A stretch of DNA of 64,000 nucleotides, from positions 134,786 through 198,785 of IMG/VR virus record IMGVR_UViG_3300022843_000001; one strand, 5' to 3'. Below, one piece after another: positions 1 to 64,000 of this stretch. The position numbers and the translations under genes were made by a program. The notes under the pieces were generated by a model that did no database searches, was not told where the DNA came from, and was given only the letters and a program-made list of their open reading frames with translations. The stretch's first letter is position 1. Each line of letters begins with the position of its first letter. This DNA comes from a virus.

Positions 1-346
1 GGTTTTTATCTGCTTCAACAAGTATGACGTTATTATTAGTAGTAACAACATCAGCTGCTGTATCTATCGTATCTTGGTTTGTTTCAACTAAGTCAGAAGC
101 CGTATCGATTGTGTCTTGATTAGTAGCAACTAAATCTGCTGCAGTGTCTATAGTATCTTGATTAGTAGCAACTAAATTAGAAGAAGTTTGTTCTGCATTA
201 TCAGATATGTTATCAATTTCTGACTCTAATCTAGTAATTTCTGTAAGTTTATCAGCTACTGACTTTACAATATCATAACCAGTAGTAGCCAATTCTCTGT
301 CTATAGCAACTTTATTTGATGTTAGCGAACTAAATTTTCTAGCCAT
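1..346 (-). CDS. Tail appendage/fibre protein, N-terminal part (runs off window edge)
   Basis: Manual translation MARKFSSLTSNKVAIDRELATTGYDIVKSVADKL...; ATG overlaps the stop of the upstream ORF (TAATG); 14-aa repeats; position matches the appendage gene of N4-like late operons. Confidence 0.65.
   Translation of the reverse strand, partial: MARKFSSLTSNKVAIDRELATTGYDIVKSVADKLTEITRLESEIDNISDNAEQTSSNLVATNQDTIDTAADLVATNQDTIDTASDLVETNQDTIDTAADVVTTNNNVILVEADKN
35..178 (-). repeat. About 3.5 tandem 42-nt coding repeats (DLVATNQDTIDTAA)
   Basis: NLVATNQDTIDTAA / DLVATNQDTIDTAS / DLVETNQDTIDTAA / DVVTTN; heptad-like stalk repeat. Confidence 0.85.
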
Positions 347-963
347 TATACAAAACCTCTTTGATCAAATTTATAAGATTCCATATCGTCAGGAAGCAGT
401 AAACCTTGGTCTACTACTCTTTTACAGCTTTGGTCAAACCTTATATAGTGTGTATTATTTTCTGCTTTTATGTCAGAAGATATAGTTGAATTACCTCTAT
501 AGCCTATGTAATGCAACAAAGCTTCTAGTAGTTGTGGAGGTAATGCTAAACTATCAGTAGTGTAATTAACAAAAGGAATAGACCCTCTATATATAATACT
601 TAATTTTTCATCTTGTGCTACATTAGGAACTTCTACTGTGTTATACGTGGGAGTCATTATACCTAGAGGATCTTTTTCATCATTTACAGAAACTAGTTCT
701 CCTTGTTCGTCATAACACTCTATAACTACAAGGAAATTAGCAGGATTGTTTATACTAACATCTGTGTCGGTACCGTCTAGAGTATACGTTGTTTTACCTG
801 TTTGAAGAGTAATAATAGCTTCTTCAGCTTTAAGTGTGAACCTTTTATGAAGTTCCAACATACCAAGATTTATAAATCCAATTACTGCTTCTTCATTATC
901 TTTTACAGATAACTGCCTCAGCTCTGAACTTTTAGCTAGACTTATTACTTGGCTGACTAACAT
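346..963 (-). CDS. Head-tail adaptor-like structural protein (N4 gp67-like)
   Basis: 205 aa directly downstream of terminase; NLGMLELHKRF and LLEALLHYIGYR motifs typical of this N4-like protein. Confidence 0.6.
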   Translation of the reverse strand: MLVSQVISLAKSSELRQLSVKDNEEAVIGFINLGMLELHKRFTLKAEEAIITLQTGKTTYTLDGTDTDVSINNPANFLVVIECYDEQGELVSVNDEKDPLGIMTPTYNTVEVPNVAQDEKLSIIYRGSIPFVNYTTDSLALPPQLLEALLHYIGYRGNSTISSDIKAENNTHYIRFDQSCKRVVDQGLLLPDDMESYKFDQRGFV

Positions 964-1004
964 TTGTTAACCCTTAAATTTTCATTATACTACCATACTA
1001 TACA

Positions 1005-2627
1005 CTAAAATATAGTACTGTTATGTAGATTATCCAAATCATCCTCGTCTGGAAAGGTAGCATACGTACCTTCTTCATTTTGTACATACTGTGTATTAGT
1101 TTCTTCACTAGGTTCAAATGGGCTTAGTTCTGATAGCATAGCAAAAGTATCAGCTACATCATCATGTTTAGATTTAAACCCTTCTTTTGTAACAAACCTT
1201 AGTTCTTCTAAACACTCATTCATGTATTTAGATCCTTTCATTTCTTCAGGAAGTAATACTTTTTTAGCTATTATCTTAGGAAGAAAAAGCATAAATCTAG
1301 ATATTTTCTTTTTAGTAGGTCTTATACCTTCTTTAACGTTATCAAAACCTTTAGCTAGATTAAAGAATACACTTTTTCTTATCATCTCAGCTTTAATCCA
1401 AGCTATAAAACCACCTTGTTGACCACTTACCTCAATTCCAACTTCTAAAGGCTTGTACATAGCTACGTACTTAAACAGATCTGCTAAAGTTTTATCCATC
1501 AGTTGTTGTGCAATTTTACCGTCTACTAAAAGCCAATCTCCGTTATTGTTATAAGCCCACACAGAAATTACGCTGTAGTCAGCTGTTTTTTCTTCACTAG
1601 TAGCAAAGTCAGTTGTTATGTACCAGTTGTAGTTGCCTTTGTTTTTTAGAACATCTTTTCTGCTGTACCAAACTAAATCGTCACTGTTAACTAGTCTGTC
1701 TTCGTCACTTGTTATTCTAAGCATAAGCTCTTGGTCAAATGCAGCTAACTCGCCACTTTCTTTAAGACTGTGGTACTCGTGGTTAATAAAAGAAAAAGGA
1801 AATCTATCTTCCCACGCACCAACAAATTCTTCTTCTGTACACGGAAATTTTTCACATAGAGGATAAAGCTTTGTTAGCCATGATTTAGACTCAGCTGCTT
1901 CGTATAGAGGATCTTGCTTATTAAACGGTGTACCTGTCCAATTGATCATACGTTTTTTAGGATGTAAGCACTGTCTTGCTGCTCTATACAGAACTTTTTT
2001 AATGTCTTCTACAATAGTTGCAGATTCTGCGTTTTTGTCTGACATGAGATCGTCTAGCCCTAGCCATGTAGGACGCTTACCATATTTCTTAAATCCACGA
2101 ACACCTGTGTTAGCACCAAAACCTTTAACGAAAAACATTTTACCGTCAGCGTTTTGAAACTCCCATTCAGAATCTATAAACTTTGTGTAAGGAACATATT
2201 TCTGTAAAAATTGTGAATGGTCCCATCTGTACTGCAGGTTTTGCCTCATAGACTTAACACCGTTGTCTATTGTGTCAGCTACGTACATGGCTACGTCAAC
2301 TTCACCAAAACCGTCAACTTCACCGTAAACAGCTATGTACAAAAACATGTACTCATGTATTACTGAAGTTTTAGCACCACCACGAAAACAGACAAACAAG
2401 TTCTGCCTAGATTCAGTTATTGTGTCCAACATGTCATAGTGAAACAGAGGTGAAGTATTTTCTTCACCCATAGATCCGTTAACTAGTTTAATAAATGCTA
2501 TAAACTTTAAAGCAAATCTAGTAGGTACGTAATCTTTAGAAAATTTGGAGTAATCAATTTCTTTCAGCTTTTCTTCAAGATCTTTTTTAGCTTCTTCTAC
2601 TATTACTTCTGTCATTAAAATTTCCAA
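1005..2627 (-). CDS. terL: Terminase large subunit (N4 gp68-like)
   Basis: Walker A-like CFRGGAKTS, Walker B GLDDL, coupling motif WTGTP, RNase H-like nuclease TTDFA...ADYS and KHDDVAD. Confidence 0.95.
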   Translation of the reverse strand: MEILMTEVIVEEAKKDLEEKLKEIDYSKFSKDYVPTRFALKFIAFIKLVNGSMGEENTSPLFHYDMLDTITESRQNLFVCFRGGAKTSVIHEYMFLYIAVYGEVDGFGEVDVAMYVADTIDNGVKSMRQNLQYRWDHSQFLQKYVPYTKFIDSEWEFQNADGKMFFVKGFGANTGVRGFKKYGKRPTWLGLDDLMSDKNAESATIVEDIKKVLYRAARQCLHPKKRMINWTGTPFNKQDPLYEAAESKSWLTKLYPLCEKFPCTEEEFVGAWEDRFPFSFINHEYHSLKESGELAAFDQELMLRITSDEDRLVNSDDLVWYSRKDVLKNKGNYNWYITTDFATSEEKTADYSVISVWAYNNNGDWLLVDGKIAQQLMDKTLADLFKYVAMYKPLEVGIEVSGQQGGFIAWIKAEMIRKSVFFNLAKGFDNVKEGIRPTKKKISRFMLFLPKIIAKKVLLPEEMKGSKYMNECLEELRFVTKEGFKSKHDDVADTFAMLSELSPFEPSEETNTQYVQNEEGTYATFPDEDDLDNLHNSTIF

Positions 2628-3487
2628 GGCTTATCAGGTGTAGAAGATTTACCAGTATTTGGTATATCCCATACGTCTTCTTCAGGATCAGGTACTTCTA
2701 CAAAAGTATTACTTTTACTTGGTATAGGTTTATCCCTGATTTCTTCAGTAAACTCAGCTTCTTCAATATCATCTGTTTCTATTTCTTTACTTACTATTTT
2801 AGATTCAATAATTGTTTTAATAGGTACACCAGCTTGAATACTTTGTTGTTCTTTTATAATTAATTTTTCTGTAGCTTCTCTTAAAGACGCTATAGCAGAT
2901 TTAGCACCATCCTCAACTTGTATACTGATAACATTGTCATCAGAAGGTTTAAGCTCTTTAATTAATGTTTCACCTGCCTTTTGTCTAACGATTTCTGATT
3001 TAGCATTACGCATTAACTCAGCTTGGTTAGTTATTGATTCGTACAGCAGATGTCTAAAAATTAGTTGTACAGGGGTAGTAGCTACTTTTCGTATTTCACT
3101 AACTAAAGCAGTAGCGTTATATCTAGATGCTTCGCCTGTTATTGCACTTTTAGTTTGGCCTCTGTCAGTTCTAGCTTTAAGTCTTTCTGGAAAAACAAGA
3201 ATATAAGACTCAGTTAAACTGTTACCAGATTCAACTAAAGAAAAAAACTTAACAGCACACAAGTACCCTCTTGAAGTGTATTTGCTGTTACTGCTCAGTA
3301 TATTTAAATGGTCCCTGTAAACGTCTAAAAATTCTTCACCGTAGTCAGGATTTTGAGCTAGCTTGTTAAGCTCATACACAGTATTCTCATCAATCATGTG
3401 TTTTTGTTTAGCAGACAGCTGAGACTGTAAAACTTTTAAATCAAGTTTAGCTTGTTTGGATTGTTCTGATGTTACTGTTGTTCCCAT
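2615..3487 (-). CDS. N4 gp69-like protein, putative terminase small subunit
   Basis: 290 aa helical protein overlapping terL start; synteny with N4-like phages. Confidence 0.55.
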   Translation of the reverse strand: MGTTVTSEQSKQAKLDLKVLQSQLSAKQKHMIDENTVYELNKLAQNPDYGEEFLDVYRDHLNILSSNSKYTSRGYLCAVKFFSLVESGNSLTESYILVFPERLKARTDRGQTKSAITGEASRYNATALVSEIRKVATTPVQLIFRHLLYESITNQAELMRNAKSEIVRQKAGETLIKELKPSDDNVISIQVEDGAKSAIASLREATEKLIIKEQQSIQAGVPIKTIIESKIVSKEIETDDIEEAEFTEEIRDKPIPSKSNTFVEVPDPEEDVWDIPNTGKSSTPDKPWKF

Positions 3488-3496
3488 TTCTATAGC

Positions 3497-3952
3497 CTAA
3501 TAAGGTATGTCTTGTTCTACAAATTCTACTGCTGATTTACTTAGTATGTAGTTGTAGTCTTCTGTGCTGATAGGCTTACTACCTTTTGGTAGCAGTACTT
3601 TATAATTAATATTTTTTATGTAACTTATTACTTCTTCAACATCAATGTCTTTAAATAACTCTGTGTGTCCATCAGTTTTCTTTTCAGGAACCCATTTCCA
3701 CTCTGCTAGCAGTTCATGTAAATGCTGTTCTAATAAATAAGGTACACCTGTTTCAAAATCTAACTTTGATCTAGTGAAAGGAATATACCTGTACGCCATA
3801 AACCAAGACCTTAGTATTTCCATCATACGGTCAGTAGATCTAGGGGCGAAGCACATTCCAATTTTATAGACAACTTCCATGTCATCTAAGGTAAGTTCCA
3901 GTATGTAGACTCTACCTACTGAAACTTCTGGTACTTTCCTAGTAGCAAACAT
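3497..3952 (-). CDS. GIY-YIG/T5orf172-like nuclease-domain protein
   Basis: RVYILE...VYKIGM...DRMMEI...LEQHLHELL pattern. Confidence 0.5.
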   Translation of the reverse strand: MFATRKVPEVSVGRVYILELTLDDMEVVYKIGMCFAPRSTDRMMEILRSWFMAYRYIPFTRSKLDFETGVPYLLEQHLHELLAEWKWVPEKKTDGHTELFKDIDVEEVISYIKNINYKVLLPKGSKPISTEDYNYILSKSAVEFVEQDIPY

Positions 3953-3955
3953 TTA

Positions 3956-4408
3956 TTAATCTACAACACACCAATCTTCAGACATTATATCTATTACTGT
4001 ACTGGCATAGGGTATTTTTCTTGTGCCTTCTTCACAATCAGGAATAACAAAATAAGGATAAGAAACAGTCATTTCAGAGTTTGTAGAGTTACGAAGTACT
4101 AAGTACATACCTTTTCCATTCCAACCTGCTCTACATACTTTAGAACCACGTTTAAGTAATTCTATTGCGTGACCAAACGTTAAATTACCACTAGTTTTAT
4201 ATGAAGTTTCAAACACATCTTTAGGTGACCAACTGATGTAACCATCGTAAGCAGCTGTATTAGGAAACCCTGTTTCAAGATACTCAACTAAATAACCTTC
4301 ATCAGTACCATCTTCGTCATCAGGTAATACCCAACCTCGAAATTCGTTGTAATCTAAACGACTCATAGGTTTTGCAGACACTAATTTTGTTCCTACAAAA
4401 ATTTCCAT
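3956..4408 (-). CDS. Two-domain protein with C-terminal DUF2829/Tad2-like domain (candidate signal sponge)
   Basis: C-terminal LTFGHAIELLKRGSKVCRAGWNGKGMYL...DIMSEDWCVV; N-terminal GTKLVSAKPM...GYLVEY...YISWSPKDVFE domain. Confidence 0.7.
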   Translation of the reverse strand: MEIFVGTKLVSAKPMSRLDYNEFRGWVLPDDEDGTDEGYLVEYLETGFPNTAAYDGYISWSPKDVFETSYKTSGNLTFGHAIELLKRGSKVCRAGWNGKGMYLVLRNSTNSEMTVSYPYFVIPDCEEGTRKIPYASTVIDIMSEDWCVVD

Positions 4409-4686
4409 TAGAAAAATTCCGGCTGCGCTACTGCTCTGGTTGCGTACATTAAACCGGTCTGTAAATCTGTTTTAGCTAGTGCCAAGAATCGTTCAGGTGT
4501 TGAATTTTTAATGTGGTCTTTTTCTTTTTTAGTCATGTCTGGACTGTATTGACTAGATACGTGTTTAGAAATTTCAATAAGTACTTCTTCCATTTTAGGA
4601 CCAAGTGCTTTAATTTTGTTCATTAAGTCGATTTCGGTCTGTGAGAGTTCACGGTATCCAGTAATTTTGCGGTGCTGGTTGTCCAT
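4408..4686 (-). CDS. acb2: Anti-CBASS protein Acb2 homologue (cyclic-nucleotide sponge)
   Basis: MDNQHRKITGYRELSQTEIDLMNKIK...LALAKTDLQTGLMYATRAVAQPEFF closely follows the Acb2 sequence as recalled; start set at MDNQH, preceded by AGGA. Confidence 0.88.
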   Translation of the reverse strand: MDNQHRKITGYRELSQTEIDLMNKIKALGPKMEEVLIEISKHVSSQYSPDMTKKEKDHIKNSTPERFLALAKTDLQTGLMYATRAVAQPEFF

Positions 4687-4719
4687 CTTTAAATCCTGTA
4701 TAGGTTGTTTAAAAATTAA

Positions 4720-4748
4720 AATATACACTATGTACTTTTTGTAGTCAA
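4720..4748 (-). promoter_or_regulatory. Sigma70-like promoter for the acb2/Tad2-like cassette
   Basis: Minus strand TTGACT-N17-TATATT, 34 nt upstream of the acb2 ATG. Confidence 0.6.
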
Positions 4749-4794
4749 TAATAAACGGATCTTAGGCTGGTACGTAGAACTAGGGGGTACTGTC

Positions 4795-4884
4795 TGGCAG
4801 AAAGAGAGAGATTTGAACTCTCGGCCCCATTTCTGGGACTTTCCCTTAGCAGGGGAACGCCTTAAACCACTCAGCCATCTTTCT
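4795..4884 (-). tRNA. trnS: tRNA-Ser(GCT)
   Basis: Acceptor AGAAAGA/TCTTTCT, anticodon arm TTCCC-CT GCT AA-GGGAA, long variable arm, TTCAAAT T-loop, encoded CCA. Confidence 0.95.
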
Positions 4885-4890
4885 TTAATT

Positions 4891-4968
4891 TGGGGCTTTA
4901 CACAAGTTTTTACACTTACTGGTTAAAACACGTTAACCATCCACAGCTATCAAACTGTGGGATAAAGC
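4891..4968 (-). ncRNA. Non-canonical CCA-ended cloverleaf inside the tRNA array
   Basis: GCTTTAT/GTAAAGC acceptor + C + CCA; arms CCACAG/CTGTGG, TGGTTAA/TTAACCA (loop CGTGTT) and GTAAGT/ACTTGT; lacks D-loop GG and TTC T-loop. Confidence 0.6.
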
Positions 4969-4970
4969 AT

Positions 4971-5045
4971 TGGTAGCGATAACGGGATTCGAACCCGTGA
5001 TTTCTAGGTTATGAGCCTAACGCCTTACCACTTGGCTATATCGCA
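4971..5045 (-). tRNA. tRNA with CAT anticodon (Met or Ile2)
   Basis: TTAGG-CT CAT AA-CCTAG arm, ACGGG-TTCGAAT-CCCGT T arm, CCA end; T1:T72 mismatch. Confidence 0.9.
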
Positions 5046-5075
5046 AACTGCACAGTACTATATTATTTATACTAA

Positions 5076-5149
5076 TGGAAGACCTGTCTGGAATCGAACC
5101 AGAATAAAAAGATTCAAAGTCTTTCGCATCACCATTCTGCCACAGGTCT
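5076..5149 (-). tRNA. trnQ: tRNA-Gln(TTG)
   Basis: AGACCTG/CAGGTCT acceptor, AAAGA-CT TTG AA-TCTTT, TTCGATT T-loop, CCA. Confidence 0.93.
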
Positions 5150-5153
5150 AAAT

Positions 5154-5228
5154 TGGCTCCAAAGGTCGGACTCGAACCTACAACCTTTCCGTTAACAGCG
5201 GAATGCTCTACCATTGAGCTACTCTGGA
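5154..5228 (-). tRNA. trnN: tRNA-Asn(GTT)
   Basis: TCCAGAG/CTTTGGA acceptor, GCTC/GAGC D stem, TTCCG-CT GTT AA-CGGAA, TTCGAGT, CCA. Confidence 0.95.
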
Positions 5229-5270
5229 ATAATAAAATGTAAGTGCTAGGCGCTAACACTATTCGCACAT

Positions 5271-5306
5271 AAAAAAACCCCCAGTACTTTCGTAGTGGAG
5301 GTTTTT
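5271..5306 (-). terminator. Rho-independent terminator (possibly bidirectional)
   Basis: Minus strand CCTCCACTAC-GAAA-GTACTGGGGG followed by T7; a T5 tract follows on the plus strand. Confidence 0.7.
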
Positions 5307-5460
5307 GTCTTCTAGGTTTTTCTTTACTTTTAGGTATAGATACTACTGAAGATCACCTCCACGGTGCTGTTTGAAATTCGGTTGATGTTTATTGTTAAAG
5401 TAAGTTTTCATTTTTGTACTCTATCAAGTATTTATTGTTTAGTACAGTACTTATAGCAGT

Positions 5461-5703
5461 TTATTTTATCCACACGTAATTTGTTATTTGAGTACTATAT
5501 TTAAAATCTTTATGTAGTACTCCTTCAGTAACTTCTATTTTACCAAATTTTACTACTACTGCAGGAATCCCTTCAGCCCTTAGTTTGTCTGCTAACCAAT
5601 GAAGATAAGGTCCATTTTCTATTACGCTGTGTGCATAGTTTCTGCTTGGAGCAGGACCATTGTACTCACATTCATTTATTTCTACTTTTACACTTTTAGC
5701 CAT
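5461..5703 (-). CDS. Hypothetical protein (80 aa)
   Basis: ORF in tight minus-strand run. Confidence 0.6.
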   Translation of the reverse strand: MAKSVKVEINECEYNGPAPSRNYAHSVIENGPYLHWLADKLRAEGIPAVVVKFGKIEVTEGVLHKDFKYSTQITNYVWIK

Positions 5704-5706
5704 TAT

Positions 5707-5973
5707 TTACACAGCTTTAATTATTACTAAATTTGATTCAGCTGCTGTAGTGCCTTTTGGTACGTACAATCTGCATTTTACGTTATTATAGTCTACTGTA
5801 TAAAAATCAGTTAACACGTAAGTTTTCTTTTCTTTTTGTACATCACCATGAACTACGTACTTTTCTATTTCTTGGTGTAATTCTTTAGCATAACCTAATG
5901 GGCCACACCAATTACCATAACCACTAGGTTCGTGTACGTAAGTGTAGATATCATAACCTTCTATCATTAACAA
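5707..5973 (-). CDS. Hypothetical protein (88 aa)
   Basis: ORF coupled to neighbours. Confidence 0.6.
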   Translation of the reverse strand: MLMIEGYDIYTYVHEPSGYGNWCGPLGYAKELHQEIEKYVVHGDVQKEKKTYVLTDFYTVDYNNVKCRLYVPKGTTAAESNLVIIKAV

Positions 5974-6368
5974 TCACCCCAACGTTTAAATAAGATAGCA
6001 CCTTTGTTTTGATTACCATGTCGAAGTAAACTAGGGGATAGCATGTACACACCGTTATGCACTTTTTTAAGTAAATTTTTCTTGTACAGTTTTTGGAACA
6101 AAGTAGAAACAGTAGGTACTGTTGTATCACATTCTTTAGCAATAAAAGCAAATGTTCCTATGATACGGTTATTACTATCTTTGTTTTTAATAAGCCACGC
6201 CAAAACAGTATTAGTAGCGGTACCAGCTACACCAATGTATTCAGCTAATAACTTAGCATAAGACCTTTCCCAATAAGCTTTAGGAATCTTTTCAATAAAC
6301 ATATCAACAGGCATTATTTCACCTGTACGATCATTTACCATTGTGTACGTGTCTTCATCTATATTCAT
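5967..6368 (-). CDS. RepL-like winged-helix DNA-binding protein
   Basis: C-terminal wHTH pattern IAKECDTTVPTVSTLFQKLYKKNLLKKVHNGVYMLSP as in RepL-family proteins. Confidence 0.55.
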   Translation of the reverse strand: MNIDEDTYTMVNDRTGEIMPVDMFIEKIPKAYWERSYAKLLAEYIGVAGTATNTVLAWLIKNKDSNNRIIGTFAFIAKECDTTVPTVSTLFQKLYKKNLLKKVHNGVYMLSPSLLRHGNQNKGAILFKRWGDC

Positions 6369-6395
6369 ACTTAAATATTCTTTAGTACTTATTAA

Positions 6396-6460
6396 AATCG
6401 TATTTTAGCAGTTATATAAGTTGTTGTCTACATTATTATAGTGTTTACTAAAATACGATT
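6396..6460. repeat. Perfect 13-bp inverted repeat flanking a TATAAT box
   Basis: AATCGTATTTTAG (6396-6408) / CTAAAATACGATT (6448-6460), 39-nt spacer containing CACTATAAT on the minus strand. Confidence 0.8.
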
Positions 6461-6476
6461 CTACTAATGGGTGTAT

Positions 6477-7151
6477 TTAATCTACGTACTCTTGTATTTT
6501 GTACGGAAGTTTAAAAAATAATATCCATTCATTTCTATGAGCTACTGCATCTTTTAACTTTACAAATCTGTCAGACGCTACTAACTTTCCTTCATGTTTT
6601 AGTACAGAAGACCATTTTCCTGTTTTTTTAACTAGTGTTATGCCTACGTACCCACTAGAACTATTTTTATACACTCTTTTGTTAACTGCTTGTTCTTGTC
6701 TTGTAGCCCACGTACAGTTGCCGGGGTTATAACCACCATTGTTGTCAATACGCTCTATAGTCAGTTTTTCTTTGTACCCACTGTTTTTAGCCCACTCTAT
6801 AAATGTCTCCATTGAGTTTGCCCATTCAGAACACATATCTATTCCTCTATTACCATAGTCAATATAGCTTTTATTTTTTGGGTTAGTACATCTGTGAACC
6901 ATCGCGTACCAGACTGCTGATATTTTGCTTGTTGAAAGTCCGTGAGTAGTTCTTACTTTTGATACAGCTTCTTTAGCAAAGCAACCACAAGATGTAGATA
7001 GACCTGATTTTAAATTACTACCTCTTATAGTTTTTTCATTACCACACTGACATTCACATAACCAGTAATGAGTGTTCTTTACATCTTCTGCTCTACTAAC
7101 AACAGTTAGTCTTGAGTATACGTTTCCTACAATGTCTTTAGTGTTTACCAT
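6477..7151 (-). CDS. HNH-type homing endonuclease with C-terminal AP2-like domain
   Basis: WLCECQCG...GLSTSCGC, LTIERIDNNGGYNPGNCTWA, SSGYVGI; start moved to the ATG following GGAG. Confidence 0.8.
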   Translation of the reverse strand: MVNTKDIVGNVYSRLTVVSRAEDVKNTHYWLCECQCGNEKTIRGSNLKSGLSTSCGCFAKEAVSKVRTTHGLSTSKISAVWYAMVHRCTNPKNKSYIDYGNRGIDMCSEWANSMETFIEWAKNSGYKEKLTIERIDNNGGYNPGNCTWATRQEQAVNKRVYKNSSSGYVGITLVKKTGKWSSVLKHEGKLVASDRFVKLKDAVAHRNEWILFFKLPYKIQEYVD

Positions 7152-7484
7152 TACGAATCTCCTGTTAAAGCAGTAGCATAACATACTAAACAATGTTTAT
7201 CACTACATTTACTAAAGTCTAATGCCACATACCCCTTAACTTATACAAATATTCTTTAGTAGACACTATTAAATATTATAGTGCCGTAGGGCTAAGAGCT
7301 AGGTGTGTCAAGGGGTACCTACCTTCTGCTTATATACTCTATGGTCCTTCGTTCCGCTTTGCTACTAACAGCTAGTTTTCCTCAACTACTTTATCGTAAA
7401 CAAAGTGCCTTATCATACCCGTTAACAACCACTACATTACTAAACGTAAATTTAGAAGACATTCCAAACTCCTACACAAATAAA

Positions 7485-7590
7485 ATTATATTATATATTA
7501 AAATAATTTTTTATTAAATATTAAAATAAAATTTATAAAAAATTTAAATAGGGTCGGAACAAATACTAAATTTTTAATATAACTTCTAAA
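7485..7590. other. Extremely AT-rich tract at the divergence of the two transcription arms
   Basis: Almost exclusively A/T apart from GGGTCGGAAC; lies between the minus-strand arm (start about 7151) and plus-strand arm (start 7678). Confidence 0.7.
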
Positions 7591-7595
7591 GCAGT

Positions 7596-7644
7596 ATATA
7601 GCATTCCGCTATATGTACCGCTGGGTACCCCCCGCATTCCGTGG
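7596..7644 (+). promoter_or_regulatory. Two hairpins with identical ATTCC loops (candidate vRNAP promoters)
   Basis: ATATAGC-ATTCC-GCTATAT (7596-7614) and CCGC-ATTCC-GTGG (7632-7644) upstream of the first early ORF. Confidence 0.45.
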
Positions 7645-7677
7645 ATGGGACCCATTCAAACCAAAAGGTAAATAACC

Positions 7678-8061
7678 ATGAACGTAATCAAAACTGTAGT
7701 AAAAGACATCTACACAATCACAGGCACACTGCTAGGAGCAACAGGTGAGATAGTAACCACACTATCAGGTGAGGCAGCTAACGCTACTAAGTTAGTGACA
7801 TCAGCTATCACTGCAACACCGGGTGTCATACGTGAGGTAATCAACGCACCTATCACTGCGACAGCTGCTTACCAAGCAGAGGACAAGGGCATCTCATACG
7901 ACGAAGCAGAGGCAGCACTAATAGCTATGCTACCAAGCACTGCTAGCCAAGCAGTGAAGGACTCTATGATAGCAGCAGGTAGGCTATCAGCGTCTCTCAT
8001 GAAGGAAGAGGAAGCTGCGGAAGCTAAGGTAGCTACTTCAGTCACTACAACTGTAGGTTAG
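7678..8061 (+). CDS. Hypothetical early protein (127 aa, Ala/Thr-rich helical)
   Basis: AAGGT RBS; first plus-strand ORF. Confidence 0.75.
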   Translation: MNVIKTVVKDIYTITGTLLGATGEIVTTLSGEAANATKLVTSAITATPGVIREVINAPITATAAYQAEDKGISYDEAEAALIAMLPSTASQAVKDSMIAAGRLSASLMKEEEAAEAKVATSVTTTVG

Positions 8062-8207
8062 TACACACTCACACTAACTACACTCACCAGCTCTAGGCAA
8101 GCTATATAATACTGCCTACTTACCACCATGCATACTGTGTACATGCAGTATGTATGCTAGTAAGTGTTACGTACTACTCAGTACGGCTTACAAACAGGAG
8201 AAATGTG

Positions 8208-8294
8208 ATGAAAGAATCCACCAAGCAAACTATCGTTGAAACTGTGCTGTATGTAGCATTAATGGTAGCAATACCATGTATGTTTATTCTTTAG
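8208..8294 (+). CDS. Small hydrophobic protein (28 aa)
   Basis: MKESTKQTIVETVLYVALMVAIPCMFIL after AGGAG; below ORF-track cutoff. Confidence 0.45.
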   Translation: MKESTKQTIVETVLYVALMVAIPCMFIL

Positions 8295-8314
8295 GACACT
8301 TTAGGAGTATTATT

Positions 8315-8593
8315 ATGTCAGTAAAATCTAAGTACACTCATGGGTGCGGTGTGTGTAGTCTTATAAGTAACTGTGGGTGTGCAGCAGTATTACAAGTACC
8401 TGATTTAACAGGTTATAAATACTCTCATGAGTATGATTCTTGTGACTATCATCAGATTGTTAAACATGATATTTATGACAATCGTGATCTTGGTGTGGAT
8501 AGTTTTGTTGAAACTATTTTAGTGACTTATAAAGCTTCTTTAGTGCTATCTGAAGATAGATTAAATGCTTATTTAGCTGATGATAGTAGATAG
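8315..8593 (+). CDS. Hypothetical Cys-rich protein
   Basis: AGGAG RBS before MSVKSK; HGCGVC...CGC motifs. Confidence 0.6.
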   Translation: MSVKSKYTHGCGVCSLISNCGCAAVLQVPDLTGYKYSHEYDSCDYHQIVKHDIYDNRDLGVDSFVETILVTYKASLVLSEDRLNAYLADDSR

Positions 8594-8662
8594 GTTTTAA
8601 GTTAGTTTATTTAGATAGGTGTTGCTACCACATTGAGTAGCAGTCTATTAATGGAGAATATT

Positions 8663-8950
8663 ATGAACACATTATTAATAAACAGTACACTTACTGTTTT
8701 AAGTATTGACGAAATAGTGGCGAATCATGCTCAAGCAGTATCTTTAGTATTAGTTGGTTTGTATGACATGCATGTTCAGGTAACTAAGGAAAATAACTCT
8801 TTATTCTTTAAGTACATGACAGATCAAGAGATGGATTACGCATTGAGTGATGTTGATGCTGGTACTTCAAGCCAGTTTAATTACCACAACCCTAATTGGC
8901 ACTTTGTATCATCATTACGAATAGCTATCAGAGATAGTTTAGAAGGTTAA
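8663..8950 (+). CDS. Hypothetical protein
   Basis: GGAG RBS before MNTLL. Confidence 0.6.
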   Translation: MNTLLINSTLTVLSIDEIVANHAQAVSLVLVGLYDMHVQVTKENNSLFFKYMTDQEMDYALSDVDAGTSSQFNYHNPNWHFVSSLRIAIRDSLEG

Positions 8951-9010
8951 ATAATGACCACCTAGCTCTACGGAAAGGGTTAGGAAATGTTAAGGAGCAG
9001 TACAGTACCG

Positions 9011-9028
9011 TGTATACATTCGTATACA
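9011..9028 (+). promoter_or_regulatory. Hairpin upstream of RNAP gene (candidate vRNAP promoter)
   Basis: TGTATAC-ATTC-GTATACA, perfect 7-bp stem 20 nt before the RNAP start. Confidence 0.45.
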
Positions 9029-9048
9029 TGTCATGTTTGGAGAACATT

Positions 9049-11055
9049 ATGAAAAACTTACAACCAGCAGTGTCAGAAAAAGCAGCAATAGATCACACAA
9101 ATGACAGCTTGAAAACTGCTATGTATTTGATGCTTAGCAACTCTGATTTGGTTACAAAGACAGCATTTTACGCTAATGAAGAGTTATACGATGATTGGAC
9201 AGCTATGGTACACGAATACGTGTTTGATACTTTATTACCGAACAGACTGAAGCATGTAATAGCAGCAGTAACTAGCGTAACAAACAGTTGCGATAAGGTA
9301 TTGCTGAGCACTTTTGTAGGCATGTTGAAGTATAAAAACATGGTTGGGCCATTAAAGGTTAAGCAAACTGAGGGACAGCTTAAACGTTTTAATATACTGG
9401 TGGCTGAATTAGTTACTAGTATACTAATTGACGAAGGCTTGCTTGAAGTACAAGTAGAAAAAGTTACAACAGCATTAGGTGTTAGAACACATAAGTATGT
9501 GACGTTTACTAAACATAATGTCAAAGATGTGTATAAAGGCATTATGGATAAAGCTGGTGTTGTGCTGCAGAAAGATATTGCTGGGCGTAAGCCTAATAAT
9601 GCGCAGAAAACTTGTCTTGCATTGTTATCTAGTCAGGCGTATGAACTTCATACTGCTCTTAGTCAGGCAGTACTGCACAAGTTTTATACACTTAAACCTG
9701 ATTGGAACAAGACTCACGATAAGAATGGTAATGAAATTAAATGGGTTGGTGCTTATAAACGTAAGCATTACAAAGATATGGCAGCGGAAGTAATGGAACT
9801 GCAAGATTGCATTTACTATATTGCGCATAAGTTTGACAATCGTTTACGTGTCGGTCCTGAGGCAAATAGGCTTGAAGGTATTAATCTTCATGGAAAGTCT
9901 TTTGAAACTGGACAGCATTGTGCTGCAAACTATAAAGATATAAATGATCAGGCTTATAGAATGATTGAGCAGCAGTTGTATTCAGCTAGGCATAACCGTG
10001 TGACTGTTCAGCAAGCAGTAGATAATTTGTCATCTAATGACTATTTACCTGTTACTGAGGACATTATGCTTGCAGCTACTAGCCAGAAGGAAATGGCTAA
10101 CTTGCACACTGCTAAGAAAGCATTAAAGTCAATGCAACGACACGCTGAAGGCAAGCCTTGCGGTAATTTATTCGGCTGGGACTTCACGTTCTCAGGTGGC
10201 ATTATGGCAGGTCTGTTGTTCAAGAGTCCTGAGTTCTTACAGTCAGGTAATCTTTATGGTGAGGATAAGGTAACTGATGCACATGCTAGGTTTGGTGAGT
10301 TATTTGGTCTTAGTGGTATTGATAGAGATACTGTTAAGGATATGCAGCAACCAGTTATGCATGGTGGTCACATTTCAGGTTTGCTGAAAGTACTAGCAGA
10401 TCATGGATTTGAGATGTCAGAAGCAGAGGTAAAGAGAGGTCTTACAGGTGTATACGGTGAATGTGTTGGTAATGTAAATATCATTGCTGAGTGGGGTCAA
10501 GCGTTAGCATGCAGTGAGTATGCAACAATGACTTGGACTATGCCTGATAACATGATTTCAGCACACAAAGCTTACCAAAGTGGTATTGCTGTTGAGAATT
10601 ATGTTGCATCAGCTACTAGTAAGCGTGGTTATACTCATAATGTACAGCTTAGTAATTTGCCTTATGAGACTACTAATACTGGTAAACCTTTGTATGCTAA
10701 GGAGATGACTATTGGTCATACTAACTATAAAGTTACTACTCATCTGAGAGGATTATTTGCCGATATTCTTCATAGTGTAGATGCTTATGTGTTACGTAGA
10801 GTAGTGAAAGCTGTTACTGATCAGGGCTATACTATATTGGTTAAGCATGACAACTTTTATATTCAACCAGCAGCTTATCCTACTTTAATTAAAGCAGCTA
10901 AGAAGGTGTTTAGAGAGTTGCTTCATAGTAATTTGCTGCACAATATACTCACTGAAATTAGTGAACGGTCACATAAAGAATCTAATGTGCCAGAAATAGT
11001 TTATGGCGAAGCTCAAGATTTGATTGAAGAAAGCCATAATTTCTTACTACCATAG
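9049..11055 (+). CDS. Single-subunit T7-type RNA polymerase (668 aa)
   Basis: Motif A WDFTFSG (D at 10180), motif B RDTVKDMQQPVMHGG, LHSVDA and motif C VKHDNF (D at 10849); FDNRLR segment. Confidence 0.85.
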   Translation: MKNLQPAVSEKAAIDHTNDSLKTAMYLMLSNSDLVTKTAFYANEELYDDWTAMVHEYVFDTLLPNRLKHVIAAVTSVTNSCDKVLLSTFVGMLKYKNMVGPLKVKQTEGQLKRFNILVAELVTSILIDEGLLEVQVEKVTTALGVRTHKYVTFTKHNVKDVYKGIMDKAGVVLQKDIAGRKPNNAQKTCLALLSSQAYELHTALSQAVLHKFYTLKPDWNKTHDKNGNEIKWVGAYKRKHYKDMAAEVMELQDCIYYIAHKFDNRLRVGPEANRLEGINLHGKSFETGQHCAANYKDINDQAYRMIEQQLYSARHNRVTVQQAVDNLSSNDYLPVTEDIMLAATSQKEMANLHTAKKALKSMQRHAEGKPCGNLFGWDFTFSGGIMAGLLFKSPEFLQSGNLYGEDKVTDAHARFGELFGLSGIDRDTVKDMQQPVMHGGHISGLLKVLADHGFEMSEAEVKRGLTGVYGECVGNVNIIAEWGQALACSEYATMTWTMPDNMISAHKAYQSGIAVENYVASATSKRGYTHNVQLSNLPYETTNTGKPLYAKEMTIGHTNYKVTTHLRGLFADILHSVDAYVLRRVVKAVTDQGYTILVKHDNFYIQPAAYPTLIKAAKKVFRELLHSNLLHNILTEISERSHKESNVPEIVYGEAQDLIEESHNFLLP

Positions 11056-11779
11056 TAGGTAGTTAATGCACAAGGATGTGCCAATATACTATTAAGGATT
11101 TTTATGTAGTGTACAACAAGGTATTACATTAACCGCACCAGTTGTGGGTTTACTTTAGTGTATACGAATATGTATTGATCTTTATTTATTATTTCCCTTA
11201 TTACACCCCTAGATTCGACAGTTTTTTTCCTGCTCGCATTCGCTCCCTATAGTGAAAAAAGACGGTATGTTCTTTTTTACAGCAGCTAATGACGTACTGG
11301 CAATACGCAATCTGTAAATATATAGCTGTTTTAATATGTATAGCAATCTCGCATTAATTTAAATAGGAGATGTGTAATGGATATACTGTGCCGTTAGAAG
11401 CGGCTTAAATAGACTTGTAATAAACCAACTCAAGTCTTTTACCAGAACTACCAATAAGATACTAAGTATCTATGTACGATCTCACAGATGTAGCCATAGG
11501 CACACAGCTGAGTGAAACAAACTAGTAGAGTAAACTGCTTGACTAAATCTAACCAAATTTAACACCGTAAGTGTGTAACGGCTATTGTGCTAGCTGTAAA
11601 GTTTAGCTATTCGCTCTGAAGTAGTCTGAGGCAAATTTACACATTTGTACAACGACACGGTTGCCTTGAACAAGCAACACTGGAGACGTAACCAGTATAA
11701 ATTATGTTAGTAAATTTTTAGTTAAGGTAACGTATTACACCTATTTTAAAGTAATACAAAATTTAAGAGGATTTATATC
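11056..11779 (+). other. 724-nt intergenic region with many short stem-loops
   Basis: No ORF of 60 aa or more; stems such as AGACTTG/CAAGTCT, GCCG/CGGC, GTATTAC/GTAATAC, GATAC/GTATC, CAGCTA/TAGCTG. Confidence 0.5.
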
Positions 11780-12100
11780 ATGTCTATCATGAAAGATACG
11801 CCTGAAATGCGGTCAGCTGCATATAAAGAGGCGTTACAACGTAAGCAGCAAATGAAGTTGCACAATATAACTGCAGACATGACTCAAGAACAGTCTGACG
11901 CAAAAATCATTCAACTTTCGGAAGCAAAGGCAGAATTAACAGGCAAGCCTGTGTCATCTGTTGCCGCAGGGCAGGAATGGTACGTTAACGAGTTAATTGA
12001 GTTTGCTGGAATGTCTCCTACAGAACGTTATCAATGGGGTAGAGACCAGTCATTTCCTGATACTGCTTCTGATGCAGAACTGCTATCCGCACTAGCTTAA
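11780..12100 (+). CDS. Hypothetical protein (106 aa)
   Basis: GAGG RBS. Confidence 0.75.
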   Translation: MSIMKDTPEMRSAAYKEALQRKQQMKLHNITADMTQEQSDAKIIQLSEAKAELTGKPVSSVAAGQEWYVNELIEFAGMSPTERYQWGRDQSFPDTASDAELLSALA

Positions 12101-12201
12101 CTGTTAGTGCTCACGTGCCAGTACGTGTACCCAACTGGCAATTAACCAGCGTAATTTATAGGCTTATTCTTAAACTTCTTAATATAAAAGGTTAATTAAC
12201 T

Positions 12202-12576
12202 ATGACTAATTTACTAAAAAATCAAGTTGAAGCTGTAAAACTTTGGTGTCAAGCACTTGAGTCTGAAGAATACTTACAAGGAGTGAATACTTTACAAGAA
12301 AATGATAATAGTTTTTGTTGTTTAGGTGTTGCTTGTTTAGTAGCTGAAAAAAATGGTGTACATGTAATTCGTGATGAGTTTGGAATTATAAAAGGCAATA
12401 ATCTTGCTACACAAGCAGCAGTTATGGACTGGTTAGGATTACGTGATCCATCTGGTGCGTATAGCTATACTGATATAAATATACCTAGTTTAACTTCGCT
12501 TAATGATAGGGAAGTATCGTTTAAAAAGATTTCTAAAATTATACAAAGTAACCCAGAAGGTCTATTTATTTCTTAA
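12202..12576 (+). CDS. Conserved phage protein (ALxSxxYxQG...FCCLGV family), copy 1
   Basis: ALESEEYLQG...FCCLGVACLVAEKNGV; paralogue at 15676. Confidence 0.75.
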   Translation: MTNLLKNQVEAVKLWCQALESEEYLQGVNTLQENDNSFCCLGVACLVAEKNGVHVIRDEFGIIKGNNLATQAAVMDWLGLRDPSGAYSYTDINIPSLTSLNDREVSFKKISKIIQSNPEGLFIS

Positions 12577-12615
12577 AAAGATAATTTAGGCTAATTACAA
12601 ATTTTAGGTGTAGCT

Positions 12616-12813
12616 ATGAAAATAGATAACAAACATTGGTTATGTTTATGCTTAGTTAAAATGTCTGAAGAGAATAAAAAAGTTAAACATAACCACAGTA
12701 CGTCTATTACTGATAACAGTTTTGAACATTTAACTAAGTCTGTATTTAGTATAGATCTTAATGGTGGTATTACTGAAGAAGGTTTAACTCTAGTAGAACG
12801 TAATTTTCCTTAA
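12616..12813 (+). CDS. Hypothetical protein (65 aa)
   Basis: AGGTG RBS. Confidence 0.55.
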   Translation: MKIDNKHWLCLCLVKMSEENKKVKHNHSTSITDNSFEHLTKSVFSIDLNGGITEEGLTLVERNFP

Positions 12814-12834
12814 AGTAACTTTTAAGAGGTTATT

Positions 12835-13236
12835 ATGATTAGTAAATATCCGGGTAAGTACTGTAGTAAGAAAGTTGCTGATATGTCTCCTGAAGAGCAT
12901 AAGCAACATAGAATACATTCTAACGCTTACAACAAATCTAAAAGTCCTGAACAAAATAAAAGAGATTTGGATTCACAAAATAGATGGAGATCTAAGAATA
13001 CTGAAAAAGTACTAATTTACTCTAAACGTTGGAGAGACAAAAATACTACTAAAGTAAAAGTGTGCTCACGTGATTACTATAGAAGATCGTCTAAAAACTT
13101 AACTGATGTGTATATAAGAAATCTTGTACATATCAGTACAGGATTACAGAAAAATTTAATAACTCAGGAAATGATAAATATTCATCGTTCAACCCTCGCA
13201 ATAAAGCGAATTATTAAAACAACCAGAGAGAAATAA
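12835..13236 (+). CDS. Hypothetical basic protein (133 aa)
   Basis: GAGG RBS; Lys/Arg-rich helical repeats. Confidence 0.7.
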   Translation: MISKYPGKYCSKKVADMSPEEHKQHRIHSNAYNKSKSPEQNKRDLDSQNRWRSKNTEKVLIYSKRWRDKNTTKVKVCSRDYYRRSSKNLTDVYIRNLVHISTGLQKNLITQEMINIHRSTLAIKRIIKTTREK

Positions 13237-13238
13237 AA

Positions 13239-13775
13239 ATGAAAGATCAAAATTTTAAAGTTATTGTAGATACTATTAAAAAACTTAGTTTTAATAGTGA
13301 TTCACAAAAGTATGACCTAGCTAAAGTATTACATCAAGCTCGTATTGTTAATTGGTCACAGACTAAGTACAAGACATTTGACAACATGATTAAAGTAGAG
13401 ATTAATGACACTAATCGTGAAGTTTATACTTTAATTTATGGTTATTCTTGTATGCAGAAGTTTAAATGGTCTGATGCAGCTATTAAGACAGTGTTAAAAC
13501 AATTAGGGTGGTCTAGATTTGTAGCTGCTATACAAAAAGAATTTGTTATTAAAACAAAATATGATTTTATTAATAAGTATTACAAAATGCCTATGAATAA
13601 GTTAATACCTGTACGTGCAGTAGATCCTGAAGGTGATAGAGCTTACGGTTTTAATTTACCTGCAGAACATGCTAATAAATGGGATGGTATTCTTACACAA
13701 CACGGTATGACTATTATCAATGGTCGTAGACATGGTGTAAGAGACTCTGTTATATCATTGATTAACACACTTTAA
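13239..13775 (+). CDS. Hypothetical protein (178 aa)
   Basis: ORF coupled to previous gene. Confidence 0.75.
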   Translation: MKDQNFKVIVDTIKKLSFNSDSQKYDLAKVLHQARIVNWSQTKYKTFDNMIKVEINDTNREVYTLIYGYSCMQKFKWSDAAIKTVLKQLGWSRFVAAIQKEFVIKTKYDFINKYYKMPMNKLIPVRAVDPEGDRAYGFNLPAEHANKWDGILTQHGMTIINGRRHGVRDSVISLINTL

Positions 13776-14016
13776 TATAATTCGAATAGGTAGCTGATGC
13801 TCTCTGCTGTTAATTACACGATGTTTCTGTTGACAACCAACATGTTCTGAAAAGAAATGTGCAGGGGATTAGAGTAAGAGTGATAGAGTACCTCCTACGA
13901 GAAATCTAGGTGTGCCTGAAGCACAGTAAAAAGCAGTATTAAATTATAACCCTAGCTAGAGGGTAAAGTCGGTATTCGTGTTTCTAGTGAAGCGTCTAAT
14001 TAACGTATGCGAATAA

Positions 14017-14086
14017 GCATTAGTGGTGTAATGGTTGCACACCTTCATTGCGAGGGAGTGTAGAGTTCGATTCTCTGCCTAATGTC
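14017..14086 (+). pseudogene. Degenerate/atypical tRNA (Ala-TGC-like by canonical numbering)
   Basis: GCATTAG/CTAATGT acceptor, GTGT-AATGGTT-GCAC D arm, TTCGATT T loop; weak anticodon stem, no CCA. Confidence 0.55.
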
Positions 14087-14118
14087 GGCACTTATTTTTA
14101 ATCAACTAGGTAAATATT

Positions 14119-14325
14119 ATGTCTACAATTCAAGTAAATAAAGAAGCTCACAGAGCTAAAGCACAACTATTTCGTACTGGACACATTGTACGTGAATTGT
14201 CAGGAAACGTTGTGTGTGATGGAAGTGTAACAGTTAAAAACTACCCTTGGTGTAATAACGTCAGTGGTATTAATGTTGCAAAGAAATTTGTTCGTAAGTC
14301 AGGTCAAGTTTCTGTTAATAATTGA
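14119..14325 (+). CDS. Hypothetical protein (68 aa)
   Basis: AGGT RBS; lies between two tRNA-like elements. Confidence 0.6.
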   Translation: MSTIQVNKEAHRAKAQLFRTGHIVRELSGNVVCDGSVTVKNYPWCNNVSGINVAKKFVRKSGQVSVNN

Positions 14326-14422
14326 TAAGTTTTGCCTTTCCACGGTTGGCAGTAAAGTAACTGGCAGGTTCGACTCCTCGCTTTAGGCACCATTTACTAT
14401 TTTTAAACTTACAGAGGCAGTT

Positions 14423-14824
14423 ATGAAAATTGATTTCAGTAACCCATTGTTTGGAACATCAAAACCAAATCCTTGTGAGTATGCATTTCGTTATTGTGAT
14501 AGTAGTAACATGCTTGGGTATTGGGATATTTATTCAGAAGAATTTACAGCTACTGGAAGAGAAACTAATATTTACTTAGAGTACTGGAAAATACTTAGAT
14601 TTACTCCTAAAGGCATTGTTATTGAATGTTACAGAGTTGGAAAGTTTAAGGAAAAATTTATAGCCCATAAATGGCTAAAGAAATTTGCTCACTTAAATCT
14701 AGAGGAAGCTCAAACAGCTTTCTTGTATCGTAAAAGTAAACAAATAGGGTTACTTAAAGGACAACTAGTAAACGCAAATGCTGCTTATAACCTAGCTAAA
14801 AACAAAAAATGGGGACATGACTAA
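14423..14824 (+). CDS. Hypothetical protein (133 aa)
   Basis: GAGG RBS. Confidence 0.7.
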   Translation: MKIDFSNPLFGTSKPNPCEYAFRYCDSSNMLGYWDIYSEEFTATGRETNIYLEYWKILRFTPKGIVIECYRVGKFKEKFIAHKWLKKFAHLNLEEAQTAFLYRKSKQIGLLKGQLVNANAAYNLAKNKKWGHD

Positions 14825-15270
14825 TGAAACCACTTTATATTTTCGATATTGATGGAACACTAGCTGATCTTAGGCATCGTCTTCATTTAATTAAACAAAA
14901 AAGTCCTGATTGGGATGCGTTTCACTCTAGCGTAATGAGTGACGCACCAATTCCTAGCACGATAAGTACATTGCAAATGTTGGCTGAGTTTTGTGATATT
15001 TGGTATTTTACAGGACGTATGGAGACTTGCCGAGACTACACTGAGATGTGGTTAAAAGCACACGTACAAGGTTGGAGTAACCCTAATGTGACAATGAGAG
15101 CTAAAGACGACACTAGGCCAGATTACGTAATTAAGCAGGAGATGTTAGATAATATGCTAGATGTTGATCGTCGTAGATTAGTTGCTGTATTTGATGATCG
15201 TCAAAAAGTTGTTCAGATGTGGAGAGCAAATAATATTACTTGCTACCAAGTAGATAACGGAAACTTTTGA
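14824..15270 (+). CDS. HAD-family polynucleotide 3'-phosphatase (PseT/PNKP C-terminal-like)
   Basis: FDIDGTL, FTGR, MRAKDDTRPDYVIKQE, VFDDRQKVV motifs. Confidence 0.9.
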   Translation: MKPLYIFDIDGTLADLRHRLHLIKQKSPDWDAFHSSVMSDAPIPSTISTLQMLAEFCDIWYFTGRMETCRDYTEMWLKAHVQGWSNPNVTMRAKDDTRPDYVIKQEMLDNMLDVDRRRLVAVFDDRQKVVQMWRANNITCYQVDNGNF

Positions 15271-15280
15271 GGATAGTTTA

Positions 15281-15664
15281 ATGAAATTAACAAGTGAAAA
15301 TGTAGAAAAAGTTTTTAGATCGTGTTTGTTTGAAGACAATGAAGAACAGATAGATATTGTTAACTCTGCTGGAGTAGTTATAGATGCAGAATTTAAAAAA
15401 CAAAAACTAGAAGAAAACAAAGAAAACATTATTGCTATGTTAGATCAGCTACCTGATGACTTTAATCAAGAACTCGGAGGAGGTATGCATTTTACTAATG
15501 CTGCTTATAGAAATGACAACTATTTATGGGGTGAACACTGCCATGTTGATTTTCTTATTTGTTTAGGTATAGCTGTAGGTTATGTCAGATTTTGTTTAGC
15601 AAGGGAATTTTGGGCAGTATTGCCACAAAAACTTCCTTATTTTGTAACAGGAAAAATTAATTAG
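15281..15664 (+). CDS. Conserved hypothetical phage protein (127 aa)
   Basis: MLDQLP...GGGMHF...CLGIA pattern. Confidence 0.75.
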   Translation: MKLTSENVEKVFRSCLFEDNEEQIDIVNSAGVVIDAEFKKQKLEENKENIIAMLDQLPDDFNQELGGGMHFTNAAYRNDNYLWGEHCHVDFLICLGIAVGYVRFCLAREFWAVLPQKLPYFVTGKIN

Positions 15665-15675
15665 GTAATAATATT

Positions 15676-16077
15676 ATGACTAATAAAGAAGAATACAAAA
15701 GAAGAAGAAAACTTTTAACAGACGCTTTGCGTTCTGGTGACTACAATCAAGGTTTTGGAGCTTTAGAAACTAAAGCAGGGTTCTGTTGTTTGGGTGTAGC
15801 TTGTGTAGTTGCTGAAAAAAATGGTGTAAAAGTTAACCGTGTTAGTGGAATACAAACTCTTGAAGGAAATACTTTTTTATCTCAAAAAAATGTTATTGAT
15901 TGGTACGGTTTTCGTAGTTTTTCAGCTAAATTTACATTAGCAGGCGATACAAGCGAACTTTCTTTGATAAATTTAAACGATGTATACAAATTTTCATTTG
16001 ACCAAATAGCAGACATTATTGAAAATGAGACTGGCAATCTTTTTGTAGAAAGTGATGATCACCATGTTAAACTCTAA
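15676..16077 (+). CDS. Conserved phage protein (FCCLGV family), copy 2
   Basis: ALRSGDYNQG...FCCLGVACVVAEKNGV. Confidence 0.75.
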   Translation: MTNKEEYKRRRKLLTDALRSGDYNQGFGALETKAGFCCLGVACVVAEKNGVKVNRVSGIQTLEGNTFLSQKNVIDWYGFRSFSAKFTLAGDTSELSLINLNDVYKFSFDQIADIIENETGNLFVESDDHHVKL

Positions 16078-16324
16078 TCATCCCTTACATATATGTACTG
16101 ACTGCACTTATTATGATGCTCACAGAGACAACTACGGAAAAATTATAGCTAGGTGGTGTAAAAAACACACTGCTATTTGTGAAGACGCTGTAAAAGTTTG
16201 CGATTACCAAGTTGTACAAAAGCAAACAAATTTTGTTTTATATACGTGTGATTTTCATAATAAACATTTTATTAACAGGTTTGCTCTTGAAACACAAGAT
16301 ACTGAGTATAACCTCCACTTGTAG
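16052..16324 (+). CDS. Hypothetical Cys/His-rich protein
   Basis: CTDC...C..H...C motifs. Confidence 0.55.
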   Translation: MMITMLNSNHPLHICTDCTYYDAHRDNYGKIIARWCKKHTAICEDAVKVCDYQVVQKQTNFVLYTCDFHNKHFINRFALETQDTEYNLHL

Positions 16325-16333
16325 GTTTAAATT

Positions 16334-16462
16334 ATGAAAATGGTTTGTTATTTATTAGTAGTATTAATAATTGTAATCGTAGCTGTTTTTGCAGATCCAA
16401 GAACAGAACTAGGGAGTAAAAAACACTTACCGGGAAGTTCTTTTTGTGTAACGTTTTATTAA
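16334..16462 (+). CDS. Small membrane protein (42 aa)
   Basis: MKMVCYLLVVLIIVIVAVFADP...; manual translation. Confidence 0.45.
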   Translation: MKMVCYLLVVLIIVIVAVFADPRTELGSKKHLPGSSFCVTFY

Positions 16463-16478
16463 CAACAGGAGTAAAAAT

Positions 16479-16769
16479 ATGACTACTTTTGAATCTTGGA
16501 TACAAAATATTAAAAGCATTATGTGGACTAAAGACAAAGTAGCTTGTGCTACAGTTGCTTGGCATTATCAACAAAAAATAATTAACAAACTTAATGCAAA
16601 ATTAAGTTTAATTGAAAATAACAACCATACTTTAAAAGAAGATACTAAAAAGCAATCTGGGTTATTAAAAGAAGCTGTTACAAGGCTAGAATGGTTCATA
16701 AACACATTTCCTGAAGGATGTAGTTATAATGACCACAATTTGATAGCTAGAGTTAAAGAAGTTATATAA
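16479..16769 (+). CDS. Hypothetical protein (96 aa)
   Basis: AGGAG RBS. Confidence 0.7.
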   Translation: MTTFESWIQNIKSIMWTKDKVACATVAWHYQQKIINKLNAKLSLIENNNHTLKEDTKKQSGLLKEAVTRLEWFINTFPEGCSYNDHNLIARVKEVI

Positions 16770-17135
16770 TGATAATGAAAAAACCTATGAATATTTTATT
16801 TATTGCTATATGACAAGCACAAACAATAACTAATTGTGTACTAGTAGTTACTATTAGTATATGTAACCCAGTAGCTAAATACCACAGTGTTGATGTATTT
16901 TCTACGTTAATCCAGCCACAACCAGTACCGCCATTCTTTGGGAGTGGTACGGACTATTAAAATGAAATAACTAATACAGCGTAAATAAAGCTAAATTAAA
17001 GTGGAATTACAAACTACGTACAAATGGTAAAGTAGTGAGTAAAAGTGGTTATTTGACTGCTAAAAACGCTTCTACAGAAAAAGATTTGTATATATTGGAA
17101 AACAACTTAATTAATCAATTATCAGGTATAGAAAC

Positions 17136-17330
17136 ATGGATATAAAACCCTGCCAATTTTGTAATTCAACAGATACACAATTAGGAGTTTATAAAAATCG
17201 TGTGTTTATTATATGTATAGGATGTGAAGCAAAAGGACCAACTGTTTATGTAGATGATACAGAAAAACTAGGGGAATCTAAAAAACTAGCTATTAGTAAT
17301 TTTAACAACCGAGAATACAAAAATGATTAG
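17136..17330 (+). CDS. Lar-like (restriction alleviation) zinc-ribbon protein
   Basis: IKPCQFC...CIGCEAKGP...FNNR matches the Lar family pattern. Confidence 0.6.
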   Translation: MDIKPCQFCNSTDTQLGVYKNRVFIICIGCEAKGPTVYVDDTEKLGESKKLAISNFNNREYKND

Positions 17331-18312
17331 GTATCCAAGTATTGAACAATTTAGAAGAGTAATTAAAGAAGTAGAAATGACTTTTAAAAATGAAATTCAG
17401 CCTACATTAAAATTTAAAGGTACTGTAAAAGTACATGGTACTAACGCTTCAGTAGTTATTGAACCTAACGGAACTATAACAACACAGTCTAGAAACAACG
17501 TAATAACTGTTGAAAATGATAATGCTGGTTTTGCTAAATGGATTGAAGAACGAAAAAGCTGGTTTTATGAATACAAAAAACAACTAGAACACCAACTAAT
17601 AGCTTGGGGAAGTGACACTGTAGTTATTTACGGTGAGTTTGCTGGTGGCAATATTCAAAAAAATGTTGCAGTGACAGGTATTGATAAATTCTTTTACGTA
17701 TTTGGTATTAAAATTATTAATGAAAAAGAAAATGAAGATTACTGGTCTTCAGAAATTCCTGAATTTACACGAATGGATAATTATAACTTTGACAGAATTT
17801 TTATGGCTAACAAAATTTGGAAAAGAAATATACTTATCGATTTTAACAAGCCACAAGAATTGCAAAATCAAATGATTCAGCTAACTGAAGAAATTGAAGC
17901 TAACTGCCCTGTAGGAGCATTATTAGGCTCTACTGAGTGTACTGTTGGTGAAGGAGTAGTGTGGGAACACATTGACTGTAATGGCAACAGATTAGCGTTT
18001 AAAGTTAAAGGGAAAAAACATAGCTCATCTAAAGTTAAAGTTATGGCTGCTGTTGACGTAGAAAAAATGAAATCAATAGATGAATTTGTTGATTATGTAT
18101 TAACTGAAGCTAGGTTAGAACAAGGCTTTAAAGAAATATGTGATTGTAATGCAGACAGAAAATACTTAGGTAACTTTATTAAATGGGTTTGTTCTGATGT
18201 GTTTAAAGAAGAAACTGATACTCTTTTAGCTAGTGGTTTAACAACAAAAGAAGTATCTAGTACTTTAAGCAAAACAATTAGAAATTGGTTTTTCAATAAG
18301 GAGTTATTATAA
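17323..18312 (+). CDS. RNA ligase, Rnl2-like
   Basis: Motif I KVHGTN, YGEF, EGVVW, FKVKG. Confidence 0.85.
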   Translation: MIRYPSIEQFRRVIKEVEMTFKNEIQPTLKFKGTVKVHGTNASVVIEPNGTITTQSRNNVITVENDNAGFAKWIEERKSWFYEYKKQLEHQLIAWGSDTVVIYGEFAGGNIQKNVAVTGIDKFFYVFGIKIINEKENEDYWSSEIPEFTRMDNYNFDRIFMANKIWKRNILIDFNKPQELQNQMIQLTEEIEANCPVGALLGSTECTVGEGVVWEHIDCNGNRLAFKVKGKKHSSSKVKVMAAVDVEKMKSIDEFVDYVLTEARLEQGFKEICDCNADRKYLGNFIKWVCSDVFKEETDTLLASGLTTKEVSSTLSKTIRNWFFNKELL

Positions 18313-18314
18313 AA

Positions 18315-18623
18315 ATGTATTTAAAAGAAGAAATTGAAAAATGGGCAACAGCTGTAGGAATAATTAAAGATGGTACTTTTATAGGACAACTTAAAGGTTT
18401 AAGTACGGAAGTAGTAGAAGCTACTGAAGCATACACTATGTTTAAAACACAGAATGCAAATGTAGCAGAAATAGAAATGGAAATGGGTGATATTTATATT
18501 TACTGGATGAATGCCTGTACAAAACTAGGGTTAGATCCAGAAAAATGTGTAGATAAAGCTTTTAATAAAGTAATTAAAAGAACTGGAACAATAGTATCAG
18601 GAAGGTATAAAAAAGATGATTAG
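18315..18623 (+). CDS. MazG-like NTP pyrophosphohydrolase
   Basis: EVVE...EMEMGDIY...AFNKVIKRTG. Confidence 0.75.
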   Translation: MYLKEEIEKWATAVGIIKDGTFIGQLKGLSTEVVEATEAYTMFKTQNANVAEIEMEMGDIYIYWMNACTKLGLDPEKCVDKAFNKVIKRTGTIVSGRYKKDD

Positions 18624-18918
18624 AAAACCATTAGTAAATAACTATATGCGTAGAATTAAAACTATTAAAGTCGGAATGAAAAAAATTAACGGCAAAATGA
18701 TTCCTGCATATCGTGATGTTTACGTAGATGTTTATGACGTTATCAGAGCATTTAATGTTACAGATCCTGCTATGGCACATGCAATTAAAAAGTGTTTAGC
18801 TGCAGGACAACGTGGAGCTAAAGACAGTATTAAAGATAAAAATGAATCTATACAAGCTATTGAAAGGTCAATAGTAATAGAAGAGGAAGAAGAAATTTAC
18901 TCTTCATTAGTACCTTAA
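18616..18918 (+). CDS. Conserved phage protein (DVYDV...HAIKK...GQRGAKD family)
   Basis: Recognisable motif; function unknown. Confidence 0.7.
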   Translation: MIRKPLVNNYMRRIKTIKVGMKKINGKMIPAYRDVYVDVYDVIRAFNVTDPAMAHAIKKCLAAGQRGAKDSIKDKNESIQAIERSIVIEEEEEIYSSLVP

Positions 18919-18947
18919 TTTAACAACAATAACAAATTACAGAACTT

Positions 18948-19320
18948 ATGGAAAAATTAAAGATACATGTCCTGTATGTAACAAGTTAATTGCTGCTACA
19001 GGTTTGGATCAACACATGAAAGCAAAACACGTATAAAGGAACATACTAATGTCAGAAAGTAACTTATTCGAAGAAGCAAGCCGTTATAAATGGACTTTTA
19101 AAACAGCAAAATAAACTATTTCAGTTCAAGATCTGGATGCGTTAAACTCTACTCTTTAAAAAATATAGGTTGCTGCAATTTCTCCATCGTTAACTTTTAT
19201 ACAAAGTTTAACGGTAAAAAGACCACGACCGAAAGTGTCGTCAAAAATAACAATGTGCAAACACTAAAGATCCTAAATTTGTATAATTTTATGTTTGTAT
19301 TAAAACTGGCAGCGTAATCA
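18948..19320 (+). pseudogene. Interrupted small ORFs (C2H2 finger peptide; MSESNLFEEASR protein)
   Basis: CPVCNKLIAATGLDQHMKAKH is out of frame with the ATG at 18948; ORF at 19049 has in-frame stops after FKTAK. Confidence 0.45.
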
Positions 19321-19348
19321 TATACAGTAAATTGTTTTACTTGAATTA

Positions 19349-19377
19349 AGGTCGGTATTTAAGTACCGGCCTTTTTT
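19349..19377 (+). terminator. Rho-independent terminator
   Basis: AGGTCGGTAT-TTAA-GTACCGGCCT followed by a T-run. Confidence 0.8.
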
Positions 19378-19405
19378 CTACATTAACCTAATAGAAACTA
19401 ATACT

Positions 19406-19570
19406 ATGAAAAGAACTAGAGAAGAGTTAACCAAATACATAGACCACGTAATTAAAGATATTCATGAAGACTGTAACAAAACAAAAAATAGAGAAGAAAT
19501 AAACTATAGTAATGATCTTCTTTTAGTGGCTTTCAAGATTAAAGAATTGTTAGTGAGCAGCAGCCCGTAA
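19406..19570 (+). CDS. Hypothetical protein (54 aa)
   Basis: MKRTREELTKYIDHVIK...; manual translation. Confidence 0.45.
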   Translation: MKRTREELTKYIDHVIKDIHEDCNKTKNREEINYSNDLLLVAFKIKELLVSSSP

Positions 19571-19641
19571 TTTAGTAAATAATCAATAAACTAGTATGCC
19601 TGTACTTGTTACAGGTATTTTTTTGCCTGAAGGAAAGTAAT

Positions 19642-19890
19642 ATGTTAAACATAAAAAAGTACATAAGAGATTTAGTCAATGAACAAGTAAGTTTACTAAA
19701 CAGAGAAAAAGAAAAAGAAGTAAAAAATGACACCGTTAAAGAAGTAACGTACTTAATGAGAGATAAAATTAATAGTTACATCAGAGATAAACAGCAAAAT
19801 GAAATACGACAAGAAACTAGCAGGTATACAGAAAGTGAAGAATTTCTTTCTAAAATAGTTCAAAGGATAATTAACCTTCAGGTGAAATAA
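19642..19890 (+). CDS. Hypothetical protein
   Basis: AAGGA RBS before MLNIKK. Confidence 0.65.
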   Translation: MLNIKKYIRDLVNEQVSLLNREKEKEVKNDTVKEVTYLMRDKINSYIRDKQQNEIRQETSRYTESEEFLSKIVQRIINLQVK

Positions 19891-21296
19891 TGGAGTTTAC
19901 AACAGAACAACATAACATTATCGATCATGTAATAAATAACCCAGTAACTCCTGACAAATATGGAAATATAACACTTGTACCAGCTAGTGCTGGCTGTGGT
20001 AAGACGTTTATAGGTAAAGAGATAGTATCACGGCTTAACCCACGTAAAGGTCTTTACACAGCATTTAATAAAGCCATAGTGCTTGAATCCGAAGAGAAAT
20101 TCAGCAACTACGATGTGGAGTGTAAAACATTTCATGCACTAGCTTATAAATTTGTAAAACCAAAAAGAGGTATGCAAGAACTTAGCTACAATGACATAAA
20201 AGAAAAAATTACTTACCCTGACAAAGCACTTGTACTGGAAGTTATAAACTTATTTTTTGTTTCTAGTTCATTAGATATGTATGACTTTTTTGAAGAGTAT
20301 TTTTTTAAAAGAGATGATCTTATACCTATAGCAAGTAAATATGTTAACTTGATGATAGATAGAAAAATACCTATGAGTTTTAATTTTCTACTAAAGTACT
20401 TACATTTAATGCTAGTAGAAGGAACTTCATGTAAATACGATATAGTTATTCTTGATGAAATTAATGATGTTACTGCAGTTCAATTAGAAATATTCAAATT
20501 AATTGAATCACCTATAAAAATAGGTCTTGGAGAATCTAACCAAGCTATTTATAAATTCTTGAATCTTAAAGATGGTTTTGATGAACTACATGAAGCAGTC
20601 CAACTACCTCTAACAAATTCTTTTAGGTGTAGTATTGATATTGCAAAAAATATTGAAAAGTTTATGAAAACTTACGTAAAACATGATTTCCTGTTTACAG
20701 GTACATCTAACCCTGTGAAAAATGGAAATACACTTTACGTTACAATGACAAATGCGGCTATTATATTTTTAATAAAAGAGTTTATTAGTATAAACAAAGG
20801 GTTTACGTTACTAAGAAAAATATCAGATATATTTGCTTATCCTTTAGCTATTGTAAGTGCTTCATCAGGTAAAGAAGTATACCAATATAAATATAAGTTT
20901 TTAGAAAAAGAGTATAAAAAATATAAAAAAGACCAATCAGATAAAACATCATTTTTTTCTTATTTAATAGAAGAAATCGGTGATCAAGAAACAGAATCTG
21001 CAATCTCTTTACTATCCACTTTAGCTGCAAATAAAACAAATATATTTGATTTGTATAAAAAAGCTAAGTTTGTTAAAGCAGATTCAAAATATACTATTGC
21101 AACTGTGTTTACTTCTAAAGGTTTAGAATTTGAAACAGTTAACATTAATAATGATATGAACAGTGCTGTTGGCAGAGTAATTGAGAATGGTGGTGTACAG
21201 TCAGAAGATGACTTAGTTATTATGAGAGCATATTATGTTGCTACTAGCCGGGCTGGAGTCAACCTAAATAACGCAATATTCTTAAAAATACAGTAG
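19890..21296 (+). CDS. SF1 (UvrD/Rep-like) DNA helicase
   Basis: ASAGCGKT, ILDEIND, GESNQAIY, SFRC, TSKGLEF, YVATSRA. Confidence 0.9.
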   Translation: MEFTTEQHNIIDHVINNPVTPDKYGNITLVPASAGCGKTFIGKEIVSRLNPRKGLYTAFNKAIVLESEEKFSNYDVECKTFHALAYKFVKPKRGMQELSYNDIKEKITYPDKALVLEVINLFFVSSSLDMYDFFEEYFFKRDDLIPIASKYVNLMIDRKIPMSFNFLLKYLHLMLVEGTSCKYDIVILDEINDVTAVQLEIFKLIESPIKIGLGESNQAIYKFLNLKDGFDELHEAVQLPLTNSFRCSIDIAKNIEKFMKTYVKHDFLFTGTSNPVKNGNTLYVTMTNAAIIFLIKEFISINKGFTLLRKISDIFAYPLAIVSASSGKEVYQYKYKFLEKEYKKYKKDQSDKTSFFSYLIEEIGDQETESAISLLSTLAANKTNIFDLYKKAKFVKADSKYTIATVFTSKGLEFETVNINNDMNSAVGRVIENGGVQSEDDLVIMRAYYVATSRAGVNLNNAIFLKIQ

Positions 21297-21306
21297 GCTA
21301 AAATCT

Positions 21307-21552
21307 ATGAATAACGCAAAAAATATGAACTTAGGATCATTATCAACATACGAAATACAAGGATTAGCATTAGATAACACATCCTTTCTTGAGGAGCTTG
21401 GTAGAAGATGTTTGAAACTAAACCTAGATTGTTATGATAAGGATTCAACTTGTTATCATGAAGAAGAATGTAACGAGCTTAAAGATGAGATAAGCAACCT
21501 ACAACAAGAATCAGCACTGTGTGCGGAATGTGGAGAAGACCTTGATACATAA
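21307..21552 (+). CDS. Hypothetical protein (81 aa)
   Basis: C-terminal CAECG. Confidence 0.65.
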   Translation: MNNAKNMNLGSLSTYEIQGLALDNTSFLEELGRRCLKLNLDCYDKDSTCYHEEECNELKDEISNLQQESALCAECGEDLDT

Positions 21553-21643
21553 AACAATATTATTTACTTAAAATAAAAATTACGCAGTCACTCACTCTGC
21601 ATAATAACTTAAATTTAGTGAGTACCTTTAAAGGAAAATAAAA

Positions 21644-21994
21644 ATGTCAATTAGTAATATTTTAGAACAGAAAAAAGAAGATCTTTCAGATGCTGAGAAA
21701 ATTAAAGCAATTGCTGAAATTGTAAGTCAAGCACGTAAAAGTTATGGAAATTCAGATGCAGTTGTTACTTCACCTGAAATTAACACAACTGATGGTGTTG
21801 TAGAATTACAGTTTGTTTCGGTTGAGACAAAACTATCTCTGGTTAAACAAGAAGTAGTAGCTATCAAAATGGCTGCAATCGAGTTTGAAAAAAGTAATGA
21901 AGGTGTTAACCGTGACAAAATGGTAGAGCAATTGCTTGCTACATCACCCATTATGGTAAACCTTGCTGACACAGCTAAGTTTTCTTACTTGTAA
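21644..21994 (+). CDS. Hypothetical protein (116 aa)
   Basis: AAGGA RBS. Confidence 0.75.
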   Translation: MSISNILEQKKEDLSDAEKIKAIAEIVSQARKSYGNSDAVVTSPEINTTDGVVELQFVSVETKLSLVKQEVVAIKMAAIEFEKSNEGVNRDKMVEQLLATSPIMVNLADTAKFSYL

Positions 21995-22027
21995 GCTTTA
22001 ACTAAATAATATTAAGAGGTAGTAGTA

Positions 22028-22792
22028 ATGTTTTTATCATTTGTAAAAAAAGATGCTTCTGAGCTAGAAGTAGTAGCAAAGATTCGTGGTAAGTACAAAA
22101 CACTGCCTTTTGATATTATTTTAAGATTGTTACTGATTTATAAAACTATAGGTTTAAAAGAATTAAACCTAAAAATAGACGAATTTGCTAATAAAATAAC
22201 TAACCAGTCTTTATCTAACTACTGTGACAGTTACGGTAATGAAGAACAGGATCTTTATTTTAATATAACTAAAGTGCTGCCTTTTTATGAGCATTTTTAT
22301 TTTAGAGATGATTTAAAAAATTTGTTAATAAAAGACGCTTTGCGTTTTGTTTTTGCTATAAAACAAAACACTTTAGGTTTATTTGACACAAAAGTAAATG
22401 ATATATTTGATGTACAAAAAAATTTACATATTTCTATAGCTTGGATAATACAAGAACAAGATGCTGTATTTGCTCATTTACCTAATCATATAAATCTAAG
22501 CAGCAATAACTTTGATCAAATTGTTGAATTCAGTAATCTTAGCAATTTAAAAATTCAAATAATTAATACAATAATTTTAGATGCTGCACGAGAAAAAAAG
22601 TACAAGTTTGTGTTTAACGAAAATTATAAAAAATCTTTTCCTGACGTTACCAGTGAGTTAGAAAAAACTACAAAATATAAAACTGAATCAGGTCAAGTAA
22701 CAGAAACAACATCAGCAAGTGCACCGGGAAGCCAAGATGCAATACTGCCAGATGGGTCAATTTATGATTATAAAACTGTGGAAAAACCTTAA
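22028..22792 (+). CDS. Hypothetical protein (254 aa), with in-frame 43-codon extension past its stop
   Basis: GAGG RBS; after TAA the frame stays open to 22924 and ends ...YDNDDIPF. Confidence 0.75.
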   Translation: MFLSFVKKDASELEVVAKIRGKYKTLPFDIILRLLLIYKTIGLKELNLKIDEFANKITNQSLSNYCDSYGNEEQDLYFNITKVLPFYEHFYFRDDLKNLLIKDALRFVFAIKQNTLGLFDTKVNDIFDVQKNLHISIAWIIQEQDAVFAHLPNHINLSSNNFDQIVEFSNLSNLKIQIINTIILDAAREKKYKFVFNENYKKSFPDVTSELEKTTKYKTESGQVTETTSASAPGSQDAILPDGSIYDYKTVEKP

Positions 22793-22935
22793 TTACCAAG
22801 ACCTGAATTAAAATTTGGTAAAGGATACGATGATGTAAAAAAATATAATTCTCCTGAATCAGTAGTAAAAATTGCTAAAAAGAAATCACAAATTATTTAC
22901 GACAACGACGACATACCTTTTTAAGAGAAACAATA

Positions 22936-23715
22936 ATGAAACACCCTAAATATGATGAAGTTAAATTACTGGTTGATAATGACATAGCTGTTTTGCTAGT
23001 AGGTCCAGCTGGTAGTGGTAAAACAACTATTATAGAAACAATATCAAAAGAAAGAGATATGGAGTTTTATGTTATATCTATGACAAGACAAACTACGTTA
23101 TCTGCACTAATAGGTTTTAAAAATATTAATGGTGACTATACATCTACTGAACTTAGGAAAGCTGTTGAATTTGGACACTTATTATTAATTGATGAAATAG
23201 ATGGAGGTGATCCAAATGTCCTACTATGTCTTAATACGTTAGAAAATGGGTTTATGTCATTTCCTGACGGCGTTGTCAAAAAACATAAAAATTTCAGATT
23301 GTGTGCAACAGCTAACCCAAAAGAAAAACAATACACTGGTAGAGCAGTATTAGATGAATCTACGTTAGACAGGTTTGACAATATTTTTATAGATACAGAC
23401 GCAAACCTAGAAAAAGAAATTGTTGGTGCAACTATTCATGATTGTATGAATGATGTACGAAAAGTACTAAAAAACTGGAATCACCAAAAAACAATTTCTA
23501 TGCGTGATGCAATCCGTTTTAAAAAACGTCATGACATAAAATTGATAGACGGATTTGTAGAAAAACTTCTCGATAATGAAGATAGTATGATAGATAAATA
23601 TAACACTTTAAGAGAAGTTAAAACTTTTATAGTACAAGAGTTATGTCCTACAGTAGAAATTTTGTACAAAAATATAATGAAATCACAAGGAATATTCAAT
23701 GAAAACACTACCTAA
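22936..23715 (+). CDS. MoxR/CbbQ-type AAA+ ATPase
   Basis: GPAGSGKT, LLIDEID, CATAN, LDESTLDRF. Confidence 0.9.
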   Translation: MKHPKYDEVKLLVDNDIAVLLVGPAGSGKTTIIETISKERDMEFYVISMTRQTTLSALIGFKNINGDYTSTELRKAVEFGHLLLIDEIDGGDPNVLLCLNTLENGFMSFPDGVVKKHKNFRLCATANPKEKQYTGRAVLDESTLDRFDNIFIDTDANLEKEIVGATIHDCMNDVRKVLKNWNHQKTISMRDAIRFKKRHDIKLIDGFVEKLLDNEDSMIDKYNTLREVKTFIVQELCPTVEILYKNIMKSQGIFNENTT

Positions 23716-24499
23716 TATATACCCTGACGTATGGAAAAAAGAGCTAAAGATAGAAACTTTAGACTATTTACCTTTTCGTAACTTAATGCATTTTAAACAT
23801 TTTGTATCAAATATTACACAAATTGAAGATAACAAATGTGATGTTTCTTATTCTGATGCGTTATCTGATTTAATGCTGGGAAAATACGAAAAAGATGATA
23901 GTAGATATGAAAGCGTTAGAAACTTAGTGAGAAAAAATCTATTAAAACGTGGACTTATTACTCAAGAAATTTATGAAAACTTTAAATACTCTACTGATGG
24001 TATTGTAGTTGACTATGATGTAGGAAAATATGCAGCTGGTGAACCTGATTGTGTTATTACACCTTCAGTACAATATGTAGATTTTTTTCATGAACTTTAT
24101 ATAAATATATCTTATAGATATGATATTAGTGATATTGATATTTCTAAAAATATTAATAAATTGTTGGCTACTATCGAAGAACTAGAGCGTCAACATATAT
24201 TCATTAAAATTACTTTAATACTAGCTTGTAGAGAAATTAACAACAAAAACAATTTCCTGTCTGTAATACCTTTATTTTCTCATAGAGAATTTAAAACAGT
24301 AGAAATTATGTCTTCAGTTTTAAATAATAGACTGTTGAGAAAATTCTTTTTTGCTATATTTGAAAATAAGTATGGTGATGAATTATCAGATTTTTATGGA
24401 AGAGTACTAAAAGTATCTGACTCTTTATCATTAAATGATGAATTTAATGAAATAGAATTCTTTACTGAAATTAAAGACACTGTTGAAAGGAGATTATAA
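23699..24499 (+). CDS. Putative partner of the MoxR ATPase (vWA-like, divergent)
   Basis: Overlaps the ATPase stop; DVGKYAAGEPDC motif then alternating beta/alpha pattern. Confidence 0.5.
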   Translation: MKTLPNIYPDVWKKELKIETLDYLPFRNLMHFKHFVSNITQIEDNKCDVSYSDALSDLMLGKYEKDDSRYESVRNLVRKNLLKRGLITQEIYENFKYSTDGIVVDYDVGKYAAGEPDCVITPSVQYVDFFHELYINISYRYDISDIDISKNINKLLATIEELERQHIFIKITLILACREINNKNNFLSVIPLFSHREFKTVEIMSSVLNNRLLRKFFFAIFENKYGDELSDFYGRVLKVSDSLSLNDEFNEIEFFTEIKDTVERRL

Positions 24500-25917
24500 T
24501 GAGTACTATTGATATGCTTGAAAGTTATGTAAAAAGCAAAACTTCATCTTTATCAAATTTTCCTATTATTGTTAAAAAAGGTATAAACACTATATCTGGT
24601 GAAGCTCCTTTTAAACTAAAATTAGCTATTGTTCTTTCTGAACTAGTTACTTTATCTTCACACCTAAGAAAACCTATAGTGTTGTTTGACGGCACATTAG
24701 TTCCTACTAATGCTATTACGTTTGCTTTGTGTGGTTCTGGCGAAGGTAAAGATAAAGCAGTAAATGCTGTAAGAAAATCTTTAAAAGAAGCTTATTATAA
24801 ACTAGAAGAAAAACGTAAAGAGTATGCTGAAGAAAAAGCTAAGAATGACGCTATAATACATGGTGAGTCACGAGAAGATTGGCAAAAATATTACTCAGCA
24901 CCTAAGCCTTTACAAGCTGGTCTTGGCACTGTTGAAGGGCTAACAAGCCATTTTGCTAGTATAGAGTCAAACCCTTTAGGTGCAGGAAGTATCATGAGCA
25001 CTGAAATTGGTAGTGAGTTACAAACTAATGGATCTATTATGGAAATTTTTAAAGTAATTTCTGTTGCTTATGATCTAGGTGCTATAGCAGCAAAAATAAT
25101 TAAATCTTCAGAAAATCAAACAGCTTCAATATTAAGTTTACCTGTAAACGCTTTACTGTTTGGCTCACAAGAAGCTTTACTATTTAATAATGATGTAAAA
25201 TCAAAGTTTAAGCTTGTGTTTAATACACAATTAGCTAGAAGATCAATATTCTCGTTTACACCCGGAACTTCTCCAAGAAAACAAATAAACTCTGTAGAAG
25301 AGTTATATAAAATAAGAGAAAAAGAACGTGATCGTGTAGTAGCTAGTCAAGAAGAGTTAAACAACTTTACTTCAAATTTAGTAGATGTAACAAATCAAGA
25401 ACCTTTAACTGTGAGCAAAGACGCTAATAAACTATTTGATGTTTATATGGAATACAACTCTATGAAATCTGATGAGTTATCAAATAAGTACCCAATATCA
25501 AAACTTAGCCGTAGGCACAAACAATGGCTAGCTTTAAAGTTAGCTGGTAGTTATGCAATACTAAATCATGAAGATCATGTATCAGAACAAACTTATGCTT
25601 ACGCTATAAATACTGTTGAATTTTTATCAGATGACTTAAAACTATTTGAAATAGAGTTAATTAAAGAACCTTATGAGCAATTAGCTGATTTATGTGCAAC
25701 TAATGCAGAAGATGGCAAGTTTACTATGTCACTTCACGATTTACGTAAAATGGGGTATATAACTGGTACAGGCTCATCTAAGAATAAAATATTAGATTTA
25801 GCAACATTAGTTAACAGTTACGACCAAGAAGCCAGTTACACAGGTAACCCAGATTCAATCAGTTATCAGCAAACTATGAAAACTGATGTAATCGGAGTTT
25901 CTTATATTATATTTTAG
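24499..25917 (+). CDS. Putative replicative helicase (DUF3987-like P-loop)
   Basis: CGSGEGKD Walker A, STEIGSE Walker B-like, LARR. Confidence 0.65.
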   Translation: MSTIDMLESYVKSKTSSLSNFPIIVKKGINTISGEAPFKLKLAIVLSELVTLSSHLRKPIVLFDGTLVPTNAITFALCGSGEGKDKAVNAVRKSLKEAYYKLEEKRKEYAEEKAKNDAIIHGESREDWQKYYSAPKPLQAGLGTVEGLTSHFASIESNPLGAGSIMSTEIGSELQTNGSIMEIFKVISVAYDLGAIAAKIIKSSENQTASILSLPVNALLFGSQEALLFNNDVKSKFKLVFNTQLARRSIFSFTPGTSPRKQINSVEELYKIREKERDRVVASQEELNNFTSNLVDVTNQEPLTVSKDANKLFDVYMEYNSMKSDELSNKYPISKLSRRHKQWLALKLAGSYAILNHEDHVSEQTYAYAINTVEFLSDDLKLFEIELIKEPYEQLADLCATNAEDGKFTMSLHDLRKMGYITGTGSSKNKILDLATLVNSYDQEASYTGNPDSISYQQTMKTDVIGVSYIIF

Positions 25918-25926
25918 GAAAATAAA

Positions 25927-26124
25927 ATGTCACTATTTTTAATTTGGACTTTATCAATAACTGTATTAATACCTTTGTGTGTATTATGCCATATAATAAT
26001 TTTTCCTATATGGTTTATAGCAACAACAATAGCAACAACAGTTTCTATTACTACTTATCGTGAATCTTTCAGATATTTTTTAAAAGATTTTGTTGTTGAA
26101 TTGAAAGGATGTTTACCAAAATAA
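25927..26124 (+). CDS. Small membrane protein (65 aa)
   Basis: Hydrophobic N-terminal 40 aa; AGGA RBS. Confidence 0.6.
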   Translation: MSLFLIWTLSITVLIPLCVLCHIIIFPIWFIATTIATTVSITTYRESFRYFLKDFVVELKGCLPK

Positions 26125-26147
26125 AATTAATTAAACTAGGAATAAAA

Positions 26148-26411
26148 ATGAGTATTGTATCAGCACAACATGTTAAAGATGTAATAATAGGGTACATTAA
26201 TGGTAAAACTATTCAAATGTTAAATGTTAATAATATTTGGAGAGATTTAAGTCATGCCCCTAATTGGGATTTTTCTAAAGAAAACTACAGAATTAAGCCA
26301 GTACCTAAAAAAATTTGGGTACATGATAACCATGAGTATGATTGGTTTGAACCTAAAAATGACGAAGACTTTAAACCTTTAGGATATAAGTTATTCGAGC
26401 AGGTGCTGTAA
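26148..26411 (+). CDS. Hypothetical protein (PNWDF..YRIKP family)
   Basis: AGGA RBS; common phage motif. Confidence 0.7.
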   Translation: MSIVSAQHVKDVIIGYINGKTIQMLNVNNIWRDLSHAPNWDFSKENYRIKPVPKKIWVHDNHEYDWFEPKNDEDFKPLGYKLFEQVL

Positions 26412-26413
26412 TC

Positions 26414-27190
26414 ATGACACAAGACATGAAAGAGTACATGAAGGTAAACTGCTCAAAAGGGTATACTTATGAAGAAGCTAAGTTTGAAGAATTACCTTCT
26501 GGTATTCTAGAATCTAACGCTGCTTATAGTCCTTTTAGGTTTGCAGGTGGTATTAGGTCAAAGTCTAATATTGAAGGTGGTGCCAAGTTTGTTGTACTTG
26601 ATATTGATAAATCTATGTTAACTGATTTAGAAACGCATACATTATTAAACGAGTATAATCATCATATTGCTAGAACTAGTGATCCAGATAACGAATATAA
26701 ATTTCGTGTGCTTATAGAGCTAGATTCTATAGTAGATGTTGAAGATCGTATGTGGTCTGTATTTATTGAAGAAATAGGTATTGAGCTAGGTATTGTTATA
26801 GATAATCTACCTAAAAGTTCTATATTCTTTTCTTACGAAAATCGTGAAATACACAGTCAAACAGAAGGTACTCCTTTACCTGTTAAGCCATTATTAGATC
26901 GTGCTGCTATTCGTTTACGTGATAAACCAAAGCCAGCTAGAGAGTTACCTACTGCTAGCAAGAAAGCATTATTAGATGATCCACGTACTACTTTTGAATT
27001 TGCGTTTAACGCAGAAAAAGGTGAACGTAGTAGATTTCTTTATAGAGCACTAGCTTACGCAATTGACGTTGGTGCTACTGAAGAATACATCATAGATTTA
27101 GCTAATGAAATTAATGATTATTGGACTGATAGTATGGATACAGATAGGTTAGAAAATACTTTAATTACACCAGCGTTACGTAGGATATAA
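26414..27190 (+). CDS. Primase-polymerase (AEP-like) domain protein
   Basis: VVLDID, HIARTS, KFRVLI motifs; C-terminal GERSRFLY helical domain. Confidence 0.7.
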   Translation: MTQDMKEYMKVNCSKGYTYEEAKFEELPSGILESNAAYSPFRFAGGIRSKSNIEGGAKFVVLDIDKSMLTDLETHTLLNEYNHHIARTSDPDNEYKFRVLIELDSIVDVEDRMWSVFIEEIGIELGIVIDNLPKSSIFFSYENREIHSQTEGTPLPVKPLLDRAAIRLRDKPKPARELPTASKKALLDDPRTTFEFAFNAEKGERSRFLYRALAYAIDVGATEEYIIDLANEINDYWTDSMDTDRLENTLITPALRRI

Positions 27191-27192
27191 TT

Positions 27193-27426
27193 ATGTCTAT
27201 TTACTCTCACCCAACTCAAATTACAGAATTAGAAGGTATTTACGTTGTAAAAAATAATCAAAAAAATAAGTACGTTTATTTAAGTGTTGTATTTTTTGGT
27301 ATGAAAAAAGAAATTTTTAAAAGTCATTTAGATATTGTAAATTATTTAGAAGCAGCAGATGTTTCCGAAGATGATTTATTTTTTAATAAAAATGAAACTT
27401 TAGATTCTGTATTTTTAGAAGCATAA
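27193..27426 (+). CDS. Hypothetical protein (77 aa)
   Basis: AGGA RBS. Confidence 0.65.
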   Translation: MSIYSHPTQITELEGIYVVKNNQKNKYVYLSVVFFGMKKEIFKSHLDIVNYLEAADVSEDDLFFNKNETLDSVFLEA

Positions 27427-27446
27427 AATAAAAATGGAGAATAACA

Positions 27447-28028
27447 ATGTTTGCAAAACGTGTAATCAAAAAAATAAAACCTACAGATGTGAGTATTCTT
27501 ACTCAATCTAATGTTCCTAAACCTTTACATGGGTTAAATCCTAGAACACTTTTAGGAAAAATTTGGTGGGATAAAACTAGGTTTAAAGCACAAGAATGCT
27601 ATGGCTATAAATGTGCTGCATGTGGTGTAGATAAAGAAAACGCTAAAGAACATCAATGGTTAGAAGGACATGAAGCTTGGAATATAAATTATCAAACAGG
27701 TATTTGTGAAGTAACAGAAATACTGCCTTTATGCCACTACTGTCATAACTTTATTCATAGCGGTAGGTTAGTTGTTACAGCAAGTAGAAAAAAAGCTGTT
27801 GACGTTATTACTCATGGAATTGCATTGCTAGCTGAAACTAAACTTAAAGTATTCCCCGGGACGCTTATAGTTGCAAACAGATTAGGCATTGACACAAAAG
27901 AATTAAGATCTTACGCTCTGCCGTCAAATCTTTATTGGTCAGATTATAAAATGAAGTTAAACGGAAAACTGTACGACAGTTTGTACAAAAATTACGAAGA
28001 ATGGGAAAATCATTATGTGGGAATATGA
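27447..28028 (+). CDS. HNH-family nuclease-like protein
   Basis: CAACG...LEGHEAW...LCHYCHNFIH. Confidence 0.7.
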   Translation: MFAKRVIKKIKPTDVSILTQSNVPKPLHGLNPRTLLGKIWWDKTRFKAQECYGYKCAACGVDKENAKEHQWLEGHEAWNINYQTGICEVTEILPLCHYCHNFIHSGRLVVTASRKKAVDVITHGIALLAETKLKVFPGTLIVANRLGIDTKELRSYALPSNLYWSDYKMKLNGKLYDSLYKNYEEWENHYVGI

Positions 28029-28668
28029 AGGAACACCAATTAATTTTCACGAAGATTTACACGAGTACTGTGTAGCAATTGTCTACGAAATAACATTTAA
28101 AGGTGGCAAGAAATACATAGGTAAAAAGCAAGTAAGATCTTTGCGTAGATTAAAAGCAACTAAAAAACAATTAGCTATTCGTAAAAACTATAAACGTGTA
28201 GAAATGAAAAACATACCTTTTATAGATTACGCAGGTACGTCTGAATTTACTGAAAATTTAGTGCCTGTAAAAAAAGAAATACTTCATCAATGCAGCAACA
28301 AAAAAACAGCAACTTACTTAGAAGCTGGTGAAATGTTTCATGTAAATGCAATATTTAACACAGACTATTTAAACAAAAATATTCAAGGTTGTTATTTTGA
28401 TAATTCACTAGATGGTTTGATTGATATAGAAGCTGAAATAGAAATGCTAACAGTAGAAAAATTTACAAGAAAAACAGCAATAATTGAACATAATATTGAG
28501 TACTCTGTACCAAAAGACGAATGGTACGCTTTAATAGATGCAGGTGTAGATCCAGAAGAAGCATTCCAACAATTAAACCAAATAGTAGATACTAAAATAC
28601 GTTTTGTAGACTGTAAAACTGATTTAGTTGAGTCAATACAAATTCACAGCACTGAATTTATCTGGTAG
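28015..28668 (+). CDS. GIY-YIG (Seg-like) endonuclease
   Basis: IVYEIT...KKYIGKKQ...YAGTS...KEILH...YLNKNI. Confidence 0.7.
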   Translation: MWEYEGTPINFHEDLHEYCVAIVYEITFKGGKKYIGKKQVRSLRRLKATKKQLAIRKNYKRVEMKNIPFIDYAGTSEFTENLVPVKKEILHQCSNKKTATYLEAGEMFHVNAIFNTDYLNKNIQGCYFDNSLDGLIDIEAEIEMLTVEKFTRKTAIIEHNIEYSVPKDEWYALIDAGVDPEEAFQQLNQIVDTKIRFVDCKTDLVESIQIHSTEFIW

Positions 28669-28710
28669 CAACTATTCCTTAAAACTAGGGGGTATAAATA
28701 GGAAGTTAAA

Positions 28711-28941
28711 ATGAATATAAAAGAAATAAGTAAAGATATAGAAATTCTTCTAAGTGCAATGTATGACGCAATGATAACAAAATCACTTGCACCAGAAGAA
28801 TACGATATTAATAATTACGAAGAAAAACACCGCAGTTTCATAAATAACTATGTAGAAAAAAGCTCTGGTATGACTTGTGCTGAAGTGTTAATCAGCTATT
28901 TACAATTTAATAATCTTTTAATTGAAGGTATTGCAGAATGA
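28711..28941 (+). CDS. Hypothetical protein (76 aa)
   Basis: GGA RBS. Confidence 0.6.
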   Translation: MNIKEISKDIEILLSAMYDAMITKSLAPEEYDINNYEEKHRSFINNYVEKSSGMTCAEVLISYLQFNNLLIEGIAE

Positions 28942-29354
28942 AAACAGTTCATCAAATAACTTTACAACTTTTACGTAACAAAAATTCAGTATTGTTTGGA
29001 TCTCAATCTTTAGAGCTAGACAACTGCGATGATACTGACATAGCAATAATGCTTAGTGACTTGCCTGAAGAATTAAAACATTTACAAGTTTTTAGTCCAG
29101 AAAACTATTTTACTGTTCTTCCATTTGGTTGTATTGGTTTTATACGCATTACTGATCAAATAAAAGATTTTTACGAAAAACCAAATCATATTGATATATT
29201 GTTATTCAATAACAAACTAGGTCTTAGTGTTATTTCAGGTGTTGTAAGAGATTTAAAAAGTATTCCTAAATTTTACGTAACAGAAAAAAAAGTTAGAATA
29301 AAACTGTACGAAATAGGTATAACTTACTATAACAAAATGGTGGAAAACATCTAA
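28938..29354 (+). CDS. Minimal nucleotidyltransferase-fold protein (putative)
   Basis: LFGS...DDTDIAI (hG[GS]x9-13DhD) plus a later IDILL strand. Confidence 0.5.
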   Translation: MKTVHQITLQLLRNKNSVLFGSQSLELDNCDDTDIAIMLSDLPEELKHLQVFSPENYFTVLPFGCIGFIRITDQIKDFYEKPNHIDILLFNNKLGLSVISGVVRDLKSIPKFYVTEKKVRIKLYEIGITYYNKMVENI

Positions 29355-30019
29355 TGTCCTATAATACAGTAAATTATCAAGTCTATAACACACTGTATAG
29401 TATTAACAAAATTTTACGAGTTCTTAACGAGCACAAAATACTAGGATTTGATGTAGAAACTAGATCAATTTACACTGCAGAACAAGTAAAAGAAGCTAAA
29501 GAGCTTCTTAAACATCCTAAAAATATTAATCCTTGTTTTTTAATTAATGTTAAAAAAGTGGCTAAGTCTTCTGGATTAAGCCACCCAACTCTTATAAGAA
29601 CTACACATTTTATATTTGGCATAACTAGTACTGAGAGTGTTATTTTGATAGCTCATGATGAAAAAACAGAAATGGCAATTTGGAATTGGATTGTAAAATA
29701 CAAAGGCAAATTTCTTATACACAACTCAGGTTTTGATTTAAAAATATGCTATCAAAGAACAGGAAAACTTCCTGTAAATTTTGAAGACACTCAGTTAATT
29801 GCTAAATGTTACATAAACAATGCAGATAACTGGAAAGCTAAAGTAGGACTTAAAGTGCTCATGGGTGGTTATTACAATCCAAAGTGGAGCATGTATGAGG
29901 ATTACAATATCAAGAATATCAATGATACAGACTTCTTGGAATATTGTGCAATTGACGGAAGCTCTGTGGTAATGCTTTATAGGTTGCTGCAAGAGCATAA
30001 AGAGAGTATGCTACCATAG
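29354..30019 (+). CDS. 3'-5' exonuclease domain of family A DNA polymerase (stand-alone)
   Basis: ExoI GFDVET, ExoII HNSGFD, ExoIII YCAID. Confidence 0.88.
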   Translation: MSYNTVNYQVYNTLYSINKILRVLNEHKILGFDVETRSIYTAEQVKEAKELLKHPKNINPCFLINVKKVAKSSGLSHPTLIRTTHFIFGITSTESVILIAHDEKTEMAIWNWIVKYKGKFLIHNSGFDLKICYQRTGKLPVNFEDTQLIAKCYINNADNWKAKVGLKVLMGGYYNPKWSMYEDYNIKNINDTDFLEYCAIDGSSVVMLYRLLQEHKESMLP

Positions 30020-30045
30020 ACGTTTAGCAAACAAGGTTTAAAGTT

Positions 30046-30747
30046 ATGGAAAAGTCTAGTGTACGACTTAAAAGAATACTGGTAGGTATGAAGTGCAGAT
30101 GCAACGGAACAGCAGGAGAGCACTCACTAGTTAACTATAAAAACAGAGGAATAACAGTCTGTGATTTGTGGTTAAACTCAACAAAAGACTTCATGTTATG
30201 GGCAATGGAAAATGGTTACACACCAGAGTTGTCTATAGACCGTATAAATAATGACAAAGGATACTCTCCAGATAACTGTAGGTGGACAGATCAATCAGTA
30301 CAATCTGCTAATACAAGAGTTCTTTATAAACATAACGTGTCTGGTTTCCGTGGGGTAAGTTGGAATAAGCAGTATGGTAAATGGGAAGTGTCTATAAGTG
30401 TTGACCGAAAAACAGTAAAGGTTGGCTACTACGACACTACCTTGGAGTCAGCTATGGCTTACGACACTTATATAAGGGATAACAATTTACCACATACAAC
30501 AAATAACACTGTTGGAAGGGTAGAGTCCAGCAAAGGAAAGTTATTGTTGTCTAGTAACGTATCAGGTTACGTAGGTGTATCAGCACCTAAACGTATAGCT
30601 CACTTAAAAAATTGCTGGTTCACTCAAATACAAGTAAAAGGTGAAAGAGTGTTTAGTAAGTATACTGATTCGGCAATGAACGCAGCAATTTTACGTGAAC
30701 AATACATAAAAGATAACAACTTACCTAACAAGTTGAACTTCCAGTGA
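30046..30747 (+). CDS. HNH homing endonuclease with two AP2-like domains
   Basis: RGITVC...LSIDRINNDKGYSPDNCRW; SGFRGV and SGYVGV repeats. Confidence 0.85.
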   Translation: MEKSSVRLKRILVGMKCRCNGTAGEHSLVNYKNRGITVCDLWLNSTKDFMLWAMENGYTPELSIDRINNDKGYSPDNCRWTDQSVQSANTRVLYKHNVSGFRGVSWNKQYGKWEVSISVDRKTVKVGYYDTTLESAMAYDTYIRDNNLPHTTNNTVGRVESSKGKLLLSSNVSGYVGVSAPKRIAHLKNCWFTQIQVKGERVFSKYTDSAMNAAILREQYIKDNNLPNKLNFQ

Positions 30748-30786
30748 TGGTTGTAAAACTGTGGTACCAATTAAAGGAATTTAAAC

Positions 30787-30987
30787 ATGACTGAACATGA
30801 CAATGAGATAAGAACTATTTATTGTGACTGTGGTGAATGGGAAATGTTTCCTTCTGATATGCCAAGACGAAAATCACAAAACTTTGAACATGTACAAAAC
30901 ACTGAAAACAACGAAGCTATTTATAAATGCAATTGTGGTTTAACTACTACTAGTGTTTGTGAAATTTCAGATAGTTCTGAGGAATAA
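30787..30987 (+). CDS. Small zinc-ribbon protein
   Basis: CDCG...CNCG; AAGGA RBS. Confidence 0.65.
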   Translation: MTEHDNEIRTIYCDCGEWEMFPSDMPRRKSQNFEHVQNTENNEAIYKCNCGLTTTSVCEISDSSEE

Positions 30988-30990
30988 AAC

Positions 30991-31173
30991 ATGACTGAAT
31001 ACACAGTTAAATGGGAAATTCAGTTAGAAGCTGAAAGCCATAGGGAAGCAGCTAAACTAGCTAGAGGAATACATCTAGACCAAAACTCAGAAGCTTTAAA
31101 TTTTAAAGTAACTAAAGATGACGATGGTACTATAAAGTTTATTAACTTAATGGACTATAACGGAGAAATCTAA
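30991..31173 (+). CDS. Hypothetical protein (60 aa)
   Basis: GAGGA RBS; YTVKWEI..EAES..EAA motif. Confidence 0.65.
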   Translation: MTEYTVKWEIQLEAESHREAAKLARGIHLDQNSEALNFKVTKDDDGTIKFINLMDYNGEI

Positions 31174-31463
31174 TGGTTTACAAAAATCTTAGAGATCTGG
31201 CTGCTGCACTTGACGTTGTGGTAGGAAGGTACATGTTACTCAACTACCGTATAACGGACACAGAAAACCAACATACACTGATGGTATTTCGTTTAGTACG
31301 GGAAGGTTACAAACTTCATGGCAAAAGCTCTGGTGGTGGTATTAAATCAGTCAACATAAAGCTAGACGATATTTTTGGTGTTGATGAACACTTACAAGAA
31401 CTTGATGAGTTATGTCGTAACTCAATAGATAACAGTAAAAGGTATATGGTGCACTATGAGTAA
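31173..31463 (+). CDS. Hypothetical protein (96 aa)
   Basis: Coupled to neighbours. Confidence 0.6.
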   Translation: MVYKNLRDLAAALDVVVGRYMLLNYRITDTENQHTLMVFRLVREGYKLHGKSSGGGIKSVNIKLDDIFGVDEHLQELDELCRNSIDNSKRYMVHYE

Positions 31464-33267
31464 CACACAGCTAAGACCTTGGCAATTACTGCCTGTACCT
31501 TACCCAGCAGAATTTGATCCATCAGATGATGATCCTGATTATTTTTACAAAAACGTTGTAAAGCAGTTAATACCTGACATTATTAAAATGACTCTAGAAG
31601 GTATCCCTATAGACCAAGAAGCAGTTGAAAAACTGAGATTAACTATCGATAATGTTTTAACTTCTGTAACAGAAAGATTAAATAAAAATCCACTTATAGA
31701 GCAATACAAAGAACATGTATACCCTGCATTAGTTAAAGAATACAAAGATAAAGTACTTGTTTCTGTAAGAACATATCATTATTATTTAAAAGAATTTAAT
31801 ACTAAAAATATTACTCATAGAACTTATGTTGTAAATGCTTTTTTAATAAATCAAAAACTTAATGATAAATGTAAAGAAAAATGGACAATACCAGAGCTTA
31901 AAAAAACAAACCAATTTTTAAAAAGTAGGTTTTTAACTAATGCAATTGACGGAACTCTTTCTCCTGTAAATCTTACTGTTGAAACTGGAATGATTAATCT
32001 AGCAAAAGAACAAGCAAGACTGTGGAATAAACCTAGATACAAAAAATCTGATATACCTGTAATAGTTCCTGACATTAATCCTGCAAGTGCTAAACAACTT
32101 CAAACGTTTTTTAATATGCTGGAAATAGAACCTATTACGTTATCAAGTAAAACAGGTGATGCCAGTTGGAACCGTAAAAACATAGAAATGTTATTTAATA
32201 CTGAAACAGATGAAGATCTTTTAGATGTACTACAAGCGTTTATTGACCATTCATTTAGTGGAATTATAAAAAATAACTTTTTAGCAGCATTTGATAGTTT
32301 TACAATTGACGGTGTACTGTACGGTAACATTAAATTGTTCGGTGCTAAGAGCTTCAGACCAACCTCTAACTCGCCTAACCTGCTTAACATGCCTAGTTCT
32401 AAGTCTATATACGCAAAGCCCTTAAAAGAGTGTTTTATATCTCCTGAAGGCAAAGTTATATATGCAGTAGACTTAGGTGCTTTAGAAGACAGAGGCATTG
32501 CAAATCTGTCAGGTGATAAAAACAAACAAAATATTTTTCTAGAAAACTTAGATGGTCACTCTCTCAACGCTTGTGGTTACTTTAAAAAAGAAATAGAAAA
32601 GTATATGGGTGTAAATACTGACAACGTAGCTTATGTAAAAGAATTTTTTAGGTTAACTGATGAAGAAAAACATCCTGAACTTATTAAAATTAGATTTAAT
32701 TCTAAAGCTCCTACTTTTAAACTAGCTTATGGCGGTTTTCCAGATGACACCAAAGGTGGAGTAATTACCGAAGAAATATTTAACAACTACCATACTGTTT
32801 TATACCCGGGTATTACTGATTACCGGGAAAACTATGTACTTCCGTTTGCTCAAGAAAATGGCTACATACATCTAGGTTTAGGTTGCAGAATATACACAGA
32901 TGACGCTGAAGGTAAAATTAGATCTATAAATAATGCAACAGTACAATTTTGGAGCATATTAACTCTAATAGCAGTTAACGAAATTAATTTTAGAATTTCA
33001 GAACTGGGTTATGAAAATAACATAAAAGCAATTTCAACTATTTACGACAGTATTTACTTTATAGTAGATGCAGACACCGAAATGATTAAATGGCTTAACG
33101 ACAATATTATTCCAATACTTTGTACTAAATGGCTTGAAGAAGAAGTTGTTTGTAACGTTGCTGAAGGTGAAATAGGTCTTAATTGGGCTAATTTACATAA
33201 AGTTAAAAACAACGCACCGCTAGAAGACATATACAAAATTTTGGAGAAAATTCATGATAAAAAATAA
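31456..33267 (+). CDS. Family A DNA polymerase, polymerase domain
   Basis: RPTSNSPNLLN, motif A VDLGALEDR, motif B RFNSKAPTFKLAYG, motif C IYDS. Confidence 0.92.
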   Translation: MSNTQLRPWQLLPVPYPAEFDPSDDDPDYFYKNVVKQLIPDIIKMTLEGIPIDQEAVEKLRLTIDNVLTSVTERLNKNPLIEQYKEHVYPALVKEYKDKVLVSVRTYHYYLKEFNTKNITHRTYVVNAFLINQKLNDKCKEKWTIPELKKTNQFLKSRFLTNAIDGTLSPVNLTVETGMINLAKEQARLWNKPRYKKSDIPVIVPDINPASAKQLQTFFNMLEIEPITLSSKTGDASWNRKNIEMLFNTETDEDLLDVLQAFIDHSFSGIIKNNFLAAFDSFTIDGVLYGNIKLFGAKSFRPTSNSPNLLNMPSSKSIYAKPLKECFISPEGKVIYAVDLGALEDRGIANLSGDKNKQNIFLENLDGHSLNACGYFKKEIEKYMGVNTDNVAYVKEFFRLTDEEKHPELIKIRFNSKAPTFKLAYGGFPDDTKGGVITEEIFNNYHTVLYPGITDYRENYVLPFAQENGYIHLGLGCRIYTDDAEGKIRSINNATVQFWSILTLIAVNEINFRISELGYENNIKAISTIYDSIYFIVDADTEMIKWLNDNIIPILCTKWLEEEVVCNVAEGEIGLNWANLHKVKNNAPLEDIYKILEKIHDKK

Positions 33268-33442
33268 AGAACAACTTATAAAAAATATATCAGAAAAAGC
33301 AGTAGATGAAATGGACCTATCTACTCTTATGGAAATAGTTTTTGAAACTATTTGTAAAAATTTAAATAATTTAACTGATAAGGAACTTGTAGAAAATATA
33401 AAAGAATTCTACGAAGAATTTACTAACGATATTGAATACTAG
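33254..33442 (+). CDS. Hypothetical protein (62 aa)
   Basis: GGAG RBS. Confidence 0.6.
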   Translation: MIKNKEQLIKNISEKAVDEMDLSTLMEIVFETICKNLNNLTDKELVENIKEFYEEFTNDIEY

Positions 33443-33450
33443 GAAAAAAC

Positions 33451-33660
33451 ATGCAAAACATAGGAAAATTAAGAGAAAATGGTTGGCTTGATACTAAAGC
33501 ACCAAATTCTCCACGTAAGGTACTTTTAAACATGAAGTTAGCTGTAGCTGTTGAAGAAAATAATGATGGTACTTGTAAAGTTTTATTTCCATCAAGATCT
33601 TGTAAAAATACAATTACATCTTTTGAGGCTGTAGAAACTTTTTTATCGGAGATGAAATAA
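33451..33660 (+). CDS. Hypothetical protein (69 aa)
   Basis: AGGA RBS. Confidence 0.6.
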   Translation: MQNIGKLRENGWLDTKAPNSPRKVLLNMKLAVAVEENNDGTCKVLFPSRSCKNTITSFEAVETFLSEMK

Positions 33661-33661
33661 C

Positions 33662-34471
33662 ATGTCAAATCCATTAGATTATGACCACAGTACTGACTAT
33701 CTACCAAAAGACTGTGTACTAAAAATAAGTCCAAGCAAATTTAGTACTTTTATTGAAAAGCCTCATAACTGGTTTAGACAAGTTATACTTGGAGAAAACC
33801 AATTTACTTATAGTACGTCATCAGTACTTGGTACAGTAGTGCATTACTTATCTGAAATGGTAGCTAAAAAACAAGATATAAGTAAAGACGCTATTTTTGA
33901 ATACATAAATAAACATGAAGATAATGATGATTACTGTGCTCAAACAGTAATTGATAATTTTGAACAAATGGCAGGGGTACTTATTAATGAATACGTACTT
34001 CCTAATATGGATAACTACCTAGAAATTGAATCTAGGCATTTTGTAGAAATACTAAAAGGCTTTTATGCTAGTGGTAGTTTAGATGTGTTAGAAGGCACTA
34101 AAGACGATTGTATGGTATCTGATTATAAAACTTACCATTCAAAAACTAAACCTAAGTCAATACCTTACTATTACAAATACCAACTGCTTGTTTATGCTTA
34201 CATTCTTACAAAGCTAAAGTACAAACCAACACGTATAAGACTTATATATGTAAGCAGAAATATTGAAGGTCTTATGAGTCCTACTGGTAACGGTAAACAA
34301 TTAAAGTCATACCCTCCTGAATTAACAGTTCTTACAGAAATGATTACTGATGAAGATATGCAATTTATTACCGGGCAGTTAGAAATGTGTGTTGATGCAT
34401 GTCTCGCTACTGATGAACATCCTGAATTAACGCATGTAATTTGGCATGATCCGCGCCTTCGTGGTTTATAA
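33662..34471 (+). CDS. PD-(D/E)xK exonuclease (RecB/Cas4-like fold)
   Basis: ISPS, GTVVH, GSLD...VSDYKT, QLLVY; no Fe-S cysteine set. Confidence 0.85.
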   Translation: MSNPLDYDHSTDYLPKDCVLKISPSKFSTFIEKPHNWFRQVILGENQFTYSTSSVLGTVVHYLSEMVAKKQDISKDAIFEYINKHEDNDDYCAQTVIDNFEQMAGVLINEYVLPNMDNYLEIESRHFVEILKGFYASGSLDVLEGTKDDCMVSDYKTYHSKTKPKSIPYYYKYQLLVYAYILTKLKYKPTRIRLIYVSRNIEGLMSPTGNGKQLKSYPPELTVLTEMITDEDMQFITGQLEMCVDACLATDEHPELTHVIWHDPRLRGL

Positions 34472-34526
34472 TAGTAGACAAACGTGCCACAACAAGGTAG
34501 TATTTGTTTTTTAAGGAGTAAAGAAC

Positions 34527-35027
34527 ATGGCACAAAGACAGTCAAGATTTGGAAGAAGTACAGGAAAAAATAACGCTACTGACTCACCTAACTACACAAG
34601 ATGGAGTCACATGAGACATCGTTGTTATGTTGAGTCAGATAATAACTATTTTAACTATGGTAAAAAAGGAATCATTGTTTATAAAGAATGGATTACTGAT
34701 TTTTTTGCTTATGAAAAATACATAATGTCTTTACCTAATGCAGGAAAAGAAACCTACACAATAGACAGAATAGATTCATCTAAAAACTATGAACCTGAAA
34801 ATTTACGTTGGGCTTCTAAAGTAACGCAATCAAGAAACTGTAGAATTTCTTCTAACAACAAGTCAGGAGTTACAGGTGTGTCTTGGGATAAAAGAAATAA
34901 CAAATGGAGAGCAGTGATAGCTATTAACTACAAAACAGTATCACTAGGAAGATTTGATTTACTTGAAGATGCTATTTCAGCAAGAAAACAAAAAGAAAAT
35001 GAAATTAAATTTTATAAGCAGGCTTAA
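34527..35027 (+). CDS. HNH-AP2 homing endonuclease
   Basis: YGKKGI...TIDRIDSSKNYEPENLRWA...SGVTGV...LGRF. Confidence 0.85.
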   Translation: MAQRQSRFGRSTGKNNATDSPNYTRWSHMRHRCYVESDNNYFNYGKKGIIVYKEWITDFFAYEKYIMSLPNAGKETYTIDRIDSSKNYEPENLRWASKVTQSRNCRISSNNKSGVTGVSWDKRNNKWRAVIAINYKTVSLGRFDLLEDAISARKQKENEIKFYKQA

Positions 35028-35039
35028 AGGTGCGTAATT

Positions 35040-35264
35040 GTGACTTGGACAAAAGAAGAATACGGAGTTCTTTCAGATAAAAGAGGTGGTCGTTGGACAA
35101 TAACTAATGGTCATTTAAGATTTGATGTGCATGTTATGTACGACGGTAGTGGACGAAAAGAAAAATATCCTGATGGTGTAATAATATCAGTTGACCAAGC
35201 TGACGAGTATGTAGATAAAATTATCAATGCTTTAAATGAAGCTAATGTAAAACTAGAAAGGTAA
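35040..35264 (+). CDS. Hypothetical protein (74 aa)
   Basis: AAGGTG RBS, GTG start. Confidence 0.6.
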   Translation: MTWTKEEYGVLSDKRGGRWTITNGHLRFDVHVMYDGSGRKEKYPDGVIISVDQADEYVDKIINALNEANVKLER

Positions 35265-35268
35265 AATA

Positions 35269-35571
35269 ATGATACAATCATTACAAGAAATTATATCAAA
35301 AAAAGCTCAATCTGAACTAAACACAAAATACATAAATGTATGCAACAAATTTTTAACTGACTTAAAGATGGTCGGTGAAAGAGTTGATTTAGAAATAGAT
35401 GGCAAAGTAATATTTGTTCCTTCCAGAAAAATTATAGAAGCTTTTATTTATTCAGCTTACAAAATCAACGCAGAAACACACGTAGAAAAAGAAACTATAA
35501 AGTTTATGCAAAGTGTACAACAAGCAAAAGTTAGATTAGAAGAACTTGGAGAATGGAATTATGATGAGTAA
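35269..35571 (+). CDS. Hypothetical protein (100 aa)
   Basis: AAGGT RBS. Confidence 0.65.
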   Translation: MIQSLQEIISKKAQSELNTKYINVCNKFLTDLKMVGERVDLEIDGKVIFVPSRKIIEAFIYSAYKINAETHVEKETIKFMQSVQQAKVRLEELGEWNYDE

Positions 35572-35740
35572 TGTACCAGATGACTATTGGAGTCACACAG
35601 ACAATCCATTACATCCAGACTTTGATGACAAACAAGGAATGTTGGATGAAAAAGAGTATGAAAAGCAAAGGGAAATTGCTATAGACGCTGAAGCTGAAAG
35701 ACGAGCTGAAGAAAAAACTGACGCATTTTTATTTGAGTAA
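35561..35740 (+). CDS. Hypothetical acidic protein
   Basis: GGAG RBS. Confidence 0.55.
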   Translation: MMSNVPDDYWSHTDNPLHPDFDDKQGMLDEKEYEKQREIAIDAEAERRAEEKTDAFLFE

Positions 35741-35753
35741 CAAAGGTTAGATT

Positions 35754-36491
35754 ATGAGCGCAAAAATATTAGTAAACGGTAAATCAGGTTCTGGTAAAAC
35801 TAACCTGTTAAAAACATTAACAGACGCATTTGTTATATCTAGAGACGGTAAACAATTTCCTTTTAGTATACCTCACATGATGGTACCAACATTTTATGAT
35901 ATGCAAATACTGACACAAGGAGGTCAAGTTGTAATAGACGGTTTAGAAGTTGACGTTGAAGGATTTTTTGATAAAGTTGAAAAATACAATGACAAAATGG
36001 GATTTTACCCTAAAACAATTGTAATTGACTCAGTTTCTAAAATCATGCAAGACATAATCGATTACGCAAACATAAACTTTGTTAACTTTGATATCCATTC
36101 TTATATAAATAAAGAAACAGCAGTGCTTACTAAATTTGTACAAGAAGATTTAGTAGCAGAAGGCATGAACGTAGTTATTATTAATCACGTTATGGACAAT
36201 GACAAAAAAGGTCTTATACCGATCGGTCAAGGCAAGTTTAAAGACAAAGGTGGTTTTTACGGTGAAGTAGATCACTCTATACTCGTAGAAAATTTAAAAG
36301 TTGTTCATCGTGGCGTAGAGAATCAAGCTAGAACTACTATTGCAACACTGCCTGATAGACAGCATATTGAAAATGACGTTAACCCTGCTAAAAGTAAAAA
36401 ACTAGCAGAAGGTGAAGTTTATTACAATTTGCAAGAACACATTGACATGATTTTGAAAACAGAAAATGACAATGCTGAATGGTGCTTTTAA
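35754..36491 (+). CDS. AAA_24/Sak4-like P-loop NTPase (recombination)
   Basis: GKSGSGKT, VIDS. Confidence 0.75.
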   Translation: MSAKILVNGKSGSGKTNLLKTLTDAFVISRDGKQFPFSIPHMMVPTFYDMQILTQGGQVVIDGLEVDVEGFFDKVEKYNDKMGFYPKTIVIDSVSKIMQDIIDYANINFVNFDIHSYINKETAVLTKFVQEDLVAEGMNVVIINHVMDNDKKGLIPIGQGKFKDKGGFYGEVDHSILVENLKVVHRGVENQARTTIATLPDRQHIENDVNPAKSKKLAEGEVYYNLQEHIDMILKTENDNAEWCF

Positions 36492-36934
36492 TGAATAAAC
36501 AGCTATTACATTCTTCTGGCAAAATTTCTTACCTTTTAGGTATAGACAAAGATAATGCAAAAGTTTGGCTAGAAGACGCTGTGTGGGATTGTAGTTGGTA
36601 TTGGGGATTTGGTTACATGGTAACTTACAATATATCAAAAACAGACATTACTTCACATACTCATTTTAACAGTTTGTTTAAAGAAGGCAAAATTACACTA
36701 TCAGATAACGGTATTAAAACACCTCTTTCAGCAAAAGAAGAATGGGAACTAGCTGAACTTATGAAAAGTTTTTACATACTAAGGGAAGCAGCAGATCTTT
36801 TACACCGTGGTGGAACACACATATCAAACAATCCTGCTTCAAAAGTTCTTAAATTACCAAAGTACTCAAATCATATAAATAAAGTACTACTGCCAGCTAT
36901 TTTTAAATCAGTTTTTAAAATACTGCAACCATAA
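36491..36934 (+). CDS. Hypothetical protein (WDCSWYWGFG family)
   Basis: TAATG coupling to the AAA gene. Confidence 0.7.
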   Translation: MNKQLLHSSGKISYLLGIDKDNAKVWLEDAVWDCSWYWGFGYMVTYNISKTDITSHTHFNSLFKEGKITLSDNGIKTPLSAKEEWELAELMKSFYILREAADLLHRGGTHISNNPASKVLKLPKYSNHINKVLLPAIFKSVFKILQP

Positions 36935-36982
36935 TTACCAACAAGGGCTGACACCCTTTACTAACCCATGAGGGACTAAAAC

Positions 36983-37687
36983 ATGTCATTTGCAAAGAAA
37001 AGCACAAATAAAGAAGACGTTAAAGCGTCAGCCAGTAACTACATTTCAGCATCTGGTTTTTACAACGTATCTGTATTAGCAGCTTTTGTTGATACGTCAG
37101 AAAAAGGATCTAATGTTGTTAACTTTTTCGTAAACAATGAAGGTCAAGAACAAGTTCTGTACGGTAACTTACGTGTTACTAACAGTAACGATGACAATGG
37201 CGATTCAGTAGAAAACAAAATAGGTATGAAAGTTTTTAACCATATACTAGTTGTTGCTGACATTGATACTGTTGCTGACCCTGTTGAAGGCGATTTGCCT
37301 ATTGGAAAAGAAGGTATAGACAAAACTGTAGCAATTCTCGAAGACCTACAAGATATTGACCTTGTTATGCGTATTCAACTTGAGTACACAAAATATATGG
37401 GCAAGATCCAAGAAAAGAAAGTGTTAAAAGCTGTCTATCGTGCTGGTGATAACGCAACTGCAGAAGAAATTGTTAATGATGGTAACTTTGGTGCTGGTTT
37501 TGAAAAAGATCAAAAATATAAAGACAACATCACATACAAAGATGACCTTACTGCTGAAGATATTGAAAAATGGGTATCTGGTGGACGTAAAAATACTGGT
37601 AGTAGTGGTGGTGGTGGAAAATCTTCAACTTCAAAAACACCTTCATTCGGTAATTCTGAAAAGCGTTTCGGCAATAAAAAAGCGTAA
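36983..37687 (+). CDS. Putative single-stranded DNA-binding protein
   Basis: Follows AAA/exonuclease genes; beta-rich acidic core with Gly/Ser-rich tail; inferred from context. Confidence 0.5.
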   Translation: MSFAKKSTNKEDVKASASNYISASGFYNVSVLAAFVDTSEKGSNVVNFFVNNEGQEQVLYGNLRVTNSNDDNGDSVENKIGMKVFNHILVVADIDTVADPVEGDLPIGKEGIDKTVAILEDLQDIDLVMRIQLEYTKYMGKIQEKKVLKAVYRAGDNATAEEIVNDGNFGAGFEKDQKYKDNITYKDDLTAEDIEKWVSGGRKNTGSSGGGGKSSTSKTPSFGNSEKRFGNKKA

Positions 37688-37875
37688 TGTGGAGTAGACT
37701 AGTTATTGGCTTTAAAACATTAATAACTGCCATACTAATTGGAGGCACAGTTGTTGCCTCTTTTTACGTAGGGTATTTGTTGTTAGTTTTAGTAACATTG
37801 CTGATTATAGTTGGAATAGCTTATCTGTTTTTTAACAGAGATAAGGTAGTCGAGTGGTTTAACTCAGATGATTAA
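37687..37875 (+). CDS. Small membrane protein (62 aa)
   Basis: Long hydrophobic stretch. Confidence 0.65.
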   Translation: MWSRLVIGFKTLITAILIGGTVVASFYVGYLLLVLVTLLIIVGIAYLFFNRDKVVEWFNSDD

Positions 37876-37881
37876 AATATT

Positions 37882-37903
37882 GGGGAGGTAACTCCCCTTT
37901 ATT
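37882..37903. terminator. Terminator between convergent arms
   Basis: GGGGAG-GTAA-CTCCCC then TTTATT, between convergent stop codons at 37875 and 37906. Confidence 0.8.
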
Positions 37904-37905
37904 CA

Positions 37906-40900
37906 TTAGTAAAAAACACCCTTAAAAACATTCTCAGGAACTACGCTTCCAACTCCAACAGACTCTAACGGCATGTGTGCAATACCACCGTAACGAGTAC
38001 TCATGTTAAGAACGTTAGCACTAAAGATAGTGTTCATGTTTCCTGTTACATACTCTTGTATAACCATTTCAGTAGACAAGTTAACAGGTTTATCTTTAAC
38101 CATTCTGTAAATAGCTTTCTGTATACGTAACCAGTAAGAAGGAAACATTAGTATACCTACGTCGCTTAGCTGTTTAACAGCCATAGGCAAGTTTTCTTTG
38201 TAATCAGGAAAAGAGTCAAGTACGTGTATTCGTGCTTGTGAAGGTGTCATTTTCTCATTCTGAATAGCATGTCTGTACAGAGTTTCTTTAGCAAACACAT
38301 CAATCCTATCCGTTACACTAGAACCTAATCTTACAATTTCACTATTTGGGCTAGTAGTAAACTGAGATACATAACCTACAACATCCTCGTCCGTCTTCAA
38401 TTCCTTAATACGATCAGTAACCATATCAAGTTGCTGTTGAGCACCTTTACCATAACCAGATTTACCAACTATCCCGCCAATATGACTTAAGAAGTCCTCA
38501 CCTTGAAAACCAATCTTATTTAACGTTTTAATAAAATGAGCTACAACATTCTTATTACCTTTTCTGTCTGTAAGCATGTACTCAAGTGCTGTTTGAACAT
38601 CAGCTTGGAATCCAGAAGAAGCATCAGAATTTTTAGCTACAAGATCAGAACCTAGAGAGTTAATAAAACCTTTGTTACCTAAGTTACCTACAGAAGTATT
38701 ATCAATCTGAGTTTTTAACGCAGTTATTCTATCCTTTATAGCTTGATTGTCTTTAGTACCTACTAACCTAACTTTTAGCTGAATAATTTCATTAGTTATA
38801 TTTTGATACTTATCATAGTCTTTAGATATTTCTAAAAAGTTTTTACCTATAAACAATGGTGAAGCACCTGCAACACTTAAGTAAGCTACGTTAGACATAA
38901 CATCAATAGCCCATTTAGCAGGGTTTACAACAACCATACCTATTTTAGAACCAGCTGTAAGGTCTTTTACTATTCTCATTGCCCACTTCATGTGGTGATT
39001 ATCAATAAGCGATTTAGAAAATCCACCTATAAGTAAATGAGACATGTCTTTTCTTACTAGCGTAATTTGGTCACTAAATTTTACACCGCTAGTTCCTTTT
39101 ACATCAGAAATTCTACCACCAACTGGTTTGTATCTAGCTCTAATAGACTTGTCTAATGTGTTGTAAGCTTTGCCATCATCTAGCTTAACAAACCAAGGGT
39201 TGTCCATGTTATCAGAATCAACTACTTCTTTTAACTTACCTAGATCTGTATCGTTTGTAGCAAGAAATCTATTTTCAGACATAACTATGTTATTTCGTAT
39301 TATCTGAGAATCCTTAATAGCCATGCTGTGTGCTGCACCTCTAACAAGAGTATTTACAAAGTCAGTCTCTATACCTAAAGTTTCTTTTTCAGCAGGACTA
39401 AGTACTACTTTAAATTTGTTACTTTCAGCTTTAACAACGTTAGAGTAGTTTATTTGACTAGCACTAGTTACGTCTACGTCTGTAGAACTCAACTTTATGT
39501 CAGTGTATGCTCCACGAAGTTCTGTAGAATCAATAAGCTTTTTGTAAACAATACCTAAATTGTCTTTAGTTGGATTTCTTAATACTTTCCAACCTGTTTC
39601 TTCACCTATTTCATAAGATCTTAAATCTTTAAGTTCTATAGCTTTTGTTTGATGAGATTCTTTGTAGTACTCAGGCAACATACTGTCTCTTAAACCTTCA
39701 GTACCTTCTACACCTAGCATAGTAACTCTATTAGCAATACTATTGTCTTTAACTAGGTTAACTAAATCAGTTTTAGCTAGGAATGACTCAAATTCTTTAT
39801 TACCTATTTTTTGTATGGACTTAAGAGCTAATAACTTTCTAATGTCTACACTAAATGTAGCACTATCTGACATAGCATAAGTAGAAGCTAAGTTGTACAA
39901 TTTGCCACCTTCTTTAGTACCTGCCTCAGTTTCTACAGTACGTTCTACGTTACGTTCAATTAAGTGATCTACATCTCTAATAGCAGACTTACTAACTTTT
40001 TTTATTTCAGTCTCTAACCGGGTTACTTCAGCGTCTATTTGACTGCTTGTAGTAATGTCACTAGCAAACACAAAGTAATCATGTAGCGGTAATTGAGTTA
40101 CAAACCTGCCTATAGTACTAACCTCATCTTTAGACACACCAGTAAGTGCTTTTTTAAACTCACTTTTTTGAAAAGCAATAGAAGAAATTTGCTGACCTTC
40201 CAGTAAAGCTGAATCAGCTAACAAATCTGCCTTGTTAACTTTATTAGTACCTTCACCAGTAATAGTTTGAACTAAACCTTGAAGTGCTTCAGACCCTTCG
40301 TAAATGCCGGATAATTTATCAGCAGCATCACTATAAAGAGGAAACAACCTTTTCATGTTTTTGTCTAAAGTGTTTAATAAACGTTTACCTTTTCTTTCAA
40401 TTTTACTGTTAAGCATACTAGATACAGCAGCATTTAAATAACGAAGTGAAGCTTTGTCTTGCATATCAGCAGCACTAGTTGTTTGTCTATTTTTTCCAGA
40501 AAACAAAACTGTTTCAAATTGTTTTTGCATATCTGTAATAAAGTTTATGTCTTCTTCTCTTTTACTTTTTCCTGAAACAATAACACCATTAATAGCAGAA
40601 AATAACTTTTCAGCATTAGGATCACCAATTTTAAAATCAGCGTAAGTAACATTATTAATAATAGTTATTACTTTATTTTTGACAAATTCTAATACTTTAG
40701 CTAATTTATTTTTAGAAGTGTTATTTAGTGAACTGTACACTTCAGCAGCTACATCAGGTTCTGAATTCATAATAGCAATAAATTCAGATAACATAGTTTC
40801 TTGTGAAGAATTTATATCAATGTAATCCATTCGTTCTTGAGTTTTATTACTAAAAGTTTTTCTTAAAACATGATTCATAGTTTTATCTATGTAAGCCATG

Positions 40901-43900
40901 TTTAAGTCTAATTGAGTACTGGTACCACTAGTTTTATTAGCAAATCTTTTAACCCAATCAATTACAACTCCTGCTGTAAAACTGTGAACTATTTCATGTT
41001 CAATAAGTTCTATTCTAGTTTTACGATCAGTAGAATTTTCTGAAATAACTACAGTATCAGTTTCAGTATCAAATTCAAATTCTTCACCTATTCTTACATT
41101 AGAACTGTTAGATCCTTCAAGAAAACTTTTAATAATAGGTGATTCTTCTTTGTACTGCTCTAATATAGTTTCTACGTCTGTAAGTGACTCAGTAGCTGTT
41201 TCTGGCTCACTAGCAGTTGTAGTAGTATTAGGAGCAGCATTATCAAATGCGTCCTTCATAGCTGAATTAGAAGGGTTAGCAGTAGCAGGTTCAGCATTAG
41301 GAACAGTAGCAGTCTCAACTTCTGTATTAGCATCAGCACCAGCAAACTCTCTGGCTTTTATACTGTTACCAATAAGAGCGTTAGTCTTCATGTTCATTCT
41401 TTCACTGTTAGCTATTTTAGCTTTAGCAGCTACTCTTGCATCAATCTTTGCTTTAAGTTTAGTAAACTTATCTGACTTAGCTAGTGCAGGATCATAAAAC
41501 TCAATAGAGTTTAGTACTTGTTGATGAGTGTCATACTCACCTAAAAGTCTTTTATTTAATCTTACGTAAGCTTCTTCTACAAGGCGTACAGTCTCTGTTG
41601 TGCCAATTATCTGATCGTGTACGACAATTGCACCGCTATCACCTAGGACTTCGTTTATAGCGTGATACATAAGCCCAGAGTCTATTCCGTGTATAACAGA
41701 CACATCCATTATAGATTGAAACAGTTCTTGTTTACGTGTTAGTACTGTGTGGCCACCTTCTTTAGCTAGGTCACTATCTCCGGTTAAAGGACTAGATACT
41801 TCAACAATTTTTGTAAGAGGCATACCATAAGTTTTAACTTGGTCAATACCAATACCATCTAATACAGCTCCAAAAGGAAGTACTTTCATTCTATGGTTAT
41901 CTTTAACTTGAGTAGCTAAATTATAAATGTCAGCACCATCTTTTCTAAAGTCTTTTAGGTAAGCTTCGTAAATTTCTGCCTGCATTATTTCATACAGTTG
42001 TTTAGGAACACCTTTAGTAATAAGAGCAGATTTAATATTAGAGTACAGACCTGATATGTCTTTTAAATCTTTACTGTCAGCATTTTTAAGACTTGGTGAA
42101 TCCATTAGGTCACCTAAGTAATCTCTAATGTTTTCGTCAGCTAGGTTGTCTATAATACGTTTAGCTAGGGTGTCAGCCATAGATTTAACAGCTCCTTTAG
42201 GTCCCTGTCCGTATATAAATACCATAGTAGGATCTTTAGCAAAGGCTCTTTCACCTTCTTTAGTACCACCAAATAACAAGTTTAAAGTAGTTTGTAATAA
42301 TTCTCTTACGTTGCCTTGGCCTATGTCTGGTGACATAACTAAACTGTCTTTTTTATTAATAAACCTGCTAGTAGCATCTGACATAAGTGCGTAAACGTCA
42401 TCTATTTTATTTTCGTCTAGTACTAAATTTCCATCTGCATCTGTAATAATACCTATGCTTTCCATAAACGTTTCTACATTGGCGTTAGTTCCTAATGCTT
42501 GTTGAAATGTTAATGTACCACCCTGTGCTGTAGCGTCAGCTGAATCCATAAGCTCAGTTTGTAAAGTGTCACCAGTATTATCTCTAATATCTTGAACACC
42601 TTTTAAAGTTACTAACAATGCTGCGTAGTCTACGCCTTGAAATCTTTCAGGTAGGTTACTTAAAGCTACTATTTTACGTTGCAGAGTTTTTGCATTTTCG
42701 TAACTTTTAAAGTCTTGTAAAGCAGCATCTAGATTAGCATTGCCACCTTCTACAATTTCTTTATAAGTCAGTTCTTTATCATCTAGTGTTTCTTTAATGC
42801 TGTACACAAGACGGTTAAAATCAAAAGACTTTACTTTAACTGACTGAGTACCACTAGTAAGCATGTGTCTGCTTTGTTTAGATGCATGAGCGTTTAACAC
42901 ACTGTTATCGTAGTAAAGTCTTATGTTTCTACCACCTTTCATTATCATGTGCAGTTCTTCAGGATTACCTTCAGAATTAACAAGCTGGTTATAAGTTTCT
43001 ATAATATCGTCTAAAGGTACTGTTTTAGATAAGTTTTGACCACTAACACTTTCTTGCCTATCAACAGAGTGATCATCAGAAGTTTTAATTCCAAATAAAG
43101 ACTTAATCATTAAAGGTTTATTTTTAAACTTGTCAGTTAAAAGTTTTGTAGCTGACTCACCTGTTTTGTCAGTTTCTTCTTTAATAAGTGCAAATAAATC
43201 ATGTACTGTGTTATTTACGTAAAGAGGATTATCAAATAATTTCTGTCTAGCACTTTGTGTACTAGGAGATTGAACATTACCATCAGGATCACTTTGAGCT
43301 ACATCAACTGAACCGTCCTGTTTACCTGTGTAAGGCATAGTAATATTAGATGGCTGTGTCACATGTCTTACAACAGATAACGTGTCTACTATGGTACCTA
43401 GTTCGGTACCGCTTAAGTCAGCTGCAGTTCTATTAAGAAAATGAGATGACTCCTGAGACAAAGTATCAGTAAGTTTACCGGAAGAACTAACTTTGTATTT
43501 AGAAATGCCTAGTTTACTTGTATTTAAAGAAACACTTTTAGCATTTGTTGTTGTAATTTTCTTTGACTCAAAAGTTTGTGTTATAGCTTCACTGTCAGTG
43601 TAATCACGAATAGTAGTTACATCATCATGAAAATTTACATAGCCTTTTTCTTCAAGTAGCTCTAGTGCTGCTATACCTTGAGTGTAATAAAGTTGCTCAA
43701 TTTCTGCTGCAGTCTTAGGACTTTCTTCCATAGACTTGTATCTAGCTTGGTTTTTGTACATCCATTTACGACCAATACTAGCAGCTAGCCTAGACAATGG
43801 TAGTACTGGAAGTATTCCATCTACAGACAATTGACTCATTTGTACGTCATTATTACGTGCTTTGTCAGACTCACCTTTAACTGCTTCCATAACTTCATGA

Positions 43901-44217
43901 AGTGCTATAGCTTTTGAAATACTGTCTTGATCTACATTATCGTTGTCTATACCAATAATATCTTCTTTAAAAGTATCAGCTTTTTGACCAGAATTTAATA
44001 TTCTTGTAAGAGCATTCTCTATTTTTAAAAGAGTAGGTTTAGATTCATCTTTACCCGGAAGTCCTTCAACACTATTAGTATTTACAAGTCTGTGAACATC
44101 TTCAGGTGTAATATTCCATACATTAAAACGCATGTTTTTTTCTGTATTAGGATCTATTTCTACACCATTAAATTCTTGAATGTATTTTAAATATAGTTCT
44201 GGTGAAGGACAGGACAT
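37906..44217 (-). CDS. Virion-encapsidated RNA polymerase (catalytic part) with zincin-like motif
   Basis: Motif A ADATAQG (42535), motif B RAFAKDPTMVFIYG (42211-42237), IHGIDS and motif C VHD (41614); HEIVH at 40984-40998; position equals N4 gp50. Confidence 0.85.
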   Translation of the reverse strand: MSCPSPELYLKYIQEFNGVEIDPNTEKNMRFNVWNITPEDVHRLVNTNSVEGLPGKDESKPTLLKIENALTRILNSGQKADTFKEDIIGIDNDNVDQDSISKAIALHEVMEAVKGESDKARNNDVQMSQLSVDGILPVLPLSRLAASIGRKWMYKNQARYKSMEESPKTAAEIEQLYYTQGIAALELLEEKGYVNFHDDVTTIRDYTDSEAITQTFESKKITTTNAKSVSLNTSKLGISKYKVSSSGKLTDTLSQESSHFLNRTAADLSGTELGTIVDTLSVVRHVTQPSNITMPYTGKQDGSVDVAQSDPDGNVQSPSTQSARQKLFDNPLYVNNTVHDLFALIKEETDKTGESATKLLTDKFKNKPLMIKSLFGIKTSDDHSVDRQESVSGQNLSKTVPLDDIIETYNQLVNSEGNPEELHMIMKGGRNIRLYYDNSVLNAHASKQSRHMLTSGTQSVKVKSFDFNRLVYSIKETLDDKELTYKEIVEGGNANLDAALQDFKSYENAKTLQRKIVALSNLPERFQGVDYAALLVTLKGVQDIRDNTGDTLQTELMDSADATAQGGTLTFQQALGTNANVETFMESIGIITDADGNLVLDENKIDDVYALMSDATSRFINKKDSLVMSPDIGQGNVRELLQTTLNLLFGGTKEGERAFAKDPTMVFIYGQGPKGAVKSMADTLAKRIIDNLADENIRDYLGDLMDSPSLKNADSKDLKDISGLYSNIKSALITKGVPKQLYEIMQAEIYEAYLKDFRKDGADIYNLATQVKDNHRMKVLPFGAVLDGIGIDQVKTYGMPLTKIVEVSSPLTGDSDLAKEGGHTVLTRKQELFQSIMDVSVIHGIDSGLMYHAINEVLGDSGAIVVHDQIIGTTETVRLVEEAYVRLNKRLLGEYDTHQQVLNSIEFYDPALAKSDKFTKLKAKIDARVAAKAKIANSERMNMKTNALIGNSIKAREFAGADANTEVETATVPNAEPATANPSNSAMKDAFDNAAPNTTTTASEPETATESLTDVETILEQYKEESPIIKSFLEGSNSSNVRIGEEFEFDTETDTVVISENSTDRKTRIELIEHEIVHSFTAGVVIDWVKRFANKTSGTSTQLDLNMAYIDKTMNHVLRKTFSNKTQERMDYIDINSSQETMLSEFIAIMNSEPDVAAEVYSSLNNTSKNKLAKVLEFVKNKVITIINNVTYADFKIGDPNAEKLFSAINGVIVSGKSKREEDINFITDMQKQFETVLFSGKNRQTTSAADMQDKASLRYLNAAVSSMLNSKIERKGKRLLNTLDKNMKRLFPLYSDAADKLSGIYEGSEALQGLVQTITGEGTNKVNKADLLADSALLEGQQISSIAFQKSEFKKALTGVSKDEVSTIGRFVTQLPLHDYFVFASDITTSSQIDAEVTRLETEIKKVSKSAIRDVDHLIERNVERTVETEAGTKEGGKLYNLASTYAMSDSATFSVDIRKLLALKSIQKIGNKEFESFLAKTDLVNLVKDNSIANRVTMLGVEGTEGLRDSMLPEYYKESHQTKAIELKDLRSYEIGEETGWKVLRNPTKDNLGIVYKKLIDSTELRGAYTDIKLSSTDVDVTSASQINYSNVVKAESNKFKVVLSPAEKETLGIETDFVNTLVRGAAHSMAIKDSQIIRNNIVMSENRFLATNDTDLGKLKEVVDSDNMDNPWFVKLDDGKAYNTLDKSIRARYKPVGGRISDVKGTSGVKFSDQITLVRKDMSHLLIGGFSKSLIDNHHMKWAMRIVKDLTAGSKIGMVVVNPAKWAIDVMSNVAYLSVAGASPLFIGKNFLEISKDYDKYQNITNEIIQLKVRLVGTKDNQAIKDRITALKTQIDNTSVGNLGNKGFINSLGSDLVAKNSDASSGFQADVQTALEYMLTDRKGNKNVVAHFIKTLNKIGFQGEDFLSHIGGIVGKSGYGKGAQQQLDMVTDRIKELKTDEDVVGYVSQFTTSPNSEIVRLGSSVTDRIDVFAKETLYRHAIQNEKMTPSQARIHVLDSFPDYKENLPMAVKQLSDVGILMFPSYWLRIQKAIYRMVKDKPVNLSTEMVIQEYVTGNMNTIFSANVLNMSTRYGGIAHMPLESVGVGSVVPENVFKGVFY

Positions 44218-47200
44218 TAAATTTTACACCTTGGATTTAGTTTAGTATAAAGAGCTTCAGCTTTTTTCTTGTCAGAAATAACTTGTGAAGGTTCATTATC
44301 AAATGATTCTGTCATAACTACCTCTGTTTGTACATCAGGAAAAGCTTGTTCAAATGCACTAAGTATTTCAGGGTACTTATCTAAAGAAGTAAAATTTCTT
44401 AGTAAGTTTTTAACTTCAGCAATATTAGTATAACCAGCTTCTTTAAGTTTTGTAATTATTTTAGGTAACGTAGGAGTAATTGTAGTAGAAACAATTGCTT
44501 GTTTAGAAGGACTATCTTCAACAGAAGCAATTATACTATCAAATGAACTTAGTTGTTTATTTATAGTGTCACGTTTCTTTTGTACTTCTGGTGTTACTTC
44601 AACAGTTTTTATTTCTTCAACAGCAGCTTCCTGTTTTGTAGAAGGAGTAGGTTTAGGACTAGGAGCAGCAGGTCTTTTAGGACCTACAACATTTTCTTTC
44701 TTTTCTGGTCCAACAACTAATTCTTTAGCAGCAGTAGCAGTATCTGTAACTGTTTTAGCAACTGAGTTGTAAGCATTTTCTAACTGTTTATCAAATTTAG
44801 CCATACCTTCTTCAGTTTCAAGATTAGGCATATCAGGCATATTAGGTAAGTCAGGTAAAAATTCCTTAACTTTTTTTGTAAAATCTTTAGAACTTTCTGA
44901 GTCTAAAAGACTTATCAATTCTTTTGTTGATTCAGCATTTTTAAAATACTCAACTAAACCTTTAGATTTAATATTTTTAGACAACTCAGCTATTTTAGCT
45001 TTAGCTTCTGTTCTAACAGGTTTACGTATTTTATTTGATTCTAGTTTTAACTTGTTAGTAAGTACACCTAGACTAACTTTGTTTTTGCCTTTTTTAACTG
45101 AATCAAGTTCTTTGTATTTATCTAGGGCAGCCTCAACAATTTCTAAAGAAGGTAAATCTGCTACTTTGCCATTTATTGTATCTGAAACAAGTTTAAATAC
45201 AGAGTCTGCTCCATTTTCTGAAAGAGCTGGACCTTTAGCAATATCTTTTAGCTCTGGCTTAATATTGTCTATAGTTGTTAAAGTATCGTTACTTTGACCT
45301 ATATTTTTTAAAGCTTGTTTTTTATTAGCAAGAGTTTTCTGTAATTTCTTGGCTAGGTCCGGGTGTTTTTTATCAATAACAGATATTACTTTTGTAAGAT
45401 CGTTTATTTCCATATCTTTAACAGCAGCTAAAACAGTATTAGAAGACTTAATTCCGTTTCTAAGACCTAACTCTATAACACCTCTAGCAGTACTAGATTC
45501 TAGATTTTTAACAATTTCTACACTTGCTGTACCAAGTGCAGTAACAGTTTTAACTAAGTTTTCTACAGGAACATTTTTTAGAAGTTTTTTAGCTTTTTCA
45601 GTACTTTTGTTTACAACATTAGTACCTACTTTGCTTACAACTCTTCCTACACTAGTTGCCATTAACTCTGTTTTTACAAGAGCTTGATCACTTCTAAATT
45701 GACTAATTAACTTAGTTTTTATAGAGTTAAATTGTTTTGGATCAGCAGCAGCTTCAGTAGTTATGTTCCCATTAGTTTGTATTTTTATGGTTTCTACACC
45801 TACTACGTCATCAGCTAGTAAGTCATCAATAGTTTTAGCATTTAAAACAGTGTCAATATTTTTTTCTTTGCCTGCTATTTCTTTATCTGCTATAGCTGTT
45901 CTTGCTGTTTCAGATTCAGACAATACTGCACGATCTGTTTCAGACAATAGTTCAAAACTTGCTTTAGTAAGTGCATCTTGACTTATTTCTTTAACTTTTT
46001 TACCACCTCTTACAGCAACACCTGCAGTTCCTACAACAGTGTCTAAAGCTGCACCAGCAACAACTCCCGGAGCAACAGTAGCACCTTTAACACCACCGCC
46101 TACCATAGCACCTACTAAAGCAGAGTAGTTGGCTTCATCTATATTACCTTCTTCATTAAGTTCATCTAAAGCAGACCTAATAGAAAAGTCATCCATCTTA
46201 GCTTGTAGTATTGAATGCCAAGTTTGTAAATATTCTAGTGTTGCTTCTAATCCGCCAACAGCAGACACTTTTACAGCAGCTTTTAGTACTCTTTTAGCAA
46301 CTTCTACACTGTATTTTTTAGGTATAGGAGACAATGCTTTTGAAATGTCTTTTGCATATTGTTTAGTAGCGTTTTTAGCAACTGTAACACCTGCTATAGA
46401 TGGCAAAGCACTCATAAATATAGCTCTATCAAACATCATAAGTGCTAAAGCAGCAGGAGCATTAACTAATTTGTGCATAACTGAAGACGCTTCACCATTT
46501 TCTTTAATGTAAGCTTCTTCATTTTGTTGTAATACAGCAGCAGTTGATAAACTTACTTGACTAGCTTTTTTACCAACAGACTTAGTAGCAGCTAGTGCTT
46601 TTTGTAATACGTTTAATTTTACACCTGCATCTTTAGCAGCTACTGCATCAGTAACAGCATCTGATATATCACCTATTGCATTAGCACCACGAAAAAGCTT
46701 TTTACCAAGCATAGGTAAACCACCAATACCAGCAGTACCAAGAGTACCAGCAATGCCTGACGCTATTGTTCCAGTTAAACTGTCTACAGCTAGTTCTGGA
46801 AGTACTTTTGCAGTTGTACTTATAGCGTCTATTACATTACCTGCTGCGTCTAAATACTCACCTTCTCTTAAACTTATTCTAGCGTTAGCTAAACTGTTTA
46901 TGCCTGAAGATGCTGCTTCATTAAGCTCTTGCCTTACCGTGGCTCTAACGTTACTTCTAACGTCAGCTTCTTCCATTAGATTAGGGTTAGATTCTCCTGA
47001 AGCAATATTTTTTATGTTGTTAAATTCTCTATCAACAGCAGCAGTACCTAATGAGTACAAGTCATTAGCAAAACTAGTACTATTTGCAAGACCACCATTA
47101 AATCTGTCTATGTTGTTAGCTTGTTCTTCAGACACAGGAGTAACTTTAGGTTCAGGTGTAAGCTTTTGTTGCTTACTTGCTATTTTGTCTTTTAAAGAAT

Positions 47201-47276
47201 CAATTTTCATGTCCAATAAAGAAGACGAGTAGTCTACCTGATAAGCATTTCCAGCATTTCTAAATATTTCAGACAT
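44217..47276 (-). CDS. Ejection protein; probable detached N-terminal domain of vRNAP (1019 aa)
   Basis: Gly/Ala-rich hydrophobic segments and long helices; TAATG-coupled to the vRNAP gene. Confidence 0.65.
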   Translation of the reverse strand: MSEIFRNAGNAYQVDYSSSLLDMKIDSLKDKIASKQQKLTPEPKVTPVSEEQANNIDRFNGGLANSTSFANDLYSLGTAAVDREFNNIKNIASGESNPNLMEEADVRSNVRATVRQELNEAASSGINSLANARISLREGEYLDAAGNVIDAISTTAKVLPELAVDSLTGTIASGIAGTLGTAGIGGLPMLGKKLFRGANAIGDISDAVTDAVAAKDAGVKLNVLQKALAATKSVGKKASQVSLSTAAVLQQNEEAYIKENGEASSVMHKLVNAPAALALMMFDRAIFMSALPSIAGVTVAKNATKQYAKDISKALSPIPKKYSVEVAKRVLKAAVKVSAVGGLEATLEYLQTWHSILQAKMDDFSIRSALDELNEEGNIDEANYSALVGAMVGGGVKGATVAPGVVAGAALDTVVGTAGVAVRGGKKVKEISQDALTKASFELLSETDRAVLSESETARTAIADKEIAGKEKNIDTVLNAKTIDDLLADDVVGVETIKIQTNGNITTEAAADPKQFNSIKTKLISQFRSDQALVKTELMATSVGRVVSKVGTNVVNKSTEKAKKLLKNVPVENLVKTVTALGTASVEIVKNLESSTARGVIELGLRNGIKSSNTVLAAVKDMEINDLTKVISVIDKKHPDLAKKLQKTLANKKQALKNIGQSNDTLTTIDNIKPELKDIAKGPALSENGADSVFKLVSDTINGKVADLPSLEIVEAALDKYKELDSVKKGKNKVSLGVLTNKLKLESNKIRKPVRTEAKAKIAELSKNIKSKGLVEYFKNAESTKELISLLDSESSKDFTKKVKEFLPDLPNMPDMPNLETEEGMAKFDKQLENAYNSVAKTVTDTATAAKELVVGPEKKENVVGPKRPAAPSPKPTPSTKQEAAVEEIKTVEVTPEVQKKRDTINKQLSSFDSIIASVEDSPSKQAIVSTTITPTLPKIITKLKEAGYTNIAEVKNLLRNFTSLDKYPEILSAFEQAFPDVQTEVVMTESFDNEPSQVISDKKKAEALYTKLNPRCKI

Positions 47277-47282
47277 AGTTAG

Positions 47283-49289
47283 TTACTTACCTTGTTCTTC
47301 TAATAAAAGTTTCAAGTATTCTGCTTGTTGTTTTTCAGCTCCTGATTTAGGTTTAAAATCTTTTAGTTTTTGATCACCTGTTCTAAGAGCTTCTAATAAC
47401 TGTTTAATTTTATCTTCATCAACTTTACTTTTTAAATCTCGAAGTTTTTGGAGTTTTACATTGCTTGCAGTTTTTTCAGCTTTTTCTTGAGCTTGTTCAA
47501 AATTAAAATTTTGTAGTCTAAAATCAGTACCATTAGGGTTAGTTCTTTCAGGTCGATCTCCAGCACTGTAGTTAAAAATAGAAGTATCTTTATACTTAGG
47601 ATTTTTTGCGTCTACTTCACTTAAACCTTTTTGAGCTGCAGCTTTTTCTGCTTCAGTACTATTAGGGTCTAATGCTATAGCTATAAAACCTCTTTTATCA
47701 GCAGCAACTTTTTGAGATTTAACTTTTGCTCTAGCCTCTAATTCTTTAGCTTTTGTAGTTATTTCTTTAGTTTTAAGTTCAGGTGTGTACGTATTACCGG
47801 GACCAGAAAGTATTCTATTTTCAGCAGGTGTAATATCTCTTTCTTTTGTGCTAATAGGAGCTTCTACAGGTTCTTCAACATCATCACTAGTATCTATTTC
47901 ATCTTCAGAAATTATAGGCTTAAGCTTAATTTTAGGCTTAGTTTTAGGTTTATTTCCACCTAGTTTAAAGTCTCTACTAACTCCTGTTTGTTCTTCAATA
48001 AACTTTTGAGCTTGTTTTTGTCTTTCTTCAGAAGTAGTAGCTTGCTGTATAGAATTTTTTAATATTTTGTTAATAGAGTCATCGTACTGAGAAATTAAAC
48101 TATTATATAGAGACTGTTGTTGTTGAAATTTTTGATCATTACTTTCACTACCACCAATTTTTCTACTGCTAGAAGCTTCTTGGTTTTGTTGAGCACCTAG
48201 TGCAATAGCAGCCATAGTATCATCGTTAGACATCATATCTGATATGTCTTTGCTAAACGTACCATCACCATTTATTAATTTTAAAGCTCTCATAGCTCTA
48301 ATAGTGGCTGCTGGTCCAACTTTAGATTGAGACTGACTAGCAGCAACTATAGTTTGTAAATCATCTATAGACATATCAGGAGAATTTAAAGGAAATAAAC
48401 CAAAAAATGTTTCAGGAGTAAGTGCTTCACTGATCCATTTTATAGCACCTTTACTTTGAGGAACATTTAATGTTTCTGAAATATCTTTAAAAGCATCAGC
48501 ATTTTCTTTTTGACTTATAGAACCAGTTTTAAATGCGTTAGTTCCAATATTAGTAGTATTACTATTTCCTGAGTTGCTAAATATTTTGCCAGCAAAATTT
48601 AATCTATTTTCAGCATTTTTACTTAATCTTTCTTGACTTTTAACATCTAACACACTGTAATTTTCAGTAGCTGTTTGTTGCATTTGTGCTATTTCTGTTT
48701 CACTTAGACCAGCTTCTCTTGCTAAAGCAGCTACATCTGATTTTATTTTAGCAGGGTCTTGATACAGTCTAGGGTTATCAATCATATTTTGGATAAACCC
48801 ATCCATAAGATCATCTTTTCTTTTATAACCATCTACTTGATTTAGATTTATAGAAGTATTTCTTCCACCGTCACTAATAGTTCTTGTACCAGAAGTTTGT
48901 GTTTGGTAACCCGGAGAATTAAATATAGCTTGTTTTGTGCCTTGTTCCATCTCAAAAGAAGGCTGCATATCTTTAGCTTGTTGAATTAAATTGCTCATAG
49001 CTAAATTTTTATCTATACCTCTTTGTTTTTCTAAATCAAAAATACGTTGTTCTTCAACTACAGCTCTTTGACCTTCGTTTTCACGAAAATTTTGTTGTCT
49101 TTCAAAATTGGCTTGTTGTTGCATAACAGCATTTTGCTCAAGCTGTGCATTTCTAGCTTCTTGCATTTGTGCATTTATACTAGCAAGACCTTTTTGAGAA
49201 CTCTCAATAGAACGTGCAGCGTTAGCAAAAGCTTGGTTAGAGCCACTAAAGTTAGGATTTATTCTAGATCTAAAAAGTTCACCAGCCAT
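47283..49289 (-). CDS. Ejection/internal virion protein (N4 gp51-like position)
   Basis: 668 aa, Gln-rich, Cys-free; synteny. Confidence 0.6.
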   Translation of the reverse strand: MAGELFRSRINPNFSGSNQAFANAARSIESSQKGLASINAQMQEARNAQLEQNAVMQQQANFERQQNFRENEGQRAVVEEQRIFDLEKQRGIDKNLAMSNLIQQAKDMQPSFEMEQGTKQAIFNSPGYQTQTSGTRTISDGGRNTSINLNQVDGYKRKDDLMDGFIQNMIDNPRLYQDPAKIKSDVAALAREAGLSETEIAQMQQTATENYSVLDVKSQERLSKNAENRLNFAGKIFSNSGNSNTTNIGTNAFKTGSISQKENADAFKDISETLNVPQSKGAIKWISEALTPETFFGLFPLNSPDMSIDDLQTIVAASQSQSKVGPAATIRAMRALKLINGDGTFSKDISDMMSNDDTMAAIALGAQQNQEASSSRKIGGSESNDQKFQQQQSLYNSLISQYDDSINKILKNSIQQATTSEERQKQAQKFIEEQTGVSRDFKLGGNKPKTKPKIKLKPIISEDEIDTSDDVEEPVEAPISTKERDITPAENRILSGPGNTYTPELKTKEITTKAKELEARAKVKSQKVAADKRGFIAIALDPNSTEAEKAAAQKGLSEVDAKNPKYKDTSIFNYSAGDRPERTNPNGTDFRLQNFNFEQAQEKAEKTASNVKLQKLRDLKSKVDEDKIKQLLEALRTGDQKLKDFKPKSGAEKQQAEYLKLLLEEQGK

Positions 49290-49296
49290 TATATTA

Positions 49297-49761
49297 TTAC
49301 CCTATTGCACTACCATCTACATTAGCTGCTTTAGCTCTTGCCATTCGGTCTATATATTCTTGACTACCAGCTTCCACACTATTTAATGCTAAACCATTAC
49401 GAGTTCTTTCCATAAGATCTGCATTATAAGAAGTTGCATTATTAGCAAGACTTCTATTCATACCAGCTAGCTCAATACCAAACTGTTTTTTTCCTTGCTT
49501 ACGCATTTGGTGAGCATTATACATACCATATAGGCTACCTAAACCTTGAGCAGCTAACCCAAAGTTTTGAAATCCATTTAAAGATTCTGGTGCTTTTGGG
49601 TAATTTTGATCACCCATTAAAACACCATTACCTGCATTCATTCTGTAGTCTTGTGGTTTATAACTAAAATCGTCATAGGAAGCTGCTAAACTAAATTCTT
49701 TAGCAGGGTCGTATATTTGTGTTGTTGTAGGAATTTTGAAATTACTGTAAGTTTCACCCAT
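49297..49761 (-). CDS. Small internal virion protein (N4 gp52-like)
   Basis: FGLAAQGLGSLYGMYNA amphipathic Gly-rich segment; synteny. Confidence 0.6.
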   Translation of the reverse strand: MGETYSNFKIPTTTQIYDPAKEFSLAASYDDFSYKPQDYRMNAGNGVLMGDQNYPKAPESLNGFQNFGLAAQGLGSLYGMYNAHQMRKQGKKQFGIELAGMNRSLANNATSYNADLMERTRNGLALNSVEAGSQEYIDRMARAKAANVDGSAIG

Positions 49762-49778
49762 AATTCTGTACCTTTTTG

Positions 49779-52520
49779 TTAAACTACACCTAAAGTTAAG
49801 GCGTTTTTATGATAGTTGCCCACTACTGTACCATAATCATACATGCTAGAATAGTTGTATTGTATTGGTCCAGCCATAAACCTATATGTGTCAGGACTAT
49901 TAAGAAAAGCTAGGTAGGTTGGGTCTAATCCATTTTCTTGTGCTTCTATTAATCTAGCTAGTTCTTGTGACCTAATATCAAATTGATTATTTATTTCTAG
50001 CATCTCTGCTTGAAGCTCTAGTATATCTGCATTTATATCAGCTACTATCATATTACTAAACTGTGTGACGCTTTGTGTAATAACAGCAGGATCACTCATA
50101 CCTGTTGAACCTGAACCAGTTTGGCTAGTTAAGTAAGCAGCACCAGCAGCAACAACTACTTTTAAAAATTCACTATCTATACTAGATATTATAGCAATTG
50201 CTATAGAAATAATAACATAATTAGCTAATGCAACCTGAAAAAAAGCAGCTAAAGATAGTTTTGTAGGGTCAAAAGTTATCAGAGTGTAAACTATTAGTAC
50301 TATTTCTAGTAAATCTGCAAACGCTGAAGTTTCATACCAAGCCACTTCAGTTATCTGTACAGAATAAAAATTCATCCTTAAAGCTAGGGTGTACAACTGT
50401 AGTTGTTCAACTGGAGTTAAACTATCAATAGAAAAATGAGACAACAGTATAGAAAAGTTATCATCCCCTAGTTTACTAAGGCTCATGTTTTCTTGCCCAT
50501 TACCTAAAATAAACTCTATACCAGACATGTTTGTTAATACAATTGTAGAACAAGAAGTAGTAGACACCTGTTTTCTCATAGTAAGAGTGTTTACGTTAGT
50601 TACAGTATGGCTGTAAGTACCAATTGGACCTGAATCAAATATGGTAGTAGAAGCATTTTGTGTAGACCATACTACAGCTCGTTTTACATTTTGTTCTAAA
50701 AACGTAGCATAATACCCTTGGTTGTCTACTGTTGTATTAAAATCAACAGCTTCTGTAATTACTAATGTATAAAACATCTCATAAAGAATTTTAGAAACTA
50801 CTGTTGCTGTATCAGTAGGGTTTACAGCGAAGGATAAAAATCCTTCTGATATACCAGCAATATTAGGGTTAGCTTCTATTTGTTGTATTATGTCGTTAAA
50901 CTCTAAGTCTAAAGTACCTAATAGCCCTACTATACCATCATAGTTTTCTTGTCCTACACTAACTACACTGGCAGAAACTGTGTTAGACCTAAGTATACCA
51001 ATAGGCATAAACTCTAAGTTACTTAAACTACTGCTTACCATTTTAACATCAGGGTAAGTATTACTACTTATGTCATACACCCAATATTTCCATTCAGCAA
51101 TTTCGTCAATATAGTAAGTAACAATTACATAAGAAATAATTCTATAAGCAGGTCTAGTAATCACACTAGTCAAAGTTTCTGTTAAAGGAGATGGCATATT
51201 AGTGTTATCTGTGTCTACAGGGTTAGCAACACTATAAGTAATAGTAGTTGATATGCTGTGTTTTCCTTCAGCTAAAGCGGTAGCTTCAAAACTGTCTTGT
51301 GTAGAGATACTTTCTATACTTACAACCATAGTAACAGAGGAACTTAACAAGTTTACTGTTTCCGGGGTTATAGTAAAACCTAAACCTGTACCACTAGAAG
51401 AAATTTGGTTTATGGTAGTTCCTGCAGAAGCATCACCACCAGAACTTGTCACTGTAAAAGTTATTACATTTCCGTCTACATCTACACTATCTACTGTTAA
51501 CACATCATCATTGTCCAAAGTTATTGTGTCTAATGCACTGTAGAAATTAGTACTGTCGCTTCCAGAACTAGAGTACGAACCATTACTGCCAGAATCATCG
51601 TAGTTTGCCTCTGTTTGATCTTCTAACAAGGTATATTCATAAGGTAATGAGTTTGCTTCAGTACTAATAGTAAAGTCTGTGTACGATGTACCAGCTAGCA
51701 ATACTACAGTATCAACTGAGGTAAAATGGGTACCGTTTGTAGCTGTTCCTGTGTAACTTAAATTAACTGTGACAGTTTTGTTAGCAGGTATAAGTCTATC
51801 GACACTAACTGTGTACATTAGTGTGTTATCTCCTTGAACTACTTCTGAATAACCAGATAAATAAAACGTAGCAGTTTCTCTTAGTCTCTGTACTGTTAAT
51901 TGGTAGTTATTAGCTCCTGCATTGTACGTAACAGCAGATAAAAAATAGCTATCGAAAGTACCGTACTCGTCACTAAAAGTTAATGTATTAAGATGGGGAA
52001 GATAACTATAAACATTTTGTAAATAGTGTTTAAAATAAACTTCTTTTGTAGGGTACTTTTGTACTGCACTAGTAATATTAACTGTGTAACCAGTTATAGA
52101 AAACAAAGCATTAATAACAGCAGATTGGTCTATAGTATTTTTACGTACATTTGTTGTAGGTAAAGCATAAGGATACTCACCTTCTTCTGCGTAATTGTAG
52201 TAACCGTCTATTTTTCCTTGAGCAACTTTAGTGTACTTATTAAACGGAGATATTAATGCAATAGCAGAATTTTTTGTGTACTCAAGTGCTATTTTAACTA
52301 ACGCATCTTCTTCTAGATCTGTAGTTGAAGGATAAACTTTCTGTGAAACATGTTGTACTTGTACTACGGTCTCATCTTCGATACCAAATATACCTACTAC
52401 AAATTCCAGTAAAGGCATAACAATATCATCCCATACTGTTTCTACAGCCTCTACTACTCCTTCAACAACATCTTCTACTATGTCTATTATATCTTCAATA
52501 ATTTCTACAACAGCACCCAT
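49779..52520 (-). CDS. Virion structural protein (N4 gp53-like) with Calx-beta-like insertion
   Basis: 913 aa; hydrophobic C-terminal helices; TVTVNLSYTGTATNGTHF...LLAGTSYTDFTI segment. Confidence 0.65.
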   Translation of the reverse strand: MGAVVEIIEDIIDIVEDVVEGVVEAVETVWDDIVMPLLEFVVGIFGIEDETVVQVQHVSQKVYPSTTDLEEDALVKIALEYTKNSAIALISPFNKYTKVAQGKIDGYYNYAEEGEYPYALPTTNVRKNTIDQSAVINALFSITGYTVNITSAVQKYPTKEVYFKHYLQNVYSYLPHLNTLTFSDEYGTFDSYFLSAVTYNAGANNYQLTVQRLRETATFYLSGYSEVVQGDNTLMYTVSVDRLIPANKTVTVNLSYTGTATNGTHFTSVDTVVLLAGTSYTDFTISTEANSLPYEYTLLEDQTEANYDDSGSNGSYSSSGSDSTNFYSALDTITLDNDDVLTVDSVDVDGNVITFTVTSSGGDASAGTTINQISSSGTGLGFTITPETVNLLSSSVTMVVSIESISTQDSFEATALAEGKHSISTTITYSVANPVDTDNTNMPSPLTETLTSVITRPAYRIISYVIVTYYIDEIAEWKYWVYDISSNTYPDVKMVSSSLSNLEFMPIGILRSNTVSASVVSVGQENYDGIVGLLGTLDLEFNDIIQQIEANPNIAGISEGFLSFAVNPTDTATVVSKILYEMFYTLVITEAVDFNTTVDNQGYYATFLEQNVKRAVVWSTQNASTTIFDSGPIGTYSHTVTNVNTLTMRKQVSTTSCSTIVLTNMSGIEFILGNGQENMSLSKLGDDNFSILLSHFSIDSLTPVEQLQLYTLALRMNFYSVQITEVAWYETSAFADLLEIVLIVYTLITFDPTKLSLAAFFQVALANYVIISIAIAIISSIDSEFLKVVVAAGAAYLTSQTGSGSTGMSDPAVITQSVTQFSNMIVADINADILELQAEMLEINNQFDIRSQELARLIEAQENGLDPTYLAFLNSPDTYRFMAGPIQYNYSSMYDYGTVVGNYHKNALTLGVV

Positions 52521-52527
52521 AATTAAA

Positions 52528-53007
52528 CTACCTAGAATTATGTAAAATTTTATCCAATTTCTGTTTTATTAGACTAATGTTTATGATAACAGGGGTACCA
52601 AACTCATACCATTTTTTAATACTTTTAACTGTTAGTAAACTTTTTAAGTTAATAACTCCTTCTTTTTTATGGGGAATAAAACTAAGAGTCTTTACAGGTG
52701 AATAAGCATTTCCATAGAATATACTTATAAGAAGTGTTAGTGTACCTACAGGATTTCCTTTACCATAAAACAAAACTCCTTCAGTTTTGTAAGGACTTAG
52801 TTTCTTAAAATACAAAAAACAAGACCCATCAATTAAACAATACGCTGTGTTCTCAGCTATACACTTTAACATACGTTTTTTGTGTATATTAGTGTCACTA
52901 TCAGAAACTAAGGATTCTACAACAGAGTAGTGGTTATCTATATCTTGTTCATTACATTTACGGATGTAGTTATCATTCTGCAGTAAATTAATAAGTTTGT
53001 ATTTCAC
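52528..53007 (-). CDS. Putative GNAT-fold N-acyltransferase
   Basis: IRKCNEQDIDNHYSVV beta1-alpha1 start and GNAT-like secondary-structure order; weak. Confidence 0.4.
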   Translation of the reverse strand: MKYKLINLLQNDNYIRKCNEQDIDNHYSVVESLVSDSDTNIHKKRMLKCIAENTAYCLIDGSCFLYFKKLSPYKTEGVLFYGKGNPVGTLTLLISIFYGNAYSPVKTLSFIPHKKEGVINLKSLLTVKSIKKWYEFGTPVIINISLIKQKLDKILHNSR

Positions 53008-53008
53008 A

Positions 53009-53248
53009 TTATACAGAAGTAGTTGAGTGGCAGATAGAAACTAACATTTTTACGGACAAAGCATCTACATCTATATCATCAAATTCTGCTGTGTCAATAT
53101 CATAATCATTGGCTATTGTAAGCAGTACTATTACTACTCCTAAACTATCAAGCTCGCTATCCATAAACATACCGTCCATGAGAACAGGCAACCCATTCTC
53201 ATAGACAATACAACTATTTATGTTAGCTAGTGTTTCTTCTTTAGTCAT
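53009..53248 (-). CDS. Acyl carrier protein-like protein
   Basis: 79 aa, acidic; DSELDSLGVVIVLLTIANDYDI matches ACP DxGxDSL-helix II; Ser35 aligns with the phosphopantetheine Ser36 of E. coli ACP. Confidence 0.75.
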   Translation of the reverse strand: MTKEETLANINSCIVYENGLPVLMDGMFMDSELDSLGVVIVLLTIANDYDIDTAEFDDIDVDALSVKMLVSICHSTTSV

Positions 53249-53778
53249 TAGGCTGGCAAATCATTTAGTATATCTTCATATAGTGCAGAAGTTTTAGCTT
53301 CATTAACAATAGTTGGAGCAGCACCTGTTTTATTAACAGAATAGTAAATAGCCCAAGTTTCTAGTGTTTTAGCTAGTACTTTTTGTTTAGCATCTACTTT
53401 AAACCCTAGTGTTTGAGCTGTAATTAGGTCGTCTTTTTTATCTTCCGTAGTTTTTTGTGCTTCAAGAAGTAAATTTTTACTAATACTTTCTATGACCTGT
53501 TTATCAACTAAAAGTTTTTGTGCTTGCAGTAAAGCAGAAGTATCTATCTGTATTTGTGTCTCTAGATAAATTTTTGCAGCTGTTTGAATTACTGACTGCA
53601 TAGCTCCAAGATACACTTTAGCGTAGTCAACACCATTAATAGCACCTGAATCGTACTGAGACTTAATGTGAGCAGTAATACTCTCCATCATATCATCAAA
53701 AATACCATCTCCTTGTACTTTATAAGTAGAGGAGTCAGTAGTTACGTTATTTGTAAACTCAGTAAAAGCTAAGGTCAT
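53248..53778 (-). CDS. Structural protein (N4 gp54-like)
   Basis: GDGIFDDMM...GVDYAKVYLGAMQ motif; synteny. Confidence 0.75.
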   Translation of the reverse strand: MTLAFTEFTNNVTTDSSTYKVQGDGIFDDMMESITAHIKSQYDSGAINGVDYAKVYLGAMQSVIQTAAKIYLETQIQIDTSALLQAQKLLVDKQVIESISKNLLLEAQKTTEDKKDDLITAQTLGFKVDAKQKVLAKTLETWAIYYSVNKTGAAPTIVNEAKTSALYEDILNDLPA

Positions 53779-53780
53779 TT

Positions 53781-54263
53781 TTATTCACCTTCACCATAAC
53801 TAATAGCGTATTTTTTTACTCTTATAGTAATCATATTACCTGTGTCTTTTCCATCAACAAATTCACGTTTATGTAGAGGCATAAGAGTAGAAGCTGCAAT
53901 TTTAATTAGTGCTACTTCTAGCTCTACAGGAATATCTAACGGTACATTTTTAGCTAATCCGAAGTAGTTATTCTCAAAACTCAAATGTGCAGTATTAGCT
54001 ACAGCAGAATCACGAGGATCTTTATTTGTAATAGTTACTACTCTTGTTTTGAAAGCCGCTTTACGTTTTTCATTAATTTTTTGTCTTTTAGTTAGCGGTT
54101 TTTTAGAATGTTTTTCAGAAACAACTACTGGTTCTACATCTTGTGTTTCTACTTTTCCGTTAGCTTCATCAACTTTAGCTTGTAGTTTTTTAGTAGGAAT
54201 ATTAGCTTGAAACTCTAAACCTAGCTCATTAGCTTCCAGTATTAGGTCATCTCGATCTGACAT
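53781..54263 (-). CDS. N4 gp55-like protein
   Basis: N-terminal ANELGLEF...KKL small helical domain; RVVTIT...DP; synteny. Confidence 0.75.
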   Translation of the reverse strand: MSDRDDLILEANELGLEFQANIPTKKLQAKVDEANGKVETQDVEPVVVSEKHSKKPLTKRQKINEKRKAAFKTRVVTITNKDPRDSAVANTAHLSFENNYFGLAKNVPLDIPVELEVALIKIAASTLMPLHKREFVDGKDTGNMITIRVKKYAISYGEGE

Positions 54264-54300
54264 GTGTTAAATCCTTTCAGTTGTTTAACAAATTAATAAT

Positions 54301-54326
54301 AGCCGGGACTTTTTCAAGTCCCAGCT
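54301..54326 (-). terminator. Hairpin terminator after the capsid gene
   Basis: GGGACTT/AAGTCCC stem followed by an AT-rich tract on the minus strand. Confidence 0.6.
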
Positions 54327-54342
54327 GGTTAATACTTATTGG

Positions 54343-55566
54343 TTATTTGCTAGCGCAAACATACCCTTTAAGTAAACGTTCTTCTCGCAAGATAAGACCT
54401 GCGTACCAAAAATTGTAACTAAAGAAACCTTGAGTTGCATAAGGATTACTAAGTTCAATCTTACCGGGAGACTGACTGTTAAACTTAATTTTTCCTTTAC
54501 CTTTTAGTCCTACAATAGCAAAAGAGCCTTTTGTTGGAAACAAGATAGGGAAAACATCAAAGTTATCACGATCACCAGCAGTACCAGAAGTATTATCAGT
54601 ACCACCACTAGAAGATAGATCACCTACGTAGTTCTGAGGTACAACACTACCTTGAGCAGCGTAAACTAGAGCAGACTCAGATTCGATGAAACGAACATCA
54701 CCCATAGAACCAACTTCACCTTCAGCTAGGCTAGCTGCTGCTGCATACTTGTATGCAGGGATATAAGCGAACTCTTCAGCGTTACCTGTACCACGAGTCA
54801 AGTTATCAAGATCGTACTTGATTTCTGGACCAATAACAGCGTAGTAAGCTTTATTGATTGCACGAGTATCAACTTTAGTGTCACCTGAAACAACAGTAGT
54901 GTTCTTTTCAGCACGATTACGTACCAATCGACGAGTAATTTTACGGATCATATCGTATGAAATCCGTGAATCATTATCATCTGTACCGTCAGTTTCAGCA
55001 GTATCTTGACCAATTTCTGCAATAGCAGTAGCACTTCCAACGTACTGGATAGTAGTAGTAGCTAGCAAATCAAGCTGTGTAAGATCTTCGTACCGCATAT
55101 TAGCTAGGTGTCCTAACTCTTCACGGTATTGAATCTGTACCATGTCCTCAGAGAACATATCAACTTCATCAGTATAATCAAGCATTTCACCGTAACGAGC
55201 AAAACCTGTTTCAATAGTAACTTTTTTAATTGTTACTTTATTAGCTGCACCAGAACCTTCTGATAGCGTAGGCATACCTGCTGAAACATCAGTGATGTTA
55301 CGTGCAGTAAGATAACCCTTAGTACCAAATTCTGAGTCAGTTCCACCTACTTGACTACTAGGATCAAGTTTACGATCATAAATGTGTAACCATTTACTGA
55401 CCTTAAAAGTTTTACCCATTTTGAGAGGCATAGATCGACGATCAGCAAACTGACCATAAATATTTACAACGTTAGCTGCTTTAACACCAGCTTTGTCGTA
55501 ATAATGCGTAATTGTATTCGGACCAGAAGTACTGTTAGTACCATTTCCGTAGACGTTATCTACCAT
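54343..55566 (-). CDS. Major capsid protein (N4 gp56-like)
   Basis: 407 aa; MPLKMGKT, YGEMLDYTDE, GEVGSMGDVRFIE, PGKIELSNPYATQGFFS. Confidence 0.92.
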   Translation of the reverse strand: MVDNVYGNGTNSTSGPNTITHYYDKAGVKAANVVNIYGQFADRRSMPLKMGKTFKVSKWLHIYDRKLDPSSQVGGTDSEFGTKGYLTARNITDVSAGMPTLSEGSGAANKVTIKKVTIETGFARYGEMLDYTDEVDMFSEDMVQIQYREELGHLANMRYEDLTQLDLLATTTIQYVGSATAIAEIGQDTAETDGTDDNDSRISYDMIRKITRRLVRNRAEKNTTVVSGDTKVDTRAINKAYYAVIGPEIKYDLDNLTRGTGNAEEFAYIPAYKYAAAASLAEGEVGSMGDVRFIESESALVYAAQGSVVPQNYVGDLSSSGGTDNTSGTAGDRDNFDVFPILFPTKGSFAIVGLKGKGKIKFNSQSPGKIELSNPYATQGFFSYNFWYAGLILREERLLKGYVCASK

Positions 55567-55587
55567 TTAAATCACCTTTTTAGTAAA

Positions 55588-56718
55588 TTAGTTTGCACTT
55601 GTTACTTTTTTATACCAAGCGTCAAAATTTTCATCATTGTCGTCATCTAAATAATCGATGACACCTTTTTTACCAGCAGTAGAGGCTGTTGAACTAGCTG
55701 CTCTTTTGCTTTCAGCTTCTGATGATTCTTTACCAAATTTTGTCTCTGCCTCTTGTGCGCTTTTATTCAAGTCATCTACAGCGTTCTGGTTATTACCAGC
55801 TTCTATAGATTTTTGATAATCAGCACCTGCAAGAAGGTAGTAATCTAAACTAGATTTAGAATTTCCATCTAACATTTGTAACTTTGCTGCTTCAGGAGCT
55901 ACTTTAGCGTAGACACCTGATTTTATATCGTGATGCAGACCCATAATAATTTTAGGGTTGCCTGCAATAATTTTCCTAGATCCATCATCCCATTGATTGT
56001 CTATAACATCAACAGTTGTTTTGTACTCTGGGTCTTTAGATATAGAATCTTCAATCTCTGAAATTTCTAACTCAAAGTCTGATTTGCCGTAACTTTTAGA
56101 TTCATACGGTTCAGTCTCTTCATCAAAACTCAGATCACTGAGATCAATATCTCTATCAGAAGCCAATTTTTTAATAGCACCTTTGTCACCTTTAAGGATG
56201 TCTAAGGCTAAGTCAAATTGGTCTTGAGTAATACTTTCTTCTTCCAGTGCAGAGATCATCTTCCTGTAAGGAGCCATCTTCTGCATTTTTTGAGTGTAGT
56301 CCATTGCCTTACCGAACACACCTTCAAACTGGTCCATGATTTCTTCATCAGAGAATTCAAAGTCTTGACCATTAGCTTTAAACTTTCGTTTAATAATGTT
56401 TTTAACTTCTTCTACTTTCTTTTCAGAACCATCTTCAAGATCTTTATCAGTATCAAGTTCGTATTTATTTTCATTAATATTATCTGCGTCTGTATCAGAC
56501 TTTTTAGTATCTTCATCTAAAACTTTGCCATCAGATAAATTTTTATCACCAGAAGTTGTAGTATCCTCTTCAGATGTTGTTTCGTTACTGTTATCTTTAT
56601 TTCTAGATAACAACTCAGCTGCGTCTTCATTTCCTTCTTCACGACGAATTGCAGCCAGTGCATCAATAGGATCAATGTCGTTATCAAAAATTTCGTCTTC
56701 AGATAACTCGGTACTCAT
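55588..56718 (-). CDS. N4 gp57-like protein (scaffold / 'tape measure')
   Basis: Acidic N-terminus, FKANGQDF...MDYTQKMQ motif; directly upstream of MCP. Confidence 0.75.
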   Translation of the reverse strand: MSTELSEDEIFDNDIDPIDALAAIRREEGNEDAAELLSRNKDNSNETTSEEDTTTSGDKNLSDGKVLDEDTKKSDTDADNINENKYELDTDKDLEDGSEKKVEEVKNIIKRKFKANGQDFEFSDEEIMDQFEGVFGKAMDYTQKMQKMAPYRKMISALEEESITQDQFDLALDILKGDKGAIKKLASDRDIDLSDLSFDEETEPYESKSYGKSDFELEISEIEDSISKDPEYKTTVDVIDNQWDDGSRKIIAGNPKIIMGLHHDIKSGVYAKVAPEAAKLQMLDGNSKSSLDYYLLAGADYQKSIEAGNNQNAVDDLNKSAQEAETKFGKESSEAESKRAASSTASTAGKKGVIDYLDDDNDENFDAWYKKVTSAN

Positions 56719-57050
56719 TATTCAGTACCTTCAAGTTCTTCTTCATCTACTATTTCAGAGTTAAGAGCACCTGCGTAGTTATACTCAACCATCATAAAGA
56801 AATAACCTAAGTTACTGCCTGCCACTAGATCTTCCATAATAGCTGATCGTTCACCTCGTCTAATAACTCCGGGATCTGCTAACATACTAACAGAATCTAA
56901 TGCTTTATCTTTAAGATAACCATTAGTAATTACTCTTTGAAACTGAGAGTTATTTTTTAGCCAAGCTAAATCTTCTCCCATAGTAATGTGGTGTTCTGTT
57001 TCAATTGTTTCTAGCTCTACTTGATCTTGTTCTTCTGTCAGGCTACTCAT
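56718..57050 (-). CDS. N4 gp58-like protein
   Basis: FQRVITNGYLKD motif; synteny. Confidence 0.7.
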   Translation of the reverse strand: MSSLTEEQDQVELETIETEHHITMGEDLAWLKNNSQFQRVITNGYLKDKALDSVSMLADPGVIRRGERSAIMEDLVAGSNLGYFFMMVEYNYAGALNSEIVDEEELEGTE

Positions 57051-57103
57051 TAAGGAGTCCTATAGTTAAGTTATGTAAATAAGTTTTGTATTTATACTAT
57101 AAT

Positions 57104-59041
57104 TTAATTGGTTTGTAAACTATCAATAGATTTTAATCCTATTTGTGTGTCTCTATCATGATCTTTTTTGACTAGTTCATCAGATAAGTCTTCACCTGTA
57201 GCTTTTTTCATAAAGTCTAAATCTTTAACATCTGTGTCGGAATCGGTAAACCTAGCTTTAGCTTCAGCTAATACAGCATTCGCAGTTTTTAAACGAAGAT
57301 CAGCTGAGTTTTCTTCTGCTCTAGATTGTCTTTCTAGTATCTCCACTTTCTTTAACTGCAATTCAAGAGATTTCATTTCTTCTAAATATGGATCAGGCTC
57401 AGGTCTGTATTCTTCTATGGACTTTGCTACATCAGGCATTTTATGAAGTTTCATTATCTGAGCCATTATAATTTTACGTACACCGGGATCTTCATTAGGC
57501 CCATTAGTTTGAAGTAAGAAAGATAGTTCTTGGCTTTTAGCAGCATTATCTTCAGCTGTAGATACTTCAATATCTATATCTACTTCACCAGCTAAGTCAT
57601 CCCTTCTAATAGGAACATGTTGATCATTCGTTATACGTATTATTTCTTCTTCTTGTAGCCATACGGAGTTGTATGACATCCATTTACGCATAAGAGGTTT
57701 CATTAAGTTTTCAGCTACGTTTCTTACAATATCTAGTCTACGTACTGATACAGCATCTAATACTCCCCCTGCTGCTCTAGCAGTAGATCCTAGTCCTTGC
57801 CCGTTAATACCACCTGAGAAACTTTTAATACCTGTAATAGCATCTGTCTCGTTATTATTAAGTTCAAGCATAGAAAACATACTGTTAGGTAAGTTATTAT
57901 AAGAACCTTCATAAAAATCAGAAGAATTAGTGTTGTACTCAAAATTTCCTCCTGCAAGAAATCTTTTTTTGTTAAGTGTATCTAACGAACCTTTACGTAT
58001 ACCTTTCTGCCCATTATTGGAGTTAGCCATATTATCTATAGCACCACGTTTAATAGCAGTAGAGACTTTTTGGTTATCCCCTATCATTTCAGCGTTAGCT
58101 TCACCTGTCATTTGGAAAGGTATAGAATTATGTGCTACTACTAAAAAAGGTATTTTCTTATCAGGATAAGGATTACTTTCTAGCCTGATAATCACGTTGT
58201 TAACCCAAGTACAAATAATAGGTTTAGCAATACCTGTGCCATCTATATCGTAGTTTCCCCAATACTCATGAATAATAAGTTTCTTTCTAGGTTTATCTTT
58301 AAACTCAAAACTACTACCTTTCTTTTCGTGTTCAGGAGTATAGTCATCACTATCTCTAGCCATATCTTCAGATACTTTATTTAGTGCTTTATCGTTATAC
58401 TTTTTATTTACACGTAGGGTACTAAGGTCACTCTCATACCTATGTACCATAAACTGACACTTATCTAAGTCTCCTTGACAAGTAGGATCAATGTAGATGT
58501 CTTCTATACGACAAGTTTCTGCAAATGGTTTATTTACTAGTACTTTAAGTTCCTTTACTGTTTTGATACCTATTTGTACAGGTTTACCACTGTAAGGATC
58601 TAAATCATACACTGGGTAATCTTTTTCTACTTCTTCATCTTCGTAATCCCATGAACACTTAACAATTAGTGTGCCTTCAGTAGTAAGTAGTTTTATGCTA
58701 TCCGTAATAAACTTGTACCTATTAAACTTACGAGTAAATTGGTAGTTTAGTATTAACTGGTTCTGTTCTGCTGCTTGACGATCTTCAGCTGTAATAGGAG
58801 TACATTTAACAATGTCTGCTGAAGATAGAAAAGGGTCTTTAAGAGAAGCATGTTGCCACTCGTCCTGACGCTTTATATCTCTCGATACTATCTTCGATTT
58901 ACCCTTCTGCTCATTACCATAAGGTTCACCGTTATACTCTTTCTTCCAAGTTTCTACCTTAGAGACAGTTTCTAGTCTAAGGCTGTCAGCACTTGTAAGG
59001 TCATCTTTTAAACTTGATAATATTTTTGCTTTGTCTACCAT
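57104..59041 (-). CDS. Portal protein (N4 gp59-like)
   Basis: 645 aa; GKSKIVSRDIKRQDEWQHASLKDPF, IDPTCQGD, GQKGIRKG. Confidence 0.92.
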   Translation of the reverse strand: MVDKAKILSSLKDDLTSADSLRLETVSKVETWKKEYNGEPYGNEQKGKSKIVSRDIKRQDEWQHASLKDPFLSSADIVKCTPITAEDRQAAEQNQLILNYQFTRKFNRYKFITDSIKLLTTEGTLIVKCSWDYEDEEVEKDYPVYDLDPYSGKPVQIGIKTVKELKVLVNKPFAETCRIEDIYIDPTCQGDLDKCQFMVHRYESDLSTLRVNKKYNDKALNKVSEDMARDSDDYTPEHEKKGSSFEFKDKPRKKLIIHEYWGNYDIDGTGIAKPIICTWVNNVIIRLESNPYPDKKIPFLVVAHNSIPFQMTGEANAEMIGDNQKVSTAIKRGAIDNMANSNNGQKGIRKGSLDTLNKKRFLAGGNFEYNTNSSDFYEGSYNNLPNSMFSMLELNNNETDAITGIKSFSGGINGQGLGSTARAAGGVLDAVSVRRLDIVRNVAENLMKPLMRKWMSYNSVWLQEEEIIRITNDQHVPIRRDDLAGEVDIDIEVSTAEDNAAKSQELSFLLQTNGPNEDPGVRKIIMAQIMKLHKMPDVAKSIEEYRPEPDPYLEEMKSLELQLKKVEILERQSRAEENSADLRLKTANAVLAEAKARFTDSDTDVKDLDFMKKATGEDLSDELVKKDHDRDTQIGLKSIDSLQTN

Positions 59042-59271
59042 GTTAAAACCTAAAGGTTGTCTTTTACAACAAATTTTTCAATACTAAAAGATCCTGTCCA
59101 TGTAACTAGTGCATTTAAACCACCAATTAACATGTAGACTTGTGTTGTTGTGGTCATTTAATGTCCTTACTAACGATAGACATATTCAATTTAACAAAAC
59201 TAGTGGGCATAGTAATAAATGTCTCTAGGACTAACAGGTTACTTGTTTTTATAGTCACTATGTTAGGAGTT

Positions 59272-59475
59272 TTAACTAACATTATTTTCTCTCTGGTACT
59301 TCATCTTAAACCATATAGTAAACCCAGCCATACCAAGCGTGGTTACTATACCTATAAGAACTCCTAAAATTCCCCACTCTGCTGCGTTTAACCCAAATAA
59401 CACTGTACCGCCACCTGCTACATACGTTGATGTGTTCAGCCAGTTGGCTATATTTTGTAATATGTCATCTTTCAT
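59272..59475 (-). CDS. Putative holin
   Basis: 67 aa, two hydrophobic segments, basic C-terminus, in lysis cluster. Confidence 0.6.
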   Translation of the reverse strand: MKDDILQNIANWLNTSTYVAGGGTVLFGLNAAEWGILGVLIGIVTTLGMAGFTIWFKMKYQRENNVS

Positions 59476-59972
59476 TATTTGGCTACTCTATCTTTGTTAG
59501 CACTGCTTCTGGTTGTTCCGACCCAGTATGCGATTGAAGCCATCCATGCTGCTACGATCTGACCAACAAGCATGTTTAACATCTGATCATTACCAATAGG
59601 AATTGGTGCAAATATCAAAGCCAGTGTGATGACAGTTACAACTATCGATAGGCCGATACAGATAGCTGCTGGCATTCGACTGTGTTTGTGTGCTGATCTG
59701 GCATTTTGAGTATCCCCTAGCTCAGAGGCAACCAGCTCGTTATCAAGCTCTTTCATTCGTATCTTGAAAGAGTTGTTAGCTTGAGTCACTTTCAACATCA
59801 TCTCAGGACTGGCTTCTTCTACTGCTACACGCAACTGTTCTTCATTTGATACTACGCCACCAGTAGCATCTGATATAGCTCTAATAGCTAATTGGGGCAG
59901 TGTGGCTCCACCAGATAATACTGCTGCTGCTATATCGGGAGCGTAACTTGTAAGTTTTTTTAACCAGTCCAT
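59475..59972 (-). CDS. Holin-like membrane protein
   Basis: N-terminal APDIAAAVLSGG, C-terminal two TM helices ending YWVGTTRSS. Confidence 0.6.
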   Translation of the reverse strand: MDWLKKLTSYAPDIAAAVLSGGATLPQLAIRAISDATGGVVSNEEQLRVAVEEASPEMMLKVTQANNSFKIRMKELDNELVASELGDTQNARSAHKHSRMPAAICIGLSIVVTVITLALIFAPIPIGNDQMLNMLVGQIVAAWMASIAYWVGTTRSSANKDRVAK

Positions 59973-59974
59973 AA

Positions 59975-60415
59975 TTACACTCCAACTATTTCAAAGTGTA
60001 CTAAGTCTTCAAATGTCTGATCACCAACATCATTATCCATGTCCCAATCACCACCCCATCTTAATTTGTAAGCTATAGCTCCGTCAAGGTATAAAGCGTC
60101 TGCAACACCGATAACGTAAAAAGCAAAATAACGAAATTTTTCGTATTCGTTTCTATTACCTTCTCCCCACTTTTTTGGAATAGGGTAAGGGCTAACGTCT
60201 AAAGCCATTGATGGAACAGAGTTATGTTTACTATTAGGCCATTTAACTTTAGACAGTTTAGGTTTGTTACTAAACATTTTTGTTTGGTCTGCTTCGTTTC
60301 TATGTCCAGTTAAAATAGTGTTGTCCCAACCTTGCAAAACAGTTTTAAAAATAAGCTGTAAATCAGGATGAGCCTGCAGTAATTTACTTTCTGAATTTTT
60401 GCTGTACTTGTTCAT
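59975..60415 (-). CDS. Endolysin, M15 L-Ala-D-Glu peptidase
   Basis: GHR...Q, SKHN...ALD, WGGDW, DLVHFE. Confidence 0.9.
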   Translation of the reverse strand: MNKYSKNSESKLLQAHPDLQLIFKTVLQGWDNTILTGHRNEADQTKMFSNKPKLSKVKWPNSKHNSVPSMALDVSPYPIPKKWGEGNRNEYEKFRYFAFYVIGVADALYLDGAIAYKLRWGGDWDMDNDVGDQTFEDLVHFEIVGV

Positions 60416-60418
60416 AAA

Positions 60419-60799
60419 TTAAAGTCCTTCAGTTATATGAATGTCAATTAATTCTTGTTCAGTAGTGCAGTCATTAATGTCTATTTGCATAGCGTCATCA
60501 GCGTTACGAATAACTAGTCTATCAGCTTCTGCTTGAGTAGCATCATTTCCGGGAATTTGTAACGCTATAATAGCGTCTAATGGTGCAAATGCTAATTGTC
60601 GTTGTACTCTACGTAAATCATGTGTAATTAGTTTAGCAGAATCTATATTTGTTACCACCGCGTCACCTACAATTCTCCATGCTGAACGAAAAACGCTATC
60701 GGGTACTGACTCCACCTCTTTCCATGTTGCACCTTCAGGGATTGAGGACTGCTTTGAGCAAATCGCAACGGTGTTGTCTTCTTGTTGATATACGTACAT
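60419..60799 (-). CDS. Tail-fibre-associated small protein
   Basis: FRSAWRI...AKLITHDLRR...LD pattern of fibre assembly-type proteins. Confidence 0.55.
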   Translation of the reverse strand: MYVYQQEDNTVAICSKQSSIPEGATWKEVESVPDSVFRSAWRIVGDAVVTNIDSAKLITHDLRRVQRQLAFAPLDAIIALQIPGNDATQAEADRLVIRNADDAMQIDINDCTTEQELIDIHITEGL

Positions 60800-61284
60800 T
60801 AATGCTTCCTCAAATAGTTAATAGCCTTCTCAAGAAGCCCTATATTATCTTTAAAATGGCCTAAAGCAAAGTTACAGCTTATACATAACAAGCCTCTAAC
60901 CTCACCTGTTATGTGGTCATGGTCTACGTTTAAGCTCTTAGTGCAGTCATCTTCATGTACATTACATATTAAACATGAGTAATCCTGACTTACCAGCATA
61001 CTCGTATAGTCATCGTAGGTTATGCCATAGTTTTTCTTTAACCTAGTATTGGCTACTTGCCTTGGGTTAGCTTTATACCATGCCTTAGCCCTGCTGCTGA
61101 CCTTATCTTTTCTACTGTCGTCATAGGCGATATACTGATAGTTGCGACAAGGAATGCATATATTCCTATATCCATGCTTTGATCCCTTATCAATAACAAA
61201 GCCTTTAAGATCTTCCGCAGTATGAGCCGACTTATCACAAGAAGGGCAGGTTCTTAGTGCTTCCATCTTATGATTTACCTCCAA
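60799..61284 (-). CDS. Endonuclease VII-like HNH homing endonuclease
   Basis: YGIT...CLIC...LNVDHDHITGEVRGLLCISCN. Confidence 0.85.
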   Translation of the reverse strand: MEVNHKMEALRTCPSCDKSAHTAEDLKGFVIDKGSKHGYRNICIPCRNYQYIAYDDSRKDKVSSRAKAWYKANPRQVANTRLKKNYGITYDDYTSMLVSQDYSCLICNVHEDDCTKSLNVDHDHITGEVRGLLCISCNFALGHFKDNIGLLEKAINYLRKH

Positions 61285-63610
61285 ATACAGAAAGGCACAC
61301 TAGATCATAGTCGTTTCCGGCTTGCCCTTGGTTATAGATTTTTACCTTTACAGAATTTTTATCGTGTGATAATGCTCTGTTATCATACCCAGTCGCGGCC
61401 AGAGTATATGCATATCCAAAACTGTCCATAGGTGTGTCAAAGACAATCTTATAATTGCCAGTCCCTAAATCAACCACATCAGACACATTATAACTATCAC
61501 GAATCAAAGGTGGGTTTTGAGTCCCATCGAAATTAACCCAAGCAGTCGCAACACCAATGTTCTTAATCTCACCATGAACTGTCAAGTCACCATGCGCTTC
61601 AACATCATTAAACCGTTGCTTGGCAACAGGCATATTGGCGAGTGTAGAGTTGATTACATCACCATCAGAATCCGTCCTGAACTCTGCTAGATACGTGCGG
61701 TTTATTGCTGTGCCACTAGAGTTGTACATTTTACCAGCGTCGATTAGGTAGTAATCTGACGGGAGGATTGTGTTAAACTCTAGTTCTGTTATAGCTGTAT
61801 AAGTTGAGTCCCCCGAGTTATTTGTAATGTTAATACGATGATATAAATAAGCTGTAGTGTTGCTGCCAGTTAAGTTGATGTCTCCCCACAAGTACACTCC
61901 GTTGCCTAAGTAGTCATTAGCAGTATAAGTTGAATCAATAGCCGTCCAGCTGAAACCATTATGAGAACCTTCAATAGTAAACCTTTTAGGTACTCTATCT
62001 ACATCACTACCTTCGCGTAGTCTCCATGACTTAATAATGCGAGGCTCTACTCCCTTATACTGTAACCACGATAGAGTTGATGTAGTTGCATACCATTCAA
62101 CCCCTGTTACGCCTACAATATCGTTAGAGTCTTTGTTAAAGGCTTTATAAGCCTCGTAACCTGCGCCTCTTTCACCACTAGCACTAACAACACCTGTCGA
62201 ACTTTCATAATCAAAGTGTTTAGCAGTAGTCCTTAGACTTGCATCCAGTGGACTAACCTCACCCCACTTGTCTGCATCATTTCGAGTGATACCTTCTAGT
62301 GGTCTGTTTTCAGTTACACCATACGAACCACCTAAGTCTTTATAGATGTAGTAGTGCTTATTCTCATGTCCTGCACCTAATGCATACGTTACACCAGATC
62401 CTACGTTTTCTTTACTATCTACTTGACCATTCGCATCAAAACCTTGAGCAAATGATATGAGTGTGTTCTGAGCAATTGATAAAGTGTCAGCAGTTGTTGG
62501 GTACGTGTAGTCTGAGTTTGTGTACGTGTTTGTAGATGCACCACCAGTAGATGACTCTGCATAGGCCATGAATAGGTATTCGTTGTTTAACGAATTTACT
62601 GTGCCATGAGCATCTTTAAGTACAAACCCATTATCGGTAAACTCTTTAATCGCTATATATGTCTCGGCATTTGCTGAATTAGCGTATAAATCTGACGTAT
62701 CGCCTCTTGTACTATCCCAAATGTACCAATCAGAGGTGCTAGTCATATTCTTAATTATCACCCACGCAGGTTTAAAACCACAGTCCACATAGTTACCAGC
62801 AGCACCAATGCCGATATACTTGCCTATTTTGGAGACGTTGGGGACTGATGCGAAGTGGTAGGATATGTAATTCTCTGTGGCAGCATTAATCCAAGAGTGG
62901 GAACCTATTTGTAAAGTTTCTTTTGAAAATAAAGCAGTTAAGTTAGTGGTGGTATTAAGTGCATCTGTGCCATTTAAACGTAAATATTGATTTGGAAACA
63001 ACGGAGAATGCACAACCCAATGTTCTGAACCGTCACCTTCTCTATCTTTAGAAATACTCCACTCAGACTTAACACCCAAATGATACGGTATCTCATGCCC
63101 ATCTTCACCATCACCCTCGTAACCAACAATAGAGAAACCTAAGTCTGGGTTGTAGTGACAAGTGTATGCCTTGTTACGATTAGTTGTGCCAGTGACTTTC
63201 TTAGTTGTCTGCCATGACCATGAGGCGAACTTGTCGGCATTGGCGTTTGCTGAACCAGACGTTCCTACAGTAAAGCCATCATTATCAAAAGATTCTAGCG
63301 TGGTTGTTGCGTTAGTTATTTCACTATTAGTTGTATCACTAACTAAATACTGTAGATTTCCTCTAACTGTATCCATTATTCTGTGACTATTAGTACCATC
63401 GCGATTCTTAATCCAAACAAGCCCACCAAAGTCACCAGTGTCCATATCAAGGCCAGTGTTGATCGCATGACTACTTGACCCATCACCAGTGTATATGGCA
63501 GCACTAAAACCTGATTGCGTGGACTCACCTTGAGTTACCGCTGTTTGATTTAGAGTTGTGCTTCTAACAACAGATTCGGTACTATTTGCTAACTTTCTTG
63601 CTTTACTCAT
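61268..63610 (-). CDS. Tail fibre/receptor-binding protein (780 aa, multi-domain)
   Basis: Three related beta repeats (GFSAAIYTGDG / GFSIVGYEGDG / SKIGKYIGIG), discoidin-like PKRFTIEGS...W domain, C-terminal AWVNFDG domain. Confidence 0.75.
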   Translation of the reverse strand: MSKARKLANSTESVVRSTTLNQTAVTQGESTQSGFSAAIYTGDGSSSHAINTGLDMDTGDFGGLVWIKNRDGTNSHRIMDTVRGNLQYLVSDTTNSEITNATTTLESFDNDGFTVGTSGSANANADKFASWSWQTTKKVTGTTNRNKAYTCHYNPDLGFSIVGYEGDGEDGHEIPYHLGVKSEWSISKDREGDGSEHWVVHSPLFPNQYLRLNGTDALNTTTNLTALFSKETLQIGSHSWINAATENYISYHFASVPNVSKIGKYIGIGAAGNYVDCGFKPAWVIIKNMTSTSDWYIWDSTRGDTSDLYANSANAETYIAIKEFTDNGFVLKDAHGTVNSLNNEYLFMAYAESSTGGASTNTYTNSDYTYPTTADTLSIAQNTLISFAQGFDANGQVDSKENVGSGVTYALGAGHENKHYYIYKDLGGSYGVTENRPLEGITRNDADKWGEVSPLDASLRTTAKHFDYESSTGVVSASGERGAGYEAYKAFNKDSNDIVGVTGVEWYATTSTLSWLQYKGVEPRIIKSWRLREGSDVDRVPKRFTIEGSHNGFSWTAIDSTYTANDYLGNGVYLWGDINLTGSNTTAYLYHRINITNNSGDSTYTAITELEFNTILPSDYYLIDAGKMYNSSGTAINRTYLAEFRTDSDGDVINSTLANMPVAKQRFNDVEAHGDLTVHGEIKNIGVATAWVNFDGTQNPPLIRDSYNVSDVVDLGTGNYKIVFDTPMDSFGYAYTLAATGYDNRALSHDKNSVKVKIYNQGQAGNDYDLVCLSVFGGKS

Positions 63611-63741
63611 TATGTGTCACCTGTGATTATTGCGACTCTCGCCGCTGATCTAGCGTCTGTAATATTAGTAGGCACTGGCTCACCACTATCTACGTCACAA
63701 CTTATATACCAGTTAGCTGTTATGCAGTTTATAAGTTCCAT
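63610..63741 (-). CDS. Small tail-associated peptide (43 aa)
   Basis: MELINCITANWYISCDVDSGEPVPTNITDARSAARVAII; AAGGA RBS, TAATG coupling. Confidence 0.45.
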   Translation of the reverse strand: MELINCITANWYISCDVDSGEPVPTNITDARSAARVAIITGDT

Positions 63742-63846
63742 GTGTTCCTTTTAGTTTCCTCTCGGTAAGTGCTTTAAAAGATTCTTTCAACTCGTTAAAT
63801 AAGTTACGTTTGGCGGTATCGCTCACTTAGGATGCTCCATCTGTTA

Positions 63847-63999
63847 TTAACCAGCTGTGTAACCGTTGCCTGTAGTGATAGCGCTATCTGCGTCTACCAT
63901 ACTTTCGTTGCCCCAATCGTCTTTTGCTTTCATTAAGACAAGATGCTCGACATTTCTATCTACACATGATTGTCTTTCTTCAGCGGTCTCATCGACCAT
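63847..63999 (-). CDS. Small tail-associated protein (may extend beyond window)
   Basis: MVDETAEERQSCVDRNVEHLVLMKAKDDWG...GNGYTAG. Confidence 0.55.
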   Translation of the reverse strand: MVDETAEERQSCVDRNVEHLVLMKAKDDWGNESMVDADSAITTGNGYTAG

Positions 64000-64000
64000 T

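What the first reader, a model, noticed from the sequence alone, without database searches (positions are those of the whole stretch)
4891..4968. tRNA-shaped, CCA-ended RNA with none of the tRNA consensus bases, inside the tRNA array
Seen: a 78-nt four-arm cloverleaf between tRNA-Ser and tRNA-CAT, spaced like its neighbours. It has a 7-bp acceptor, discriminator C and encoded CCA, a 6-bp first arm, a 7-bp second arm with a 6-nt loop CGTGTT, and a 6-bp third arm with loop GTAAAA. There is no D-loop GG and no TTCRA. GTG in the loop and C73 are both tRNA-His features, but G-1 is absent. Inference: co-processed tRNA mimic, e.g. a decoy for anticodon nucleases/tRNA-sensing defences or a synthetase-binding RNA. 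Standard tRNA finders would likely miss it.
Basis: partly seen in the sequence, partly recalled or inferred. Interest (0 to 1): 0.7.

Follow-up and report, generated by a model that had tools for sequence, protein, structure and literature searches.

The report
Orphan tRNA-shaped RNA in phage array
Between two ordinary tRNA genes, this marine N4-like phage carries a 78-base gene for an RNA that folds like a tRNA and ends in CCA but has no usable anticodon loop; it is probably a tRNA look-alike rather than a working tRNA, and with no relatives found its job is unproven.

Summary
On the minus strand, window 4968 to 4891 lies 2 nt after tRNA-Met(CAU) and 6 nt before tRNA-Ser(GCU). It ends in C-CCA; all four neighbours also encode CCA.

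- **Fold:** a four-arm cloverleaf with 27 unbroken pairs (-25 kcal/mol). Only 1 of 3000 dinucleotide shuffles is as stable, and the complement folds worse.
- **Not a tRNA by any finder:** ARAGORN (also relaxed and mitochondrial modes) and Rfam (E up to 10) call nothing. It has a 6-nt middle loop, no U33, no D-loop GG and no T-loop UUC.
- **Not chance:** my cloverleaf-plus-CCA scan of the whole 199-kb record hits only the tRNA arrays.
- **No relatives:** none turned up in related phages, IMG/VR, GTDB genomes or GenBank phages. Five contigs from other samples are clonal, so covariation cannot be tested.

Best reading (0.45): a non-decoding tRNA mimic cut out by the tRNA-processing enzymes. It may act as a decoy, since it sits in the variable tRNA slot just upstream of Acb2 and Tad2-like anti-defence genes. 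The function is inferred only. The main rival is an inactivated odd tRNA (0.22).

The closest precedents are T5 RNA3 and T4 RNAC/RNAD, all of unknown function. This scan has noted anticodon-less tRNA look-alikes in other phages before, none similar in sequence.

The parts
4891..4968 (-). The whole 78-nt tRNA-shaped RNA gene
   Evidence: Fold. It is the only match of model R1 in the window (110.5 bits).
4962..4968 (-). Acceptor stem, 5' strand (GCUUUAU); pairs with 4895-4901
   Evidence: pair probabilities 0.85-1.0.
4941..4960 (-). First (D-position) arm: 8 bp, loop UGAU, no GG
4920..4939 (-). Second (anticodon-position) arm: 7 bp, 6-nt loop CGUGUU, no U33 and no purine 37
4903..4918 (-). Third (T-position) arm: 5 bp (6 bp if G50.U67 pairs), loop GUAAAA, no UUCRA
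4891..4901 (-). Acceptor stem 3' strand (GUAAAGC), discriminator C and encoded CCA
4971..5045 (-). tRNA-Met(CAU), 2 nt upstream of the element; encoded CCA; U1.U72 mismatch
   Evidence: ARAGORN; Rfam 70.8 bits, with the first pair marked non-standard.
4795..4884 (-). tRNA-Ser(GCU), 6 nt downstream of the element; encoded CCA
5076..5149 (-). tRNA-Gln(UUG), a member of the same array
5154..5228 (-). tRNA-Asn(GUU), first gene of the array
5271..5301 (-). Terminator-like hairpin (GAAA loop, then seven U) ending the upstream operon, about 45 nt before the array
   Evidence: Read from the sequence. The consensus scan did not list it.
4720..4748 (-). Sigma-70-like promoter TTGACT-17-TATATT between the array and the Acb2 gene
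   Evidence: 10 of 12 matches.
3956..4728 (-). Acb2 (4408-4728) and Tad2-like (3956-4408) genes directly downstream of the array
   Evidence: Pfam PF24729 (E 8.7e-15) and PF11195 (E 1.2e-18).

Best explanation
This is a real gene for a small structured RNA that copies the outline of a tRNA: a four-arm cloverleaf, a 7-bp acceptor stem, a discriminator base and an encoded CCA. It cannot decode.

Proposed mechanism:
1. It is transcribed with the four flanking tRNAs.
2. The host tRNA-maturation enzymes release it. RNase P cuts at its own 5' end and at the 5' end of tRNA-Ser, and exonucleases trim back to CCA.
3. The result is a stable 78-nt CCA-ended RNA with rigid, over-long arms.
4. It acts by being bound as if it were a tRNA. 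It would be a mimic or decoy that occupies a tRNA-recognising host protein, most plausibly a tRNA-targeting defence nuclease.

Shown: the structure, the strand, the position in register with the array, the CCA, and the absence of the decoding elements.
Inferred: transcription, processing, stability and the decoy function.

My odds: about 0.6 that this is an RNA under selection for its fold; about 0.45 that it is a processed non-decoding mimic acting by binding; about 0.15 that the specific target is a defence nuclease.
For: 1. The fold is strong and specific. It has 27 of 27 pairs with no bulge, at -25 kcal/mol, and 1 of 3000 shuffles is as stable. The complement folds markedly worse, and three G.U pairs fix the strand.

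2. It sits in register in the array, with 2-nt and 6-nt spacers and an encoded CCA like all four neighbours. A genome-wide cloverleaf-plus-CCA scan hits only tRNA arrays.

3. It lacks everything needed for decoding. The middle loop has 6 nt, and there is no U33, no R37, no G18G19 and no T54-C56. Rfam gives no tRNA match at E up to 10 and ARAGORN gives no call in any mode.

4. It shows no residual likeness to any of the 29 tRNA or tRNA-like genes of the record (best z 2.3). Yet every stem is intact, and the first two are longer than in a tRNA (8 and 7 bp against 3-5 and 5). That pattern is expected from selection on shape, not from decay.

5. It is not an assembly artefact. The same array occurs at 99.96-100% identity on contigs from five other samples; four of them span the element.

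6. Context fits. The array is the variable tRNA slot of an N4-like genome (TerL), and Acb2 and Tad2-like anti-defence genes follow it directly.

7. There is precedent. T5 RNA3, T5 RNA1 and RNA2, and T4 RNAC and RNAD are annotated stable or tRNA-like RNAs inside phage tRNA clusters (PMC3014915).
Against: No homologue was found, so there is no covariation and no evidence of conservation beyond one clonal lineage.

The nearest relatives (TerL 78-86% identical) have tRNA arrays at the same place without the element. It is therefore dispensable for that lineage and may be young.

No promoter for the array was identified.

With non-canonical D and T loops the tRNA elbow may not form. The elbow is what RNase P and many tRNA-binding proteins read (established knowledge; PMC4919913 listed, not read).

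No tRNA-directed enzyme that could be a partner is encoded in the record: no CCA-adding enzyme, PTH2, Thg1, TGT or Rnl1.

No published case of an RNA decoy for a tRNA-targeting defence turned up in the papers I checked.
Confidence: 0.45

Rival explanations
1. An inactivated, already unusual tRNA gene. An ancestral compact tRNA (of the tRNA-Pyl or mitochondrial tRNA-Ser(UCN) build) lost one base of its anticodon loop. For example, CUGUGUU, a His-type loop, would become CGUGUU. The gene now rides along as a harmless passenger that is still cut out of the transcript.
For: - It is an orphan with no homologue.
- The tRNA content of this slot turns over fast among relatives: Pro-Leu-Ser-Met-Tyr, Ser-Leu-Arg-Tyr-Leu, or Met only.
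- C73 and GUG are tRNA-His marks.
- A single connector base, a long anticodon stem, a tiny D loop and the lack of GG and T-psi-C all occur in working tRNA-Pyl (PMC7609411).
- The record holds many divergent tRNAs that finders miss.
Against: - 27 of 27 pairs are intact and the stems are longer than in any working class-I tRNA. Decay should break pairs.
- There is no trace of tRNA sequence (Rfam E above 10).
- No family of such compact tRNAs was found from which it could derive.
- G-1 is absent, while the record's own tRNA-His has it.
- The loop would have had a pyrimidine at position 37.
Confidence: 0.22
2. A cis-acting processing or stability module, like a plant mitochondrial t-element. On this view the tRNA shape only recruits RNase P and 3' trimming to separate or stabilise the flanking tRNAs or the downstream message, and the released RNA has no role of its own.
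For: The acceptor stem plus NCCA is what RNase P reads. The element is flush against tRNA-Met and tRNA-Ser. t-elements are an established kind (PMC1920247, listed; abstract only).
Against: Both neighbours are full tRNAs and bring their own RNase P sites. In relatives, Ser and Met sit 14 nt apart with no such element. A handle needs only the acceptor and T arms, not two perfect long extra arms.
Confidence: 0.08
3. A working but very odd decoding tRNA. It might read with a 6-nt loop (doublet or -1 frameshift decoding), or with an 8-nt loop if the A36-U43 pair opens (four-base decoding).
For: Working tRNAs without GG and T-psi-C, with one connector base and long anticodon stems, exist: tRNA-Pyl and mitochondrial tRNAs (PMC7609411). 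tRNA-Sec has a 6-bp D stem with a 4-nt loop (same paper). The acceptor plus T stack is the normal 12 bp.
Against: - No U33 and no purine 37 in either register.
- A36-U43 pairs with probability 0.75.
- The D plus anticodon stack is 15 bp against about 10, so the anticodon-to-CCA distance would be wrong.
- No identity set matches. C73 comes without G-1, there is no G3:U70, and there is no stop-codon anticodon.
- No partner synthetase or other tRNA enzyme was found in the record.
Confidence: 0.06
4. A chance fold of spacer DNA between two tRNA genes.
For: My loose cloverleaf-plus-CCA scan does give false hits in unrelated DNA: 18 in 946 kb, both strands.
Against: Those hits have bulged stems. This one has none and is the most stable of all hits in the record. 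Only 1 of 3000 shuffles matches its energy. It falls exactly into an 86-nt gap of a tRNA array, on the tRNA strand, and ends in CCA.
Confidence: 0.03

Closest known systems
Phage T5 RNA3 (rna3, T5s07; 'putative tRNA-like RNA', 73 nt) and T5 RNA1 and RNA2 ('tRNA-like stable RNA with unknown functions'), as annotated in NC_005859
   Same: RNA3 is of tRNA size, lies inside a phage tRNA cluster on the tRNA strand, and is flush against a tRNA gene (tRNA-Asn). It ends in ACCA and its middle arm has a 6-nt loop. Rfam calls no tRNA there. Its function is unknown.
   Different: There is no sequence or model similarity (R1 search of the T5 region). RNA3 has no D hairpin and keeps a T-arm-like hairpin with UCGAAU. 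Its fold is weaker (z -2.7, against -4.2 to -4.6 here). The present RNA has four perfect arms and no T-loop motif.
Phage T4 stable RNAs RNAC (species 1, 139 nt) and RNAD (species 2, 119 nt)
   Same: They are small RNAs encoded at the end of the phage tRNA cluster on the tRNA strand. Their roles are still unknown (PMC3014915; PMC9697503; annotation).
   Different: They are larger and are not cloverleaves. RNAC keeps a canonical T arm (GGUUCGAAUCC) and has no encoded CCA. There is no R1 match.
Compact working tRNAs: tRNA-Pyl, mammalian mitochondrial tRNA-Ser(UCN), and tRNA-Sec
   Same: [quoted passage not shown]
   Different: All of these keep a 7-nt anticodon loop with U33 and a defined anticodon (CUA, UGA or UCA), and they have dedicated partners. 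Here the loop has 6 nt with no such anticodon, the D stem is 8 bp, the variable region is 1 nt, and there is no Rfam tRNA or tRNA-Sec match.
Phage tRNAs that counter tRNA-targeting defences (anticodon-loop variants; T5 tRNAs against retron and PARIS effectors)
   Same: They are phage tRNA-array products proposed or shown to defeat host tRNases (PMC10264068; PMC11555353, abstract). Here the array sits next to anti-defence genes.
   Different: Those are working tRNAs that replace cleaved host tRNAs. This RNA cannot decode, so it could only act as a decoy, and I found no published example of that.

Membership tests
Canonical tRNA (Rfam RF00005) | Cloverleaf with a 7-bp acceptor stem, a discriminator base and a 3' CCA | tested here: met
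Canonical tRNA (Rfam RF00005) | Covariance-model score at or above 29 bits, or a call by a tRNA finder | tested here: not met
   No RF00005 match at E up to 10, while the four neighbours score 57-71 bits. ARAGORN gives no call in default, relaxed or mitochondrial modes.
Canonical tRNA (Rfam RF00005) | 7-nt anticodon loop with U33 and purine 37 | tested here: not met
   The loop is CGUGUU, 6 nt. The closing A36-U43 pair has probability 0.75.
Canonical tRNA (Rfam RF00005) | D-loop G18G19 and T-loop U54-U55-C56 (the elbow) | tested here: not met
   The loops are UGAU and GUAAAA.
Bacterial tRNA-His | Discriminator C73 | tested here: met
   C at position 75 of the element, before CCA.
Bacterial tRNA-His | G-1 paired with C73 | tested here: not met
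   The base at -1 is U. The record's own tRNA-His has G at -1.
Bacterial tRNA-His | GUG at positions 34-36 of a 7-nt loop | tested here: not met
   GUG is present, but in a 6-nt loop without U33.
Stable and tRNA-like RNAs of phage tRNA clusters (T4 RNAC/RNAD; T5 RNA1, RNA2, RNA3) | Encoded inside a phage tRNA cluster, on the tRNA strand, without being a tRNA | tested here: met
Stable and tRNA-like RNAs of phage tRNA clusters (T4 RNAC/RNAD; T5 RNA1, RNA2, RNA3) | Homology in sequence or structure to a described member | tested here: not met
   Model R1 finds nothing at rnaC, rnaD or rna1-3. The best scores elsewhere in those loci are 10-12 bits.
Stable and tRNA-like RNAs of phage tRNA clusters (T4 RNAC/RNAD; T5 RNA1, RNA2, RNA3) | Accumulates as a discrete stable RNA in infected cells | not testable with these tools
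   The phage is uncultured and I had no RNA data.
tRNA-Pyl | Compact core: one connector base, 6-bp anticodon stem, small D loop, 3-nt variable loop, no GG or T-psi-C | tested here: inconclusive
   The same tendencies are present but more extreme: 7-bp stem, 4-nt D loop on an 8-bp stem, 1-nt variable region (features from PMC7609411).
tRNA-Pyl | CUA anticodon in a 7-nt loop, and G73 | tested here: not met
   The loop is CGUGUU and the discriminator is C.
tRNA-Sec (Rfam RF01852) | 13-bp acceptor plus T domain, long variable arm, UCA anticodon | tested here: not met
   The stack is 7+5 bp (7+6 only if G50.U67 pairs). There is no variable arm and no UCA, and RF01852 gives no match.
tmRNA, bacterial Y RNA and every other Rfam family | A match to the family model | tested here: not met
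   Nothing overlaps 4891-4968 at E up to 10. ARAGORN found no tmRNA in the record.

The most novel reading that the evidence does not exclude
The RNA is a dedicated decoy. It would be a stable, non-decoding tRNA dummy, made from the tRNA transcript by the host's own processing enzymes, that soaks up or jams a tRNA-targeting immune nuclease or another tRNA sensor. That would make it the RNA counterpart of the Acb2 and Tad2 protein sponges encoded next to it. Its loops show three Y-G-U-N motifs (CGUG, UGUU, UGUA), which is the kind of site read by nucleases and enzymes acting on His, Asn, Tyr and Asp tRNAs. By my rough count this is not statistically remarkable.
Probability: 0.15. Interest if true: 0.8.

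Novelty: new variant of a known kind. Interest (0 to 1): 0.4.

Why it matters
Phage tRNA clusters have been known for fifty years to hold small RNAs that are not tRNAs (T4 RNAC and RNAD; T5 RNA1-3), and none has a known job. This is an unusually clean case. It has a perfect cloverleaf with CCA and nothing that could decode, and it lies in a four-tRNA cassette next to two known immune-signal sponges.

If such RNAs prove to be decoys for tRNA-directed defences, that would add an RNA class to phage counter-defence and would explain those old orphan RNAs.

As it stands, it is one orphan sequence from an uncultured marine phage with no comparative support. Its value is as a well-defined candidate for a simple bench test, not as a demonstrated new system.

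Tried and rejected
**1. Homologue search, all negative.**
- blastn of the element and the array against the TerL relatives and against GenBank phages.
- A covariance model built from the element (R1), run against:
  - the window, the main tRNA array and relatives;
  - 77 pattern-seeded viral loci, which gave only seeded junk of 21 bits or less;
  - metagenome relatives, with filters off;
  - whole records of four relatives;
  - two Alteromonas N4-like phages and two large viral records;
  - the T4 and T5 tRNA regions.
- Exact and degenerate DNA patterns in IMG/VR and in GTDB genomes. These included a pattern that fixes the four loops and CCCA and leaves all stems free.
- Earlier notes of this scan, by sequence: only the same genome.

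**2. Near-identical copies.** The exact Acb2 protein led to five contigs from other samples. They are 99.96-100% identical over 2.4-6.2 kb, so they say nothing about constraint.

**3. Origin by duplication.** Alignment to 29 tRNA or tRNA-like genes of the record found no significant likeness.

**4. tRNA-directed enzymes in the record.** CCA-adding enzyme, PTH2, Thg1, TGT and Rnl1 are all absent. Only two PF09414 ligase-family ORFs were found.

**5. A promoter for the array.** No convincing sigma-70 site was found. TATAAATA occurs in the Gln-Met spacer, but the motif is not enriched in the window (18 found, 12 expected).

**6. Coding potential.** Only 28-aa and 37-aa ORFs overlap, on the opposite strand. 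Rejected.

**7. Folding in context.** In the 261-nt stretch the three inner hairpins persist. The long-range prediction scrambles the acceptor stems of the true tRNAs too, so it says nothing on the element's acceptor stem.

**8. Readings of the loops.** I considered the loops as codon or anticodon mimics (GUG, GUU and GUA triplets; UAAAA complementary to the tRNA-Lys anticodon loop). I dropped this as numerology: my own estimate is 3 GU dinucleotides in the loops against about 1.3 expected.

Full report
**What is there.** The four tRNA genes of the window all lie on the minus strand: Asn(GUU) 5228-5154, Gln(UUG) 5149-5076, Met(CAU) 5045-4971 and Ser(GCU) 4884-4795 (ARAGORN; Rfam 57-71 bits). 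All four encode their CCA. The 86-nt gap between Met and Ser holds the element. Its RNA 5' end is at 4968, 2 nt after the CCA of Met. Its 3' end is at 4891, 6 nt before Ser.

**The fold.** RNAfold gives one structure as both MFE and centroid, at -25.0 kcal/mol with z -4.16.
- Acceptor stem of 7 bp.
- One connector base, C8.
- First arm of 8 bp with loop UGAU.
- Connector A29.
- Second arm of 7 bp with the 6-nt loop CGUGUU.
- Connector G50.
- Third arm of 5 bp with loop GUAAAA. It becomes 6 bp if G50.U67 pairs.
- Connector U67, then discriminator C and CCA.

All 27 pairs are standard and three are G.U. Pair probabilities are 0.74-1.0. In 3000 dinucleotide-preserving shuffles one was as stable, and 35 had a closed three-hairpin shape. 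The complement folds at -18 kcal/mol with z -2.3. So the RNA strand is the tRNA strand.

**Is it chance?** I scanned the whole record (198,785 bp, both strands) for a 7-bp acceptor stem followed by NCCA and enclosing exactly three simple hairpins.
- There were 14 hits, all on the tRNA strand inside the tRNA arrays.
- Nine are ARAGORN tRNAs, four are divergent tRNA-like genes that ARAGORN misses, and one is this element, which has the best inner energy of all.
- The same scan over 946 kb of unrelated viral loci gave 18 non-tRNA hits, so the filter alone is not proof. Those hits have bulged, irregular stems and lie in coding DNA.

An unbroken cloverleaf that exactly fills a gap in a tRNA array, on the right strand and ending in CCA, is not a chance event. 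Only 28-aa and 37-aa ORFs overlap it, both on the opposite strand. The same array occurs at 99.96-100% identity on contigs from five other samples, four of which span the element, so it is not an assembly artefact.

**It is not a tRNA by any test I could run.**
- Rfam gives no match of any family over 4891-4968 at E up to 10.
- ARAGORN gives no call at relaxed thresholds or in mitochondrial mode.
- The middle loop has 6 nt, with no U33 and no purine 37. The first loop has no GG and the third has no UUC.
- Opening the A36-U43 pair gives an 8-nt loop that still lacks U33 and R37.
But position -1 is U, whereas the record's true tRNA-His (genome 48123-48197) has G-1 and C73.
- Global alignment to 29 tRNA or tRNA-like genes of the record shows no significant likeness (best z 2.3).

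**Setting.**
- The large terminase just downstream is of the N4 type. The best cultured matches are Alteromonas podophages at about 60% identity. The window also carries large ORFs (2103 and 1019 aa, adjacent) and an RNA-polymerase-like ORF of 681 aa.
- The record as a whole has 21 ARAGORN tRNAs, most of them in a distant array at 41.5-48.2 kb.
I did not test this. If it is true, the element's phage has only these four tRNAs.
- A terminator-like hairpin at 5301-5271 lies directly upstream of the array.
- Directly downstream lies a sigma-70-like promoter, followed by Acb2 (PF24729) and a Tad2-like gene (PF11195), both confirmed with Pfam.
- Relatives with TerL 78-86% identical keep a tRNA array at the same place, but with other members: Pro-Leu-Ser-Met-Tyr(-Arg), Ser-Leu-Arg-Tyr-Leu, or Met alone. 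None has the element, and Ser and Met sit 14 nt apart in them.
- So this is a fast-changing cassette slot, and the element is not needed to process its neighbours.

**Search for relatives.** Everything was negative.
- blastn against relatives and against 50,697 GenBank phage records.
- A covariance model of the element run over about 1.7 Mb of related and pattern-seeded loci and over whole records of relatives.
- Seven pattern scans of IMG/VR and of GTDB genomes. One fixed only the four loops and the CCCA end and left every stem free, which would have found covarying homologues.

The element is an orphan of one clonal lineage.

**What it most likely is.** The choice is mainly between a functional tRNA-shaped RNA and a dead tRNA.
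- Decay erases loops and stems alike. Here every tRNA-specific base is gone, yet all 27 pairs stand, and the first two arms are longer than in any class-I tRNA (8 and 7 bp against 3-5 and 5; PMC7609411). That pattern points to selection on shape. I put about 0.6 on an RNA kept for its fold.
- An acceptor stem with NCCA, flush between two tRNAs, will almost unavoidably be released by RNase P and 3' trimming. This step is inference from established tRNA processing, not shown here.
- Because it cannot decode, the simplest way for it to act is to be bound like a tRNA, as a mimic or decoy. The anti-defence neighbours make a tRNA-targeting defence a reasonable target, but nothing here tests that. 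In the papers I read on phage tRNAs against host tRNases I found working tRNAs and no RNA decoys.
- The record encodes no CCA-adding enzyme, PTH2, Thg1, TGT or Rnl1 that could be a dedicated partner.
- My odds: processed non-decoding mimic 0.45; inactivated odd tRNA 0.22; processing handle 0.08; odd decoding tRNA 0.06; chance 0.03.

**Comparison with what is known.**
- In kind it belongs with the small non-tRNA RNAs of phage tRNA clusters. [quoted passage not shown]
- T5 is annotated with RNA1 and RNA2 ('tRNA-like stable RNA with unknown functions') and with RNA3 ('putative tRNA-like RNA', 73 nt).
- I folded T5 RNA3. It lies flush against tRNA-Asn, ends in ACCA, has a 6-nt loop in its middle arm and gets no Rfam tRNA call. 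It is the nearest precedent.
- None of these is homologous to the element. They also differ in build: RNAC and RNA3 keep a T-arm-like hairpin and lack a D hairpin. This RNA has four perfect arms and no T-loop motif.
- In architecture it exaggerates the compact tRNA-Pyl and mitochondrial tRNA-Ser(UCN) design and the long D stem of tRNA-Sec (PMC7609411). But it fails their defining anticodon loops.
- I therefore file it as a new variant of a known kind, not as a member of any described family.

**Earlier notes of this scan.** Other agents have reported anticodon-less tRNA look-alikes in phage tRNA slots, including N4-like ones and one next to a Tad2-like gene. None shares sequence with this element. 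I used them as leads only. They pointed me to the T4 and T5 annotations, which I then checked myself.

**Verdict.** The element is a real, strand-specific, tRNA-shaped but non-decoding RNA gene. Its function is unproven, it has no comparative support, and it has decades-old precedents of equally unknown function. Interest is moderate.

Noticed in passing
L094 (genome 41000-49000); genome 43288-43359, 43205-43280, 42956-43026, 44310-44376, 42813-42869, 43038-43123, 42394-42481, all minus strand: The record's main tRNA array holds at least seven more tRNA genes that ARAGORN misses and Rfam misses or scores below threshold. They are Ala(UGC) with G3:U70, Cys(GCA) with U73, three CAU tRNAs of which two have a 4-bp/3-nt D arm, Ser(GCU) and Ser(UGA). 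All keep a normal 7-nt anticodon loop, unlike the element.
   Followed up: partly
Genome 43288-43359, 42813-42869, 45148-45224, 46293-46366 (minus strand): Four tRNAs of the main array (Ala, one CAU, Asn, Ile) have a T loop AUCGUNA in place of UUCGAAU. That swaps the 54-58 pair from U-A to A-U. The Asn one is called by ARAGORN but gets no Rfam match at E up to 1.
   Followed up: no
Genome 41562-41657 (minus strand): A 96-nt CCA-ended structure with a 7-bp closing stem and three hairpins lies 380 nt beyond the last tRNA of the main array. In context the MFE pairs it differently. Its nature is unknown.
   Followed up: no
L083 264-358; L176 about 370-460: Relatives' arrays hold Tyr(GUA)-like genes with a canonical T arm and CCA that ARAGORN does not call. 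L176 also has an uncalled Arg(ACG)-like gene at about 290-365.
   Followed up: no
Window 4971-5045 (-): The tRNA with anticodon CAU has a U1.U72 mismatch at the top of the acceptor stem, an initiator-like trait. But it has only two G-C pairs at the foot of the anticodon stem. Whether it is an initiator, an elongator or Ile2 is open.
   Followed up: no
Window about 17422-17757 (+) and genome 102127-102645 (-): There are two ORFs of about 340 aa that match the RNA-ligase family PF09414 (E about 1e-14). The record has no Rnl1, CCA-adding enzyme, PTH2, Thg1 or TGT.
   Followed up: partly
Whole record; window 1-64000: The window is N4-like (terminase, large adjacent ORFs of 2103 and 1019 aa) with about 33% G+C, against 36.4% for the whole record. 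The big tRNA array lies in the other part. If it is a chimera, the element's phage has only four tRNAs.
   Followed up: no
Window 5064-5071 (-): TATAAATA, the T4 late-promoter core, lies in the 30-nt spacer between tRNA-Gln and tRNA-Met. The motif is not enriched in the window (18 found, 12 expected).
   Followed up: yes
Window 13500-14700: Earlier notes describe tRNA-like ends and a pseudo-tRNA here. Rfam gives no match at E up to 1 on either strand.
   Followed up: partly
L186 6878-6950 (phage T5 rna3): T5's annotated 'putative tRNA-like RNA' has a 6-bp acceptor-like stem, a 6-bp arm with a 6-nt loop, a T-arm-like hairpin and an ACCA end, but no D hairpin. Rfam calls no tRNA there.
   Followed up: partly

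Follow-up and report, generated by a model that had tools for sequence, protein, structure and literature searches.

For N4-like phages, the chief unsolved problem is how a protein of ~380 kDa gets through a tail channel of 35 Å. At the locus described here, the virion RNA polymerase (vRNAP) is carried by two adjacent genes, and each of its two pieces has its only cysteine at the end that faces the other. The window, i.e., the whole stretch of DNA that was analysed (64,000 nucleotides, positions 134,786 to 198,785 of IMG/VR virus record IMGVR_UViG_3300022843_000001), contains the following features around this junction:

37906..41127, minus strand: C-terminal domain (CTD), ~residues 1031-2103 of the 2103-aa protein, homologue of the N4 gp50 CTD (phrog_2206)
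37906..44217, minus strand: ORF of 2103 aa starting MSCPSPE, the RNAP and CTD piece
41218..44217, minus strand: RNA polymerase domain (2103-aa protein, residues 1-1000), folded like the N4 mini-vRNAP and carrying the catalytic motifs
44209..44211, minus strand: codon TGT of Cys3, sole Cys of the RNAP-CTD piece
44215..44219, minus strand: TAATG junction, in which the NTD gene stop and the RNAP-CTD gene start share one base
44217..47276, minus strand: ORF of 1019 aa ending ...LNPRCKI, the N-terminal (NTD) piece of the split vRNAP
44226..44228, minus strand: codon TGT of Cys1017, sole Cys of the NTD piece, 3 residues from its C-terminus

This layout (a 1019-aa and a 2103-aa ORF with a TAATG overlap and the termini LNPRCKI and MSCPSPE) is exactly as given in a preliminary description of this DNA, and the overlap is a translational coupling of the NTD and RNAP-CTD genes. 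The description had also read the two pieces as containing only two cysteines, facing each other across the junction, and the Cys count agrees: one in the 1019-aa protein (residue 1017) and one in the 2103-aa protein (residue 3). The Cys content of other ORFs of the window is ~0.4-7%. The 1019-aa protein has hydrophobic segments (~residues 270-303 and 387-425), a Pro/Lys/Glu-rich linker (~residues 850-890) and, at the C-terminus, a small module that is conserved and closes with ...NPRCKI, and residues 1-5 of the 2103-aa protein, including Cys3, form a disordered N-terminal tail in the AF2 model.

The vRNAP encoded in the window is of the N4 type, with its chain interrupted at the linker/RNAP boundary; its packaging in the capsid and its ejection are inferred. 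On the polymerase side, the RNAP profile (A1) aligns with gp50 residues 1327-1697 (hhalign, E 2e-5), pairing GRN..NPHASKQSR, the motif A aspartate and K..YGQG of motif B. Searching the PDB by sequence, with the RNAP profile as query, gave no match even at E 10 and a fold comparison was therefore needed, in which the AF2 model of the RNA polymerase domain (pLDDT 81.9) had as top Foldseek matches the N4 mini-vRNAP structures 3C3L, 2PO4 and 9PNQ (E ~1e-13, probability 1.00). Farther along the same protein, residues 1773-2072 match positions 3133-3377 of 3406 of phrog_2206 (virion RNA polymerase, E 9e-21). Two features that we took as criteria for a gp50-type gene, a T7-like single-subunit RNAP domain (T/DxxGR; A, B and C motifs) and a large gp50-type CTD, are thereby present in the 2103-aa protein; a third, a single polypeptide of ~3000-3800 aa, is not, the chain being divided into ORFs of 1019 and 2103 aa. 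In alignment to gp50 the 2103-aa protein starts at ~residue 1006, which in N4 is the linker/RNAP boundary, at the end of the flexible NTD-RNAP linker (PMC13434306).

The preliminary description further proposed that the 1019-aa protein is a separated vRNAP N-terminal domain. This part stands with respect to unsplit vRNAPs, since the profile of the NTD family (A2) matches the N-termini of three of them (P0168, P0172 and P0177; E 7e-28 to 9e-25), the match region being the N-terminal 130-650 residues of these Cys-free chains. The expected match to residues 1-1000 of N4 gp50 itself is merely suggestive (E 0.02-0.045, one motif, colinear position), and a significant direct match of the NTD profile to gp50 residues 1-1100 was not reached, even with 134 sequences. 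The Pfam search of P0001 and P0002 gave no significant match, and a single-protein query of IMG/VR found no close relatives; an alignment query did work. A tblastn search of P0001 against cultured phages likewise returned no match, although Alteromonas phages PT11-V19 (vB_AmeP_PT11-V19, OP751378) and R22Y (PP212876) carry diverged homologues (24% identity and E 6e-13 by BLASTP for PT11-V19).

A further criterion, that genes for gp53-, gp52- and gp51-like ejection proteins precede the gp50-type gene, is fulfilled as well (for gp51 by position only), with the following neighbours:

47283..49289, minus strand: Cys-free ORF of 668 aa at the operon position of N4 gp51 (the periplasmic tunnel ejection protein)
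49297..49761, minus strand: Cys-free 154-aa homologue of N4 gp52 (the outer-membrane ejection protein), matching phrog_2646 and phrog_16623
49779..52520, minus strand: 913-aa homologue of N4 gp53 (the tail plug), first gene of the ejection operon, matching phrog_2220 (E 8.5e-28)

The same families are matched by the N4 proteins themselves (phrog_2646 and phrog_16623 by gp52, phrog_2220 by gp53), and the 668-aa ORF has no family match in Pfam and PHROG searches. Counting confirmed the earlier statement that the 668-aa and 154-aa ORFs lack cysteine; counterparts of the former are Cys-free in 13/13 relatives, and the 913-aa gp53-like ORF has one Cys.

Conservation of the terminal Cys pair, which had been named as a check, is found on both sides of the junction. 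Among RNAP-side homologues (31-55% identity) a sole Cys occurs at positions 3-7 in 36/36, and among NTD homologues of at least 800 aa a sole Cys lies within the last 8 residues (0-7 from the C-terminus) in 126/134, two more of these 134 representatives having the terminal Cys plus extra ones. Cys3 occupies an invariant column in an alignment of 24 homologues (mean column identity 52%). In that of 17 NTD homologues (mean 29%), only 10 columns are invariant, and Cys1017 is one of them; the pair is thus conserved far beyond chance. Both cysteines are present in 16/16 complete junctions read in loci, as well as in the two cultured Alteromonas phages. Intergenic gaps among the relatives are -8, -4, -1, +2, +6, +7, +8, +11 and +16 nt, so that the frame relation of the two genes is not conserved. 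The terminal Cys codons include both TGT and TGC, and the flanking residues vary; together with this variable geometry, these observations indicate that selection acts on the amino acid. An origin of the C-terminal Cys codon in a Shine-Dalgarno sequence (AGG/GGG TGT upstream of ATG) was also considered and rejected: the Cys persists in L006 and PT11-V19 although that context is missing there, TGC occurs as well as TGT, and the Cys at the N-terminus is not affected. Among the exceptions on the NTD side, P0138 is uninformative, as only 46 nt separate its end from that of the contig. A real exception is L042, in which a junction between pieces of 1158 and 430 aa has no Cys pair and the next junction has one; thus, not every break is clasped.

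The distribution of cysteines in unsplit chains and in chains broken elsewhere is consistent with this pattern. N4 gp50 (3500 aa), gp51 and gp52 are Cys-free, in accordance with the earlier statement that the N4 vRNAP is a single chain without cysteine, and so are four unsplit metagenomic chains of 2761-3275 aa (P0168, P0172, P0177 and P0038). Cysteine makes up 0.00075% of Schitoviridae ejection proteins vs. 0.865% for the proteome (PMC11445570). A phage with a three-piece vRNAP (L029/L023), nested within the two-piece clade, has cysteines at all four broken ends (NTD, -3; RNAP, 3 and 1000 of 1003; CTD, 6), and in L029 two of the clasped pieces are separated by ~6.5 kb and five genes. Another locus, L032, has an NTD-RNAP piece of 2054 aa with Cys2053 followed by a CTD with Cys3, and groups with the unsplit N4/L033; the Cys pair is seen again in L031. 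The two RNAP/CTD splits (L029/L023 and L032) are independent, each with a new Cys pair. Overall, the Cys pair tracks chain breaks and is absent from whole chains, with one exception found (L042).

This rule amounts to a natural experiment (Cys at both new ends of every break bar L042, none in whole chains), which is an argument that ejection requires a linear thread to be covalently continuous. We consider it probable that the pieces are rejoined for this purpose into one linear chain by an end-to-end disulfide; experimental evidence of such a bond is lacking, both for this phage and for any other vRNAP. In the proposed mechanism, piece 1 (1019 aa) would provide the membrane-inserting NTD and linker and piece 2 (2103 aa) the polymerase and CTD, translational coupling of the two genes would favour their equimolar synthesis, and an inter-chain disulfide would connect Cys1017 (piece 1) with Cys3 (piece 2) inside the virion. 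As the two cysteines are only a few residues away from the chain ends, this bond would recreate an almost linear thread of 3122 residues. Behind gp52 and gp51, the thread would then traverse the ~35 Å tail channel like "beads on a string", the NTD going first and drawing the polymerase after it, and the exclusion of other cysteines would prevent wrong or branching disulfides in the virion or periplasm. The current model of ejection likewise has a flexible "beads-on-a-string" chain with the NTD in front (PMC13434306).

That cytoplasmic thioredoxin/glutathione later cuts the bond, freeing the polymerase from the membrane-bound NTD, is more weakly inferred and remains a tentative proposal. Virions assemble in the reducing cytoplasm, and none of the window's Cys-rich ORFs was recognisable as a thiol oxidase, thioredoxin or Dsb-like gene, which leaves the timing and means of bond formation unresolved. 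A prediction of the complex between NTD residues 900-1019 and RNAP residues 1-600 gave only weak support for docking (median 0.43, from 0.73, 0.43 and 0.36; best control 0.00), with runs sharing at least 22% of contacts, a partner pLDDT of at least 69 and own alignments. In calibration the mark was reached by 58/80 solved complexes and 2/110 mismatched pairs, and passes at or below 0.60 are wrong in the majority of cases unless the pairing was likely from the outset; the prediction is not counted as evidence either way. The interpretation offered in the preliminary description is, as a whole, supported, while the bond in this phage and its release by reduction remain inferences.

Several other explanations of the terminal cysteines have to be weighed against the disulfide. 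They might bridge the pieces via a metal ion (Zn or Fe shared among copies, in a zinc-hook-like manner): two thiols are available at facing ends, and several vRNAP copies are packaged per N4 virion (PMC13434306), so that four thiols could meet. Nevertheless, no conserved His, Asp or second Cys adjoins either Cys, there is no obvious need for such a site to lie 0-7 residues from the chain ends, and the one solved analogue (A4, see below) shows a disulfide, which makes metal bridging unlikely. Alternatively, each Cys could have a partner of its own (portal, capsid interior, gp51 or a host protein) or be a site of acylation or thioester formation, with the pieces joined non-covalently. Non-covalent docking is conceivable and the flanking motifs are loose; this reading is nonetheless improbable in view of cysteines that are paired across one break and lost together in fused chains, of a middle piece in the three-piece phage with exactly two cysteines, one per break, and of gp51- and gp52-like proteins that have no Cys to pair with.

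Formation of a single polypeptide from the two pieces, either by recoding (frameshift or read-through) or by Cys-based intein- or ligase-like chemistry, has very little left in its favour. The TAATG overlap would permit a -1 shift into the second frame, and the junction of Alteromonas phage PT11-V19 is in-frame (TAA ATA ATG). However, a programmed event would call for a conserved frame and a recoding signal, and neither is found: frame and spacing vary over the range of gaps given above without a conserved slippery site, and the five genes between clasped pieces of L029 are equally hard to reconcile with recoding. A split intein or trans-splicing would call for intein fragments flanking the junction, and there are no intein Pfam matches, no intein domain was found, and only 0-7 residues extend beyond either Cys. 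Finally, the split might be an artefact, with an indel introduced into a single 3122-aa gene by sequencing or assembly, but all that speaks for this is how common such errors generally are in metagenome assemblies. This reading is refuted, and the frameshift error at 44217 that the preliminary description had wished to rule out is excluded, because the 121-bp junction sequence is identical in five independent assemblies, the split itself being present, with varying junction geometry, in every homologue examined, including the two cultured Alteromonas phages (PT11-V19 and R22Y).

With the end-to-end disulfide as the preferred explanation, the long-noted lack of Cys in these proteins acquires a positive reason, in that only the intended disulfide can form. 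For annotation, the rule matters as split vRNAP genes and their terminal cysteines have been dismissed as sequencing errors. If cytoplasmic reduction does cut the link, it would represent a natural redox-triggered release of an injected enzyme. A broader generalization, for which we see the case as evenly balanced, is that the giant ejected proteins of podophages must leave the capsid as a continuous thread in which each cut is re-stitched by a terminal Cys pair, i.e., a general redox-reversible "disulfide-stitched polyprotein" system. If true, such a system would span N4-like and A4-like phages, would allow evolution to cut at inter-domain linkers, insert genes and swap cargo, and would explain the Cys-free remainder of the ejected proteins.

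A literature search found no paper describing a Cys clasp for vRNAPs; a comparison with known systems is nevertheless possible at several levels. The closest are N4 gp50 and other Schitoviridae vRNAPs (e.g., Pseudomonas phage DEV gp71), with which this phage shares the domain order (NTD, linker, T7-like RNAP, CTD), and, for N4, the RNAP fold and motifs, a homologous CTD, extreme avoidance of Cys and the gp53-gp52-gp51-gp50 operon order. It differs from N4 in having two genes, with one Cys per piece at the broken end, and an NTD too diverged for a significant direct match to that of N4.

The closest mechanistic parallel is cyanopodophage A4 (A-4L), in which cryo-EM of the pre-ejectosome revealed a disulfide between gp27 Cys1715 and gp26 Cys5 in packaged ejection proteins (PMC12002296). 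According to our check of the sequences, these are the sole cysteines of both proteins (residue 1715 of 1717 in gp27, -2 from the C-terminus, and residue 5 in gp26). The likeness consists in consecutive genes, packaged ejected proteins and facing sole terminal cysteines, and extends to the Cys context (...NPC... in A4, ...NPRC... and ...NPGC... here). The A2 profile has no detectable homology to A4 gp27 (hhalign, E 0.58), so A4 is a precedent by analogy only; it has no virion RNA polymerase, and the resemblance to the window is one of mechanism, not of family membership. The bond is described for A4 as a local stabiliser of one interface, not as a rule that marks fission or a means of restoring a thread (PMC12002296). 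Inter-subunit disulfides in tail and portal-vertex proteins of crAss001 (PMC10172136) demonstrate that virions of phages infecting Gram-negative bacteria do contain such bonds; those are side-by-side links stabilising structural subunits, whereas the link proposed here would run end to end in a cargo that leaves through the tail.

The tightly packed ejection operon of this N4-like phage lies on the minus strand, and two of its ORFs together constitute the virion RNA polymerase (vRNAP).

Minus strand: ejection operon, ORFs of 913, 154, 668, 1019 and 2103 aa
44217..47276, minus strand: 1019-aa ORF, C-terminal end ...LNPRCKI
37906..44217, minus strand: 2103-aa ORF, N-terminal start MSCPSPE

The last A of the TAA stop of the 1019-aa ORF is the first base of the ATG of the 2103-aa ORF, and the sole Cys residues of the two proteins (residue 1017 and residue 3, respectively) face each other across this junction. 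The ORFs, the TAATG overlap, the single facing Cys and the Cys-free 668- and 154-aa neighbours had all been reported in the preliminary description and proved exact, the Cys numbers by a script count; the 913-aa ORF has one Cys, and Cys content in other ORFs of the window is about 0.4-7%. The 154-aa ORF has PHROGs in common with N4 gp52 and the 913-aa ORF has one in common with gp53, while the 668-aa ORF is placed at the gp51 position.

The split is a genuine two-gene arrangement: the exact 1019-aa protein is present on 17 contigs, 121 bp of the junction are identical across five assemblies from different samples, and the same two-gene layout is found in every relative. Since junction geometry among relatives varies from an 8 nt overlap to a 16 nt spacer, with differing frames, both an indel artefact as the cause of the split and a conserved recoding signal at the junction are ruled out.

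The IMG/VR record as a whole (198,785 bp) probably joins an N4-like genome of ~64 kb to another sequence, as a chimera or a concatenation. The same phage is found elsewhere as a 64,120-bp contig, record positions 131326-131961 are repeated at 195436-196070 (96% identical), and GC content drops from 37-40% over the first ~140 kb to 30-35% in the N4-like part. Other genes of the window include an endonuclease VII gene (60799-61284, minus strand; PF02945, E 6e-25, 9 Cys) and a gene for an AP2-domain protein, which may be of homing-endonuclease type (30046-30747, plus strand).

The 2103-aa protein is the polymerase piece. Its last 300 residues match the virion RNA polymerase PHROG (E 9e-21), residues ~597-706 match an RNAP PHROG, and, with a profile of 24 family sequences, residues 322-691 align to N4 gp50 1327-1697, catalytic motifs included (E 2e-5). 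An AlphaFold2 model of residues 1-1000 (mean pLDDT 81.9; residues 1-5 and 964-1000 disordered) gave, as top whole-length Foldseek matches, N4 mini-vRNAP and the recent cryo-EM structures of gp50 (E about 1e-13), followed by mitochondrial and T7 RNAPs. The alignment offset of ~1005 places Met1 at about gp50 residue 1006; by cryo-EM, gp50 comprises an NTD (1-906), a low-complexity linker (907-1006), RNAP (1007-2101) and a CTD from 2124 (PMC13434306), and thus the gene is cut exactly where linker and polymerase meet. The window also carries a lone gene for a 681-aa T7-like RNA polymerase (9010-11055, plus strand; phrog_2051/414), probably the counterpart of N4 RNAPII, a heterodimer in N4.

The 1019-aa protein, which contains two hydrophobic stretches and a Pro/Lys-rich linker, has no match in Pfam or PHROG, and direct comparison with the N4 NTD yielded only one colinear motif (G..EA...Y.QT, E 0.02-0.045). 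A 17-sequence profile of its family nevertheless matches the N-terminal 130-650 residues of three long proteins, P0168, P0172 and P0177 (3275, 3154 and 2761 aa; E 7e-28 to 9e-25), with polymerase and CTD present downstream, as shown by the RNAP-CTD profile for P0172 and P0177 and by a BLASTP match to N4 gp50 across the RNAP and CTD regions for P0168. These profile matches point to the 1019-aa protein, at the level of sequence, as being the detached NTD of a vRNAP.

Both the Cys pair and the split, first noticed in this phage alone, proved to be conserved in homologues. On the RNAP side, each of the 36 proteins (31-55% identical; 73,588 residues altogether) has a single Cys, which falls at position 3-7. 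The pair is present at 16/16 complete junctions in the fetched loci as well as in two Alteromonas phages available in culture, PT11-V19 and R22Y. The NTD profile, run with HMMER against all 1.84 billion cluster representatives, gave 239 matches; among the listed matches of at least 800 aa, 126 of 134 have a single Cys 0-7 residues from the C-terminus, six have none, and two have the terminal Cys plus others (P0123 at 227 and 236, P0186 at 2168), so that avoidance of Cys in the family is not absolute. No Cys occurs in any of the gp51- and gp52-like neighbours that were read (13 relatives). TGT and TGC each occur at both sites and the adjoining residues vary, so it is the thiol itself that is under selection.

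Unsplit chains (N4 gp50, P0168, P0172, P0177, P0038) are Cys-free, and breaks elsewhere in the chain carry Cys pairs of their own. In one IMG/VR phage (loci L029 and L023), vRNAP is in three pieces, 58-67% identical to those of the two-piece relative L021.

NTD piece: Cys at -3
Polymerase piece: 1003 aa, exactly two Cys, residues 3 and 1000
L029:12787-19020: five unrelated ORFs between RNAP and CTD pieces (120, 108, 751, 595, 413 aa)
CTD piece: 1280 aa, only Cys at residue 6

The extra break corresponds to the Cys-free RNAP-CTD linker of L021, and a tree of CTD tails nests this phage within the two-piece clade (support 100/100). The inserted ORFs, all but the first (120 aa) containing Cys, have no PHROG match and no Pfam match above threshold; clasped pieces can therefore be encoded by genes that are not neighbours. 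In a different lineage, represented by locus L032, NTD and RNAP are fused (2054 aa, Cys2053) and the separate CTD has Cys3; with a long-branch caveat, the same tree groups it with unsplit N4 and L033 (100/99). Locus L031, on a 112-kb contig, encodes a 2804-aa NTD-RNAP with a Cys end and, after it, a 3840-aa protein whose N-terminus reads MASC (L031:10001-28415). The latter matches 2OG-Fe(II) oxygenase, UvrD-like helicase and NADAR, and could represent a giant cargo of several enzymes, clasped to the polymerase. These arrangements imply that the chain was broken at least three separate times, and a new Cys pair accompanies each of these breaks. A single exception came to light (L042:9001-20245), where a 1158-aa NTD-like protein without Cys precedes a 430-aa protein whose sole Cys is its last residue, and then comes a protein of 2151 aa or more with Cys at residues 4, 1193 and 1198. 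The pair is thus missing from the first junction, while the next one has Cys.

Of the disulfide or metal link initially proposed, an end-to-end disulfide is most likely: Cys1017-Cys3 would join the pieces and restore one linear thread for ejection. Keeping Cys out elsewhere would ensure that no other bond can form, and placement at most 7 residues from the chain ends would reflect the need of the thread to pass a narrow channel. Later reduction is a weaker inference; it would detach the polymerase from the membrane-bound NTD. The timing of bond formation is unsettled, given that virions are assembled in a reducing cytoplasm and that no oxidase could be recognised among the Cys-rich ORFs of the window.

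The searched literature yielded no account of split vRNAPs bearing terminal Cys. Near-absence of Cys in Schitoviridae ejection proteins has been ascribed to periplasm passage (PMC11445570), and some cases in that work may represent this terminal-Cys clasp at genuine gene fissions. In cyanopodophage A4, cryo-EM has revealed a disulfide that links gp27 Cys1715 to gp26 Cys5 within the packaged pre-ejectosome (PMC12002296), described in the literature as a single structural detail. According to the A-4L genome, the 1717-aa gp27 and the 1114-aa gp26 contain no other Cys; the pattern of a sole terminal Cys in each protein is the same as in the split vRNAP pieces, although no relationship between the sequences is detectable.

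Follow-up and report, generated by a model that had tools for sequence, protein, structure and literature searches.

A carrier protein and a GNAT-fold protein encoded in the virion operon of marine N4-like phages: a candidate acyl-transfer cassette

Introduction

Why should a tailed phage keep a gene for an acyl carrier protein (ACP), and beside it a gene for a small protein of the GNAT fold, in the midst of the genes for its tail and its ejected proteins? The question is raised by a stretch of 64,000 nucleotides (hereafter the window), which spans positions 134,786 to 198,785 of the IMG/VR virus record IMGVR_UViG_3300022843_000001. An earlier note, made from the letters of the window, had marked two short reading frames between a gp54-like gene and the gene of a 913-aa virion protein. 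It had proposed that a host enzyme loads the ACP and that the GNAT-like protein passes an acyl group to Gly2 of a virion or ejection protein.

Results

The locus comprises the following features, with coordinates given in the window.

53248..53778, minus strand: gp54-like tail-tube protein, 176 aa (match to phrog_2050, a virion structural protein, at E 4e-27; syntenic with the N4 gp54-like genes)
53009..53248, minus strand: divergent ACP, very likely a carrier protein, 79 aa (invariant L-D-S-L-G)
52528..53007, minus strand: 159-aa protein with a GNAT fold and a GTG start, from a new sequence family
49779..52520, minus strand: gp53-like tail plug, candidate acceptor, 913 aa (phrog_2220, E 8.5e-28)
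52221..52520, minus strand: N-terminal extension of the plug, a hydrophobic/acidic helix followed by W..I.MP.LE and FGIEDETVV motifs
49297..49761, minus strand: gp52-like small ejection protein, 154 aa, MG start (phrog_2646, E 9e-8, and position)
47283..49289, minus strand: gp51-like ejection protein, 668 aa (by position only, between the gp52-like gene and the vRNAP genes)

The genes thus run in the order gp54-like, ACP, GNAT, gp53-like, gp52-like, gp51-like and vRNAP; the 668-aa protein found no match in the Pfam and PHROG family scans. In N4 itself, gp54 is the tail tube, gp53 the single-copy tail plug, and gp52 an outer-membrane channel resembling T7 gp14 (PMC13434306). The two short ORFs, their coordinates and their tight coupling, as the earlier note described them, are borne out by the ORF list and the DNA junctions: the start of the ACP gene overlaps the stop of the gp54-like gene in the sequence TAATG, one base separates the ACP stop from the GTG start of the GNAT gene, and a 7-nt spacer lies between the GNAT gene and the ATG of the 913-aa gene. 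Its product does begin MGAVVEIIEDIID, and the 154-aa gene downstream does begin MG. We accept the GTG start of the 159-aa ORF because its homologues start MKYQ... with ATG, and neither short ORF is a product of chance, since their homologues adjoin each other in cultured phages and in metagenomic loci. The gp54-like protein has 176 aa here and is longer in relatives (191-311 aa). The reading of the two ORFs as C-terminal pieces of a split gp54 was rejected, as PT11-V19 has a full 509-aa protein at the gp54 position and then both genes; so was the reading of the 198.8-kb record as a concatemer of three units, since both the cassette and the capsid gene are single-copy in it.

The 79-aa protein is strongly acidic (pI 4.05; 15 Asp and Glu against 2 Lys and Arg) and contains ELDSLGVVIVLL, in which the serine is residue 35. 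Pfam and PHROG scans of this protein gave nothing, NCBIfam gave weak DltC matches only, and a homologue search with the single sequence recovered only itself. An AlphaFold2 model built from five sequences is of low confidence (pLDDT 57.7); its helix order is ACP-like, with helix 2 running from residue 34, and a Foldseek search with it (pLDDT 58 when rounded) returned nothing below E 4. The family to which the protein belongs, with 100 database clusters, is more informative. G19, L33, D34, S35, L36, G37 and C73 are invariant in 98 of its sequences, and all 22 PDB matches of the family profile at E<=0.1 are carrier proteins (ACP, NodF or DltC chains), NodF at E 1.1e-4 among them. In these alignments the L-D-S-L-G motif falls on the DSL phosphopantetheine serine of solved ACPs, and Ser35 is the predicted phosphopantetheine site; PF00550 itself is matched at E<=0.01 by five of the 98 relatives (best 9.9e-5). 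The ACP call of the earlier note, with its conserved Ser35, is thus upheld by the 98-sequence alignment and the PDB profile matches, and we regard the 79-aa protein as very likely a carrier protein. No phosphopantetheinyl transferase, AMP-ligase or FabD-type acyltransferase was found in the phage genome. Loading of the ACP by a host enzyme, which had been proposed at the outset, is therefore the sole option, given a phage genome that has no phosphopantetheinyl transferase.

The basic 159-aa protein (pI 9.4) belongs to a family of roughly 135 clusters, all of about 160 aa, which eludes sequence searches. The protein itself drew nothing from Pfam and PHROG scans, a locus search with its single sequence found nothing, and a PDB sequence search gave no match. 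GNAT-clan Pfam models matched none of 121 family members at E<=1; among the 25 of 64 Pfam families listed for these members, none matched more than three of the 121, and no acyltransferase family (HlyC included) was present. The structural model, by contrast with these sequence searches, is of high confidence (pLDDT 92.3, pTM 0.87), and its best 50 structural matches are all GNATs: Ard1 leads (4pv6; Z 10.7-10.8, rmsd 3.3-3.5 over 134-135 residues), Gcn5 (Z 10.4) and RimI (Z about 10) score similarly, and Foldseek reaches E 4e-4. The GNAT call of the earlier note is thereby sustained: the protein almost certainly has a GNAT fold, and it founds a new sequence family of GNATs. Residues conserved in the family include C18, D22, H26, Y66, H113, S123, S129 and K150, with Y66 at 99%, H113 at 92% and H26 at 90%. 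A hallmark of GNATs is the Q/R-x-x-G-x-G/A pyrophosphate-binding loop between beta4 and alpha3. Here that loop reads Y81-G-K-G-N-P-V-G88, and across the family G82 (54%), G84 (28%) and G88 (24%) are poorly kept; such a degenerate phosphate-binding motif could fit a donor other than CoA.

In the cultured Alteromonas phages R22Y and PT11-V19 the homologues adjoin each other, in the same two-gene form as in the present phage, and some 20 different metagenomic loci bear the cassette as well. ACP and GNAT genes are neighbours in all full-length loci except one, and their position inside the structural operon is strictly fixed across distant lineages, so that the pair in the virion operon to which the earlier note pointed emerges from the synteny comparison as a conserved unit. 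Departures from this arrangement are few: a divergent relative (L018) has the GNAT gene without an adjoining ACP gene, and another (L031) keeps part of the plug extension while the cassette is absent. Classical schitoviruses have neither the cassette nor the N-terminal plug extension described below, and the statement in the earlier note that the gp54-gp53 interval of N4 is not known to hold such genes is borne out in Pollock and pYD6-A, where nothing lies between the two genes.

In most relatives a third gene, for a stripped-down Cys-His-His ketosynthase, stands between the ACP and GNAT genes. Its triad is intact in at least 11 loci (L003, L006, L007, L008, L025, L026, L029, L032 and L034 are among the ketosynthase-bearing loci), which argues for real thioester chemistry in the cassette. 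The enzyme resembles ketosynthases of the KAS I/II type (FabB/FabF) in the contexts of its triad, TC(A/S)(A/S)G, HGTGT and GHTQG, and in a conserved Lys and a C-terminal NG.GG motif; it is far shorter, at 276-279 aa against about 410 aa for FabB/FabF, and its scores all lie below the family cut-offs. A ketosynthase was found neither in the window nor in the whole 198,785-bp record, and no homologue was found in 50,697 phage records. The gene has been lost independently at least three to four times with ACP and GNAT retained (SH-like support 0.93-0.99 for each sister pair), and the present phage is one of the lineages that lost the ketosynthase but kept the other two genes. The earlier note missed both the ketosynthase of the relatives and the fact that a GNAT-like gene is already known at the head of an ejection module, as T7 gp13 and P22 gp14.

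In tblastn, the 913-aa plug weakly matches the genes that Pollock, pYD6-A and VBP47 carry at the gp53 position. Its hydrophobic/acidic extension of about 100 residues is specific to the clade: it is absent from the gp53 homologues of Pollock and pYD6-A, and within the phage collection it occurs only in two isolates, both of which bear the cassette, a co-occurrence that comes from a single clade and so lacks phylogenetic independence. Among 16 relatives, the second residue of the plug is Gly in 5, Ser in 9 and Ala in 2, and so is small in all 16; in the next gene (gp52-like), only 4 of 12 have one of these three residues there. A small residue at this position is common among phage proteins generally. 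The acceptor named in the earlier note, Gly2, therefore fails as a rule in both genes, and a Gly2-specific, myristoylation-like rule for the plug is, on the aligned N-termini, wrong.

Discussion

That the ACP and the GNAT-fold protein function together is likely, and their probable task is the acylation of some product of late infection. More tentatively, and with somewhat less than an even chance of being right, we read the cassette as a late-expressed two-gene acyl-transfer unit of a marine N4-like clade, with a virion or ejection component as its target. In such a unit, a host phosphopantetheinyl transferase would convert the ACP to its holo form at Ser35, and host enzymes would load the acyl group, which in most relatives the phage mini-ketosynthase, whose gene is lost here, may build or extend. 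The GNAT would then use the ACP arm, not CoA, as its acyl donor and pass the group, during assembly, to an amine of a virion or ejection component. The best candidate acceptor would be the N-terminal region of the gp53-like plug, whose second residue is always small (Gly, Ser or Ala). The cassette is linked to the virion by its constant position within the structural operon, where stops and starts overlap or almost touch, by the restriction of the plug extension to the cassette clade (a single clade), and by the contrast at residue 2 between the plug (small in 16 of 16) and the next gene (4 of 12). That the acceptor is a virion protein is nonetheless a doubtful proposition, and that it is the plug N-terminus in particular is unlikely.

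It is also possible that the GNAT-fold protein performs no chemistry at all. It may instead be the IVP-A of the N4 clade, a non-catalytic factor that loads the plug or ejection proteins, with the ACP-like protein as its partner or chaperone; we consider this improbable. The podoviral IVP-A proteins (T7 gp13, PF11090; P22 gp14, PF11039) are acetyltransferase-like, and score as acetyltransferases with HHpred (Hardies et al., 2016; PMC4819975), while Pfam describes T7 gp13 as a probable scaffold protein. Comparison of the gene orders (T7 gp12-13-14-15; P22 26-14-7-20-16) places the phage GNAT in the position of IVP-A, directly after the tail tube and heading the ejection block, and the proteins share a small size (about 140-160 aa) and a GNAT-type fold. 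Foldseek against viral models recovers small uncharacterised podovirus proteins (phiKT, Cd1, PPpW-4) and the CRP-4 GNAT (E 0.004-0.03), and hhalign of the GNAT family against the P22 gp14 family (an alignment of 18 sequences) yields a topologically sensible 87 columns at P 0.013. However, the hhalign probability against that family is only 3%, PF11090 and PF11039 found no match, and hhalign with T7 gp13 or P22 gp14 as a single sequence reached no significance, so that the sequence similarity falls short of significance. In N4-like phages, unlike T7 and P22, the plug gene separates the GNAT gene from the gp14-like gene, and T7 and P22 have neither the carrier protein partner found here nor the ketosynthase of the relatives. 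Against a non-catalytic role, too, the GNAT family preserves His, Tyr, Cys and Asp residues as invariantly as an enzyme would, the partner ACP has an invariant phosphopantetheine motif, and the catalytically intact ketosynthase of most relatives is hard to explain without chemistry.

Where chemistry is granted, its product may be something other than a modified virion protein. The R22Y homologue of the ACP has been published as an auxiliary metabolic gene (PMC11705849), and malonyl-ACP decarboxylases of GNAT type are known (PMC8666670). The cassette could thus be a lipid helper module, a reading that we hold to be quite unlikely, in which the GNAT makes acetyl-ACP by decarboxylating malonyl-ACP, as MadA/YiiD and the CurA/GphF loading domains do, and the ketosynthase, where present, condenses acetyl-ACP, so that late in infection host fatty-acid synthesis could start without FabH. 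ACP, KAS I/II-type ketosynthase and decarboxylase would form a coherent initiation set, and the GNAT-like decarboxylase of GphF stands at rank 42 among the Foldseek matches of our model. Auxiliary metabolic genes, however, are usually located in variable islands, whereas this cassette keeps one place in the structural operon across distant lineages. The ACP has diverged too far from cellular ACPs to pass Pfam; repeated loss of the ketosynthase would leave only the production of acetyl-ACP; and FabD or other fatty-acid synthesis genes were not found in the phage. Very unlikely, in our estimation, is the manufacture of a small N-acyl compound (an N-acyl amino acid, a signal like an acyl-homoserine lactone, or an acyl-polyamine) acting on the host or its neighbours. 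Such a role has precedent in LuxI, FeeM and OlsB, GNAT-fold enzymes that make small amides from acyl-ACP. SbzI, at rank 32 among the Foldseek matches, is reported to use a carrier protein as donor and a small molecule as acceptor (PMC11685415). ACP and ketosynthase alone would yield a 3-oxoacyl product. Yet Pfam families of the autoinducer-synthase or OlsB type match none of the 121 GNAT-family members, the cassette is located beside, and translationally coupled to, the plug gene, and the closest folds belong to acetyltransferases of protein N-termini and lysines, although rank among folds counts for little.

The proposed acyl-transfer unit would have counterparts among known systems. Carrier-protein-dependent GNATs include SbzI of altemicidin biosynthesis (PMC11685415), and other GNATs lipidate ribosomal peptides, as in goadvionin and the selidamides (PMC8784127). 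The GNAT there, as in the phage cassette, is reported to adjoin a dedicated carrier protein and a condensing enzyme of fatty-acid or polyketide type, and to acylate an amine, which for the RiPPs belongs to a ribosomally made peptide; those systems, however, are bacterial secondary-metabolite clusters, whereas the cassette is phage-borne, has two genes within a virion operon, and has a donor and acceptor that are proposed only. No sequence-level relationship was found between the phage GNAT and these enzymes. The toxin-activating acyltransferases offer a second comparison: HlyC/ApxC and CdiC transfer acyl groups from acyl-ACP to lysines of RTX toxins and class IV CdiA (PMC8510554, PMC8339906), and lipidation of the delivered CdiA by CdiC helps it to engage the target cell (PMC8510554). 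They too are acyltransferases of some 160-170 aa that use acyl-ACP and are encoded alongside a large protein, one that must engage the envelope of another cell, much as the plug would as candidate acceptor; but they draw on the ACP of their host, whereas the cassette brings a phage-encoded ACP. Among the closest known genes is vB_AmeP-R22Y gp30, a direct homologue of the 79-aa protein at the same position and with a GNAT-family gene next to it. Its authors regard it as boosting the fatty-acid synthesis of the host by itself, and their paper does not mention the adjoining GNAT gene, the ketosynthase of relatives or the virion-operon setting (PMC11705849). We found no published case in which a tailed phage uses enzymes of its own to acylate its virion proteins.

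An N4-like clade that lipidates its own plug, at the small N-terminal residue of the extension, or another ejected protein, by means of an ACP-fed GNAT, is an unlikely but consequential prospect. Lipidation of either might help the plug to leave the tube or to engage the host outer membrane, and, by extension, true acyltransferases would be the ancestors of the acetyltransferase-like IVP-A proteins in T7 and P22. The role of these proteins has been vague for decades, and virion acylation, if true, would give the podoviral IVP-A genes (T7 gp13, P22 gp14) their first concrete biochemical lead; the published view of the R22Y gene, as a metabolic helper that acts by itself, would then need correction. 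The question is directly testable, because the cultured phages R22Y and PT11-V19 share the two-gene form.

Gene order in the virion operon

The minus strand of the window carries an N4-like (Schitoviridae) virion operon with two small ORFs, of 79 and 159 aa, whose neighbors are as follows.

Virion genes of the window, portal first in operon order
57104-59041, minus: portal
54343-55566, minus: major capsid protein (phrog_1357, E 2e-81)
between major capsid and gp54-like genes, minus: gp55-like gene
53248-53778, minus: gp54-like gene (tube), 176 aa (phrog_2050)
53009-53248, minus: 79-aa ORF, between the gp54-like gene and the 159-aa ORF
52528-53007, minus: 159-aa ORF, before the gp53-like gene
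49779-52520, minus: gp53-like gene (plug), 913 aa (phrog_2220)
after the gp53-like gene, minus: gp52-like gene, 154 aa
after the gp52-like gene, minus: 668-aa gene
37906-47276, minus: two long ORFs of 1019 and 2103 aa, meeting at 44217, in the virion RNA polymerase position

In phage N4, gp54 is the tail tube (12 copies) and gp53 the single-copy tail plug, whose residues 29-56 and 670-716 form a hydrophobic knot corking the tube; gp52 is the outer-membrane channel, T7 gp14-like, and gp51 the periplasmic tunnel (PMC13434306). By these assignments the two small ORFs lie between the tube and plug genes. Tight coupling from tube to plug gene is visible in the DNA: the first stop and start overlap in TAATG, TAA-T-GTG marks the next junction, and 7 nt separate the last pair; every sequence detail reported in the earlier note is present there.

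The tube protein, 176 aa in the window, has 271 aa in the closest relative (L003:3177-3992), the added length being a run of KQVEE..SKI..TKQGLL-type repeats; it measures 191-311 aa in other relatives, and 509 aa at the same position in the cultured Alteromonas phage PT11-V19. Schitovirus genomes are usually 60-80 kb, and the whole record, at 198,785 bp, of which the window is bases 134786-198785, is about three times the usual size. A simple concatemer is ruled out, since the record has one copy only of the cassette and of the capsid gene. The window by itself appears to carry a complete set of N4-like genes, and the remaining 135 kb may reflect a genuinely large genome or a chimeric assembly.

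A probable carrier protein and a GNAT-fold protein

Alone, the 79-aa protein found no match in Pfam or PHROG. In the PDB, a profile of five family sequences reached NodF (E 3e-4), ACPs of Streptomyces and DltC, and a profile of 98 sequences found 22 chains at E<=0.1, all 22 of them carrier proteins, with the LDSLG of the family aligned onto their phosphopantetheine serine. Positions G19, L33, D34, S35, L36, G37 and C73 do not vary among the 98 sequences, five relatives match PF00550 (E<=0.01), several bear the JGI product name "acyl carrier protein", and with a pI of 4.05 the protein is strongly acidic. A structure model from five sequences is of poor quality (pLDDT 58); the order of its helices is that of an ACP, which we do not count as evidence. 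The matches exclusively to carrier proteins and the invariant S35 bear out the earlier suggestion of an ACP, and the protein is very probably a carrier protein. C73, near the C-terminus, is the same in 98/98 family members and unusual for ACPs; it might offer a second site, for a thioester or a disulfide.

Among 1.8 billion representative proteins searched by profile, the 159-aa family comprises 135 clusters, nearly all of 150-170 aa. None of 121 members matched a Pfam GNAT-clan model (E<=1), and the family profile matched no PDB sequence. AlphaFold2, given the 121-sequence alignment, predicts a classical GNAT topology (pLDDT 92.3, pTM 0.87). Foldseek against the PDB placed Ard1, N-acetylglutamate synthase and FdhC best (E 4e-4 to 1e-3); in an exhaustive VIA structure search the best 50 matches were all GNATs, with Z scores of 10.7 for Ard1, 10.4 for Gcn5, 9.9 for RimI and 9-10 for Naa10/50/60/80. 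A second structural search left GNATs on top, and searches of the ESM Atlas and a viral model library agreed; weak fold matches included small proteins of podoviruses (phiKT, Cd1), uncharacterised so far, and the CRP-4 GNAT. The GNAT assignment of the earlier note thus stands, and the protein is, on its predicted structure, a GNAT-fold member of a new family.

Conserved positions in this family are C18 (88%), D22 (84%), H26 (90%), Y66 (99%) and H113 (92%), and likewise S123, S129 and K150. H113 directly follows beta5, and N-terminal acetyltransferases such as Naa50 and Sulfolobus Ard1 have a catalytic His close to that place, a correspondence that we treat as no more than a lead. In typical GNATs a glycine loop between beta4 and alpha3 binds the CoA pyrophosphate; across this family the loop is degenerate. 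With a pI of 9.4 the protein is basic, which is usual for partners of acidic ACPs. These two features are consistent with a carrier-protein donor, and neither proves it.

Relatives and loss of the ketosynthase

Both genes are real and conserved, and occur at the same position in the cultured Alteromonas schitoviruses PT11-V19 and R22Y. In most relatives, from IMG/VR and other metagenomic contigs, a third gene of 276-279 aa separates them. In searches of Pfam, NCBIfam and the PDB its product weakly matches ketosynthases of the FabF/FabB type. It has an invariant Cys in TC(A/S)(A/S)G, His in HGTGT, Lys, and His in GHTQG, with an NG.GG motif towards the C-terminus; judged by these motifs, it is a stripped-down KAS I/II-type condensing enzyme (KS) with its putative catalytic residues complete.

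Gene orders at about 21 distinct loci, by HMM census
ACP-KS-GNAT-plug: at least 11 loci, including contigs cut inside the cassette
ACP-GNAT-plug: 5 loci (window, PT11-V19, R22Y, L009, L027)
tube gene followed immediately by GNAT: 1 divergent locus (L018)
plug, cassette wholly absent: 1 relative (L031)

In a quick FastTree run on the GNAT protein (about 160 columns, midpoint root), forms without the KS pair with KS-bearing sisters (window with L003, support 0.93; L027 with L008, 0.98; L009 with L006, 0.99), and the two Alteromonas phages are nested among KS-bearing loci. The KS has therefore been lost at least three to four times, ACP and GNAT being kept every time, and these two are the selected core of the cassette. 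At the divergent locus (L018:1-748, contig only 989 bp) the GNAT-family gene directly follows the gp54-like gene with no carrier-protein gene between, and the downstream protein begins MGGLFGGG, not with an acidic helix.

Proposed function and alternatives

The 198,785-bp record was searched for a ketosynthase, a phosphopantetheinyl transferase, an adenylating ligase and a FabD-type transacylase, and none was found, so activation and loading of the ACP must be host-supplied, and the host would presumably phosphopantetheinylate it. Our tentative reading, which we hold with less than even confidence, is that the cassette carries out acyl transfer dependent on a carrier protein, is expressed along with the virion genes and acts on a virion or ejection component. 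The GNAT would take an acyl group from the phage holo-ACP, rather than from CoA, and pass it to an amine on that component. We infer the nature of the acyl group and also its acceptor, for which the N-terminal region of the plug would be the leading candidate. Carrier-protein-dependent GNATs have precedents in SbzI (PMC11685415) and RiPP lipidation (PMC8784127), and CdiC/CdiA is a precedent for acyl-ACP-dependent lipidation of a delivered protein (PMC8510554).

The position itself has parallels. T7 gp13 (IVP-A), its P22 and epsilon15 counterparts and a gene family of phiRIO-1-like phages score as acetyltransferases, and these genes are flanked by the tubular tail B gene on one side and IVP-B on the other (Hardies et al., PMC4819975); a GNAT-like gene heading the ejection module is, by that work, a published, unexplained podovirus feature. 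The GNAT might accordingly be a non-catalytic assembly factor of IVP-A type with the acidic protein as its partner, which we find unlikely; sequence homology of the 159-aa family to the IVP-A group (T7 gp13/P22 gp14) was not demonstrable by hhalign (P22 gp14 alignment, P 0.013, probability 3%). The R22Y homolog of the 79-aa protein was published as an "auxiliary metabolic gene", an ACP serving fatty-acid synthesis of the host, in a paper silent on the adjoining gene (PMC11705849). A fatty-acid initiation helper set, with the GNAT as a malonyl-ACP decarboxylase comparable to MadA/YiiD (PMC8666670), appears quite unlikely, and synthesis of a small N-acyl compound very unlikely. Full-text literature searches found no ACP-GNAT or ACP-ketosynthase-GNAT cassette described in a virion operon; the cassette would be a variant on carrier-protein-dependent GNAT acylation and on the IVP-A position, as such unpublished. 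The acyl-transfer question is directly testable, since two cultured phages (R22Y, PT11-V19) carry the cassette.

Association with the tail plug

In the classical schitoviruses Pollock and pYD6-A, the gp54-like gene is directly followed by the gp53-like gene, with nothing between, and the plug starts at about residue 100 of the window plug. The added N-terminal region is present in all cassette-bearing phages and consists of a variable-length hydrophobic/acidic helix followed by the motifs W..I.MP.LE and FGIEDETVV..VS.K in that order; in a set of 50,697 phage records it occurs only in two isolates, both with the cassette. Because the N-terminal part of the N4 plug contributes to corking the tube (PMC13434306), the extension probably sits, by analogy, within the lumen of the tube or close to it.

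Residue 2 of the plug is Gly in 5, Ser in 9 and Ala in 2 of 16 relatives, which contradicts the Gly2-specific, myristoylation-like acceptor of the earlier note; in the gp52-like protein, one of these residues stands there in only 4/12. Methionine aminopeptidase removes the initiator Met before Gly, Ser and Ala, so the processed plug would begin with a small residue, a type of N-terminus that NatA- and RimI-type enzymes accept. The correlation of cassette and plug is suggestive only, since it comes from a single clade, small second residues are common and one relative is an exception. In that relative (L031:2786-6236) a 944-aa plug directly follows the gp54-like gene, with no ACP, ketosynthase or GNAT; FGIEDETVV is kept, the N-terminus is polar and lacks MP.LE, and the locus is a natural "cassette-minus" comparator. 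In two further relatives (L009:5476-8325 and L015:1336-4089), precomputed Pfam annotation places Calx-beta domains (PF03160) in the middle of the plug.
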